The translations under genes were made by a program, and so were the position numbers. The notes below the pieces were generated by a model. It was given only the letters and a program-made list of their open reading frames with translations, was not told the origin of the DNA and searched no databases. Source: an uncultured Bacteroidales bacterium (GTDB taxonomy: Bacteria; Bacteroidota; Bacteroidia; Bacteroidales; Bacteroidaceae). Taken from it: a stretch of DNA of 36,600 nt. Below, piece by piece: positions 1-36,600 of the stretch (position 1 is its first letter; the number at the start of each line of letters is the position of its first letter). The stretch is from NCBI GenBank assembly GCA_902797255.1, contig CADBSN010000056.1:1-36600 (forward strand), given 5' to 3'.

Positions 1-135
1 GAAAACTTGCATCGCCAAGTAAAAACGCTTCAGAAGATAGACATCGAACTAAAGCAAAGAGAGAAAAACAAGGTGATTGTTGTTACTGGCACAGAGTTGC
101 TGGGTGAACTATCCTTCACCATCGATGACGAATAA
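1..135 (+). CDS. 3' end of an unidentified protein-coding gene (44 codons, ...ELSFTIDDE*)
   Basis: Frame 1 is open from base 1 to TAA at 133-135, 17 nt upstream of the XRE gene. No recognisable motif. Confidence 0.3.
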   Translation, partial: ENLHRQVKTLQKIDIELKQREKNKVIVVTGTELLGELSFTIDDE

Positions 136-140
136 CAGAA

Positions 141-148
141 AAGGAGGT
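141..148 (+). promoter_or_regulatory. Strong Shine-Dalgarno-like AAGGAGGT ending 5 nt before ATG 153
   Basis: The sequence reads aaggaggtatatATG. Most other starts in this window lack an SD-like element. Confidence 0.5.
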
Positions 149-152
149 ATAT

Positions 153-443
153 ATGAAGACAAACAGAATTATGAACGAGATTCGCAGCACCATCACTCCT
201 GAGATGAAAATGCAAATGGAGTTGTCGGTTGCTATTGCTAACAGAATTTACGCAATCCTTGAAGCCAGAGGAATGTCGCAGAAAGACTTTGCTAAGTTGA
301 TGGGTAAGACCGAGACAGAGGTGAGTCGCTGGCTATCTGGTACACACAATCTGACGATGGCTACAATCTGCAAAATCTCAACTGCCCTTGGGGCTGATGT
401 GGTTAAAGTGGCCGACTATGACTTGAAGCCTATTTGTGCATAA
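153..443 (+). CDS. XRE-family helix-turn-helix transcriptional regulator (HigA/antitoxin-like size)
   Basis: 96 aa. HTH_3 pattern GMSQKDFAKLMGKTETEVSRWLSGTHNLTMATICKISTALG. SD-like element upstream. Confidence 0.85.
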   Translation: MKTNRIMNEIRSTITPEMKMQMELSVAIANRIYAILEARGMSQKDFAKLMGKTETEVSRWLSGTHNLTMATICKISTALGADVVKVADYDLKPICA

Positions 444-524
444 TTCTATACTCTAGGCTGCTTCTACCCAAGTATCACTCAGCTTCTAGCCTCCTTCTAG
501 GATGCTTCTAGGCTTACTCAAACA

Positions 525-568
525 GTATGGCTAGAGTATGGGTAGAATATGGCTAAAGTATGGCTAAA
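525..568. repeat. Four tandem 11-bp direct repeats (gtatggctaga / gtatgggtaga / atatggctaaa / gtatggctaaa)
   Basis: Read directly from the sequence. The period is 11 bp, about one helical turn. Confidence 0.8.
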
Positions 569-601
569 GAGAAGGTGATAGCTGGGTGATGTGACGGAAT
601 C

Positions 602-763
602 AACGTTGTCATCATTGTCATGGTCATTAGTTGTCATTAAGGATTTCGGATTGGTATTTCATTTCATAAAATTAGATATTAAGAATTAATACATATTTTA
701 TGAGCTTTTTTCGGGTTTCAAAACTCTTAATGACAATTGACAACTAATGACAATGACAACGTT
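602..763. repeat. Imperfect ~40-bp inverted repeat of TGTCAT(T)-type units flanking an ~85-bp AT-rich spacer
   Basis: The left arm aacgttgtcatcattgtcatggtcattagttgtcattaag (602-641) pairs with the reverse complement of cttaatgacaattgacaactaatgacaatgacaacgtt (726-763). The alignment needs indels. Confidence 0.7.
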
Positions 764-1017
764 TTCCCATTTTATGTTAAATGGTTAACAAATCATTCGT
801 AGACCATCCAAGCTGTTTCGTGTCTTGCATTGTCAAAAATCAATCGCATTCTTTGCAGCCCCTAGGGGTAACAAAATTTCCCTTAGGGGGGAACAAAGAA
901 GACCTCCTGCAGACCCCCCTCTGCCCGTTGGGCATCTACCCCTCTATGGGGAGAACTAAACAGACCCCCTCCAAACCTCCCCGTGGGGAGGACTTGAGAG
1001 TTTATTGTTTAAAGTTT

Positions 1018-1165
1018 ATAGTTTAAGGTCAGTTGAAAGAGTTGAAAGTGAAAAGAGAAAAGTGAAAAATGCGATTATGCGAGTGCAGAGTCAAGCGTGC
1101 TTGAACTATGCCGAGCGGAAGCATTTTGGGCGAAAGCCAAAAATTAAAAGTTAAAAGTTAAAAAC
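1018..1165 (+). repeat. Copy of an intergenic repeat family (core ATAGTTTAAGGTCAGTTGAAAGAGTTGAAAGTGAAAAG, then AAAAATGCGATTATGCGAG...GCATTTTGGGCGAAAGCC)
   Basis: The core recurs in reverse complement at 35876-35912. The GTGAAAAATGCGATTA.GC.GAG / GCATTTTG.GCG part recurs at about 2125-2231. Confidence 0.55.
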
Positions 1166-1207
1166 GAAATGGTCTGTTTGCTCTAAAGGTATGGGACCTG
1201 TAAACAG

Positions 1208-1241
1208 AAACAGGAGCGTTGTAAACACATCGCTCCTGTTT
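1208..1241 (-). terminator. Hairpin terminator candidate downstream of the 1324..1887 gene
   Basis: Perfect 11-bp stem aaacaggagcg/cgctcctgttt with a 12-nt loop. The trailing tract on the minus strand is only moderately U-rich. Confidence 0.5.
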
Positions 1242-1256
1242 GTTATGTACTATAAA

Positions 1257-1308
1257 CTCTTGACCCTCGACTCTTGACCCTCGACTCTTGACTCTTGACT
1301 CTCGACCC
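1257..1308. repeat. Tandem 14-/7-bp repeats (ctcttgaccctcga x2, ctcttga x2, ctctcgaccc)
   Basis: Read directly. Lies between the stop of the 1324..1887 gene and its hairpin. Confidence 0.8.
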
Positions 1309-1323
1309 TGTAAACTGTCAACT

Positions 1324-1887
1324 TTATTCATTCGGGCTGTCGCCAAGGAAGGTGTATTCGAAATTGGAACTTTTGGCTGATGGATACTGACTGCGTGGGT
1401 CGACATCCTGACGGTTGCGAAGGTGGTTGACCACGCGCTCGTAGCAGTCGAGGGCACTCTGTGCCTTGAGCTTGGCATGGAAGCGTGTGTCGAGGTACTG
1501 GAACTTATTGGTGTCCTTGATGGGTACTACGCGCTTGAACACGAGTACGGCATCGTACCATCCTGGATTCTCCTCGCCCATGATTTCAAGTACGGACTTC
1601 TTCTTCTCGGGCACATAGGTGCCTGCTGATTTCTGCTCATTGCGGAGGCGCTCCATCTCCTTGAACTCTTCGAGGGTTTGGGCCTCTGTCTTAAGGAAGA
1701 GGATGTAGTTGGAATAACCTACCTTGAGACGGTAAGGGTATTGATTGGTGGAGGTGTAGAAGCTGTTGACGCGATTGATGACATCGCCTGTGAGCTTCAG
1801 GTCTTTCACCGTTTCAAGAAATGCAACAACCTCGTCCATGTTGGTTGCTAATGCATCCTGTTCAAAATATCGAATGTATAAGTTCAT
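1324..1887 (-). CDS. Hypothetical cytoplasmic protein (187 aa, no recognisable domain)
   Basis: Long ATG-initiated ORF. A TAtcTTTG motif lies upstream and a hairpin downstream. The overlapping ORFs 1158..1478 and 1423..1629 are shorter or lie in repeat DNA. Confidence 0.7.
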   Translation of the reverse strand: MNLYIRYFEQDALATNMDEVVAFLETVKDLKLTGDVINRVNSFYTSTNQYPYRLKVGYSNYILFLKTEAQTLEEFKEMERLRNEQKSAGTYVPEKKKSVLEIMGEENPGWYDAVLVFKRVVPIKDTNKFQYLDTRFHAKLKAQSALDCYERVVNHLRNRQDVDPRSQYPSAKSSNFEYTFLGDSPNE

Positions 1888-1994
1888 ATAATTAAATTTG
1901 TGCCATCAAGTCTACAATTTTTTCTCTTGAAAAAACTTGCATCTGATAGCGGATCAAAACACCTAAAAAACGTCGGTTAATAAAAATACCGTTG

Positions 1995-2002
1995 CAAAGA
2001 TA
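1995..2002 (-). promoter_or_regulatory. Bacteroidota -7 promoter motif TAtcTTTG for the 1324..1887 gene
   Basis: caaagata on the + strand is TATCTTTG on the - strand, about 105 nt upstream of the start. Confidence 0.4.
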
Positions 2003-2017
2003 GTAAATTTAATTGAT

Positions 2018-2257
2018 AATTGATAATTGACAATTGATAAAAATGAAAAATCAAGAGTGAAAAATGAAAAATTAAGAGTGAAAAACGAAAAATTAAGAGT
2101 GAAAAACGAAAAATTAAAAGTGAAAAGTGAAAAATCAACAGCATAAATCATAAAAATATCAAAAATGCGATTAAGCCGAGCAAAAAAACAAATAAATTTG
2201 ATTTTTCTAGGCGTAGCATTTTGCGCATAGCGAATTATCAATTGTCAATTATCAATT
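2018..2257. repeat. Perfect 23-bp inverted repeat (aattgataattgacaattgataa, 2018-2040 and 2235-2257) enclosing 194 bp
   Basis: I derived the reverse complement by hand and the arms match exactly. The arms extend imperfectly to about 2011 and 2262. Confidence 0.85.
2045..2136. repeat. About 4.4 copies of a 21-bp tandem repeat (gaaaaattaagagtgaaaaac)
   Basis: Units at 2045, 2066, 2087 and 2108, with a partial unit at 2129. Lies inside the 23-bp inverted-repeat-bounded segment. Confidence 0.85.
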
Positions 2258-2362
2258 GTCAAAAACTTAGGAAAATGTAAAAATTTAAAAATGAAATAAT
2301 GTAATAATTAGGGGAAACAGCAAAAATAGTAAATAGTAAATGGTTAAATGGTAAATTATTTG

Positions 2363-2370
2363 TACCTTTG
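2363..2370 (+). promoter_or_regulatory. -7 promoter motif TAccTTTG for the GT2-DUF4922 operon
   Basis: Ends 21 nt upstream of ATG 2391. Confidence 0.5.
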
Positions 2371-2390
2371 CCAAGATAAATTTTGAACGG

Positions 2391-4682
2391 ATGAAGACGA
2401 TCGATTGTTTTATTCCTTATAACGATGTGGAAACTGCGAAAAAGAATGTGGAGCAGTTCAAGGCATCGAACAATGTAAAACAGATTTTTTTGTTGGCTCA
2501 TGACCCTTCGCTGCCTCAGATTGAAGGGTGCAGCATGTTGTTTGTCGATACATTGGAGAGTTCGGCAACCCTGCGTCAGATGGCGCTGGTGGCGAAGTCG
2601 GACTATGTGGCAATCTATGGTAAGTTCTTGCCTATCAAGGTGGGTTATGGTGCGATTGACCGTGTGTTGCAGATTGCTGAGACGATGGATGCGGGTATGT
2701 TGTACAGCGACCACTATGCGATGAAGGACGGGGTGTTGACGAAGGCTCCTGTGATTGCCTATCAGAAGGGTAGTGTGCGTAACGACTTCGACTTCGGTTC
2801 GCTGCGTTTTGTGAAGACTGCGTTGTTCAAGGCTTGCGAGGAGCAGTATCGTGAGAGCCGATGGAAGGCTGCCGCTATGTATGAGCTGACTTTGTTTGTG
2901 AGCCGTCAGACGGAGCCTGTCTATTATATCAATGAATATCTCTACACGGAGGACGAGACAGACCTGAGGAAGAGTGGCGACAAGCAGTTCGACTATGTTG
3001 ACCCTCGCAACCGTGAAGTGCAGATTGAGATGGAGCAGGTGTGTACAGAGCATCTGAAACAGATTGATGCTTTCGTGGCAGCAGAGGATGTGACGGATCT
3101 TGCTGTGGGTGGCGGCTCGTTCCCCACGGAGGCTTCTGTGATTATCCCTGTGAAGAATAGGGCCAAGACGGTGGAGGATGCCATCATGTCGGCCATGTCG
3201 CAGCGGACGAACTTCGACTATAACATCATCGTGGTGGATAACCACTCGACGGACGGAACGACCGAAATCGTGAGCCGACTGGCGAACTATGATGCGCGTG
3301 TGATTCATATCGTCCCAGAGCGTGAAGATCTGGGTATCGGTGGCTGTTGGAACATGGCCATTCAGGACAAGCGTTGCGGACGCTTTGCCATTCAGTTGGA
3401 TTCGGATGACCTCTATTCGCGTGAATCGACCTTGCAGATGATTGTGGATAAGTTCTACAACGAACATTGTGCGATGGTGATTGGTTCGTACAGGATGTGT
3501 GACTTCAACTTGCGAACACTACCGCCCGGAACGATTGGCCACAAGGAATGGACGGCAGAGAACGGTAGGAATAATGCGTTGCGCATCAACGGATTAGGTG
3601 CACCAAGAGCGTTCTACACACCGCTGTTGCGACAGATTGGGGTGCCAAACACCAGCTATGGTGAGGACTATGCATTGGGACTTGCTTTCTCGCGTAAATA
3701 TAAAATAGGTAGAATCTTTGATGTGGTGTATCTTTGCCGTCGATGGGAAGGCAACTCTGATGCCGCCCTTTCGCCTGAACGCGTGAACCAGAACAACTAC
3801 TATAAGGATATGCTCCGCTCGTTGGAGATTACTTCGCGTCAGCAGATGAACCAATATTGGAAGGGTAGGGCCACTCAGCAGGATGTGGATGCTTTTTTCG
3901 AGCGTCAGCTGGCTGACTGGAAAGATGTGGAGGAGCGTTATCGTAACCTCGAGGTGCAGACGAAGACCTTCACCATCGGAGGGAAGATGCTGACCATTCA
4001 ACATAATCCTGCCCGTTTGGTATCGACCGGTGCGAAGATTGACAAGGCATCGATTCAGCAGCGTCCTTGTTTTCTCTGCGACATGAACCGTCCGACGGAA
4101 CAATACGGACTGGTGATGAACGAACGGTTCCAGCTGCTCATCAATCCGTTCCCCATCCTGAAACGGCATTTCACCATCACCTCGCGTCAGCATCAGTTGC
4201 AGCAGATACGACCGTCTTATGCGGATATGTTGGACTTTGCAGAGAGGCTCGATCGGCTGTTCGTGTTCTATAACGGTCCGCTTTGTGGTGCCTCAGCACC
4301 CGACCACATGCATTTCCAGGCAGGGCTGAAGGAACAGTTGCCTAAGACCTGTCTGAGCAAACATTTCGAAATCCGTGGGGCTTCGAAAGAGGAGATGGTA
4401 GAGCGCTTCAACAAGGTGTATGACAGCCTGCCTGTGGTGGGTGACGAGACCGAACCTCGCATGAATGTGCTGACTTGGAAGGAAGCAGATGAGTTTGTGA
4501 CACTCGTCATTCCTCGCACGAAACATCGTCCGGCATGTTATGAAGCCAAAGGCGAGGAGCAGATGCTGGTCAGTCCAGGAGCGTTGGATATGGCTGGATT
4601 GATGATTGTGCCCCGAACAGAAGATTTTAACCGCATCACTCCTGAGATAGCGGAGAACATCATAAAAGAATGTGGCGTATGA
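2391..4682 (+). CDS. Three-part fusion: N-terminal uncharacterised region, family-2 glycosyltransferase, and C-terminal DUF4922 / HIT-like (GDP-L-galactose or Ap4A phosphorylase-like) nucleotidyltransferase domain
   Basis: GT2 motifs: [16 protein letters not shown]...[12 protein letters not shown]...QLDSDDLY. C-terminus: [11 protein letters not shown]...RPCFLC...[13 protein letters not shown]...[10 protein letters not shown], with the HxHxQ motif at 4305-4319. Confidence 0.8.
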
Positions 4683-5983
4683 TGGAACCGGAAGTGAAAG
4701 TAGGAATCGTCCACGCCCAAAAGATACGACTCACCCTCAATGGTAGCTATACGGCTAAAGGAGAAACCGTAGACGGCCCTCAAGATGTGGCCTACGAAGA
4801 CGGTGGCATCCTTTGGAACGGGAATGTGTATCAGCGTCTGACATTCAAACCGCAGACGGATGATGCGTCGTTCTCGCTCTATGAGGTGACCATCGGAAAG
4901 GATTTCCATTGGGAACGGAAGGAAACGCAGACCTTCAGAGGCTTGTTGCAGTTTATTGTGGATGAAGGCCAGTTGTGTGCCATCAATATCCTGCCCGTAG
5001 AAGCTTATCTGGAGAGTGTCATCTCGTCGGAGATGAAAGCTACAGCTTCGTTGGAATTCCTAAAGGCGCATGCCGTGATTTCGCGTAGTTGGCTGATGGC
5101 CCAGATAGAGAAGCGTCAGAAAGCGGAGCAGGAGGAGCGTGATGCCTTCTTTTCTTTTAGGAAGACGGATACGGAACTGGTGAGATGGTACGACCGTGAG
5201 GACCATACATTGTATGATGTCTGTGCAGACGACCATTGTCAGCGCTATCAGGGTATTACGAAGGCAACCAGCGAGCAAGTGAAACAGGCCGTTGATGCCA
5301 CACGCGGTATTGTGTTGTATCATCAGGGTCAGATTTGTGATGCCCGATTCTCGAAGTGCTGTGGAGGTGTGTCGGAGGAATTCGGAACTTGTTGGGAAGA
5401 TGTTGACAAGCCTTACCTGAAAGCTGTTCGTGACGGAGCTGAGGATGCGGAATTGCCAGATTTGACGAATGAGGAAAACGCTCGGAAGTGGATTATGACG
5501 ATGCCTGATGCCTTCTGCAACACACAGAACAAGAAGATATTGTCGCAGATACTGAATAACTACGATCAGGAGACGGACGACTTCTATCGCTGGGCGCTGG
5601 AATATACGCCAGAAGAACTGAGTCGGCTCGTGGCCCAAAACCTAAAGGAGGACTTGGGCGAAGTGCTTGACCTCGTCCCACTCTCACGAGGGAAGTCGGG
5701 ACGCATCTACCGGCTTAAGATTGTGGGAACCAAGAAGAGTTATATCATCGGAAAAGAATTGGAGATACGTCGTGTGCTGTCTGACACCCATCTGTTCTCT
5801 TCTGCGTTCGTCGTCGATAAGCATTACGACCATTTCGTGTTGCACGGAGCAGGGTGGGGACATGGAGTCGGTCTCTGTCAGATTGGTGCAGCCGTGATGG
5901 GCGAGCAAGGTTATAGCTATAAACAAATCTTGCAGCACTACTATCCTGGCTCGTATCTGGCAACTGCATTAATGAATAATTGA
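4670..5983 (+). CDS. SpoIID/LytB-domain protein (peptidoglycan glycan-strand-cleaving / amidase-enhancer family)
   Basis: Motifs: [58 protein letters not shown]. The start overlaps the upstream stop. Alternative ATGs lie at 4679 and 4682. Confidence 0.85.
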
Positions 5984-6006
5984 TAATTAATAGATCGAAC
6001 ATCAAT

Positions 6007-7287
6007 ATGCTAAAAGATAAAATTAAAAAGCCTTTTGTGTGGGTTCCTACACTCTATTTCAGTGAGTCATTACCATTTTCGGCTGTGATGCTGATATCGG
6101 TCATTATGTTCAAGGATTTTGGACTGACCGACGGAGAAATCACGGTCTATACCGGATGGTTGGGACTACCCTGGGTGATTAAACCGCTATGGAGCCCGTT
6201 TATCGATAATTTCAAGACCAAACGCTGGTGGATTATATCGATGCAGTTCCTCATGGGAATCGCATTGGCTTGTGTGGCCTTCACCATTCCTACTGCCTAT
6301 TGGCTGCAGCTTACGTTGGCCTTCTTCATGTTGATTGCCTTTGCAAGTGCCACACATGATGTCTCAGCAGATGGTTTTTACATTATAGGCCTTTCGAATC
6401 GAGATCAGGAATTCTTTGTGGGAGTGCGTAACACCTTCTACCGTATCGGTATGGTAGTGGGTCAAGGGGTCTTGGTATCGCTTCAGGGACTCTTATCTCA
6501 TGGGTTGATGGACGTCGATGGTTTTCGTGAGACCCATAATGAGATATCGTGGGCCATCCTCTTTGTCGTGATAGCCTTGATGATGGCTTTGCTGGGCTTG
6601 TTCCATAGTTTCATGTTGCCAAAGATAGAAGTAGCCCTACACGAGGACTTCAACATCAAGACGCAGATGAAAGAGTTTTGGCAAACCTTAAAGGTGTTTG
6701 GTACCAAACCACATGTCATCACGGCCTTGCTGTTTATCCTCTTGTTCCGTTTGCCTGAAGGATTGCTGACGAAGATTGTGCCATTGTTCCTTACACGTGA
6801 CGTAGAGGACGGAGGACTGGGTATGAGCAACGTGGATTTCGGATTGATTTACGGTACGCTGGGTGTGATAGGGCTCTTGGCAGGAGGAATCGTAGGCGGC
6901 TGGGCCGTATCGAAATGGGGCCTGAAACGTTGTCTGTGGCCACTCGTGCTGTGTATCACGCTACCTGATGTGGTCTATGTGTACCTGAGCTATTTCCCAA
7001 CCGACCATATTTGGTTGACAGGAACCTGTGTGTGTATTGAACAGATAGGTTACGGCTTGGGATTTGCGGCATACACACTCTTCCTTGTTACGTTCTCACG
7101 TGGTGAACGCAGCACGGCAGTATTTGCAATCTGTACGGCTGGACAGTATCTGGGAGGTGTGATGTTGCCAGGAATGGTGTCGGGACTGATATCGGAGAAT
7201 GTCGGCTATCAGACCTTCTTCCTGATTGTGATGGCATTGTGTCTGGTCACATTTGCTGTCACAGCCTTGGTGAAAATAAAGGATTAG
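6007..7287 (+). CDS. ampG: AmpG-family MFS permease (muropeptide-type transporter)
   Basis: Multi-pass membrane protein. N-terminal AmpG-like motif: LGLPWVIKPLWSPFIDNFKTKRWWI. I prefer ATG 6007 over the TTG at 5980 given in the ORF track. Confidence 0.75.
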   Translation: MLKDKIKKPFVWVPTLYFSESLPFSAVMLISVIMFKDFGLTDGEITVYTGWLGLPWVIKPLWSPFIDNFKTKRWWIISMQFLMGIALACVAFTIPTAYWLQLTLAFFMLIAFASATHDVSADGFYIIGLSNRDQEFFVGVRNTFYRIGMVVGQGVLVSLQGLLSHGLMDVDGFRETHNEISWAILFVVIALMMALLGLFHSFMLPKIEVALHEDFNIKTQMKEFWQTLKVFGTKPHVITALLFILLFRLPEGLLTKIVPLFLTRDVEDGGLGMSNVDFGLIYGTLGVIGLLAGGIVGGWAVSKWGLKRCLWPLVLCITLPDVVYVYLSYFPTDHIWLTGTCVCIEQIGYGLGFAAYTLFLVTFSRGERSTAVFAICTAGQYLGGVMLPGMVSGLISENVGYQTFFLIVMALCLVTFAVTALVKIKD

Positions 7288-7595
7288 CGGAGACTTTTAC
7301 GCTTTTCCAACAATTTCTTGTTATAGACTTTCTCGACTCTGGTCACTTCCTTAGAGGTCATGATTTTGTTCTGCTGAACAGGGTCAAGGCCTTTGAGGGA
7401 TTTGTTGATGTCGCCAATCAGAATCTGAGAAGCCGATTTCAGCGAATTCTGTGATTTAGCGTTGTCAACACGTTCGATGGCATCGTTGAAACTCTTGATT
7501 ACTTTTTCCTGAGGAGTGGATGGGCTACAAGCCGTTAATACGAATGCCAGCCCAATGGTGGCACAGAACGAAACGAGGTGTCTGTAAGTCTTCAT
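7284..7595 (-). CDS. Small lipoprotein of unknown function
   Basis: Signal peptide with lipobox VLTAC. TAacTTTG lies upstream at 7656-7663 (- strand). The 3' end overlaps ampG by 4 nt, convergently. Confidence 0.65.
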   Translation of the reverse strand: MKTYRHLVSFCATIGLAFVLTACSPSTPQEKVIKSFNDAIERVDNAKSQNSLKSASQILIGDINKSLKGLDPVQQNKIMTSKEVTRVEKVYNKKLLEKRKSLR

Positions 7596-7770
7596 AAGCA
7601 GTTGTTATTAAGTAAGGTTGTTTATATTGTTTAGTAGTAATTGCAACTGTGGGTGCAAAGTTATAAATAAAAAGAGGTTTTTGCAAAACAAAATACTAAA
7701 AAAGTTGAAAAAAAGTAAAATTTGATGAAGAAAACCTCCAATATGCATCCATATACGCCAAAAATACTAA

Positions 7771-7799
7771 AAAAGGAAGGGTTTCGTTTGAACCCCTCC
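7771..7799 (-). terminator. Intrinsic terminator of the 7829..8443 gene
   Basis: The minus-strand RNA reads GGAGGGGUU-CAAACGA-AACCCUUCC followed by UUUU. The stem is 9 bp including one G-U pair. Confidence 0.6.
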
Positions 7800-7828
7800 C
7801 TTATTGTTCATGAGCAATATGATGCGCT

Positions 7829-8443
7829 TTAGAGACCGAGTGACTTCTTTACATCATCGGCAGCCTTATCGATTGCTTCGTTAGCCTTTTGCTTCTGGGC
7901 TTCGATTGCTTCGTTAGCTTTCTGCTTCTGTGCCTCTACAGCCTCATTTGCCTTGTTTTCTGCCTCTTTCTTAGCGGCTTCTGTAGCATCTGCAGCTGCA
8001 TCAACAACTCCTTCTGCAGCATCTGTTGCGCTCTCTGCTACATCCAAAGGAAGATTTGCAGCTTTCTGTACGAGGTCAGCAATTGTCAATTCTGTAGATT
8101 CAGCAACAGTGGAGCTGATGGCTGTAACCTCTTCTTTGTTGGTTTCAAGGAAATCCTGAAGAGACTGCAGGTATTTCTGTGCAACCTCAACATTACCAGC
8201 ATTAATCAACGCTTGGATGCGTGCCTTGAATGCTTCGATAGAACTCTGGAGTGCTGGAGCATCTTTTGCCTCGACATCTGCAGTAATCTCCTCTATCAGT
8301 TCGTTGAGGTCTTCATCTACGATTGCTTCAACATCTGTTGATGTAGAATCTTGATCCGTGTTGGCAGATGTGCTTCCATTACATGCGCAGAAAGTGGCAG
8401 TAAATGCGATTGCCACAGCAACCATTACAATAATTTTCTTCAT
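7829..8443 (-). CDS. Lipoprotein, acidic Ala/Glu/Lys-rich and helical, with internal 11-aa repeats (EAIEAQKQKAN)
   Basis: Signal peptide and lipobox FCAC. A 33-bp DNA tandem repeat lies at about 7865-7950. TAttTTTG upstream at 8502-8509 (- strand). Confidence 0.75.
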   Translation of the reverse strand: MKKIIVMVAVAIAFTATFCACNGSTSANTDQDSTSTDVEAIVDEDLNELIEEITADVEAKDAPALQSSIEAFKARIQALINAGNVEVAQKYLQSLQDFLETNKEEVTAISSTVAESTELTIADLVQKAANLPLDVAESATDAAEGVVDAAADATEAAKKEAENKANEAVEAQKQKANEAIEAQKQKANEAIDKAADDVKKSLGL

Positions 8444-8584
8444 AATGCTTTTTGTTTTTAGGTTATTGATATCTTAGGCCGTTTATGTATAAACGCCGAT
8501 GCAAAAATAGTACTTTTCTATAGGATTACAAGCAAAAACCCTTTCTTTTTTGAAAAAATCACTTGTAAAACCACATAAAATTAC

Positions 8585-8592
8585 TATTTTTG
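8585..8592 (+). promoter_or_regulatory. -7 promoter motif TAttTTTG for the four-gene sensor array
   Basis: Ends 22 nt upstream of ATG 8614. Confidence 0.5.
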
Positions 8593-8613
8593 CAAGTGAA
8601 TTGATAATTTATC

Positions 8614-10554
8614 ATGAGAGTATTGCGTATAAATAGTAGTTCTGTTTTTGTGGCGCTTGTGTTGATGGCCATTATTCTCTGCGGATGTGATGAACATAGA
8701 AGATATGTGGGTAAGATGCATCATATTGTTGTGTTTCACTCATGGTCGGACGAGGGTGATGAGGGTGAGACTTTTTCCAAGACCATGGACGAAGCTCTAG
8801 AGTATCACAGAATGTACGCAACGGTACACCATATTTATCTTGATATGGCCAGTCATACTCCTGACGAAATCGATAAAACATTTTGGGATTCGTATGCAGA
8901 TTCCTTGAAAGCCTGGAAGCCTGAACTGATATTAATCAATGATGACCCGGCGATGCAATGGATGATGAGAGGCAAGCACGATGATGTTTTTAAAGAACTG
9001 CCCGTCGTCTTTGCCGGTGTCAACAGTCCGGATTTGGAATGGTTGCAAGACTACATGAATGTCACAGGATTCGTAGACAGATTAGAGGTTCCTAAGACTT
9101 GTGAGATGATTACGAAGCTGACAGGCGAAAAGACAATCATCATTGAATTGGACAACTATCCACACGACCGTTTCCTGCGCGAATTGATTAAGGATGACTT
9201 AGCCGCAGACTCCGGATTTATCGATAATAGCGATTTCCATTTGGAATTAGGTTCTCCAGAATACGAGGAGGCCATCAAGAATCAGACCTGCGTGATGATG
9301 GTATCATGCCAGAACCCATTGTTAGATATTGAACCGTCACGAAAGGAAAAGACCATCAAGATGATGAAAAACCTGATGAAGAACGCACATGATTATACGT
9401 TCTTGCAGGTGAAGTTTGATGTGTATAGTAATACTTTGCAGACTCGTGGCGGAAGACCGATGTTCACCTGTATCCGCGAGCAGTTTAATCAACCGGACAA
9501 TCCTAGAATCATCGGTGGTTACTTTACGGATCTCCGTACTCAAGTGTTTGACCAAATTCAGTATGCAGCTGCAATTTTGGAGGACGGACAGACCCCTGAT
9601 GCCATACCGATATCATTGCATTCCAAGGAACATCTGATTGACCATAACGCAATCGCTGCATTTAACCATCAGGAGTCGCGCCATTTGGATATGTTGGGGG
9701 GATTGAGAGAAATCCTTGTTGAAGGATGGGGCGAAGAGTATAATATCGTCAACACTCCATTCTACTTGAAGAACCGTCGATACTGGATTGTCGGTGTGGT
9801 TCTGTTCATTATTGCTTTTTGCATCGTCACTTCTTGGGTGGTGAAATTTATCAATAAACGAGTGACGGCTTATCGTGAAAAATTGACAGAAGAGATGGAC
9901 GAGGCGTTGAACTTCCGTCGTAACATCCTTTCGGATGCAGATTCCGCAGTATGGAAGTTTACGCATAATTCCGTGCAGTTTACGAGTGAGTTTGCGAAGA
10001 CGCATGGTATCAAACGTAGAATGAAATTCTCTGTATTTGAGAAGCATATCCATCCGGATTATATGAAGGAATGGAACAGACTGAAGAATTACCGTACAGA
10101 CTTAGGCCGCAGACGACTCAGATTGCAGATAGAGTTTCAACGAGGCTCGGGCTGGCATTGGTATGACTTTATATATAATGTAACAACAGAGGCCAGTTTC
10201 CGATGGGAGTTGAACGGACTGATTATCAGTACAGATGAGGTGATGACTCAGAAGCAGCAACTGATGGATGCTGTGAAGGATGCGAAAGAAGTAGAACTGA
10301 AAGAGAAGTTCCTTGCTAATTTCCGACATGTCTTGCAAGAACCATTGCAGACGGTTCTGAGGAATGCTCGTAAAATCATTTCAGGTACAGAGCAACAGAC
10401 AGAAGAGCAGCAAGAACAATATAACAAAGAACTCCATCAAGGAGCAACAGAGCTGATTGGGAATATCGATGCACTTGTTGCTGAGGTTCAGCCTATTGTG
10501 AATACTGCTGATGCAAGTTCTACACTTGGGACAGAAACGACAGGATTGATTTAA
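8614..10554 (+). CDS. Sensor protein, type A paralog: periplasmic ABC_sub_bind/PBP-like domain, TM helix, PAS-like segment and DHp with His, but no HATPase_c domain
   Basis: Lipobox ILCGC. PBP-like motif: PVVFAGVNSP...NVTGFVD. TM helix YWIVGVVLFIIAFCIVTSWVV. H-box FLANFRHVLQEPL. The protein ends about 75 aa after the H-box. Confidence 0.8.
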   Translation: MRVLRINSSSVFVALVLMAIILCGCDEHRRYVGKMHHIVVFHSWSDEGDEGETFSKTMDEALEYHRMYATVHHIYLDMASHTPDEIDKTFWDSYADSLKAWKPELILINDDPAMQWMMRGKHDDVFKELPVVFAGVNSPDLEWLQDYMNVTGFVDRLEVPKTCEMITKLTGEKTIIIELDNYPHDRFLRELIKDDLAADSGFIDNSDFHLELGSPEYEEAIKNQTCVMMVSCQNPLLDIEPSRKEKTIKMMKNLMKNAHDYTFLQVKFDVYSNTLQTRGGRPMFTCIREQFNQPDNPRIIGGYFTDLRTQVFDQIQYAAAILEDGQTPDAIPISLHSKEHLIDHNAIAAFNHQESRHLDMLGGLREILVEGWGEEYNIVNTPFYLKNRRYWIVGVVLFIIAFCIVTSWVVKFINKRVTAYREKLTEEMDEALNFRRNILSDADSAVWKFTHNSVQFTSEFAKTHGIKRRMKFSVFEKHIHPDYMKEWNRLKNYRTDLGRRRLRLQIEFQRGSGWHWYDFIYNVTTEASFRWELNGLIISTDEVMTQKQQLMDAVKDAKEVELKEKFLANFRHVLQEPLQTVLRNARKIISGTEQQTEEQQEQYNKELHQGATELIGNIDALVAEVQPIVNTADASSTLGTETTGLI

Positions 10555-10557
10555 AGA

Positions 10558-12882
10558 GTGATTGACGAATTGAACAATAGAATAAAATTGAAGAAGGCAT
10601 TCTACATATTGCAGAGAGTGATGGTGCTAGCTGGCATGATCGGATTGTTGTATGGATGTACCCCCAAACGTTCGATTAAAGTGCTGGTTGTGCATCAATA
10701 TAATGAAGAGCTGGTTACCTATGACCCATTCGATGAAGCCATCATTGACGAATTCAGAGACGAAGGATACGATCCTACAATCGTGAACTATTACATGGAT
10801 TTGGAAGATCAGGCTCAGATGGATTCGCATAAGATTTTGGTGGAGATGCGTGATTCGCTTCAAAAGAGGAATTGGACACCGGATGTGATTCTTGCGGAAG
10901 GAGACAGAACTTTGTTCCAATGGAATAAATCGGATAACGAATCCGTCCTGTCATGGTGTAAAGAGATTCCGATTGTGTATGGAGGAATTCGTTACTACAA
11001 TATTCCTGTCTTTGCAAATAAAGAAAATTCATATATCATCTCTGAGCAGATAAACATGCGCAGGAATATGGATATCATCACCCGACTGACACATAGCAAG
11101 ATTGTCGCTATCGAGTTGGACCATTACCACGAAGACTCGTTGATTTATACTCAGATCAATCATCAGTTGGGTAAATCACCATATTCTGTAGTCAAAGATA
11201 GTACGGGATATGTGCAAGGACGATTGGATCCCGTCATTCATTGTAATGATACGTTAGACATTTATTTCTATTCTTCGGAATGGGACGAAGAGAGTACGGG
11301 TATGTACGCTATGTCGGCAGATGCCGATCAGACGGATTCGCTGATTGTGCCTACTATTATGAATCGACAGGTGCTGTTGGACAATATGTATCAAAATGCC
11401 TGGAGATATCCGGTTCTTGTTCCTAAAAAAGATGTGTGGTGTGAAGCCATCTCGTCAAAGACCTATCGGCCACAGTTTACAACCTGCCATGAGTTGTTCC
11501 AAGATGGAAAAGGCTCTTATCTTGCGGGCTACTTTACCAGCTATCCTATAATGGCGCAAGATATGGTTCAGGTGGCTGTTGGGGTACATGAGGGCAACAG
11601 GATGCCAAAGAGGAGTATGCATAGCCAGAATGCTCACATGGATTATATCGCGATGAAGAAGTTGGGCATGAAATACGGTGATTACAAAGATGACTTCATC
11701 ATCGACAATGCTCCAATGAAGGTGACAGATCCGCTGCTTTATAGTATTGTGACCTTTGGATATATCGTATTGGCAGTCTTGGTTATCTTAATGGTTACCC
11801 TGATTTGGTTGAAGAATCGAAAGGATTCAATCCGAAACATTTCGGCCATGCTTGATGAAGAAAGGGAGATGAACCAGTTGGCGATAGATGCCTCAGGAAA
11901 CTTCTATTTCTCAACGTTGAAAGGTTTGGAGCGTGTGTTAGACAGTATGGCTCCAGATCAGGAAAAATGTAAGGACGACATCAACAAGTCGTTGAAGGAT
12001 ATGGGTACGCATACTCATTCATACCGTGTTAGGGCTGCGATGGACGAAGAGAAAAATATGGCGTGGTGGAATTTGCGATATCAAGTTAATTACAATACTG
12101 CTGTTGGTTTTAATATCGAGGGATATTTGCTCAACGTGAATGATGATGTGAACTATGCCAACGAAATGGAGCAGATTCAGAAGATTGCTGATGAGACCAA
12201 GCGTACAGAGGGGTTCCTTTGGACGATGGCGCATGAAATACGTACACCACTCAATTCTATTGTGGGTTTCTGTGATGTGATTAAGATGATGGGTAATGAA
12301 ATGAGCGAGCAGGAGTGGACACAGATTGTTCAGGGAATAGAGTCGAATAACCAGTTGCTTGAAAAGATTGTGTACGATATGGAGGGATACTCACGTGCTG
12401 TTGCTCACGAGGTGGTTTATGAAAAGGAACCAATCAATGTGGATGATTTGATGGAGGAAGTGTTTTCTGAGAATTCTTCTCGTTTTGAGAAGCAGGGATT
12501 GAAGTTCAATCTGGTAAAGGGACGTAGCGATGTGCAGGTGAATGCTGACAGAGGAAGATTGAAAGAATCATTGTGTCAGTTGGTTGATAACGCATTAAAA
12601 TTCACTCAGAAAGGTAGTGTCGCTTTGGGTTGGGAGTATAATCTGGATCATGGAAATGTAGAATTGTTTGTGGAAGATTCTGGAATCGGTATTAACGCAG
12701 AAGACCTACCTCTCATTTATGATATGTTCTGGAAGAAAGATACATTTGTTCCTGGTGTAGGTATCGGTCTGGCTTTAGCCAAGACCTATATTGAAGCAAT
12801 GGGTGGAAAAATATCTGTGGTGAGCGAAAAAGATCTAGGAAGCCGTTTTATTGTTGTATTAAAAGTGATTGAATCAGCATGA
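10558..12882 (+). CDS. Sensor histidine kinase, type B paralog: PBP-like periplasmic domain with a canonical HisKA and HATPase_c
   Basis: Lipobox LLYGC. H-box MAHEIRTPLNSIVGF. N box VDNALKFT. G1 EDSGIGI. G2 GVGIGLALAK. GTG start 3 nt after the upstream stop. Confidence 0.85.
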   Translation: MIDELNNRIKLKKAFYILQRVMVLAGMIGLLYGCTPKRSIKVLVVHQYNEELVTYDPFDEAIIDEFRDEGYDPTIVNYYMDLEDQAQMDSHKILVEMRDSLQKRNWTPDVILAEGDRTLFQWNKSDNESVLSWCKEIPIVYGGIRYYNIPVFANKENSYIISEQINMRRNMDIITRLTHSKIVAIELDHYHEDSLIYTQINHQLGKSPYSVVKDSTGYVQGRLDPVIHCNDTLDIYFYSSEWDEESTGMYAMSADADQTDSLIVPTIMNRQVLLDNMYQNAWRYPVLVPKKDVWCEAISSKTYRPQFTTCHELFQDGKGSYLAGYFTSYPIMAQDMVQVAVGVHEGNRMPKRSMHSQNAHMDYIAMKKLGMKYGDYKDDFIIDNAPMKVTDPLLYSIVTFGYIVLAVLVILMVTLIWLKNRKDSIRNISAMLDEEREMNQLAIDASGNFYFSTLKGLERVLDSMAPDQEKCKDDINKSLKDMGTHTHSYRVRAAMDEEKNMAWWNLRYQVNYNTAVGFNIEGYLLNVNDDVNYANEMEQIQKIADETKRTEGFLWTMAHEIRTPLNSIVGFCDVIKMMGNEMSEQEWTQIVQGIESNNQLLEKIVYDMEGYSRAVAHEVVYEKEPINVDDLMEEVFSENSSRFEKQGLKFNLVKGRSDVQVNADRGRLKESLCQLVDNALKFTQKGSVALGWEYNLDHGNVELFVEDSGIGINAEDLPLIYDMFWKKDTFVPGVGIGLALAKTYIEAMGGKISVVSEKDLGSRFIVVLKVIESA

Positions 12883-15260
12883 AATTGATAAAATACATAT
12901 CATTCGTTATTGTCACAACCTTCCTGTTGATAGGATGTGGTAGAGGCTCTGGTGAAGATGCTGATTATCGTGTTTTTGTGATTCACTCAAACGATAGCAT
13001 TGGTGAGGATGGAGCCCCCTATCAGCAGTATATGGCAAAACGTTTCGAGGAAGAAGGAATCAACGCAAAAATCTCCCACTTTTATGCCGATTTTATTCAC
13101 ACGCCAACGAAAAATCTGATTGTTGAAAGTTTGGAGGGTTTGAAGAGGTTGAAGAAATTTAACCCCGATGTGATTATTGTCGACGGAGACGGAATGACGA
13201 ATATACTCCTCAAAGATGTCAGTAGTTTCTCTCCTGAGGCTGAGGCAGAGAAGAGGGCAGTCTTTGAGAAAATACCAATAGTGTTTGGTGGTGTCAATCA
13301 GTTGGATCGTGAAGCTTTGTCTCACCACAAGAACATGACAGGATTTGTTGACGAGATAGACTTGAAACGTAATTTGGAAATCGTCAATAAGATTACCGGT
13401 AGTCATAATGTGCTGATAGAACTTGACCATTTTGCGAACGATTCTTTGTTACAGCGTGATTTGAAACGACAGATTCAGGATAGTAGATTTGTTGACAACT
13501 CAGACTTTCATGTGCATAAATTAGATGTTCAGTCGGTAGCAAAAGAGTTTCCTGATAAGATTGTGGTTAGTTTCATCTCTTCTGCAGAACCAGAAACCAA
13601 TAGCTGTTTCGATGATCCTTTGTTGATGTCCTTTGGAAAAGACCGTGCGTTGTTGCGTGGGTTGTTGCATACTTTGAAGGGTAATTGGCTGCTACAGGTA
13701 AAGAACGATATCTTCAGCAATAGCTTCCTTCGTCATACAGAGCATCCTCAGTTTACGGCGATTCGTGCAAAGTTTAACAATCCAGAAGAAGTGCGTTTGC
13801 TGGGAGGTTACTTCTCGCTGATGGAGACGCAGGTCGATGATGTTGTGGGTTATGCCGTACAGATTCTGCACGGAGCGAACCCTCAGAGTCTCCCCGTCAA
13901 GATTCATAACTCCGACTATTATATGGACTATAATGCCATGATCAAATGGACGGCAACACCGATGGATTATGATGACTATAAAGATAGTTTCACGATTCTT
14001 AATGTTCCATTTAAGGTGCGTCATCCATTCGTCTTTTGGATTTGTGTCTTATTCCTGGTAATGTTAGTTTTTGGAATTATCAGCTATTTCGGTTATTATA
14101 TGCTGAATTATAAATCGGCAAATGAGCGTATCATGACAACGATTATGCGACGTGAGAAAATCCGTCGTTTGATGTTGATTCATTCTCAGAACTTGATTTA
14201 TTGGTTTATTGACAATGATCAGATACGTCTGCAAAAAGGATTTGCTGATAAGTACGGACTTCCTCAGGAGATGCTACTTGATGACTTTGGAAAGATGGTC
14301 ATGAAAGATAGCGTTTTTGCCTGGAAACTGATTACAGAGTATGGTGATGAGACTGGCTCTAACAAAGTGCGAATACATCTGCAACTTACGCCAGAGGAAG
14401 CACATTGGATAGAATTCCGCTTCAATTCTACGCATGAATTAAGGCGTAAACGCTCGTTGATGGGAACGGCGGTGATCTGTGATGAAGAAGTGGAGGAAGA
14501 GGAGAATATTGATCGCTTGAACGCTATTGCCAACGAGAGTGTGTTGCGTCAGTCATTCCTCAGCAACATGAGTCGGAACATCCGAAATCCGTTGAACGGT
14601 GTGTTGGGTTTCTCACAATTGATTGCTGCGGATGATTTGCAGTTCAGCAAAGAGGAGTTGGAAGACTTCAATCAACAACTGAAAGAGAATGCCCAAGAGA
14701 TTATTCAGGCAATAGAAGATACGTTGCAGGAGTCACGTCATGAACTTGAAGACATAGAGTTGCGACCGATTGCTACACCTGCCCGTGATTTCATGAATAC
14801 CATTTATCAATCTAATCAATTGATTATGCCGTCACACCTCCAGTTACGTTTGATGTGTGATGCTGAGGATGCGTTTGTAATGATGGCTCCGGCCTATACG
14901 CGTACTGTCATGAATGAATTTATCAATAACGCGATCAAATACACGGTGACAGGATATATCGAGATAGGGTATACAGTATTGCTAGGAAAAGATTTAGTGA
15001 AATTCTATTGTAAGGACACGGGTATTGGACTTAGTGAGGAAAATCTTCCGCGTGTCTTCGATAGTCATTTCAAAGTACTTGAATACGAAAAAGGTGCAGG
15101 TCAAGGACTCGCAAATGCCAAGACTATTATTGAAAAGGAAGATGGTGAAATCGGTGCTGAGAGTCAAGAAGGGGTTGGCAGCACGTTCTGGTTTACGTTG
15201 AAAAAAATCGATGCCAATCTTGTTGCGGAATTGGAAGAGAAGGAAAAAATGCAAGTATAA
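12879..15260 (+). CDS. Sensor kinase-like protein, type A paralog: phospho-acceptor His replaced by Arg, HATPase_c boxes intact
   Basis: Lipobox LLIGC. PBP-like motif: IPIVFGGVNQ...NMTGFVDE. H-box position reads FLSNMSRNIRNPLNGVLGF. N box NNAIKYT. G1 KDTGIGL. G2 GAGQGLANAK. ATGA overlap with the upstream gene. Confidence 0.85.
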   Translation: MKLIKYISFVIVTTFLLIGCGRGSGEDADYRVFVIHSNDSIGEDGAPYQQYMAKRFEEEGINAKISHFYADFIHTPTKNLIVESLEGLKRLKKFNPDVIIVDGDGMTNILLKDVSSFSPEAEAEKRAVFEKIPIVFGGVNQLDREALSHHKNMTGFVDEIDLKRNLEIVNKITGSHNVLIELDHFANDSLLQRDLKRQIQDSRFVDNSDFHVHKLDVQSVAKEFPDKIVVSFISSAEPETNSCFDDPLLMSFGKDRALLRGLLHTLKGNWLLQVKNDIFSNSFLRHTEHPQFTAIRAKFNNPEEVRLLGGYFSLMETQVDDVVGYAVQILHGANPQSLPVKIHNSDYYMDYNAMIKWTATPMDYDDYKDSFTILNVPFKVRHPFVFWICVLFLVMLVFGIISYFGYYMLNYKSANERIMTTIMRREKIRRLMLIHSQNLIYWFIDNDQIRLQKGFADKYGLPQEMLLDDFGKMVMKDSVFAWKLITEYGDETGSNKVRIHLQLTPEEAHWIEFRFNSTHELRRKRSLMGTAVICDEEVEEEENIDRLNAIANESVLRQSFLSNMSRNIRNPLNGVLGFSQLIAADDLQFSKEELEDFNQQLKENAQEIIQAIEDTLQESRHELEDIELRPIATPARDFMNTIYQSNQLIMPSHLQLRLMCDAEDAFVMMAPAYTRTVMNEFINNAIKYTVTGYIEIGYTVLLGKDLVKFYCKDTGIGLSEENLPRVFDSHFKVLEYEKGAGQGLANAKTIIEKEDGEIGAESQEGVGSTFWFTLKKIDANLVAELEEKEKMQV

Positions 15261-15263
15261 CGA

Positions 15264-17540
15264 ATGAGAAAAACTATCATATATATCATGACCATCATTC
15301 TCTCAGCATTATTGTTGGGAGGCATATTGGCATGTAATAACGAAAATAACCAGCGTAAGCATGTGCTTATACTTCTGACCAATGATAGTCAGCATGTCCA
15401 GTATACTGATTTCGTCAAGGAAATCCAGCAAACCATTGAATTGAGTGGCTATGCTACTGAATGCAAGGTGGTGTATATGGATCTCGAATATGCGCCAGAT
15501 GCTGCATATACAGTATTGCGTCAGATGAATGATTCATTGCAGAAGATTGGATGGGTTCCAAATGTTATCATCACAGAGAACGACCGTTCAGCTCGTATTC
15601 TACTCGCTGATACTTCCAATACGTTCTTTAATTTGAAGCAAACGCCAATCGTACTTGGATCGATTAGCTACCCTGAGGAGATTAATCTAGAAGGAAGGAC
15701 CAATATCTGTATGTGGATCAACAAGATTGATTTTTATGAGAATATCAAGCTTGCATATTCATTGTCGGGCAGCAATCAAGTACAAATAGAACTAGATAAT
15801 TTCATCTATGATGTGCTGATACGACGTGAGTTGAATGAGGCCATCAGTCGTCCTCCGTTTGTCAGGAATTTCGACGGGGAGTTGGGGCTTTTTAGTGAGC
15901 AGCAACTTTCGGAGAAATATAAAGATAGTATCGTGGTCACTACTCAAAGAATCGATTATGGCTGGTACGATATCCATAATCCAAGCGATACAGTTTTGAA
16001 ACGTAGGGAGCAACTGCGTACTTTCTTTAAGCAGTCGAGTAAGTATCCTACGCTTGTGGTGAAGAAAGATTTCTATTGCGATGCGATTGCCACAAAATCC
16101 AATCTCCCGCAATATACAGCCATTGCTACAGATTTTGCTGATGGAATGGGTAGTTATCTTGCTGGTTACTTCGCAAGTTATAGTACGATTGCTCACGATT
16201 GTGGTTTAGCTACAGCCCGTATATTTAACGGTGCTAATCCACGTAGCATCAGTGGGCAAGCCCATAAGAAGTATTTCTGGATGGACTATGATGCCATGCA
16301 GAAAATGGGTATGAAGTACGATGATTATATTGATCAATTCCGCATCGTTAACGCTCCGTTTGAAATTGAGCATCCAACGTTGTATCTGGTGCTTATCATT
16401 TCTGGAGTTTTATTCACACTACTTGTTTTGTTCGGTATATGGCTTATCGTTTCAAAGATGCGTAAGGGTTTGCAGGAAGAAAAAATGCAGGTAATAGGCC
16501 GTTCTCGAAACATTAGCCGATTGTGTTTGAACAGTATTGAGAATATGCCTATCGAGACAATAGACGATATCAAGAAATATATTTCATTAGCTCATCCTAA
16601 GAGTAAGAAAGAAATAGACCAGGTTCGCGAGAGTCTCAACAAACCAGGCTCTTACAGTTTCCTTATTTATTGTGCTCCAAAGGATGATGATAATTATCAG
16701 TGGTGGGAATTCCGATATGATATCACATCTTCAGACGTGATTGGATTAATCATCAATAAGCAAGAGGCAATCAAATTGAAGGAACGTCTGGATAGTGTTA
16801 CGCGTAGTAGTAATGAGGCGAGTCTTAAAGAAGCCTTCTTCAACAACCTTAGTAAGGAAGTGAAGAAGCCGCTAGATGAGATGTGTAGTGCTTGCGACAG
16901 GTTGGTCAATGATAAATTGACAAAGACCGAGCGTGAAAAGGTAGTTGCCGAACTGCAGGAGAGTAGTGAATCTGTTTCTCAGGGTCTGGGTGACATCCTC
17001 CTTTTCTCTAAAATAGAATCTGGACGTCTTAGATATGTGATAACGGAGAAGGATGCAGGTGATTTCTTAACAGGATTCTATCATGAAGTATCTTCAAAAG
17101 TCCCATCACATCTTAAGTTTGTGTTGATTCCCGGACGTCCAGGTGTGTATGCACAGGCTGACTTCGATCGACTCCGTAATGTGTTGACCCAGTTCTTACT
17201 GAACGCAATCAAATTCACGAAAGAGGGATCTATCGAGATAGGGTGGCGCTATCATCTGGATAGCCATGAGTGCGAGTTCTTTGTTGAGGATACAGGAATC
17301 GGTATTCCTGCAGCATCAAAAGAAAGACTATTTGACCTCTTCTGGAAGGGTGATGAGACCTCTGACGGCGTCGGAGTGGGACTTAATATCTGCCGTAGTC
17401 TAACCGAAGCGATGGAGGGACATATCACTGTGGGAAGTATCGTAGGAAAAGGTAGTCGATTCAGTATTTGGTTACCAGCAAGGGCTGTCTCACAGGGTCA
17501 GGAGTTGCCAGAACCACAAGGCACCACAAAGATTTTGTAG
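15264..17540 (+). CDS. Sensor kinase-like protein, type B paralog: phospho-acceptor His replaced by Lys, HATPase_c boxes intact
   Basis: Lipobox ILAC. H-box position reads FFNNLSKEVKKPL, followed by LLFSKIESGRL. N box LNAIKFT. G1 EDTGIGI. G2 GVGVGLNICR. Confidence 0.85.
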   Translation: MRKTIIYIMTIILSALLLGGILACNNENNQRKHVLILLTNDSQHVQYTDFVKEIQQTIELSGYATECKVVYMDLEYAPDAAYTVLRQMNDSLQKIGWVPNVIITENDRSARILLADTSNTFFNLKQTPIVLGSISYPEEINLEGRTNICMWINKIDFYENIKLAYSLSGSNQVQIELDNFIYDVLIRRELNEAISRPPFVRNFDGELGLFSEQQLSEKYKDSIVVTTQRIDYGWYDIHNPSDTVLKRREQLRTFFKQSSKYPTLVVKKDFYCDAIATKSNLPQYTAIATDFADGMGSYLAGYFASYSTIAHDCGLATARIFNGANPRSISGQAHKKYFWMDYDAMQKMGMKYDDYIDQFRIVNAPFEIEHPTLYLVLIISGVLFTLLVLFGIWLIVSKMRKGLQEEKMQVIGRSRNISRLCLNSIENMPIETIDDIKKYISLAHPKSKKEIDQVRESLNKPGSYSFLIYCAPKDDDNYQWWEFRYDITSSDVIGLIINKQEAIKLKERLDSVTRSSNEASLKEAFFNNLSKEVKKPLDEMCSACDRLVNDKLTKTEREKVVAELQESSESVSQGLGDILLFSKIESGRLRYVITEKDAGDFLTGFYHEVSSKVPSHLKFVLIPGRPGVYAQADFDRLRNVLTQFLLNAIKFTKEGSIEIGWRYHLDSHECEFFVEDTGIGIPAASKERLFDLFWKGDETSDGVGVGLNICRSLTEAMEGHITVGSIVGKGSRFSIWLPARAVSQGQELPEPQGTTKIL

Positions 17541-17567
17541 TTGCCCATTGAGAACATACAACATAAC

Positions 17568-17597
17568 AAAAACCGAAAGTTGAATGCTTTCGGTTTT
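17568..17597. terminator. Bidirectional intrinsic terminator between the sensor array and hsp20
   Basis: The hairpin aaaaaccgaaag-ttgaatg-ctttcggtttt has U-tracts on both strands. Confidence 0.7.
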
Positions 17598-17625
17598 CTT
17601 GTTGTCTAACTTCTTCTTTTTCCTA

Positions 17626-18060
17626 TCAACTGATGATTATCTGCTGTGAAGCCTTTGCCTCTTCCTTTGCTTCGATCTTCGGAAGGGTTACGGTCAGTAT
17701 GCCGTTCTCAACTTTTGCGGCGATCTTCTTCTTGTCAACATCCTCTGGCAAAATCAAGGTCTGCATAAACTTGCAGTATGAGAACTCGCGACGTAGGTAG
17801 CGTGTAGTAGCTGCTTTCTTTTCTTCGTTTGCCTCGTTCTTCTTTTCCATCTTGATGACAAGGTCGTTGTCTTCGTTGATTTGGATGTTAAAGTCTTCTT
17901 TTGTCATTCCCGGGGCAGCCATTTCTACAATGTAGTCCTTCTCGCTTTCTGCTACGTTGATTGCTGGTGATGTGGCTTTTGTCTTAGGCATCCATGTGTT
18001 GTCGATGAAGTCGTTGAAAATCTCTGGAAGCCAGTAGTTGTTTCTTGTAATCTGTCTCAT
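17626..18060 (-). CDS. Hsp20/alpha-crystallin family small heat-shock protein
   Basis: Motifs: PAINVAESEKDYIVEMAAPGMTKEDFNIQI...REFSYCKFMQTLILPEDVDKKKIAAKVENGILTVTLPK. Confidence 0.9.
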   Translation of the reverse strand: MRQITRNNYWLPEIFNDFIDNTWMPKTKATSPAINVAESEKDYIVEMAAPGMTKEDFNIQINEDNDLVIKMEKKNEANEEKKAATTRYLRREFSYCKFMQTLILPEDVDKKKIAAKVENGILTVTLPKIEAKEEAKASQQIIIS

Positions 18061-18340
18061 AATCTAATCTCCTATTTTTTTATTGTTAAACATTTTTTGT
18101 TTCGTTTTCAATTGTTGAAATGCAAACGCTTGTGCCAATTGAAACAACGAAAGGAATTGTGTCAAATTGGCTGGGTTGTATGGCAATTTGGCCGAATTTC
18201 TAATATGGAACAGCAAAATAGTAAACAGAAAATGGTTAAATCGAAATCTCTTGAAACAGCGAGAACTGAGTTATATGGGTTAATTTACCTGAATCGTTGC
18301 AAGATTCTACAAAAAATTTTGTTGTTTGTGAAATTATTCT

Positions 18341-18348
18341 TATCTTTG
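18341..18348 (+). promoter_or_regulatory. -7 promoter motif TAtcTTTG for metX
   Basis: Ends 31 nt upstream of ATG 18379. Confidence 0.5.
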
Positions 18349-18378
18349 CAGGCTCAAACGAAGGAACGTTATTTTTTG

Positions 18379-19392
18379 ATGTTACAAAAGTGCTTGCATG
18401 TTGCTTCTCCTTTTCTGTTTGAGGCAGGAGGAGAATTGCCGGAAATAGATATTACCTATCATGTGTCAGGCGATTACACGCCCGATAAGAAAGTGGTGTG
18501 GATTTGTCATGCCCTTACTGCTAATTCTGATGCAGAAGAATGGTGGCCCGACTTGGTGGGTGCAGCTAATGTAATCGATACTGATAAGTATTTTGTCTGT
18601 TGTGTCAATATGTTGGGATCGTGCTACGGGTCGAGCGGTCCTTCGTCTGTTAATCCTCGTACAGGAAAACCCTACATGTTGTCCTTCCCTCCTGTAACTG
18701 TTCGTGATATCATTAACGCTACAATACTGGTGCGTAAGCATCTGGGCATTTCTTCGATTGATCTGTTGATTGGGGCAAGTATTGGTGGATTCCAAGCCTT
18801 GGAATGGAGCATTATGGAACCCAAAGTGATTCGTAGTGCAATCTATATTGCTACGTGTGCCCGAATGAACGCATGGTGTGGAGCTACTTTGGCAGCTCAG
18901 CGTATGGCTCTCGAAGCCGACCCAACGTTCTTTGCTGAGCGTTCATTAAAGGGAGGTAAAGCTGGATTGAAATGTGCGAGAGCACAAGGACTCATTAGTT
19001 ATCGTACCTATGATAGCTTTGTGCTTACTCAGTCTGAGCGCGATGTCGATAGCATCTTCCCTGAGCGGGTCGATTCGTATGAGCATTATCAAGGAGAAAA
19101 ATTGGTAAAGCGGTTTGATGCTTATTCCTATTACAGCGTTGCACGTTCGGCAGAGAGTCATAACGTGGGACGGTTTCGTGGGGGAGTGGAGAAAGCGCTT
19201 GGTCTTATCCGGGCCCACTCAATGGTAATCAGTATCAGCACCGACTTACTTTTTCCACCTAAGGAGATGGAAGTCTGGGCACGTTTCATTCCTGATGTGG
19301 AATATCATGAGATTTCATCAAATTATGGACATGATGGCTTTCTTTTGGAATGGCAGCAATTGAAGGACCTCATGACTCCCTTCCTGCCTTAA
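18379..19392 (+). CDS. metX: Homoserine O-acetyltransferase (alpha/beta hydrolase, MetX type)
   Basis: Motifs: VVWICHALTANSDAEEWWPDLVG, LIGASIGGFQALEWS, GHDGFLLE. I trimmed the start from the ORF-track 18097 to the in-frame ATG that follows the promoter motif. Confidence 0.85.
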   Translation: MLQKCLHVASPFLFEAGGELPEIDITYHVSGDYTPDKKVVWICHALTANSDAEEWWPDLVGAANVIDTDKYFVCCVNMLGSCYGSSGPSSVNPRTGKPYMLSFPPVTVRDIINATILVRKHLGISSIDLLIGASIGGFQALEWSIMEPKVIRSAIYIATCARMNAWCGATLAAQRMALEADPTFFAERSLKGGKAGLKCARAQGLISYRTYDSFVLTQSERDVDSIFPERVDSYEHYQGEKLVKRFDAYSYYSVARSAESHNVGRFRGGVEKALGLIRAHSMVISISTDLLFPPKEMEVWARFIPDVEYHEISSNYGHDGFLLEWQQLKDLMTPFLP

Positions 19393-19434
19393 TTCTCCCT
19401 TAGTTCTTACTTTTTCCCATTAAGGATAGGCGCC

Positions 19435-21300
19435 TCATTCCAACATTTTCTGTAGCACCTCGTCGTTTCCGTTATCTGCATAGTAAGCGACGAATTCCTT
19501 TGGCGACATACCGAAGTATGCACGGAATACATTACTGAAATAGGGGTGCGATGAGAATCCCATGCGGTAAGCTACGTCCGATATGCTGACTTTATTGTTT
19601 ACCAGCAGGTAGGCCGACTGTTTCAAACGGTATGAACGTATGAAGTTGACTGGCGACATTCCATAACGTTCCTTCATCTTGCGATTCAAATGTACGCGAC
19701 TTACGCCAACTTCGCTGGCCAGTTCGTTCACACCGAAAGTTGAGTCGTCTATATGTGCCTTGATGGCTTGAATTACTTTCCCGAACAGTTTGTCATCTGG
19801 ACTGTCGATCGTTGTTTCGTTGTAGTCGAATCCTACTTCTGTACGTCTCAGACGGCTCATCATGCGTTCTCTGACGCGCATGCTGTGTGCAACTGCTCCT
19901 TGCAGCATGAGTGGGTTGAATGGTTTGTTGATAAAGTGGTCTACATCGAGGTTCAGACTATAAATCATCGTCTTATCGCTACTTTCGCTGGTAAGGATAA
20001 TGATTGGCAGGTTGTCCGTATCTGGGTTGCTCCTGATACGTTTACACAGCTCTATTCCGTCGCATACAGGCATGCGGATATCTGTGACGACAGCATCTGG
20101 ACGTTGTGTCAGAATCTGCTGCCATGCATTGTTTCCGTCGTAGGCCATCATGATGTTGTAGCGCTCTTTGAGGATATCCCTTATGTAGTTACACAGGGTC
20201 GTATCGTCGTCTACGATGAGAACCGTCCGAATCTTCTTCTCGCCTGTTTCTTCCTCCTCTGTCTCTTCCATGTCGATATCGGGTACATCCATCAGTTCCT
20301 CCATCGTAGGCTCTACATGCTCTTCTGGCTCTCTCGTTTCCAATTCGTCTGTACTGAGGTGGGTACGTCCCAATGGAAATTGCATCGTAAATTCCACTCC
20401 GTCCGGATCTACGTTATTTACCGTGATGGTGCCATGATGCAGATTCACCAGTTCAGTAGCTAGGTTCAGTCCGATTCCCGAACCTCCGACATTGAGCGAC
20501 TCCTGATTGCGTGCTTGATAGAATCGCTCGAAGATATGAGGTAAGTCGTGTGGGTCGATCGACGATCCGCTGTTGTACACACGGATTTCAAACCAGTCTT
20601 TAGCGTCCTTGATGATGTTTCGTGTCCTCACAATCACTCTTCCACCCTCAGGCGTGAACTTGAAGGCATTCGATAGCAGGTTAGTCAGAATCTTCTCGAA
20701 GTGTATTCTGTCGAGCCAAATGTTGACATTGTTGTTTGCATGTTCAATCACAAAAGAGATCCGTTTCGATATAGCATATCCGGTGAATGTCTTGAAAATC
20801 TCGTCGGCATACGATGCAAAGTTTGTCTCCGAGAAGTGCAACTCAAACTGCCCGCTATCAATCTTACGGATATCTGTCACCTGTTTCACGATGCCAAGCA
20901 AACGGTCGCAATTCATGTTCATCAATTTATACAGACTCTGACGCTGTTCCTTGTGTTCGCCCTTTCGTCCTTCGCTCTTTGTCTCTTCCTCTTCACTCAT
21001 GAGTTGCCGCAAGGGTGATACAATCATCGTCAGCGGTGATTTCATCTCGTGTGCGATGCTCGCAAACATCCTCAGTTTCGCCTCTTTGATTTGCTCGTTG
21101 TGACTCACCTGAGCCAGCAGATGTTTCTGCCGTTCACGTTCTTTATAGGTGTTGTAAAGATAGTATGCGATCAGTACTGCAATAGCTAGATAAATCAACC
21201 AGGCCCACCATGTGGCGTACCAAGGATAACCCACATGGATGTCCAACGATTTCTCCACTACAGCGTTTTCGTTATTCTCGTAATATGCCCTTACCGTCAT
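19435..21300 (-). CDS. C-terminal fragment of a hybrid two-component system regulator: TM helix, HisKA, HATPase_c, REC and AraC-type HTH
   Basis: TM WYATWWAWLIYLAIAVLIAYYLY. H-box IAHEMKSPL. N box SNAFKFT. G2 GGSGIGLNLA. REC VLIVDDD...VVTDIRMP. AraC MGFSSHPYFSNVFRAYFGMSPKEF. Same frame as 21307..23532. Confidence 0.85.
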   Translation of the reverse strand: MTVRAYYENNENAVVEKSLDIHVGYPWYATWWAWLIYLAIAVLIAYYLYNTYKERERQKHLLAQVSHNEQIKEAKLRMFASIAHEMKSPLTMIVSPLRQLMSEEEETKSEGRKGEHKEQRQSLYKLMNMNCDRLLGIVKQVTDIRKIDSGQFELHFSETNFASYADEIFKTFTGYAISKRISFVIEHANNNVNIWLDRIHFEKILTNLLSNAFKFTPEGGRVIVRTRNIIKDAKDWFEIRVYNSGSSIDPHDLPHIFERFYQARNQESLNVGGSGIGLNLATELVNLHHGTITVNNVDPDGVEFTMQFPLGRTHLSTDELETREPEEHVEPTMEELMDVPDIDMEETEEEETGEKKIRTVLIVDDDTTLCNYIRDILKERYNIMMAYDGNNAWQQILTQRPDAVVTDIRMPVCDGIELCKRIRSNPDTDNLPIIILTSESSDKTMIYSLNLDVDHFINKPFNPLMLQGAVAHSMRVRERMMSRLRRTEVGFDYNETTIDSPDDKLFGKVIQAIKAHIDDSTFGVNELASEVGVSRVHLNRKMKERYGMSPVNFIRSYRLKQSAYLLVNNKVSISDVAYRMGFSSHPYFSNVFRAYFGMSPKEFVAYYADNGNDEVLQKMLE

Positions 21301-21306
21301 GGTGTA

Positions 21307-23532
21307 CTAACCTGATGGGAGGCTTGAATAGTAGGCCTCGTGGTTCGATCCCGCCATGTGCCAGTTTTTGTCATAACCTTCCAGCTTGTAGTTGTAGAAG
21401 ATACGGTTGGGTGATGAGTAGTTAGGTACGCTGAACGCTATTTCCAATGTGTTCTGGTCGTAAGGTACATCCAGTTTGGTTGCATACTGCAACGATTGGT
21501 CCAGTACATTGTCGTTGCTTCCGTCCTCGTAGTCGCGCTCGTAGCCGTTCACTTTCAGACGGGTGAATATCAGTGAGTTGTTCAGCTGCCGTTGTTGTTT
21601 CAGGTTCATGGCATTGAATCCGATGACTCCGTTGTCGGCTCCGTAGTAAATCATGTGTGATGCCGTCTGATACGATGCTGCTTTATGGAAGTCACCGATG
21701 TAATAGCCGCCAAACGATGTGTAGGTGTGCGGCATATTTGTCTTCTTATCAATACGTACAATGCCGCTCGTGGTAGCCAACCATATATCTGAGTCGGTTG
21801 TTTCCATTGACATCACGTTGCGGCCAGGTAATATCATTCTGGCCTGACTCTTTCGCATGTCGTACTTGAACAGACCTTCGTTCGTCCCGATTAGCAAGTC
21901 ATGTCCGTCTGTGCCGAAACACTGTGCAGCCATATTACCGATTTCCTCAAAGCTGAATACTTTCAACTGAAGGGTCGATGGGTTGAACAAGAACGTCTCG
22001 CTCACCGTTCCGCACCACACGATACCCATTGGATCGCAATACAGCGAGCTGACCCATACGTTGAAGTCACCGTATTTTGAGAGTGGCGTGATTTCATGAG
22101 CCGTCAAATCTAACATCTGCACGCCTCCACCGTTTGTTGCTGCATACAACCTGTGGCGTTGTGAGTCGTAGGCAATCGACATCACCATCAGTTTCGATAG
22201 GGGCTCCAACCAGCTGGGAGTTACAAACCGTCCGTCTTGCAGACACTGCACTCCACCTCCGAACGAGCACACCCATACCACTCCGTCTCTGTCTACATCG
22301 ATGTCCTGCACCAGCAGTGAAGCCAGACCGTTGTTCATCAATACCGCATTGCTTAAGTCAGCATTCGGACTTTTCAGCACACCACAGCCGTCTGCACATA
22401 TCCAGAAGTTTCCCTCGTGGTCAGCCGTAATGGCCGATATACAAGCTGCGTTTGCCTGAGCTGATGTTGGTGATATGGGTAGGTAAGCGAAGTTGTCGCG
22501 ACTGTTCGACACCACCAGCACACCTTTTTGATACATGCTGACAATCAGGTTGCCCTCGTCGTCTTCATCAATCGTCCTCACCTTCGCATACGTCATATCG
22601 ATATTGTGGTCGGCAATCGGGTAGGGTACCACATTCTCTTCCTCATCCATCTCCCACAGTCCGTGACTATCTGTTCCCAGTAACACCCGTCCGCTCTTCG
22701 TCTCTTTCACACACAACACCATCATTCCTAGCCCTTCGCCATTTCCATTTTGCCATTTCCCTTTTGCTCTTAGCCCTCTTATAATCTTCTCCTTACGGTC
22801 GTAAATTAATAAACCACCACCTGTAGCTATCACGATATCTTTCGATTTCCTCAGTTCGTGAAAGTCTGTCACGTTATGATTGTCAAGCATCGCTTGGGCT
22901 TCTGCAGTCATGTTGGGAGTCAGCTCCTTCATCTGCTTCAAATCCACACAAAACAAACTCTGGTTAATGCCGCTACCCCAGAGGCAACCGTCTTCGGTGA
23001 TGAGGATATCCCTGAAAAATCTGGTTTTGATGAGTCCCGATAGTTTTTCTGTTAGTTCTTTGTCCACTTTCTTGGCTGCCATGTCAAACACATACAGTCC
23101 GTAGCCAGAAGTTGTGATGAGTGCGTAGTTCTCCTTCGGATAGCGTATCATGCGGTGAAGGGGGATGTCGCGTTCTGCCTCCTCGTCCGAGATGACAATA
23201 TGCTCCACACCATTTGTGCGCAGGTTGATCAGTCGCAGTCCCCTGCTGGTGGCTAACCAGTACTCATCGTTCTGATACTCCATCATATCAATGAACACTG
23301 CGTTTTCCAACTCTTTATTGCCCTTCAGCACATCCCTGAACGTCGTACCGTCGAAAAGCTGCAACATACTTACACCCATCACCCACGTCATACCGTTCGA
23401 GTCGAACCGCGACGTGTATAATGCACTCGACTTTAGACCGTTCTGCGTCGTATATAATCGTGCATACTGAGCCTTGCCCGACAGCGCAGTCAGCAGCAAT
23501 CCGATAATAAGTACTATTCGTATTGTTCTCAT
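21307..23532 (-). CDS. N-terminal fragment of the same regulator: signal peptide, periplasmic beta-propeller-type sensor and Y_Y_Y domain, ending at an in-frame TAG
   Basis: Signal peptide MRTIRIVLIIGLLLTALSGKAQ. The end reads YNYKLEGYDKNWH...YYSSLPSG*, and the frame continues YTMTVRAYY into the next ORF. Confidence 0.85.
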   Translation of the reverse strand: MRTIRIVLIIGLLLTALSGKAQYARLYTTQNGLKSSALYTSRFDSNGMTWVMGVSMLQLFDGTTFRDVLKGNKELENAVFIDMMEYQNDEYWLATSRGLRLINLRTNGVEHIVISDEEAERDIPLHRMIRYPKENYALITTSGYGLYVFDMAAKKVDKELTEKLSGLIKTRFFRDILITEDGCLWGSGINQSLFCVDLKQMKELTPNMTAEAQAMLDNHNVTDFHELRKSKDIVIATGGGLLIYDRKEKIIRGLRAKGKWQNGNGEGLGMMVLCVKETKSGRVLLGTDSHGLWEMDEEENVVPYPIADHNIDMTYAKVRTIDEDDEGNLIVSMYQKGVLVVSNSRDNFAYLPISPTSAQANAACISAITADHEGNFWICADGCGVLKSPNADLSNAVLMNNGLASLLVQDIDVDRDGVVWVCSFGGGVQCLQDGRFVTPSWLEPLSKLMVMSIAYDSQRHRLYAATNGGGVQMLDLTAHEITPLSKYGDFNVWVSSLYCDPMGIVWCGTVSETFLFNPSTLQLKVFSFEEIGNMAAQCFGTDGHDLLIGTNEGLFKYDMRKSQARMILPGRNVMSMETTDSDIWLATTSGIVRIDKKTNMPHTYTSFGGYYIGDFHKAASYQTASHMIYYGADNGVIGFNAMNLKQQRQLNNSLIFTRLKVNGYERDYEDGSNDNVLDQSLQYATKLDVPYDQNTLEIAFSVPNYSSPNRIFYNYKLEGYDKNWHMAGSNHEAYYSSLPSG

Positions 23533-23571
23533 AAGCTAAGGATTTGATGGCGCTTGATTTTTATTTGAGTG

Positions 23572-23579
23572 CAAAGATA
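23572..23579 (-). promoter_or_regulatory. -7 motif TAtcTTTG for the hybrid regulator
   Basis: caaagata on the + strand, about 40 nt upstream of the 23532 start. Confidence 0.45.
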
Positions 23580-23663
23580 CAAATTTATTTATGATTTTAC
23601 AATTTACGATTTACTATTTATTGTTTTTTTGCTTTTTCTTTCTTTTCTTTTCACTTTTTTTCG

Positions 23664-23671
23664 TAACTTTG
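23664..23671 (+). promoter_or_regulatory. -7 motif TAacTTTG for the 23736 gene
   Basis: Ends 65 nt upstream of ATG 23736. Confidence 0.45.
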
Positions 23672-23735
23672 CAACGACTAATCATTCTTTGAATCCACCC
23701 GATTGAGGGTAATAACTATTTAAATTAACTTTAAC

Positions 23736-26423
23736 ATGAGATTAAATCTACTGAAATCGATTTTAATGGTTGTCGCAACCATGATGAATGCATTCCTTGC
23801 GTTTGCAGGAAACCGCTACACGTACAAGTTTAATATCTACCGTCCCATTGATGCGCAGACGGCATCTGTCTGTGAGGTGAAGCCCACAGTCGCGAAAAAC
23901 GCATTGGGCCTAACAGCGGCACAGTTGCCTAATGCTATGCTCAAGGCTACATGGATTAACTCAGCTGGTAAGGAGTCGTTCTACGATCAGTCCACTACAG
24001 GCGTCAGTTCCGAGAAAGGTCATTGGTTCACCAAAACGGGACTCGCAACTAGCAAAGAGAAGAATTACTGCATCAAGGTGGTGTGGAGTGCGCCTTCCTT
24101 TTATGTCACTCACAACACCGCAGCGAATGCTGAGGAGGGTACTACCTACATAGTGAAAGAAGCTTTGGTGGCTAATAACGATACCTTGGTTTATGTCTTC
24201 AACGTCACCTTGGGAGCAGCTGGCTCTGAGAATTCGGTCACGACCGACCAGCCCAATCTGATAGGCCGTAAGAGCACAACCGACGGATGGGTGGTGCGTC
24301 CTATGGTCCAGCAGAACGAACAGGATCCTAAATACGAGAACTTCATCTCTGTCAATGTTGGTGACCGCATCACACTCGGTTGTCGCGTCATCGATACCGC
24401 AACCTATCCTTCAGTCAAGTATCAGTGGTCGAAGTGCTACTGGGATGCCCGTCAGAAGAAGGATGTTACGAAGAGCATGCGAGGCTACAACTCCGCAGAC
24501 TTCGTGCTGTCCGAGAGTGCCGAATATGCGGATGGTGGTATGTACCGCGTGGCTGTCCGACTGACTGATGCAAACGACCGTGTGACGGTGAAGAGCTATA
24601 ACTTTTATGTTGATGTACAGGAGCATGCTGGTGAATTCAAGCAATGGCCTACCTACAATCTTACTTACGACTTCCACACCGAATATCCGAAGCTTGACAC
24701 TCCACAGAAGGTGCATAATGTCAAAAAGAAGAACGGACAGCCTGCAAATCAATATGCTGGCGAGTGGTGGTCGGTGTTCTGGGGCGATGACCTCAACACA
24801 GAGGTTGGAACCGAAGAGGAAACCGTCATGAAAGCTGCTAAGAATCTTGTCGAGATGTACGACCGTGATTTCGCTTACATCCGCGACTATATGGGATGGC
24901 CACCCGACCTCAGCGCACGTGAGGGTTATAAGTCGTTCGTTTATATCTTCGGGTCAGGATTGGCAAATGACAACACCTCGAAGGATGAGAAAGGCGGTTA
25001 TCAAAGCAGTACCCGTGTCGATGGGAAGAACTATGCTTGTGTGTGGGCGTCCTACTATCCGTTCAGCCGCTTCCGTGATGATGCCGACCAGCTATGGAGC
25101 GATGGTACATATCAGCGTGAAGCGATGATTCACGAAGGTATTCACGCTACCTTTGCTGACCTTGGAGCCTGTCAAGGGTCATCCTGGTTCCACGAAGGAG
25201 GCAACACTTGGTTGCAGGGACAGGTCTATGCACGTCGTGACGGTCGATATGGCGATGCGGGATTCCTCGACGGAGGACCATTCCTCGCACCTCACATGCC
25301 TATTGAGTGCTATTCGGGTTGGCTGCAAGATGGTTCTTATGGAGGACCTGCAGCACAGGGTGTGAATAAGTACGAAGGCAGTCAGCAGGTATGTACGTGG
25401 CGCAACTACCTCGGAGGAGTTCAATATGCGAATGCCTTTCCAACTGTTGTGGCCAACGTGTGTGGCGATGGGAGCATCCCATGGATTTGGCGCTATTGCA
25501 AGAACCGTGTGCTCGAAACGATGGGCGACACCCTTGGCGATGAGGCCATGCGTGATGTCATCACACAGTATCGTGCACGTCAGGCACTCTTCGACCTCGG
25601 TGGATGGGACAACAGCTATCGGTCTGTCACCAATTCCTATTTTGGTACTACCGTCCAGGCAGAATGGGAACCCTATTGGATTAATGTAGCACCCTACAAA
25701 CTGACACCTTATCAGGTGGTTGAAATCAATGACTCAGTTGGATGGATGGCTCCCGACACCCTTACCAATCCAGGATGGAGTGGAGCGAACATCATTCCAA
25801 TACACGTGATGGGCAATCGGGCCAATGTTGAGTTCCGTCCCGAAGATACTAATATGAGGGCACTTCTCTGCTACCGAACGGCAGACGGAGCGTGCTACTA
25901 CAGTCAGACCGTCCTCTGCGGCAATATGAGTATCGATCTCACCAAGCAGCCTGCTAACGGGGTTATCTTCTGCGTGGTGGTCAACACCGACTATGTATAT
26001 ACAGGTGATGCACAGCGCAAGCACCATTGGGATTACCGTTTGCGGTTGGGACAAGGCGCAATAGCTGTGGCTGACCCCTACATTAAGTGGTACTACTACG
26101 AGCGTAAGTTGACCGACCCCGCTTATGAACAACTCATCTCAGGCATTGATGTTCCGACTGTTGACAATCGTTCCGATGTGGACAATATCCGCATCCTGTC
26201 GACCCGATTCTCAGAAGGTAGCACCGTCAAAGTAGACCTCAACGGAGTGAATCCGTCGGATGTCCGGCTTCGTATCGTCGGAGCATCGGGAGTTGTCTGT
26301 GCAGAAAGCCGGCTCAATTCTGATGGCTCGTTCCTAATGCCTGCCAACATCTCCAACGGACTCTACATTATCCGATTCGACTACAACCACCAACATAAAG
26401 TCTTTAAGGTGGTCGTACGATAA
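23736..26423 (+). CDS. Secreted T9SS cargo protein of unknown function, with an Ig-like segment and an HExxH...WxxEG (MA-clan zincin-like) motif
   Basis: Signal peptide present. Ig-like segment: GDRITLGCRV...YQWSK...DGGMYRVAV. Zincin-like motif: MIHEGIHATFADLGACQGSSWFHEGGNTW (25131-25199). C-terminal sorting tail: ...GLYIIRFDYNHQHKVFKVVVR. Confidence 0.75.
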   Translation: MRLNLLKSILMVVATMMNAFLAFAGNRYTYKFNIYRPIDAQTASVCEVKPTVAKNALGLTAAQLPNAMLKATWINSAGKESFYDQSTTGVSSEKGHWFTKTGLATSKEKNYCIKVVWSAPSFYVTHNTAANAEEGTTYIVKEALVANNDTLVYVFNVTLGAAGSENSVTTDQPNLIGRKSTTDGWVVRPMVQQNEQDPKYENFISVNVGDRITLGCRVIDTATYPSVKYQWSKCYWDARQKKDVTKSMRGYNSADFVLSESAEYADGGMYRVAVRLTDANDRVTVKSYNFYVDVQEHAGEFKQWPTYNLTYDFHTEYPKLDTPQKVHNVKKKNGQPANQYAGEWWSVFWGDDLNTEVGTEEETVMKAAKNLVEMYDRDFAYIRDYMGWPPDLSAREGYKSFVYIFGSGLANDNTSKDEKGGYQSSTRVDGKNYACVWASYYPFSRFRDDADQLWSDGTYQREAMIHEGIHATFADLGACQGSSWFHEGGNTWLQGQVYARRDGRYGDAGFLDGGPFLAPHMPIECYSGWLQDGSYGGPAAQGVNKYEGSQQVCTWRNYLGGVQYANAFPTVVANVCGDGSIPWIWRYCKNRVLETMGDTLGDEAMRDVITQYRARQALFDLGGWDNSYRSVTNSYFGTTVQAEWEPYWINVAPYKLTPYQVVEINDSVGWMAPDTLTNPGWSGANIIPIHVMGNRANVEFRPEDTNMRALLCYRTADGACYYSQTVLCGNMSIDLTKQPANGVIFCVVVNTDYVYTGDAQRKHHWDYRLRLGQGAIAVADPYIKWYYYERKLTDPAYEQLISGIDVPTVDNRSDVDNIRILSTRFSEGSTVKVDLNGVNPSDVRLRIVGASGVVCAESRLNSDGSFLMPANISNGLYIIRFDYNHQHKVFKVVVR

Positions 26424-26433
26424 ACGATCAGAA

Positions 26434-26458
26434 CGGGGGCTGTGGCTCCCGCTTTTTT
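26434..26458 (+). terminator. Intrinsic terminator after the T9SS cargo gene
   Basis: cgggggc-tgtg-gctcccg forms a 7-bp stem with one G-U pair, followed by cTTTTTT. Confidence 0.7.
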
Positions 26459-26893
26459 GCTCCCTGCGTATCCCAGTGTCGGTTTGCTCCCCTTTTTTCT
26501 ATTAATCATAGACCTTCGACTATACACTTTATTTAATGATGTATCAAAATCATAAATTTTTAATAAGTATATTGTAAGGGTAAGTAGCTGAAAATACCGA
26601 AATTTGCAACCGGAAACAAACGAATACGAATAGGTTGCAAAGATTGATGATCATGTCTTTCTTGGGTAACCGGAATAAATAAAACAAACGGAGGCATGCG
26701 GGTCTCTGTCATAGCAACTGAGATACCTTCCAGAAAAAAATGATGAATTCAAAATAAGGCTCAACAGTCTATTTCGACTAACTGACCGTGAAAATGCAAC
26801 TTGGATGGTTTTGACAAAGAAAGGGAAATTTGTTTGTATTACATAATTAGGTTAATAAATGTAAAATGGTATTATAGTTGTTTATGATAGGAG

Positions 26894-26923
26894 AAGCACA
26901 TCGAGATGATGTGCTTTCCTTTT
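26894..26923 (+). terminator. Terminator-like hairpin 42 nt upstream of the GH30 start
   Basis: Perfect 9-bp stem aagcacatc/gatgtgctt with a 5-nt loop, followed by tccTTTT. Confidence 0.45.
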
Positions 26924-26964
26924 AAAAAAAGAAGAACTAATAACTAAAAATAGAATCAATAGAC

Positions 26965-28491
26965 ATGAAACGGTTTTCAATTATTGCATTATTGCATTTT
27001 ATGATTTCATTGTGCTTGCCACTCTCGGCAGCAACGGTCGTCTTATCGGTGAACAAAACTCAGAAGCAAACCATCACGGGTTTTGGTGCTGCTTGTTGCG
27101 ATGGGGCTATGTGCCCGTATGGTACCGATACGAATCCTGTGAAACTGTTGTACGGCAAGCAATCGAAGATTGGACTGAATATCATGCGCATGGAGATTTC
27201 ACCAAGTTTCAATGGTGACGATAATGCGAGCTGGAGCAACTACAACTGGCAGGGGTGTGTGCCTTCTGCAAAGATTGTGAAGCAGAGAGGCGGTATTGTG
27301 TTCGGTACACCTTGGTCTCCTCCAGGCGAATATAAGACAAACGGAACGGCTCAGGGTGGCAATTCTGACAGTCAGGGAAATCAGCGAGGAAAGTTGCGTG
27401 AGGATTGTTACGAGAAATTCTTCCCGTGGCTGAACTCATACCTGAAATATATGAAGTCGAAGGGCGTGAAGGTAGATGCTGTTTCCATCCAGAACGAGCC
27501 AGACTGGTGGGTAAGCTACTCTGGTTGCCTGTACGACCCTCAGGATTTAGTGACCCTGGTCAAGAACCATGCTTGGATGCTCGACCGCGAGACATATCCA
27601 GGTGTGCGACTCATTAGCGGTGAGAGCTTGGGTTTCACGCAGAACTATACTGACCCGCTCATGCGCGATACGACTTGTCGCAAACAAATTGATATCGTGG
27701 CAGGTCACATGTATGGTCATGCACCGCTCACATATATGAAGCAGGCAGCTGTCCTCGCTACCAAGTATGGCAAGGAGGTGTGGATGACTGAGCACTCAGT
27801 AACGGATTATTTGACAGACCGCCTCCCCAACTGGCATGAGCAACTGCAATTTGCCGAGGAACTGAACGAGTGTATGCTGGCAGGATGCACAGGATATATC
27901 TATTGGTATATGCGTGCACATTGGGCATTCGTGGGTACGGGCGAGTCGAAATATGGTACAGCTAACAAGAAAAACACCTTGTTGCCTCGCGCCTACATTA
28001 TGGCTCACTTTGCCAAGCATGTAACAGGCTCTACTCGTCTGACGACCTCACGTGATATGACCTCAGGCCAGGAAGCTGCACAGGAGTATTCTGCATATAT
28101 CAAGGGTGACTCGCTCATCGTGATGGCGATCGACACCACGAAGACAGCCTACGATCTGAAAATCCGTTTGCCATACGCTGTGAAGAGTGGGGAACACCTT
28201 GTGTCGACTGGCAACGAAACAGCAAACTTATGTCAGGTGCAGCCAATCACCATTGAAGAGCCTTCAACGATGGTGACCGTTAACATGCCTGCTCGCAGTC
28301 TAAACACCTATATCTTCATGATTCAACGCGAAGATACGGGCATCGAAGATGTGAAAGCGGAAGGGCAAATGGCGAAACGCGAAGGGGTTTACGATTTCAG
28401 TGGTCGAAGAATCGCAAGCAGTAAAACTGTAAATGGTAATTTACCTGCCGGTATTTATATTCAAGATGGAAAAAAGGTCTTGATTAGGTAG
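26965..28491 (+). CDS. Glycoside hydrolase family 30, XynC/glucuronoxylanase-like, with a short T9SS-type C-terminal tail
   Basis: Motifs: ITGFGAA, GGIVFGTPWSPP, VDAVSIQNEPD (acid/base Glu), VWMTEHS (nucleophile Glu), GYIYWYMRA. C-terminal tail: GVYDFSGRRI...LPAGIYIQDGKKVLIR. Confidence 0.85.
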   Translation: MKRFSIIALLHFMISLCLPLSAATVVLSVNKTQKQTITGFGAACCDGAMCPYGTDTNPVKLLYGKQSKIGLNIMRMEISPSFNGDDNASWSNYNWQGCVPSAKIVKQRGGIVFGTPWSPPGEYKTNGTAQGGNSDSQGNQRGKLREDCYEKFFPWLNSYLKYMKSKGVKVDAVSIQNEPDWWVSYSGCLYDPQDLVTLVKNHAWMLDRETYPGVRLISGESLGFTQNYTDPLMRDTTCRKQIDIVAGHMYGHAPLTYMKQAAVLATKYGKEVWMTEHSVTDYLTDRLPNWHEQLQFAEELNECMLAGCTGYIYWYMRAHWAFVGTGESKYGTANKKNTLLPRAYIMAHFAKHVTGSTRLTTSRDMTSGQEAAQEYSAYIKGDSLIVMAIDTTKTAYDLKIRLPYAVKSGEHLVSTGNETANLCQVQPITIEEPSTMVTVNMPARSLNTYIFMIQREDTGIEDVKAEGQMAKREGVYDFSGRRIASSKTVNGNLPAGIYIQDGKKVLIR

Positions 28492-28510
28492 TCCTATCCG
28501 TTTTTTTTCG

Positions 28511-28518
28511 TATCTTTG
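28511..28518 (+). promoter_or_regulatory. -7 motif TAtcTTTG for the DUF554 gene
   Basis: Ends 24 nt upstream of ATG 28542. Confidence 0.5.
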
Positions 28519-28541
28519 CAGACGAAATAGGAAAGGAACGG

Positions 28542-29249
28542 ATGTTAGGCACAATCGTAAATACATCGACCATCATTCTCGGTAGTCTGATAGGGGCTAC
28601 CTTGAAACGAGGTATCAAACCACAATACCAGCAAGTGGTGTTCGTGGCGCTGGGACTCTGCTCTGTGGCTTTGGGTTTGAATGCCTTCGTGCAGTTCATG
28701 CCCAAAAGTCATTATCCCGTGTTGTTCATCCTCGCCATGGCGGTGGGGGGAGTCATTGGAGTGTCGCTGAAACTCTCGCAACGGTTCGACAAGTTGGTGA
28801 ATCGTAAGCGCACGACCGACGACAACTCTCCAAAACTCTCTGAAGGACTCTCGACAGCCATCCTGCTCTACTGCATTGGAACCTTCTCCATGCTGGGACC
28901 TGTCAATAGTGCCTTGCTGGGCGATAATACTTATCTCTACACGAACGCTACACTCGATTTTGTCACCTCGATGGTGCTCTCTGCTACTTATGGTTACGGC
29001 ATGATTCTGGCTGCTCCTGTCCTGTTCTGCTGGCAAAGCGCATTTTACCTCACCGCAAAGGTGTCTGCTTCTGCGATTAGTGACGACCTTATCACAGAAC
29101 TCTCGTTGGTGGGAGGACTACTGATTATGGCTAGCGGATTCACCATCCTGAAGGTGAAGGACTGCAAGACGCTCAATTTGCTGCCAGCGCTCTTCATTCC
29201 GATCCTCTTCTTCCTGTTCCGTTTCGCCTTCCTAAAATTACTCTTTTGA
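28542..29249 (+). CDS. DUF554 (YqgA/YdfK-like) inner-membrane protein
   Basis: N-terminus MLGTIVNTSTIILGSLIGATLKRGI, with multiple hydrophobic helices. The antisense ORF 28545..29036 is discarded. Confidence 0.75.
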   Translation: MLGTIVNTSTIILGSLIGATLKRGIKPQYQQVVFVALGLCSVALGLNAFVQFMPKSHYPVLFILAMAVGGVIGVSLKLSQRFDKLVNRKRTTDDNSPKLSEGLSTAILLYCIGTFSMLGPVNSALLGDNTYLYTNATLDFVTSMVLSATYGYGMILAAPVLFCWQSAFYLTAKVSASAISDDLITELSLVGGLLIMASGFTILKVKDCKTLNLLPALFIPILFFLFRFAFLKLLF

Positions 29250-29330
29250 TTCCTTTACCAAATCTCTGTATAAAACAACTGCGGACAAGGAGTTCGTCTC
29301 TTTGCACTTCAGTGTGATGGTTGCCTCTCT

Positions 29331-30665
29331 TCATTCCTTGCATCTTATCATCTCCATCCACTTATCAAGCCATCCTGCCAATGGAGCTGGACTGCTGAGC
29401 AAACCGCAGTTGTACTGAAGGTTCAGCATTGAGTAACGCATGCGGTGACGGGGCTCGTATGTCTTCGTATAGACCGCGAGGCTGTTGCCGCTGATGTTCT
29501 TCTCGGCCTTGACCTCAACGGGGATTATCTCGTCGTCCCATTGGATAATGAACTCCACTTCGGCTGTACCTGGTGATGTCCAGTAATAGGGTTTCTGGTC
29601 GTCCATGAAGGGCATGATGGACTGAAGGACGGCATCCTCGGCCATCGCACCCTTGAACTCCGTGTAGTTGGCAATGGGGTCGGTGACAACGGTTGCGGGC
29701 AGATGGGCCAGACGGCGCAACAGGCCGCAGTCGCAGGCATAGACCTTGAAAGCGTCCATCTCTTCGTAGGCCGACAGGGGCATGCCGGGCTTGCTGATAC
29801 TAAAGATACGATGAATCATGCCGGCATCCTCCAGCCACATCAAGGCATCTTCGTAGTCCTTGGAACGGGCACCCGTCTTGATGACTTTCCACACGAATTT
29901 GCGGTTCTCCTTCGATAACTGAGCGGGCAACGAATGCCAGACGGCATGAATGCGGGGAATCTCGCGCGGCTCGGCATACTTGGCAAAGTCCAGCTCATAG
30001 AGGTCGAGTATGCCTTGCAGGGCCATCTCCACCTCACCGATGCCCTTATCGTCCAGAAGCGCCACGATGGCCTCGGGCATACCGCCACAGACCTGATAGC
30101 GGCGATACTCCGTGCGTAACTTGTTCATGATGATTTCGGGCAGGTGGCGTATTTCGTCCAAGGAGTCGATATACTCGTAGGTGCGCAAGTCGCTGGCCCG
30201 CAGGAACTCCTTGAACGTGACGGGGTACATATTTATGATTTTGACTTTTCCCACCGGCACCGTCATTCTGCGTCGCTTGACGGCTACTCCCAGCAGCGAA
30301 CCAGCGGCAATGATATGATACTGTGGGGCCTCGTCGCGGAAATACTTCAGACTGTTCAGCGCCTCCTCGCACTCCTGTATCTCGTCGAAGATCATCAGCG
30401 TCTCGCCAGCAACGATGGGCTGTTCGCAATAGAGCGTCAGTTCCTTGATGAGTCGCTGCGGATCCTTCGACGTCTGGAACACGGATTTCAGTTCCGGCTG
30501 GCGGTCGAAGTCGAACTTGACACAGTATTTGAAACACTCCCGTCCGAATGTCTCCATTGCCCAAGTCTTACCAATCTGGCGAGCGCCTTTCAGCAGGATG
30601 GGCTTCCTGTCATGAGCATCTTTCCAAGCCTTGAACTGATTGATGATGTCTCTTTCTATTCTCAT
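29331..30665 (-). CDS. AAA_14 / DUF4143-type ATP-binding protein
   Basis: Walker A-like motif ILLKGARQIGKTW, Walker B-like LMIFDEIQ, 444 aa. TAttTTTG upstream at 30727-30734 (- strand). The gene is visibly more GC-rich than its neighbours. Confidence 0.8.
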   Translation of the reverse strand: MRIERDIINQFKAWKDAHDRKPILLKGARQIGKTWAMETFGRECFKYCVKFDFDRQPELKSVFQTSKDPQRLIKELTLYCEQPIVAGETLMIFDEIQECEEALNSLKYFRDEAPQYHIIAAGSLLGVAVKRRRMTVPVGKVKIINMYPVTFKEFLRASDLRTYEYIDSLDEIRHLPEIIMNKLRTEYRRYQVCGGMPEAIVALLDDKGIGEVEMALQGILDLYELDFAKYAEPREIPRIHAVWHSLPAQLSKENRKFVWKVIKTGARSKDYEDALMWLEDAGMIHRIFSISKPGMPLSAYEEMDAFKVYACDCGLLRRLAHLPATVVTDPIANYTEFKGAMAEDAVLQSIMPFMDDQKPYYWTSPGTAEVEFIIQWDDEIIPVEVKAEKNISGNSLAVYTKTYEPRHRMRYSMLNLQYNCGLLSSPAPLAGWLDKWMEMIRCKE

Positions 30666-30945
30666 ATTCTACGCACGAAAGTTTGATTTTGTGTAATTAT
30701 ACTACACTTTTTCTAACTTTCATCTGCAAAAATAGTCTTTTCCCACGAAACAACCAAACTTTTTCGCAATTAAATGACCTCGATACTAGAAAAATATGCT
30801 GTTTTTTCGATTTTGGGGATGTACCATTCAACTATTTCTAGGGAAGTTCACTCCCTAAAAGGGGCAGAGAAACAAAAAACATATTATTTTCACTACATTT
30901 CTCATTTTTTTCAACTCTACAATCTTTCAATCTTTCTATTTTTAT

Positions 30946-30953
30946 TATCTTTG
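30946..30953 (+). promoter_or_regulatory. -7 motif TAtcTTTG upstream of the zinc-ribbon ORF and GH28
   Basis: Ends 60 nt upstream of ATG 31013. Confidence 0.5.
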
Positions 30954-31012
30954 CATCGAAAAGTTTCAAAATAACGAGGATTTTTTGAATAATTTGTTTA
31001 AATCTATTTGAT

Positions 31013-31138
31013 ATGGCTGATAACAATACTGAGAAGCGGGTGTACCACTGCGGAGAGTGTGGTGGAATCATCGAGAAGAGGCAGATTTTCTGCCCTACAT
31101 GCGGGAAAAAACTCGACCATTATGATTTCGAGGATTAA
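31013..31138 (+). CDS. 41-aa zinc-ribbon small protein (CxxC-X10-CxxC). It is below the size cutoff of the ORF track.
   Basis: Sequence MADNNTEKRVYHCGECGGIIEKRQIFCPTCGKKLDHYDFED*. It fits the zinc_ribbon_2 pattern (C..CG......FC..CG..L). It is the first ATG after the promoter motif. It overlaps the GH28 start by 17 nt in another frame. Confidence 0.5.
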   Translation: MADNNTEKRVYHCGECGGIIEKRQIFCPTCGKKLDHYDFED

Positions 31139-32528
31139 ATCCTTCTTGTTTTTGATGGCACTGACAGTTGCTACAATGGGTTTTGCCCAAACTGATGATG
31201 CTTGGAGTGTGGATTATAAGCGGATTGAGCAATCGATTCGTCAACCTGAATTTGCTGAGCATACTTATTTGGTTACGGACAATGGTGTATCTGCCTGGAA
31301 CGATGCTGCCCAGAACCAGAAAGCAATCAACCACTTGATTGAGTGCTGCTCCCAGTTGGGGGGCGGTAGGGTGGTCATTCCTGCTGGCGAGTGGCATACG
31401 GGTGCCATCCGATTGCTGAGTGGGGTGAACCTCGTCATCCAGAAAGGTGCACGGCTGTGTTTCTCGTCCGACACATCGCTCTACCCCTTGGTGCTCACCG
31501 CATGGGAAGGGTTGGACATGTACAACTACTCGCCTTTGATTTATGCCTATCAAGCCAGTAACGTGGCTGTGACAGGTGAGGGTGTGCTTGATGGATGTGC
31601 CTCTAACACAGCTTGGTGGCCCATGTGTGGAGCTGCGAAATATGGATGGACGCAACAGACATCAGAGTCACAGAGCTATGGCAGTCGTAATGCTTTGCTG
31701 AAGATGAGCGATGATGGAGTTCCCATAGAGCAGCGTATCTTCGGAGCTGGCAAGGGGATGCGTCCGCAAATGATTCAACTATACGAGTGCGACAGAGTGT
31801 TGCTTGAGGGGGTCACCATCCTCAATTCGCCTTTCTGGGTCATTCACCCTTTGAAAAGCACAAACGTCACTCTTCGTGGCTTAACTATCGAGAACGAAGG
31901 ACCTAATGGCGATGGGTGCGACCCTGAGTCATGTGACGGGGTGTTGATTGAGAACTGTTATTTCAATACAGGCGACGATTGCATCGCTATTAAGAGCGGT
32001 CGGAATGCCGACGGACGTCGTCGTAAGATGCCCAGTCAGAATATCATCGTGCGTAATTGCAAGATGGCAAACGGACATGGTGGGGTGGTGATAGGTAGCG
32101 AAGTGAGTGGAGGTGCCCGTAATATATTCGTTGAGAACTGCGAGATGGATAGCCCTAACCTCGAACGGGTCATCCGCCTGAAGACCAATACTTGTCGAGG
32201 AGGCGTGACAGAGAACGTATATGTACGTAACCTGAAGATAGGGCAGTGTAAGGAAGCTGTACTGAAAATTAACCTCGTTTACGAACCTCGTGAGCAGTCA
32301 CAACGTGGATTTTATCCTGTCGTTCGCAATATTTATATGGAGAACGTCGATTGCCAGTCGAGTAGGTATGGGGTCTTCATAGATGGTCTGACCGACTCCA
32401 CAAACGTATACGGGGTACAGGTGAAGAACTGCACATGGAATGGGGTGAAGGAAAACGGCAACCTCCTCCGTGGTTTGATGAAGGACGTAAAGTTCGACCA
32501 CGTCACCATCAACGGAAAAGAGATTTAA
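31122..32528 (+). CDS. Glycoside hydrolase family 28 (polygalacturonase-like)
   Basis: Signal peptide MISRIKSFLFLMALTVATMGFAQ. GH28 motifs: NGDGCDP, GDDCIAIKSG, NGHGGVVIGSE, IRLKT. The ORF-track TTG 31008 extension is not favoured. Confidence 0.85.
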   Translation: MISRIKSFLFLMALTVATMGFAQTDDAWSVDYKRIEQSIRQPEFAEHTYLVTDNGVSAWNDAAQNQKAINHLIECCSQLGGGRVVIPAGEWHTGAIRLLSGVNLVIQKGARLCFSSDTSLYPLVLTAWEGLDMYNYSPLIYAYQASNVAVTGEGVLDGCASNTAWWPMCGAAKYGWTQQTSESQSYGSRNALLKMSDDGVPIEQRIFGAGKGMRPQMIQLYECDRVLLEGVTILNSPFWVIHPLKSTNVTLRGLTIENEGPNGDGCDPESCDGVLIENCYFNTGDDCIAIKSGRNADGRRRKMPSQNIIVRNCKMANGHGGVVIGSEVSGGARNIFVENCEMDSPNLERVIRLKTNTCRGGVTENVYVRNLKIGQCKEAVLKINLVYEPREQSQRGFYPVVRNIYMENVDCQSSRYGVFIDGLTDSTNVYGVQVKNCTWNGVKENGNLLRGLMKDVKFDHVTINGKEI

Positions 32529-32560
32529 TGATCTAAAGGATAGAGCCTAAAGTCTAAATA

Positions 32561-33556
32561 ATGAATATTGAAGCTTTAAGAGAATACGCTGAAGGCAGAT
32601 GGATGTTGGATGATATGCACGGATTGCCCCACTGGGATCGTGTGTGTCAGAACGGCCAGCGTCTCCAGGTACCAGGCGTAGATATGACAGTAGTGAATTG
32701 TTTTGCCTACCTGCACGATTTGGGTAGAGAAGATAACGGATATGATGCGGAACACGGACCCCGTTCAGCTGAGATTGTCAAGACATTACGCCATACGCTA
32801 TTGAAGGACTTGACCGATGAGCAGTTCAACAAGCTCTTAAAGGCTTGTCGATTACATACCACCTCACGGCGTACGGATGACATCACTATCGATACTTGTT
32901 TCGATGCTGACCGTCTCGACCTGCCTCGTGTTCATATCATCCCCCATCCCGACAAGATGGCTACGTGGAAGGGAAAACAATTGGCCCAAGAGGCGCAGGA
33001 GGCGCATCAGCGGAAGACAGCGAATCAACCTCGCAAGATTATTTATGTGGATATGGATAATGTGTTGGTCGATTTCCAATCAGGTATTGATGCCATGTCA
33101 CCAGAGGTGCTTCGGGACTACGGAAAAGGGGGTAAATACGGAAAAGTAGATAAGGAGGGGAATCCCATAGGCGATAACTATGATGAGATTCCTGGTATCT
33201 TCGATGTGATGCGTCCCCTTGGTCGGGGTGTTGAGGCGGTACGTTTTCTTGCCCAGCGGTTTGATGTCTATATCCTGTCGACAGCTCCTTGGAAGAATCC
33301 CTCTGCTTGGTCAGCCAAGGTGAAGTGGGTGGATAAGTATTTGGGCGATGTGTGTCATAAACGACTGATTATCTCCCACCATAAGAATCTTTGTCGGGGC
33401 GACTATCTGATTGACGATCGTCCCAATAATGGGGCACGAGAGTTTGGAGAGCGTCCTGGAAGTGAATGGATACAGCTAGGCAGTTCCCGATTCCCTGATT
33501 GGAACGCCGTCCTGCAATATATCATGCGTATGGAAACACAAAATGGCCAGCTGTAA
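32561..33556 (+). CDS. Two-domain fusion: N-terminal HD-domain phosphohydrolase-like region and C-terminal 5'(3')-deoxyribonucleotidase (NT5C, HAD superfamily)
   Basis: N-terminus: HGLPHWDRV...FAYLHDLGR...DAEHG...CFDADRLDLPRV. C-terminus: IIYVDMDNVLVDF (DxDxV) ...VYILSTAPW...DYLIDDRPNNG. Confidence 0.7.
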   Translation: MNIEALREYAEGRWMLDDMHGLPHWDRVCQNGQRLQVPGVDMTVVNCFAYLHDLGREDNGYDAEHGPRSAEIVKTLRHTLLKDLTDEQFNKLLKACRLHTTSRRTDDITIDTCFDADRLDLPRVHIIPHPDKMATWKGKQLAQEAQEAHQRKTANQPRKIIYVDMDNVLVDFQSGIDAMSPEVLRDYGKGGKYGKVDKEGNPIGDNYDEIPGIFDVMRPLGRGVEAVRFLAQRFDVYILSTAPWKNPSAWSAKVKWVDKYLGDVCHKRLIISHHKNLCRGDYLIDDRPNNGAREFGERPGSEWIQLGSSRFPDWNAVLQYIMRMETQNGQL

Positions 33557-33595
33557 TGCTGACCATTTTTGTTCTTTATAGGTACGAAACAGGGA

Positions 33596-34117
33596 TTAGA
33601 ACATCATCATCATGCCTCCCATTCCCATGCCTCCCATACCACGACCTAGGCTACGGAACATAGATGACATACCAGCTGCTGAACTACGTTGCTGAATTAC
33701 CATCTGTGCTGCATGTCCTGGTGAGACGTACTGCTGGAACTTACGATAGTATTCCTCATCCGTTTCTGCTTGTTTCTTCTGACGTGCAAAGTCATCTGCT
33801 ATCAGCTTCTCAGCCTCTTCAACGGTGATCTTCTTGAAGTTGATATCTGCGCCTGCTTTCTGCTCGTAACCGTTTTTATCTACGATGTTGCCACGGTTGT
33901 TTTGCCATTCCAAGTACAATTCGATGAACTTCTCTTTGCCTTCTTCGTTAAGTTCAAAGGTTGTTGCCCATGATTCAGCCTGCTGCTTATACACTTCCTG
34001 AGCATTCATCGCTGCCTGCTCTGAGTTCTTGTCCTTCTTGCTTTTCTTGCTGCTTTGAGCCTGTGCTCCAGCAACTGCAATGAGCGCGATACAAAGTGTT
34101 AATATAATCTTCTTCAT
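33596..34117 (-). CDS. Secreted protein with a Gly/Met-rich C-terminal tail (GMGGMGMGGMMMMF), paralog of the next gene
   Basis: Signal peptide MKKIILTLCIALIAVAGAQA. Core shared with 34177..34815: F.ELYL.WQN.R...EEA.K...RQ..Q.E.D..Y..F...V.P...AQ...Q...GM.SMFR. Confidence 0.8.
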   Translation of the reverse strand: MKKIILTLCIALIAVAGAQAQSSKKSKKDKNSEQAAMNAQEVYKQQAESWATTFELNEEGKEKFIELYLEWQNNRGNIVDKNGYEQKAGADINFKKITVEEAEKLIADDFARQKKQAETDEEYYRKFQQYVSPGHAAQMVIQQRSSAAGMSSMFRSLGRGMGGMGMGGMMMMF

Positions 34118-34176
34118 ATTCTTTTCTTTATTATTATAAACTGTCGATTGTCGAATATCAATTATACATTATAATC

Positions 34177-34815
34177 TTAGAATCCTCCGAAGCCTCCGCC
34201 ACCGAAGCCTCCGCCTCCGAAGCCTCCGCCACCAAAGTCACCTCCGCCACCGAAGCCTCCGCCGCCAAAGCCTCCGCCGCCGCCCATGCCGCGGAACATA
34301 GAAGCCATGCTCGAAATCATACCTGCGAAGTTGTTACTCTCCTGAAGGAAGATCTGTGCTGATTGCTGTGGGGTTACGATTGACTTGAACTCTTCGAAAT
34401 ACTTCTTGTCCACTTCGATCTGACGGATCTGACGAGTGAGGCTCTGAGAAACTGCCTTGTTTGCTTCTTCCTGAGTCATGTTCTCGAAGTCCAGATAGTT
34501 TTCTTCACGTTCCTGGTCACCACCTGTTGGGTTAACTGCGTTGAAGCGCTCGTTCTGCCAGTTGAGGTACAGAACCTCAAACAAGTCTTTATTTGCTTTC
34601 TTGACCTTGAACTTCTTCATCAGGGTCTTTGCTTCCTGCTGAAAGTTCTCAGTCCTAGTCTGACTGACACGTGATTGGCTCTGGGGCATGCCGAAGCCGC
34701 CTCCGAAGCCACCCATGCCCATTCCACCTCCGAAGCCGCCTCCGAAGCCGCCCATCTGGGCATTCACACTCATAGAAAGTAATAGTGCGCTTGCAAAAAG
34801 AAATAATTGTTTCAT
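34177..34815 (-). CDS. Secreted protein with Gly/Phe-rich low-complexity segments at both ends of the mature chain
   Basis: Signal peptide MKQLFLFASALLLSMSVNA. Mature N-terminus QMGGFGGGFGGGMGMGGFGGGFGMPQ. C-terminus MFRGMGGGGGFGGGGFGGGGDFGGGGFGGGGFGGGGFGGF. VTPQQ resembles an LTxxQ motif. Confidence 0.8.
   Translation of the reverse strand: MKQLFLFASALLLSMSVNAQMGGFGGGFGGGMGMGGFGGGFGMPQSQSRVSQTRTENFQQEAKTLMKKFKVKKANKDLFEVLYLNWQNERFNAVNPTGGDQEREENYLDFENMTQEEANKAVSQSLTRQIRQIEVDKKYFEEFKSIVTPQQSAQIFLQESNNFAGMISSMASMFRGMGGGGGFGGGGFGGGGDFGGGGFGGGGFGGGGFGGF
34180..34285. repeat. Coding tandem repeat, about 15-bp period (gaagcctccgccacc, encoding GGGGF)
   Basis: Read directly at the 3' end of the 34177..34815 gene. 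Confidence 0.8.
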
Positions 34816-34859
34816 GTTGCTTTATGGATTTAATTGTTTAATGATTTCCACACTTTTGA

Positions 34860-35816
34860 CTAGCAGAAGTCCGAAAGGTTTAATGACCAAGTATCATAAC
34901 ATACACCTCGACCACCGAATGATTCTTTTTGAAATGTCAGACCTTCATTCAACCATTTGCCTCCTTTCTCTGTTGAGACCCCGAAGTCGAAATACATGCG
35001 GTCGGCATACACACTCGTCAGCAGATGACTGATCAGGTGGTCGAATGCGCCAGTTGCTTTTCCTTCTGGGTTTGCTGCGATATATTGGGTATGGATGATT
35101 TGTCCCATGTCGAACACCACCGTTCCTGCAATCGTCTCGCCTTGTCTGTTCCTCACAACGTACAGACGGATGATATCTGTGAACCTGCTCATTAGCAAGT
35201 GTAGCTCGTCGATCGAGTGGACAGGAATGACGTTGTGACGCTCTCGTAAGTTCTTGTCCAATATGTGCCAGAAAACTGTCACGTCTGTCTCTTGACAGAT
35301 GCTGTTACCTGCTTTCAGCGATTTCTTGATGCAACGCCTTCTCAGTTCGTTCATCTTAATAGCATCGGGGATATAAATGGTTTGAGACAGGTTGCGGGCC
35401 TCCAGCGTTGCTTGGTTACGGAAGAGGAAGAAGAGGTCTTCTTGTGAAGGATACCTATTATATATATAAGGTATCGGACGGTAGTATATTTTCTTCGCAC
35501 CTAAACCCGCATAATACTGACATGCCAACTTCATCGCCTCCATTACTTCCAAGGTCGAAATCCTTCGCGACATAATCAGTCCCCCGTATGTAAGCCCGTG
35601 ATGTGAGTAGACGGTCTGTATATCTTCTTCGTAGTTCGCAGGCAACACAGCTACCAACCGCTCTTTTTCGTCATACATCATCAACGAAGCATCCACAAAC
35701 CGATTCGCATGATAGTCCATGAAGTTCCTGTCCAGCAAGAATGTCCCGTTCTTCGACTCACTCACGAACTTGTTCCATTCCTTTGCCTGTTCCCTATTAT
35801 ATCTTCTAATCTCCAT
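34860..35816 (-). CDS. GNAT-fold / FemAB-like acyltransferase (tentative)
   Basis: 318 aa. The call rests on general resemblance to FemAB-like GNAT proteins that accompany WxcM/FdtA-type genes. No sharp motif was verified by eye. Confidence 0.55.
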   Translation of the reverse strand: MEIRRYNREQAKEWNKFVSESKNGTFLLDRNFMDYHANRFVDASLMMYDEKERLVAVLPANYEEDIQTVYSHHGLTYGGLIMSRRISTLEVMEAMKLACQYYAGLGAKKIYYRPIPYIYNRYPSQEDLFFLFRNQATLEARNLSQTIYIPDAIKMNELRRRCIKKSLKAGNSICQETDVTVFWHILDKNLRERHNVIPVHSIDELHLLMSRFTDIIRLYVVRNRQGETIAGTVVFDMGQIIHTQYIAANPEGKATGAFDHLISHLLTSVYADRMYFDFGVSTEKGGKWLNEGLTFQKESFGGRGVCYDTWSLNLSDFC

Positions 35817-35875
35817 TTACTTCTTCTTTCTTATTTCATCCCTCTATAGTTTCATGTTCCAAGTTTCAAGTTTCA

Positions 35876-35912
35876 CTTTCCACTTTCAACTCTTGAACTG
35901 ACTTTAAACTAT
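35876..35912 (-). repeat. Reverse-complement copy of the intergenic repeat core seen at 1018-1054
   Basis: The reverse complement reads atagtttaaagtcagttcaagagttgaaagtggaaag. The copy at 1018 reads atagtttaaggtcagttgaaagagttgaaagtgaaaag. Confidence 0.65.
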
Positions 35913-35937
35913 CAACTATCAACTTTGAACTTTAAAT

Positions 35938-36360
35938 TTACCCCTTTCCTCGAAGAAACTCTTCGTAATCGTTCACATAGCCCTCCACCATATACCGATG
36001 TGAGGCCAACACCACACACACAGCATCCTCAGAAAAGTTCTTCAACTCACACCATACATTCGGTCCGATATATATTCCCACATTCGGAGAGTCCATCCTG
36101 TACGTTCGCTCACCCTCTTTGTCGCTCACAAACATATCGAAAGCCCCTTGAGCTGGAAACACAATCTCTGCACAGATACGATGAGCGTGCTTTCCACGAG
36201 TCTGACCCTTCGGAATATTCGATATCCAGAACACGCGTTCTATCTTGAACGGCAACTCCACATTCTCCGTAAAACAAAGCTCGCCACGTTCATCGATTGC
36301 TGAACCCACTTCTATCAGGTTTGCGCATTCGGGAAGTCCATATTTACCGTCTACTTTCAT
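35938..36360 (-). CDS. FdtA/WxcM-like cupin, sugar 3,4-ketoisomerase family
   Basis: 140 aa. Motifs: DERGELCFTE...LPFKIERVFWISNIP..QTRGKHAH...VVLASHRYMVEGYVNDYEEF. TAtcTTTG upstream at 36381-36388 (- strand). Confidence 0.75.
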   Translation of the reverse strand: MKVDGKYGLPECANLIEVGSAIDERGELCFTENVELPFKIERVFWISNIPKGQTRGKHAHRICAEIVFPAQGAFDMFVSDKEGERTYRMDSPNVGIYIGPNVWCELKNFSEDAVCVVLASHRYMVEGYVNDYEEFLRGKG

Positions 36361-36514
36361 CTTTTTTCATTATTTTCATGCAAAGATATGATTTTTCTTT
36401 CAAAATATTTGGTTTATAACAAAAAAAAGTCTAAATTTGCACTCGCTTTTCGAAACCCGACACAAAAACGGGCCTTAGAAAGCAAAATGGAGATCAGACA
36501 AAGCTTATCTTTAG

Positions 36515-36600
36515 GGAAGGATGGGTGAGTGGCTGAAACCAGCAGTTTGCTAAACTGCCGTGCGGGTAACCGTACCGGGGGTTCGAATCCCCCTCCTTCC
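36515..36600 (+). tRNA. tRNA-Ser (anticodon GCU), class II with a long variable arm. The discriminator base and CCA lie at or beyond the window edge.
   Basis: Acceptor stem ggaagga/tccttcc. Anticodon stem gcagt/actgc with loop ttGCTaa. T-arm ggggg-ttcgaat-ccccc. A TAaaTTTG motif lies at 36432-36439. Confidence 0.9.

Follow-up and report, generated by a model that had tools for sequence, protein, structure and literature searches.

A predicted cytoplasmic glycosyltransferase/HIT-type fusion protein encoded beside SpoIID/LytB-domain and AmpG-like genes in a Prevotella-like bacterium, a candidate for the handling of imported peptidoglycan sugars

The locus described here belongs to a rumen Prevotella-like bacterium and was studied within a window of 36,600 nucleotides, the whole stretch of DNA analysed. 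According to the list of open reading frames, three tightly packed genes on the + strand encode a 763-aa protein of three domains, a SpoIID/LytB-domain protein and an AmpG-like permease of the major facilitator superfamily (MFS) (Table 1). Genes 1 and 2 overlap by 13 nt, as the first-pass annotation had it; the gap between the stop codon of gene 2 and the ATG of gene 3 measures 23 nt rather than the roughly 24 nt given there, and the packing itself stands. The alternative TTG start of gene 3 would create a 4-nt overlap with gene 2. Short contigs from RNA libraries of bovine and sheep gut span the three genes and cross from each into the next, which lends weak support to transcription. The promoter region of the operon is occupied by 28-nt inverted repeats enclosing 21-bp tandem repeats, an element that may or may not be part of the system. 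The arms of the inverted repeat are multi-copy, and the inner cassette differs (is replaced) in other runs.

Table 1. Coordinates of the genes, domains and repeat element in the window
Feature	Position	Strand	Description
Inverted repeats, 28 nt	arms 2013-2040 / 2235-2262	.	around 21-bp tandem repeats; upstream, operon promoter region
Gene 1	2391-4682	+	763 aa; three domains, GT-A-like + GT2 + DUF4922/HIT-GalT-like
N-terminal domain, residues 1-245	2391-3125	+	GT-A fold, degenerate DxD
GT2 domain, residues ~246-489	3126-3857	+	QLDSDD 3393-3410, YGEDY; Pfam PF00535
DUF4922 domain, residues 490-763	3858-4679	+	CFLC 4068-4079, DHMHFQ 4302-4319; GalT/Apa2 branch of HIT superfamily
Gene 2	4670-5983	+	437 aa; SpoIID/LytB-domain protein without signal peptide
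Gene 3	6007-7287	+	426 aa; AmpG-like MFS permease; alternative TTG start 5980 gives 435 aa

The product of gene 1 has neither a signal peptide nor a transmembrane segment and is thus predicted to be cytoplasmic. Its N-terminal domain, previously left unassigned, gave no match in Pfam and PDB sequence searches; structure prediction (AlphaFold, pLDDT 89.7) revealed a second, degenerate GT-A-fold domain, which Foldseek relates with probability 1.0 to K4CP, SpsA, WrtF and TarP (K4CP 2z86, E 8e-10; SpsA 1qg8, E 1e-9). The DxD motif is degenerate (YSDHY): only D107 is about 90% conserved, being replaced by N in two sequences, and the nucleotide-binding (uracil-binding) Asp after beta-2 is not conserved (alignment A1). 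Since a conserved DxD and the uracil-binding Asp are both missing, the domain may be non-catalytic; it does carry a conserved GSxRxDFDFG motif and one further conserved motif of 17 letters.

The GT2 domain that follows was correctly recognised at first pass (PF00535, residues 249-382, 78.4 bits, cut-off 23.3) and appears intact and active-looking. QLDSDD and YGEDY, representing the DxD/NDP-binding and acidic catalytic regions, are invariant, and conservation is very strong, with column identity averaging 70% (alignment A4). Its closest solved structure is the chondroitin polymerase K4CP of E. coli K4. For both GT-A domains this protein scores best by sequence and by fold; it has the same tandem GT-A architecture and contains an identical QLDSDD. 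Unlike K4CP, the protein described here lacks a conserved DxD in the first GT-A domain, is fused to a HIT-type phosphorylase and is not accompanied by a capsule export locus.

The C-terminal domain matches Pfam DUF4922 over residues 502-645 with 204.2 bits (cut-off 23.6), while Ap4A_phos_N and ATP_transf match gene 1 weakly. It had been proposed to be HIT-like, and both the profile and the fold searches agree: the PDB profile search retrieved Apa2 (E 6.5e-5), and Foldseek with the structure model (pLDDT 89.7) gave Apa2 (E 3e-11, TM 0.55-0.60), then the ADP-glucose phosphorylase At5g18200, GalT and HIT proteins. The model thus has the GalT/Apa2-type double-HIT fold, that of yeast Ap4A phosphorylase Apa2, the best structural match, and of ADP-glucose phosphorylase. 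The nucleotidyl-histidine motif H639-x-H641-x-Q643 is invariant in 29 of 29 sequences, as is the CxxC (alignment A2); both are common to GalT. The CxxC lies within RPCFLC (4062-4079). DHMHFQ had been reported at 4305-4319, coordinates that cover HMHFQ only owing to a 3-nt slip. Pfam DUF4922 is the family of the plant and animal GDP-L-galactose and GDP-D-glucose phosphorylases (VTC2, GDPGP1). The domain shares, however, only 12-15% sequence identity with VTC2, GDPGP1, Apa2, At5g18200 and GalT, and differs from all of them in being fused to glycosyltransferase domains and, in relatives, also to SpoIID. Its clade also lacks a 30-60-aa insert that other members have after HxHxQ. The chemistry of the fusion enzyme is uncharacterised in the literature, as had been supposed.

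Gene 2 was initially described as a SpoIID/LytB protein that cleaves glycan strands. The domain assignment is sound (TIGR02669, 181.3 bits, cut-off 83.3; Pfam SpoIID, 86 bits), although the SpoIID equivalog TIGR02870 is not reached (132 bits, cut-off 235). The catalytic-type Glu of SSEM is E121 (5030-5032), which aligns with ASEM of SpoIID 4rwr and is invariant (alignment A3); this Glu, the Cys/His cluster (CADDHC, 5222-5239), the C-terminal GWGHGVG and the domain model are common to the SpoIID lytic transglycosylases of Bacillus and Clostridioides. In contrast to these, the gene 2 product has neither a signal peptide nor a membrane anchor, and contains an additional N-terminal region of about 100 aa and an insert of about 80 aa. 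No hydrophobic N-terminus or signal peptide was found in it or in six relatives, and the protein is predicted to be cytoplasmic. Enzymes of the SpoIID type that cut the wall are normally extracellular. The absence of an export signal or anchor, together with the in-frame fusion behind cytoplasmic domains in most Prevotella relatives, argues that the protein must act on soluble imported substrates and not on the sacculus; we therefore do not retain the wall-cleaving role.

As for gene 3, MFS_1 is above its cut-off and AmpG models are the best matches; TIGR00901 (AmpG) is matched with E 6e-45 and 153.6 bits, well under its cut-off of 350. The product is accordingly called AmpG-like, outside the strict subfamily, and import of disaccharides is ascribed to it by analogy with the T. 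forsythia counterpart Tanf_08365.

The neighbourhood survey suggested at first pass covered 80 Prevotella-group loci, and GT2 and DUF4922 proved to be fused in some and split in others. GT-A, GT2, DUF4922 and SpoIID form one open frame in at least 54; DUF4922 and SpoIID are fused in about 7, the arrangement of the window recurs in about 9, and all genes are split in about 8. The four-domain fusions (1230-1331 aa) keep every motif and have no signal peptide or transmembrane-like segment. AmpG adjoins the module on its downstream side in every Prevotella-group locus whose contig reaches far enough. Among distant Bacteroidota, 17 of 20 loci have the split pair [GT-A+GT2][DUF4922] side by side, and the genes around it include SpoIID, AmpG, a BadF-type sugar kinase, GH3+beta-lactamase and Amidase_3. 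One family (f28) has the pair unlinked from both SpoIID and AmpG, and genomes with unlinked genes still encode SpoIID and AmpG orthologues elsewhere. The three genes are thus co-conserved, and the 763-aa enzyme and the SpoIID/LytB homologue, judging from the fusions, probably work as one physical unit.

The order GT-A+GT2, DUF4922, SpoIID, AmpG, present in 70+ loci, agrees with the published T. forsythia order gtf, gtf, lytB, ampG (PMC5388701). A cluster of this kind, tied to muropeptide uptake in that species, had been named at first pass, and it does exist (PMC5388701). It belongs to the co-transcribed ampG/MurNAc-scavenging operon Tanf_08345-08385, whose TfAmpG (Tanf_08365) imports GlcNAc-MurNAc and GlcNAc-anhMurNAc; according to this literature, the function of the gtf and lytB genes is unknown, as is the fate of the imported anhMurNAc, because AnmK is missing (PMC5388701; PMC7670621; bioRxiv 10.1101/2021.12.02.470905). 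The likeness (glycosyltransferase(s), lytB, ampG) is drawn from published gene order and syntenic loci, not from sequences; Tanf_08350/08355/08360 are taken as the orthologues on that basis. The two "gtf" genes there correspond to one 763-aa fusion here, and the present locus lacks the xanthan-lyase-like, namZ, murT, murK and murQ genes.

Recycling downstream of AmpG is textbook knowledge only for Proteobacteria (NagZ, AmpD, AnmK, MurQ or AmgK/MurU). Genes for AnmK, MurQ, NamZ and murK-type and BadF-type kinases were not found in the window's genome, nor were AnmK and MurQ in five cultured Prevotella-group genomes; NagZ-type GH3 was not found above the cut-off in the window's genome or in four of these five. 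The window's genome is only 80% complete, so absences there are soft. Of 33 genomes sampled, 14 encode both AnmK and DUF4922; the module is therefore not a simple AnmK replacement.

We consider it likely, on balance, that the trio represents, in compact form, a module conserved in Bacteroidota that handles imported peptidoglycan sugars intracellularly, probably in an ATP-sparing manner; its substrates, direction and chemistry are what we infer. By analogy with T. forsythia, the permease would import GlcNAc-MurNAc or GlcNAc-1,6-anhydroMurNAc, to be processed in the cytoplasm by the 763-aa enzyme and the signal-less SpoIID/LytB homologue. A lytic transglycosylase interconverts a glycoside and a 1,6-anhydro bond, GT2 a glycoside and an NDP-sugar, and an HxHxQ phosphorylase an NDP-sugar plus Pi and NDP plus sugar-1-phosphate. 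Because every module would thus be of a type that shifts a group at the anomeric carbon with the bond energy kept, ATP-sparing conversion to NDP- or 1-phospho-sugars, passed on to wall synthesis or central metabolism, seems the most likely function; it would replace the NagZ/AnmK/MurQ route. The earlier scheme of re-activation followed by re-transfer is plausible as one putative direction. Reversal of GT2 under physiological conditions is uncommon, which counts against the proposal.

A far more specific version, which we regard as rather unlikely, is an ATP-independent machine in which the two glycosidic-type bonds of GlcNAc-1,6-anhydroMurNAc are both kept. Here the SpoIID domain, in the cytoplasm, would reverse the lytic transglycosylase reaction and, independently of AnmK, open the anhydro ring by transfer to phosphate or an acceptor; GT2, in reverse with NDP, would yield NDP-GlcNAc; and the HxHxQ domain would interconvert sugar-1-phosphate and NDP-sugar. 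In this way the imported wall fragments would return to synthesis in the form of activated sugars, with no need for kinases.

One could also invert the scheme and propose biosynthesis, with GT-A/GT2 building a cytoplasmic oligosaccharide or glycoconjugate, DUF4922 supplying or editing the NDP-sugar, the SpoIID-like protein trimming and the MFS permease exporting. Both GT-A domains are indeed closest among solved structures to the two-domain polymerase K4CP, GT4 is part of the cluster in some genomes, and the T. forsythia operon was once labelled "glycosylation related", and the gppX mutant affects S-layer glycoproteins (PMC5388701). We nevertheless find this improbable: TfAmpG was shown to import disaccharides, the module's neighbours in other genomes serve peptidoglycan catabolism (kinase, GH3, amidase), the cluster lacks a lipid-carrier transferase, flippase or polymerase, and the DxD of the N-terminal GT-A is degenerate. 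We give little credence to control of NDP-sugar pools, in which DUF4922 would act like GDPGP1/VTC2 and, with GT2, tune UDP-GlcNAc/UDP-MurNAc, the AmpG link being co-regulation only. The family membership of the GDP-hexose phosphorylases and the isolated GT/DUF4922 pair of f28 fit it, but the in-frame SpoIID fusion in most Prevotella loci and the constant AmpG neighbour would be left unexplained.

The SpoIID-like and GT-A-like domains might, finally, only bind imported muropeptides in a complex that signals wall damage, compare AmpG-dependent beta-lactamase induction. The degenerate N-terminal GT-A would suit such a sensor, and what AmpG imports is known to serve other bacteria as a signal in the cytoplasm (PMC5388701); the invariance of the GT2, DUF4922 and SpoIID catalytic residues across distant relatives and the lack of a DNA-binding or signalling output domain make this highly improbable.

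Returning to the preferred reading, intracellular handling of imported wall sugars, we believe that the conserved, often fused cytoplasmic GT-A/GT2/HIT-phosphorylase/SpoIID enzyme beside AmpG is the best candidate for the steps after import, and one that is concrete and cheap to test. Prevotella, Bacteroides and Tannerella rank with the most abundant bacteria of the gut, rumen and mouth, and the pathway is relevant both to a periodontal pathogen's MurNAc auxotrophy and to the immunoactive muropeptide pool in the gut. Confirmation would give a SpoIID-type enzyme its first role inside the cell and put a domain of the GDP-hexose-phosphorylase type to a new use; the kinase-free version, if true, would explain the use of anhydro-muropeptides by Bacteroidales that lack AnmK, T. 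forsythia and Prevotella among them.

The first-pass annotation described three tightly packed co-directional genes, and the ORF coordinates confirm this arrangement. Genes 1 and 2 overlap by 13 nt, and 23 nt lie between the stop codon of gene 2 and the ATG at 6007. Genes of the opposite strand flank the operon on either side, which limits it to these three genes in the window. The possibility that the gene 1/gene 2 split is a frameshift artefact was considered and rejected, since the length of exactly 763 aa recurs in several distinct clusters at 77-99% identity. RNA libraries made from bovine and sheep gut contain short contigs with 95-100% identity to each of the three genes; one (4512-4777) spans the gene 1/2 junction and another (5892-6124) the gene 2/3 junction. 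Considering that such contigs show neither strand, level nor a single transcript, and that DNA carry-over is possible, transcription across both junctions in the window organism is weakly supported, and so is co-transcription.

Features of the operon and its surroundings
Feature	Position	Strand	Basis or remark
Flanking ORFs without Pfam match	1324-1887, 7284-7595, 7829-8443	-	Pfam
Inverted repeats, 28 nt, 96% complementary	2013-2262		just upstream of operon; enclose 194 nt
Gene 1, 763 aa	2391-4682	+	ORF
Gene 2, 437 aa	4670-5983	+	ORF
Gene 3	5980/6007-7287	+	ORF, two candidate starts

The sequence enclosed by the inverted repeats contains four 21-bp tandem repeats. Among the RNA-library contigs the arms occur in very high copy number and have many loose ends, and in three runs 2034-2037 is connected to 2233-2234 through different letters. 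The arms thus resemble a dispersed repeat, with an inner cassette that differs from strain to strain. A recombinase gene is not apparent in the immediate vicinity.

The GT2 and DUF4922 domains recognised earlier in gene 1 were recovered by Pfam at residues 249-382 and 502-645, respectively, the latter with E 1e-60 and with weak Ap4A-phosphorylase matches besides. The GT2 domain keeps QLDSDD and YGEDY, and its mean column identity is 70% in a set of homologues whose overall identity is 50-90%. Residues 1-245 had been left unassigned. At the sequence level this holds: Pfam gives no match and a PDB profile search with the N-terminal alignment gives no meaningful one, so a fold search was needed. 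The structure prediction that had been suggested for this region does assign a fold, however, as the model (pLDDT 89.7, 32-sequence alignment) has the GT-A glycosyltransferase fold, with the two-domain chondroitin polymerase K4CP and SpsA as best matches (E ~1e-9, probability 1.0). The usual DxD and nucleotide-binding Asp are not conserved in the alignment, where the invariant motifs are GSxRxDFDFG and [17 protein letters not shown]; hhalign of the N-terminal profile against the GT2 profile aligned only overlapping boundary residues. The modelled fold together with the degenerate DxD and Asp marks the region as a divergent GT-A domain, which may or may not be catalytic.

The C-terminal domain was proposed to be HIT-like, and similarity to the HIT fold is indeed found. 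Its profile aligns with yeast Apa2 over the stretch containing HxHxQ (E 6.5e-5), and the best fold match of its model (pLDDT 89.7) is again Apa2 (E 3e-11, TM 0.55-0.60), followed by Arabidopsis ADP-glucose phosphorylase, GalT and small HIT proteins. CxxC, two further His and HxHxQ are invariant in the alignment; plant and animal GDP-hexose phosphorylases are annotated with the same Pfam family, DUF4922. The motif DHMHFQ is present, although its start had been placed 3 nt off; checked on the window sequence, it occupies 4302-4319. Stand-alone DUF4922 proteins and 830-aa fusions carry an insert of 30-60 residues directly after HxHxQ that the 763-aa clade lacks (window 4320-4400, residues ~644-670), and the domain of this clade is modelled with high confidence despite the missing insert. 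Our literature searches returned no characterisation of DUF4922 in bacteria, nor of an anhMurNAc phosphorylase in Bacteroidetes.

The SpoIID/LytB motifs noted in gene 2 reflect true family membership (TIGR02669, 181 bits; Pfam). The catalytic-type Glu (SSEM) aligns with the Glu of B. anthracis SpoIID and is invariant, as is the CADDHC cluster. Gene 2 encodes no hydrophobic N-terminus and an upstream in-frame extension is impossible; six stand-alone orthologues from distant genomes likewise lack a hydrophobic N-terminus, and the protein is predicted to be cytoplasmic. No paper on a cytoplasmic SpoIID was found. A complex prediction for the DUF4922 domain (alignment A2) with the SpoIID protein (alignment A3) scored 0.00 and gives no verdict. 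Gene 3 encodes an MFS protein, for which the designation AmpG-like is acceptable in part: AmpG models are its best NCBIfam matches, but at scores below their cut-offs.

The same domains are commonly fused in relatives. The 80 best genome loci that encode a relative come almost entirely from Prevotella, Segatella, Paraprevotella or Leyella. The kinship labels of the genome search ('same order', 'same class') disagreed with the Prevotella-like affinity of the named loci and were set aside for taxonomy. Of the 80 loci, GT-A, GT2, DUF4922 and SpoIID share one open frame in at least 54, DUF4922 is fused to SpoIID with GT-A+GT2 separate in about 7, and the window-like and fully split arrangements occur in about 9 and 8; the loci are mutually related, so these counts describe one clade and not independent events. 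Nine four-domain proteins were inspected (1230-1331 aa). They retain DSDD, HxHxQ and SEM and have neither a signal peptide nor a TM-like segment; their highest Kyte-Doolittle value over 19 residues is 1.5, compared with 2.8 in AmpG. Wherever the contig continues, the next gene in the 80 loci is always AmpG-like, sometimes two in tandem. Such tandem AmpG-like MFS genes stand behind the module in many Prevotella-group loci (L062:11608-14435, L056, L066, L023:12045-14772, L024:11731-14320), and the first of the two is so divergent that precomputed Pfam has no match for it in L023 and L024.

The survey proposed earlier, of whether GT2 and DUF4922 are split or fused elsewhere, found both forms. Of 201 genomes sampled across the phylum, 36 yielded DUF4922, usually in a stand-alone frame of ~335 aa. 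Directly in front of this frame, 17 of 20 such loci have a separate ~488-aa GT-A+GT2 gene, whose stop often overlaps the start of the DUF4922 gene. Several families have SpoIID and/or AmpG next to this pair, and a BadF/MurK-type kinase, a GH3+beta-lactamase fusion, an Amidase_3 protein and GT4 also occur as neighbours. In one family (f28) the pair stands alone, and full-length SpoIID-like and AmpG-like orthologues are encoded elsewhere in all five genomes checked. Three metagenomic contigs carry the order fusion, SpoIID, (extra MFS-like gene), MFS, with fused homologues 51-67% identical. Among clusters formed at 50% identity, the DUF4922 profile matches 2225, of which 983 reach E<=1e-30; stand-alone, N-terminal, C-terminal and four-domain architectures are all represented, and near-length homologues of the fusion number more than 8000 in 90% clusters.

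Several loci and proteins depart from these layouts. Ten DUF4922 representatives of 440-590 aa (P0131, P0136, P0158, P0162, P0170, P0171, P0216, P0237, P0241, P0252) carry 120-280 extra N- or C-terminal residues. One family has the order SpoIID, GT4, (GT-A+GT2), DUF4922 (L004:7360-10849, L010:7331-10852, L019:6295-11242); for L004 and L010 the search within 20 kb gave no GT-A+GT2 gene, and GT4 occupies its place. Locus L005 (G185:C6:147000-166999) has a stand-alone DUF4922 with no GT-A+GT2, SpoIID or AmpG within 10 kb on either side, its genome encoding SpoIID-like and AmpG-like orthologues elsewhere.

The AmpG/LytB/glycosyltransferase cluster of T. forsythia, named in the first-pass annotation, does exist in the literature: Tanf_08345-08370 comprise 'xanthan lyase', gtf, gtf, lytB, ampG and ybbC/namZ1, are co-transcribed with murTKQ and are activated by GppX (PMC5388701). 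The cargo of TfAmpG comprises GlcNAc-MurNAc and GlcNAc-anhMurNAc; for Tanf_08350 and Tanf_08355 the same paper says that the functions 'are unknown', and it calls LytB no more than 'putative' (bioRxiv 10.1101/2021.12.02.470905). The window shares the gene order of this co-transcribed operon, whose central genes are uncharacterised, and holds its three-domain-fusion variant.

In the window genome (80% complete) the searches recovered neither AnmK nor a BadF-type kinase nor NamZ, and nothing passed the MurQ cut-off. AnmK and an above-threshold MurQ are likewise missing from five module-bearing cultured Prevotella-group genomes (P. histicola T05-04, S. buccae ATCC 33574, P. pallens ATCC 700821, P. 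multiformis DSM 16608 and X. caecicola). A NagZ-type GH3 above cut-off is found neither in the window genome nor in four of these five, the search giving no match at all in P. pallens and P. multiformis. Judging by these sequence searches, the module appears to be the only recognisable enzyme acting downstream of the conserved AmpG in the Prevotella clade. It is tempting to propose that the module strictly displaces AnmK as a non-orthologous equivalent; we dropped this idea, as complementarity is not clean and kin are not independent. Across the phylum AnmK occurs in 14 of 33 DUF4922-positive genomes vs 119 of 165 others, and one large family lacks both; this frequent co-occurrence rules out a plain substitution of AnmK by the module. 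The literature searched mentions neither the SpoIID fusions nor the GT-A fold of the N-terminus nor the lack of NagZ, AnmK and MurQ in Prevotella.

Starting from the enzyme types with their intact motifs, the predicted cytoplasmic location, the fusion in relatives and the AmpG linkage, we infer that an imported disaccharide is the substrate of the module, and we consider it rather probable that the module processes AmpG cargo in the cytoplasm. The reactions of the three catalytic types are transfers at an anomeric carbon and roughly isoenergetic, so the module could interconvert glycoside, 1,6-anhydro sugar, NDP-sugar and sugar-1-phosphate without ATP. In one specific energy-conserving scheme, which we regard as unlikely in its particulars, GT2 would use NDP to convert GlcNAc-beta-1,4-(anh)MurNAc to NDP-GlcNAc and (anh)MurNAc, the SpoIID domain would open the anhydro ring, and the HxHxQ domain would exchange sugar-1-P and NDP-sugar, regenerating NDP for GT2. 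The opposite, synthetic direction is possible and is closer to the original proposal, in which an imported sugar is re-activated and re-transferred.

What the first reader, a model, noticed from the sequence alone, without database searches (positions are those of the whole stretch)
8614..17540. A-B-A-B array of four paralogous periplasmic-binding-domain sensor kinases with complementary catalytic degeneration and no response regulator
Seen: four back-to-back + strand genes (gaps +3, -4 and +3 nt) share one architecture. Each has a lipoprotein-type signal, a ~350-aa periplasmic domain with ABC_sub_bind/PBP-like motifs (PVVFAGVNSP..NVTGFVD; IPIVFGGVNQ..NMTGFVDE), one TM helix, a PAS-like segment and a DHp. 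Genes 1 and 3 pair by similarity (NSDFHLELG / NSDFHVHKLD; GGYFTDLRTQV / GGYFSLMETQV). Genes 2 and 4 also pair (SYLAGYFTSY / SYLAGYFASY; MDYIAMKKLGMKYGDYKDDF / MDYDAMQKMGMKYDDYIDQF). This indicates a duplicated two-gene module. Gene 1 keeps the His (FRHVLQEPL, CAT 10327-10329) but has no ATPase domain. Gene 2 is fully canonical (AHEIRTPL, CAT 12232-12234). Genes 3 and 4 have Arg (CGG 14574-14576) and Lys (AAG 16854-16856) at the His position, yet retain the N, G1 and G2 boxes. No REC-domain gene belongs to the unit. Established: histidine kinases autophosphorylate within dimers, and His-less or CA-less paralogs can act only through partners. Inference: these may form a heteromeric, multi-ligand sensing complex, with trans-phosphorylation of gene 1 or 2 DHp by gene 3 or 4 ATPase domains, or with the degenerate members acting as pseudokinase modulators. 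I do not recognise this as a described signalling system.
Basis: partly seen in the sequence, partly recalled or inferred. Interest (0 to 1): 0.75.

Follow-up and report, generated by a model that had tools for sequence, protein, structure and literature searches.

The report
Duplicated sensor-kinase pair with pseudokinase subunits
Four neighbouring genes in an uncultured rumen or gut Bacteroidales bacterium encode related membrane sensor kinases, of which only one still has a standard phosphorylation site; relatives show that this one-active, three-degenerate arrangement is old, conserved and under selection, which points to an undescribed multi-sensor signalling complex.

Summary

Each protein has a lipoprotein-type signal, a periplasmic binding-protein fold closest to ABC_sub_bind, one TM helix, a PAS domain and a DHp. 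Genes 2-4 also carry a CA domain.

Comparison with about 30 related loci, all from uncultured Bacteroidales MAGs or metagenome contigs, shows:
- **Basic unit:** an A-B pair, always adjacent and often fused into one ~1,500-aa four-TM protein with two canonical H-boxes.
- **Origin of the array:** one ancient duplication of that pair.
- **Losses since then:** A1 lost its CA domain once. B2 lost its His once. A2 lost the acidic neighbour and then the His, repeatedly. In another branch B1 lost its His instead.
- **What is always kept:** at least one canonical H-box and three CA domains with ATP-binding motifs (two single-box exceptions).
- **Selection:** all four genes have dN/dS of about 0.05-0.13.

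Decay and sequencing error are excluded. No response regulator is linked in any locus examined.

Most likely this is a hetero-oligomeric multi-sensor kinase, with gene 2 as the only phosphodonor and the others as pseudokinase sensor subunits. I rate it a new variant of a known kind, of moderate to high interest.

The parts
8586..8593 (+). TATTTTTG, a match to the Bacteroidetes -7 promoter motif TAnnTTTG, about 20 nt upstream of gene 1; putative operon promoter
   Evidence: Read directly from the sequence. The consensus is from my own knowledge, and the tool's sigma-70 scan does not cover this promoter type. Inference only.
8614..10554 (+). Gene 1 (A1), 646 aa: lipobox (Cys23/25), PBP-like periplasmic domain (~aa 36-386), TM (~392-412), PAS-like domain (~444-539), DHp-like helical hairpin (541-645). 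It has no CA domain.
   Evidence: AF2 model, pLDDT 81. Foldseek top hits are ABC_sub_bind structures 6hni, 3lft and 3lkv, plus PAS domains 3mr0 and 8js5. Fifteen orthologue clusters are all 589-652 aa with no HATPase_c.
10327..10329 (+). CAT = His572 of gene 1, in a non-canonical H-box (R-H-V-L-Q-E-P-L: no acidic residue at H+1, no T/N at H+4)
   Evidence: Orthologues carry H, Q, S or A at this position.
10558..12882 (+). Gene 2 (B1), 774 aa: full sensor kinase and the only member with a canonical H-box (A-H-E-I-R-T-P-L). HisKA aa 553-613, HATPase_c aa 664-769.
   Evidence: Its DHp has the lowest dN of the four (0.03-0.09).
12232..12234 (+). CAT = His559 of gene 2, the predicted phospho-acceptor
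   Evidence: H-E is conserved in 11 of 13 four-module species.
12879..15260 (+). Gene 3 (A2), 793 aa: same architecture with HisKA (aa 557-622) and HATPase_c (aa 675-776), but Arg at the His position. N, G1, F and G2 boxes are intact. Its start overlaps the end of gene 2 by 4 nt (ATGA).
   Evidence: Periplasmic domain model (12942-14027): pLDDT 88, pTM 0.87. Foldseek 6hnj E 2e-10 and 3lkv E 4e-10. dN/dS 0.06-0.08.
14574..14576 (+). CGG = Arg566 of gene 3, at the phospho-acceptor position
   Evidence: Orthologues carry Q (most), K, R or H-S, with H-D in deeper branches. The same g3 protein is encoded in an independent assembly.
15264..17540 (+). Gene 4 (B2), 758 aa: same architecture with HisKA (weak, aa 522-587) and HATPase_c (aa 633-740), but Lys at the His position. 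N, G1, F and G2 boxes are intact.
   Evidence: dN/dS 0.05-0.07.
16854..16856 (+). AAG = Lys531 of gene 4, at the phospho-acceptor position
   Evidence: No B2 orthologue in 13 species has His here (K, N, S or R).
17569..17597 (.). 12-bp-stem hairpin with T-runs on both strands, between gene 4 and the convergent Hsp20 gene; likely bidirectional terminator marking the end of the operon

Best explanation
The four genes form one operon encoding four paralogous inner-membrane sensor proteins. They belong to a small, uncharacterised kinase family found only in uncultured rumen and gut Bacteroidales.

**Module architecture.** Each module has a lipoprotein-type signal or anchor, a periplasmic type-I binding-protein fold closest to ABC_sub_bind, one TM helix, a cytoplasmic PAS domain, a DHp hairpin and (except in gene 1) a CA ATPase domain.

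**Origin.** The family's basic unit is an A-B pair. The window's A1-B1-A2-B2 array arose from one ancient tandem duplication of that pair. The redundant catalytic parts were then lost piecemeal.

**Proposed mechanism (inferred).** The four proteins assemble into one hetero-oligomeric, multi-ligand sensor. Gene 2 (B1) is the only subunit that becomes phosphorylated on His and passes phosphate to a response regulator encoded elsewhere. Genes 1, 3 and 4 are ligand-sensing pseudokinase subunits. They set gene 2's activity through DHp, PAS or periplasmic contacts. The ATP-binding CA domains of genes 3 and 4 either phosphorylate gene 2's His in trans or act as nucleotide-dependent allosteric modules.

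**Shown here:** architecture, paralogy, history of losses, selection and absence of a linked regulator. **Inferred:** physical assembly, direction of phosphate flow, ligand class and output.
For: 1. **Architecture.** Pfam and NCBIfam hits, hydropathy, AF2 models and Foldseek.
2. **A and B are always adjacent, in the order A then B.** This holds in all ~30 loci recovered, as two genes (L006, L023, L026, L027) or as one 1,519-1,574-aa ORF with four hydrophobic segments (L017-L022, L025, L028). A1-B1 is fused in L004, L005 and L024. In the window both A-to-B junctions are in frame, separated only by TAA plus one codon.
3. **One duplication.** An NJ tree gives clean A1, A2, B1 and B2 clades with the same species topology.
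4. **Mosaic loss.**
 - Two-module systems have two canonical H-boxes.
 - In four-module systems A1 never has a CA domain or an H-plus-acid motif.
 - B2 never has His.
 - A2 goes from H-D to H-S to Q, R or K.
 - In L004 and L005 B1 has Y or F, while A2 keeps H-D.
 - Every array keeps at least one canonical H-box.
5. **CA motifs.** The N, G1, F and G2 boxes are kept in A2 and B2 orthologues, apart from a degenerate G2 box in L007 A2 and L010 B2.
6. **Purifying selection.** It acts on all four genes and on every domain. Whole-gene omega is 0.05-0.13 and per-domain values are 0.03-0.16; the His-less genes have the lowest whole-gene values.
7. **Not an error.** An independent assembly encodes the same g3 protein.
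8. **Translational coupling.** The ATGA overlap and 3-nt gaps fit fixed stoichiometry.
9. **Precedents.** Co-encoded kinase/pseudokinase heterodimers and kinase-kinase complexes are known: FasB/FasC (PMC12675982) and RetS-GacS (PMC8498467).
Against: - There is no direct evidence of physical interaction.
- Gene fusion is equally compatible with dimers of fused chains in which A pairs with A and B with B. It proves co-function and co-stoichiometry, not an A:B interface.
- The cognate regulator and the ligands are unknown.
- All data come from MAGs and metagenome contigs; no cultured strain carries the system.
- dS is near saturation (1-2.7), so omega values are approximate.
- The tree is distance-based only.
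- In L004 and L005 the only canonical His sits on an A-type protein. 'B1 is the phosphodonor' therefore holds for the window's clade, not for the whole family.
- Retention of ATP-binding motifs in His-less members could reflect a structural nucleotide requirement rather than trans-phosphorylation.
Confidence: 0.5

Rival explanations
1. Parallel, independent sensors. Each paralogue forms its own homodimer. Gene 2 is an ordinary kinase. Gene 3, which keeps the T/N residue at H+4 and a DHp helix-1 surface like canonical A-type kinases, works as a phosphatase-only or regulator-binding protein, as DivL does. Genes 1 and 4 act as decoys or scaffolds. [quoted passage not shown]
For: A2 orthologues keep N or T at H+4 and the PLNxVxGFSxL surface after losing His. 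B2 and A1 have diverged there. In two-module relatives the A and B helix-1 surfaces are nearly identical, which suggests one shared regulator. A Tyr at the His position, as in DivL, occurs in L004 B1 and in P0256 and P0385. The roles of H+1 and H+4 come from established HisKA biochemistry (my own knowledge).
Against: It does not explain why A and B are never found apart and are repeatedly fused. It does not explain why CA-less A1 and His-less B2, whose regulator-docking surface has diverged, stay under strong purifying selection with intact ATP motifs.
Confidence: 0.25
2. Complementary paralogue heterodimers. A1 (His, no CA) pairs with A2 (CA, no His), and A2's CA phosphorylates A1's His572 in trans. 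Likewise B2's CA phosphorylates B1's His. Neither degenerate protein works alone.
For: Within the crown clade (the window, L001, L002, L010-L014, and clusters P0228-P0241) A1 always keeps His, while A2 has lost either the His or its acidic neighbour. Paralogue heteromers that arise from an ancestral homodimer are a common outcome of duplication (PMC6711710). FasB/FasC gives a precedent for one partner's CA phosphorylating the other's His.
Against: A1's His is followed by V or I, never by the acidic residue needed for HisKA autophosphorylation. There is no T/N at H+4. A1 has Q, S or A at that position in L007, L015, L016, L024, L004 and L005. L007 and L015 have no His in either A1 or A2, yet keep both genes intact.
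Confidence: 0.12
3. Decay or artefact. Genes 1, 3 and 4 are pseudogenising remnants of a recent duplication, or the Arg and Lys codons and the missing CA domain are sequencing or assembly errors.
For: The neighbouring hybrid two-component gene in the window is broken by an in-frame TAG. Gene 1 is disrupted in one relative, L002.
Against: The same features recur in orthologues across 13 species. Whole-gene omega is 0.05-0.13 and no domain exceeds 0.16. The ORFs are intact. An independent assembly encodes the same g3 protein. The CA-less A1 form is fixed in 15 clusters.
Confidence: 0.03

Closest known systems
FasB/FasC of group A Streptococcus (three-component system FasBCA)
   Same: Two adjacent, co-transcribed sensor-kinase-like genes whose products heterodimerise. 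One is proposed to be a pseudokinase, and one partner's CA domain is proposed to phosphorylate the other's His (PMC12675982).
   Different: The Fas locus encodes its own response regulator (FasA) and has two proteins, not four. The sensor domains are unrelated. There is no PBP fold, no gene fusion and no duplicated pair.
RetS-GacS (with LadS and PA1611) multikinase network of Pseudomonas aeruginosa
   Same: Sensor kinases regulate one another by direct DHp contacts. One partner acts mainly as a modulator rather than as a phosphodonor (PMC8498467, PMC5992135).
   Different: Those kinases are unlinked, are not recent paralogues, are hybrid types with REC or Hpt domains, and keep their His residues.
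DivL of Caulobacter (pseudo-histidine kinase with Tyr at the His position)
   Same: A HisKA-type protein that lacks the phospho-acceptor His, keeps a CA domain and works through partners. Tyr at the His position also appears in this family (L004 B1, P0256, P0385). The comparison with DivL rests on my own knowledge.
   Different: DivL is a single cytoplasmic PAS protein. It is not part of a paralogue array and has no periplasmic sensor.
Plant ethylene receptors (subfamily 2 lacks the kinase motifs and forms heteromers with subfamily 1)
   Same: Duplicated histidine-kinase receptors in which some paralogues have degenerate catalytic motifs and work in heteromeric receptor clusters (my own knowledge; PMC10968091 was listed).
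   Different: They are eukaryotic, with a different sensor domain and output (CTR1), and are not organised as an operon.
Sensor kinases with binding-protein-type periplasmic domains (BvgS/EvgS Venus-flytrap kinases; Bacteroides hybrid two-component sensor BT1754)
   Same: A periplasmic bilobed binding-protein fold fused through one TM helix to a PAS-DHp-CA core (PMC4352136 was listed; BT1754 is from my own knowledge).
   Different: BvgS uses tandem type-II lobes and carries REC and Hpt domains. BT1754 carries REC and AraC domains. Neither occurs as A-B pairs, fusions of two complete kinases or His-less paralogues. Here the fold is closest to ABC_sub_bind.
ABC_sub_bind (PF04392) solute-binding proteins: CD0873, S. 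pneumoniae 3LFT, V. cholerae 3LKV
   Same: They are the best structural matches to the periplasmic domains of genes 1 and 3 (E 2e-10 to 2e-8, TM 0.6-0.69 on the target). Solved members bind L-Tyr, L-Trp and L-Phe (PMC10443332).
   Different: Sequence identity is only 13-15%. The Pfam gathering score is not reached (best E 1.5e-4 in 5 of 30 modules). These are transporter components, not receptor domains, so the ligand cannot be transferred.

Membership tests
HisKA-type sensor histidine kinase (Pfam HisKA + HATPase_c) | DHp domain matching HisKA | tested here: met
   g2 E 1e-9, g3 E 2e-9, g4 E 7e-5 (below the gathering score). g1 has no Pfam hit, but it aligns to the family H-box region and is modelled as a helical hairpin.
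HisKA-type sensor histidine kinase (Pfam HisKA + HATPase_c) | Phospho-acceptor His followed by an acidic residue (H-E/D-x-x-T/N-P-L) | tested here: not met
   Met only by g2 (AHEIRTPL). g1 has RHVLQEPL, g3 has SRNIRNPL and g4 has SKEVKKPL. Genes 1, 3 and 4 are therefore kinase homologues, not predicted kinases.
HisKA-type sensor histidine kinase (Pfam HisKA + HATPase_c) | CA domain with N, G1, F and G2 boxes | tested here: met
   Met for g2, g3 and g4 (HATPase_c E 9e-19, 9e-16 and 2e-22; motifs). Not met for g1, which ends 67 residues after the H-box motif.
HisKA-type sensor histidine kinase (Pfam HisKA + HATPase_c) | Autophosphorylation and phosphotransfer to a cognate response regulator | not testable with these tools
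   No REC gene is linked in any locus. Biochemistry is required.
ABC_sub_bind (PF04392) binding-protein family | Sequence match above the Pfam gathering score | tested here: not met
   No hit for the four full proteins. Sub-threshold hits in 5 of 30 periplasmic modules, best E 1.5e-4. A PDB profile search found nothing.
ABC_sub_bind (PF04392) binding-protein family | Bilobed type-I periplasmic binding-protein fold most similar to solved family members | tested here: met
   AF2 pLDDT 88 and 81. The top Foldseek hits are 6hnj/6hni, 3lkv and 3lft, all ABC_sub_bind structures.
ABC_sub_bind (PF04392) binding-protein family | Binding of an aromatic amino acid, as in solved members | not testable with these tools
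   Ligands of solved members are given in PMC10443332. At 13-15% identity no transfer is justified.
Co-encoded kinase/pseudokinase heteromer (FasBC-like) | Adjacent co-transcribed kinase-like genes, one of them catalytically degenerate | tested here: met
Co-encoded kinase/pseudokinase heteromer (FasBC-like) | Physical heterodimerisation through DHp domains | not testable with these tools
   Only single-chain prediction up to 1,200 aa was available. The natural fusions are 1,329-1,574 aa.
Co-encoded kinase/pseudokinase heteromer (FasBC-like) | Dedicated response regulator in the same locus | tested here: not met
Bacteroidetes hybrid two-component system | REC and AraC-type HTH domains fused to the kinase | tested here: not met
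   None of the four proteins has REC or HTH domains. The neighbouring gene at 19435-23532 (-) does, but it is a separate gene and is not syntenic.
Pseudo-histidine kinase of the DivL type | His replaced, CA retained, and the gene conserved under selection | tested here: met
   True for g3 and g4.
Pseudo-histidine kinase of the DivL type | Binds a phosphorylated response regulator and allosterically controls a partner kinase | not testable with these tools
   Requires experiments.

The most novel reading that the evidence does not exclude
The A-B unit is an obligate heterodimeric histidine kinase. In the fused species it would be a single 1,500-aa, four-TM polypeptide whose two DHp hairpins form an intramolecular four-helix bundle. 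The window's four proteins would then build a hetero-tetrameric bacterial receptor with four different ligand-binding flytrap domains, three ATP-binding domains and a single phosphorylation site. That makes it a prokaryotic counterpart of heteromeric flytrap receptors such as NMDA or class C GPCR dimers. It would also be a natural example of subunits becoming mutually dependent through complementary loss after duplication.
Probability: 0.3. Interest if true: 0.8.

Novelty: new variant of a known kind. Interest (0 to 1): 0.6.

Why it matters
Histidine kinases are usually treated as homodimers that each feed one regulator. Here a natural series exists within one small family:
- two adjacent kinases;
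- two complete kinases fused in one chain;
- a duplicated array in which CA or His was lost in different members in different lineages, while at least one canonical H-box and three CA domains persist (two with a degenerate G2 box).

This series gives a testable system for three questions: how kinase paralogues become interdependent, whether CA domains of His-less kinases phosphorylate partners in trans, and how several binding-protein-type sensors are combined into one output.

It also defines an uncharacterised sensor family, about 100-300 clusters at 50% identity. The members that could be traced to organisms all come from abundant, uncultured rumen and gut Bacteroidales.

Tried and rejected
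- **Genome scan, first attempt.** The scan with the 19-sequence alignment failed because it had no conserved stretch. I repeated it with closer sequences.
- **Sensor domain by sequence.** A PDB profile search and Pfam on the full proteins gave nothing. Only structure prediction plus Foldseek identified the fold.
- **Sequencing error.** Rejected, because an independent assembly encodes the same g3 protein.
- **Pseudogene decay.** Rejected, because omega is well below 1 in every domain and the features are conserved across species.
- **Stop-codon read-through joining A and B in the window.** Considered because both junctions are in frame. Both stops are TAA and nothing supports read-through.
- **The neighbouring hybrid two-component gene as the missing regulator.** Rejected. 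It lies on the opposite strand, is interrupted by TAG in the window and is absent from the neighbourhood in L002, L005, L006 and L010.
- **The 450-aa ORFs downstream of fused arrays as NtrC-type regulators.** Rejected. They are a DNA methylase, or in L020 a DEAD-box helicase; the ORF immediately downstream of the L017 array is a sodium:solute symporter.
- **The 895-aa ORFs near arrays in the window and in L017.** They are unrelated.
- **Sigma-70 promoter scan.** Uninformative for Bacteroidetes.
- **Rfam.** It found only a tRNA at the window's end.
- **Literature.** Searches for tandem, dual or double histidine kinases, and for ABC_sub_bind kinases, found no description of this system.

Full report
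**1. What is in the sequence**

Four + strand ORFs lie at 8614-10554 (g1, 646 aa), 10558-12882 (g2, 774 aa), 12879-15260 (g3, 793 aa) and 15264-17540 (g4, 758 aa). The gaps are +3, -4 and +3 nt. Pfam finds HisKA plus HATPase_c in g2, g3 and g4 and nothing in g1. NCBIfam gives only sub-threshold similarity to kinase cores of the TorS, ArcB, BarA and LuxQ type.

The four-way alignment places these residues at the phospho-acceptor position:

| Gene | H-box | Residue |
|---|---|---|
| g1 | FRHVLQEPL | His572 |
| g2 | AHEIRTPL | His559 |
| g3 | SRNIRNPL | Arg566 |
| g4 | SKEVKKPL | Lys531 |

g1 ends 67 residues after the H-box motif and has no CA domain.

All four proteins have a lipobox-like L-x-[GA]-C after an N-terminal hydrophobic stretch, and a second hydrophobic segment near residue 380-415.

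Pairwise BLASTP confirms the A-B-A-B pattern. g1-g3 score 231 bits, against 91 and 127 bits for g1 with g2 and g4. g2-g4 score 333 bits.

A hairpin with T-runs at 17569-17597 follows g4. A TAnnTTTG-type motif sits about 20 nt upstream of g1 (my reading). The unit therefore looks like one operon.

**2. Domains**

- An AF2 model of the g3 periplasmic domain is confident (pLDDT 88, pTM 0.87). Its best PDB matches are CD0873 (6hnj, E 2e-10) and V. cholerae 3lkv (E 4e-10). Ribose- and xylose-binding proteins, LuxP and NMDA-receptor amino-terminal domains follow.
- The full g1 model (pLDDT 81) shows the same fold at residues 36-386. A TM helix runs into a long helix (388-441), followed by a β/α domain (444-539) and a helical hairpin (541-589 and 597-645).
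- The top four Foldseek hits for g1 are all ABC_sub_bind structures (6hni, 3lft, 6hnj, 3lkv). PAS domains (3mr0, FixL 8js5) match the cytoplasmic β/α domain.
- By sequence the link to PF04392 is only sub-threshold: 5 of 30 modules, best E 1.5e-4. A PDB profile search finds nothing.
- Solved ABC_sub_bind proteins bind L-Trp, L-Tyr and L-Phe (PMC10443332). At 13-15% identity this is only a hint about the ligand class.

**3. Relatives**

Searches of 5.8 billion proteins recover only small sets of full-length homologues for g3, g4 and g1. Nearly all come from metagenomes. The only name given is a generic 'HAMP domain-containing histidine kinase [Bacteroidaceae bacterium]'.

A scan of one genome per GTDB species finds 18 loci. 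All are in uncultured Bacteroidales, Bacteroidaceae or Prevotellaceae MAGs from rumen, sheep, buffalo, deer, horse faeces and human (Hadza) gut.

A profile of the four periplasmic domains, run against 1.84 billion cluster representatives, finds 114 clusters at E<1e-30 and 306 at E<1e-10. Most are about 750-800 aa, with a set of 1,330-1,560-aa proteins.

**4. Architectures**

In every locus an A-type module is followed by a B-type module.

| Arrangement | Loci |
|---|---|
| Two genes, A + B | L006, L023, L026, L027 |
| One ORF of 1,519-1,574 aa, complete A fused to complete B | L017-L022, L025, L028 |
| Fused A1(no CA)-B1 of 1,361-1,381 aa (gene calls), plus A2 and B2 | L004, L005, L024 |
| Four genes | the window, L001-L003, L007, L008, L010-L016 |

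The fused proteins have four hydrophobic segments. This gives a coherent out-in-out-in topology.

In the window both A-to-B junctions are in frame and separated only by TAA plus one codon. Split and fused states therefore differ by very little.

An NJ tree on 739 columns resolves A1, A2 and two-module A on one side, and B1, B2 and two-module B on the other. The species topology is the same within A1, B1, A2 and B2. This implies one ancient duplication of the pair.

**5. History of the catalytic sites**

| Module | State of the H-box across species |
|---|---|
| Two-module A and B | both canonical (SHDLRTPL and SHEIRTPL) |
| A1 (g1 type) | always lacks CA. H-V or H-I in the window's crown clade; Q in L007, L015 and L016; S in L024 and L005; A in L004. 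Never H followed by an acidic residue. |
| B1 (g2 type) | AHEIRTPL everywhere except L004 (Y) and L005 (F) |
| A2 (g3 type) | H-D in L016, L024, L004 and L005; H-S in L010 and L012; Q-D in L007 and L015; Q, R or K in the window's closest relatives |
| B2 (g4 type) | never His (K, N, S or R) |

Three points follow:
- Every array keeps at least one canonical H-box, but which protein carries it differs between clades.
- In A2 the acidic residue was lost before the His, and the His was then replaced several times. That is the pattern expected once autophosphorylation has already been lost.
- The N, G1, F and G2 boxes are retained in A2 and B2 orthologues. There are two minor exceptions, a degenerate G2 box in L007 A2 and in L010 B2.

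In the wider family most representatives are canonical. Other fused pairs with a degenerate second H-box do exist: P0250 has K and P0256 has Y.

**6. Selection and data quality**

Against three congeneric species (72-83% amino-acid identity), dN/dS is:

| Gene | dN/dS |
|---|---|
| g1 | 0.10-0.13 |
| g2 | 0.10-0.12 |
| g3 | 0.06-0.08 |
| g4 | 0.05-0.07 |

Every domain is constrained, including the CA domains of g3 and g4 (0.05-0.08) and the g1 hairpin (0.11-0.14). The g2 DHp has the lowest dN. dS is high (1-2.7), so these ratios are approximate.

An independent assembly (ERZ1029111) is 99.906% identical over 6,382 bp and encodes the same g3 protein. It does not reach the g4 Lys codon. For g4, the identical 758-aa protein is on record from another contig, and all orthologues lack His there.

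The 15 g1 orthologue clusters are all 589-652 aa without a CA domain. Decay and error are therefore excluded.

**7. Response regulator**

No REC-domain gene lies next to the array in the window or in any related locus examined.

The hybrid two-component gene downstream in the window is on the other strand, is broken by an in-frame TAG and is not syntenic elsewhere.

In L017, a fused two-module locus, the ORF directly downstream of the array is a sodium:solute symporter. ORFs of matching size and position follow the arrays in most of the other fused loci but were not annotated.

**8. Interpretation**

The evidence shows an old, selected system in which one phosphorylatable kinase coexists with three sensor-bearing homologues that cannot be phosphorylated in the usual way.

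Four findings make a joint, hetero-oligomeric sensor the best explanation (confidence about 0.5): constant A-B adjacency, repeated fusion, translational coupling, and the mosaic pattern of 'at least one H-box, three ATP-binding domains'. In this reading g2 is the phosphodonor in this clade.

Fusion does not by itself distinguish A:B heterodimers from A:A plus B:B pairing within a dimer of fused chains.

The rivals are:
- independent homodimers with phosphatase-like or DivL-like roles for g3 (0.25);
- decay or artefact (0.03).

**9. Comparison with known systems**

Kinase/pseudokinase partnerships are known. Examples are FasB/FasC (PMC12675982), RetS-GacS (PMC8498467), and DivL and the ethylene receptors (my own knowledge). 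Binding-protein-type sensor domains on kinases are also known (BvgS, BT1754).

No description turned up of two things: two complete membrane kinases fused in one chain, or a duplicated A-B array with lineage-specific complementary loss.

I rate this a new variant of a known kind, with interest 0.6.

Noticed in passing
window 19435-23532 (- strand); stop codon at 21307-21309: A hybrid two-component system gene (beta-propeller/Y_Y_Y sensor, HisKA, HATPase_c, REC, AraC HTH) is split into two ORFs by a single in-frame TAG. The orthologue in L001 is an intact 1,372-aa gene. This is either a nonsense pseudogene or an assembly error.
   Followed up: partly
window 10552-10560 and 15258-15266: Both A-to-B junctions (g1 to g2 and g3 to g4) are in the same reading frame, separated only by TAA plus one codon. 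In other species the corresponding genes form one continuous ORF. The B-to-A junction instead has a frame-shifted ATGA overlap.
   Followed up: yes
L017-L022, L025, L028, L004, L005, L024 (internal junction of the fused ORFs, e.g. L017 aa ~805-830): The fused double kinases keep a lipobox-like motif (…L-P-S-S-C, …T-S-C, …S-S-C) at the end of the internal hydrophobic segment. This raises the possibility that the polyprotein is cut by signal peptidase II into A plus a lipidated B, or that B is also translated from an internal start.
   Followed up: no
L017 14518-15957, and ORFs of similar size and position in L018, L019, L021, L022, L025, L028: In L017 a sodium:solute symporter family gene lies immediately downstream of the fused two-module kinase, with a 0-3 nt gap, so it may be co-transcribed and may hint at the sensed solute. 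ORFs of matching size follow the arrays in the other fused loci but were not annotated. No such gene follows the four-gene array in the window.
   Followed up: partly
window 7829-8443 (- strand), with counterparts in L001, L002, L007 and L010: A ~200-aa lipoprotein rich in Ala, Glu and Lys, with repeated 'EAxKQKANEAI' segments (a weak apolipoprotein-like hit in L010), is transcribed divergently from the array. It is conserved upstream of it across the four-module clade. Its function is unknown; it could be a regulated target or an accessory factor.
   Followed up: no
L002 5752-7621 (and L003): In one relative the gene 1 orthologue is interrupted near its N-terminus (called as 93 + 511 aa), while genes 2-4 are intact. 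This is either assembly error or lineage-specific loss of A1.
   Followed up: no
L004 2801-6886 (aa ~1119), P0256, P0385: Some B-type modules carry Tyr at the phospho-acceptor position (ISYIIRGPL, MAYEIHTPL), the same substitution as in the Caulobacter pseudokinase DivL. One orthologue (L005) has Phe.
   Followed up: partly
window 2391-7287 (+ strand): The upstream genes encode a GT2-DUF4922 fusion protein, a SpoIID-domain protein and an MFS/BT1-type permease. They are syntenic with the array in L001, L002 and L007. This looks like a cell-envelope gene set; any link to the sensors is untested.
   Followed up: no
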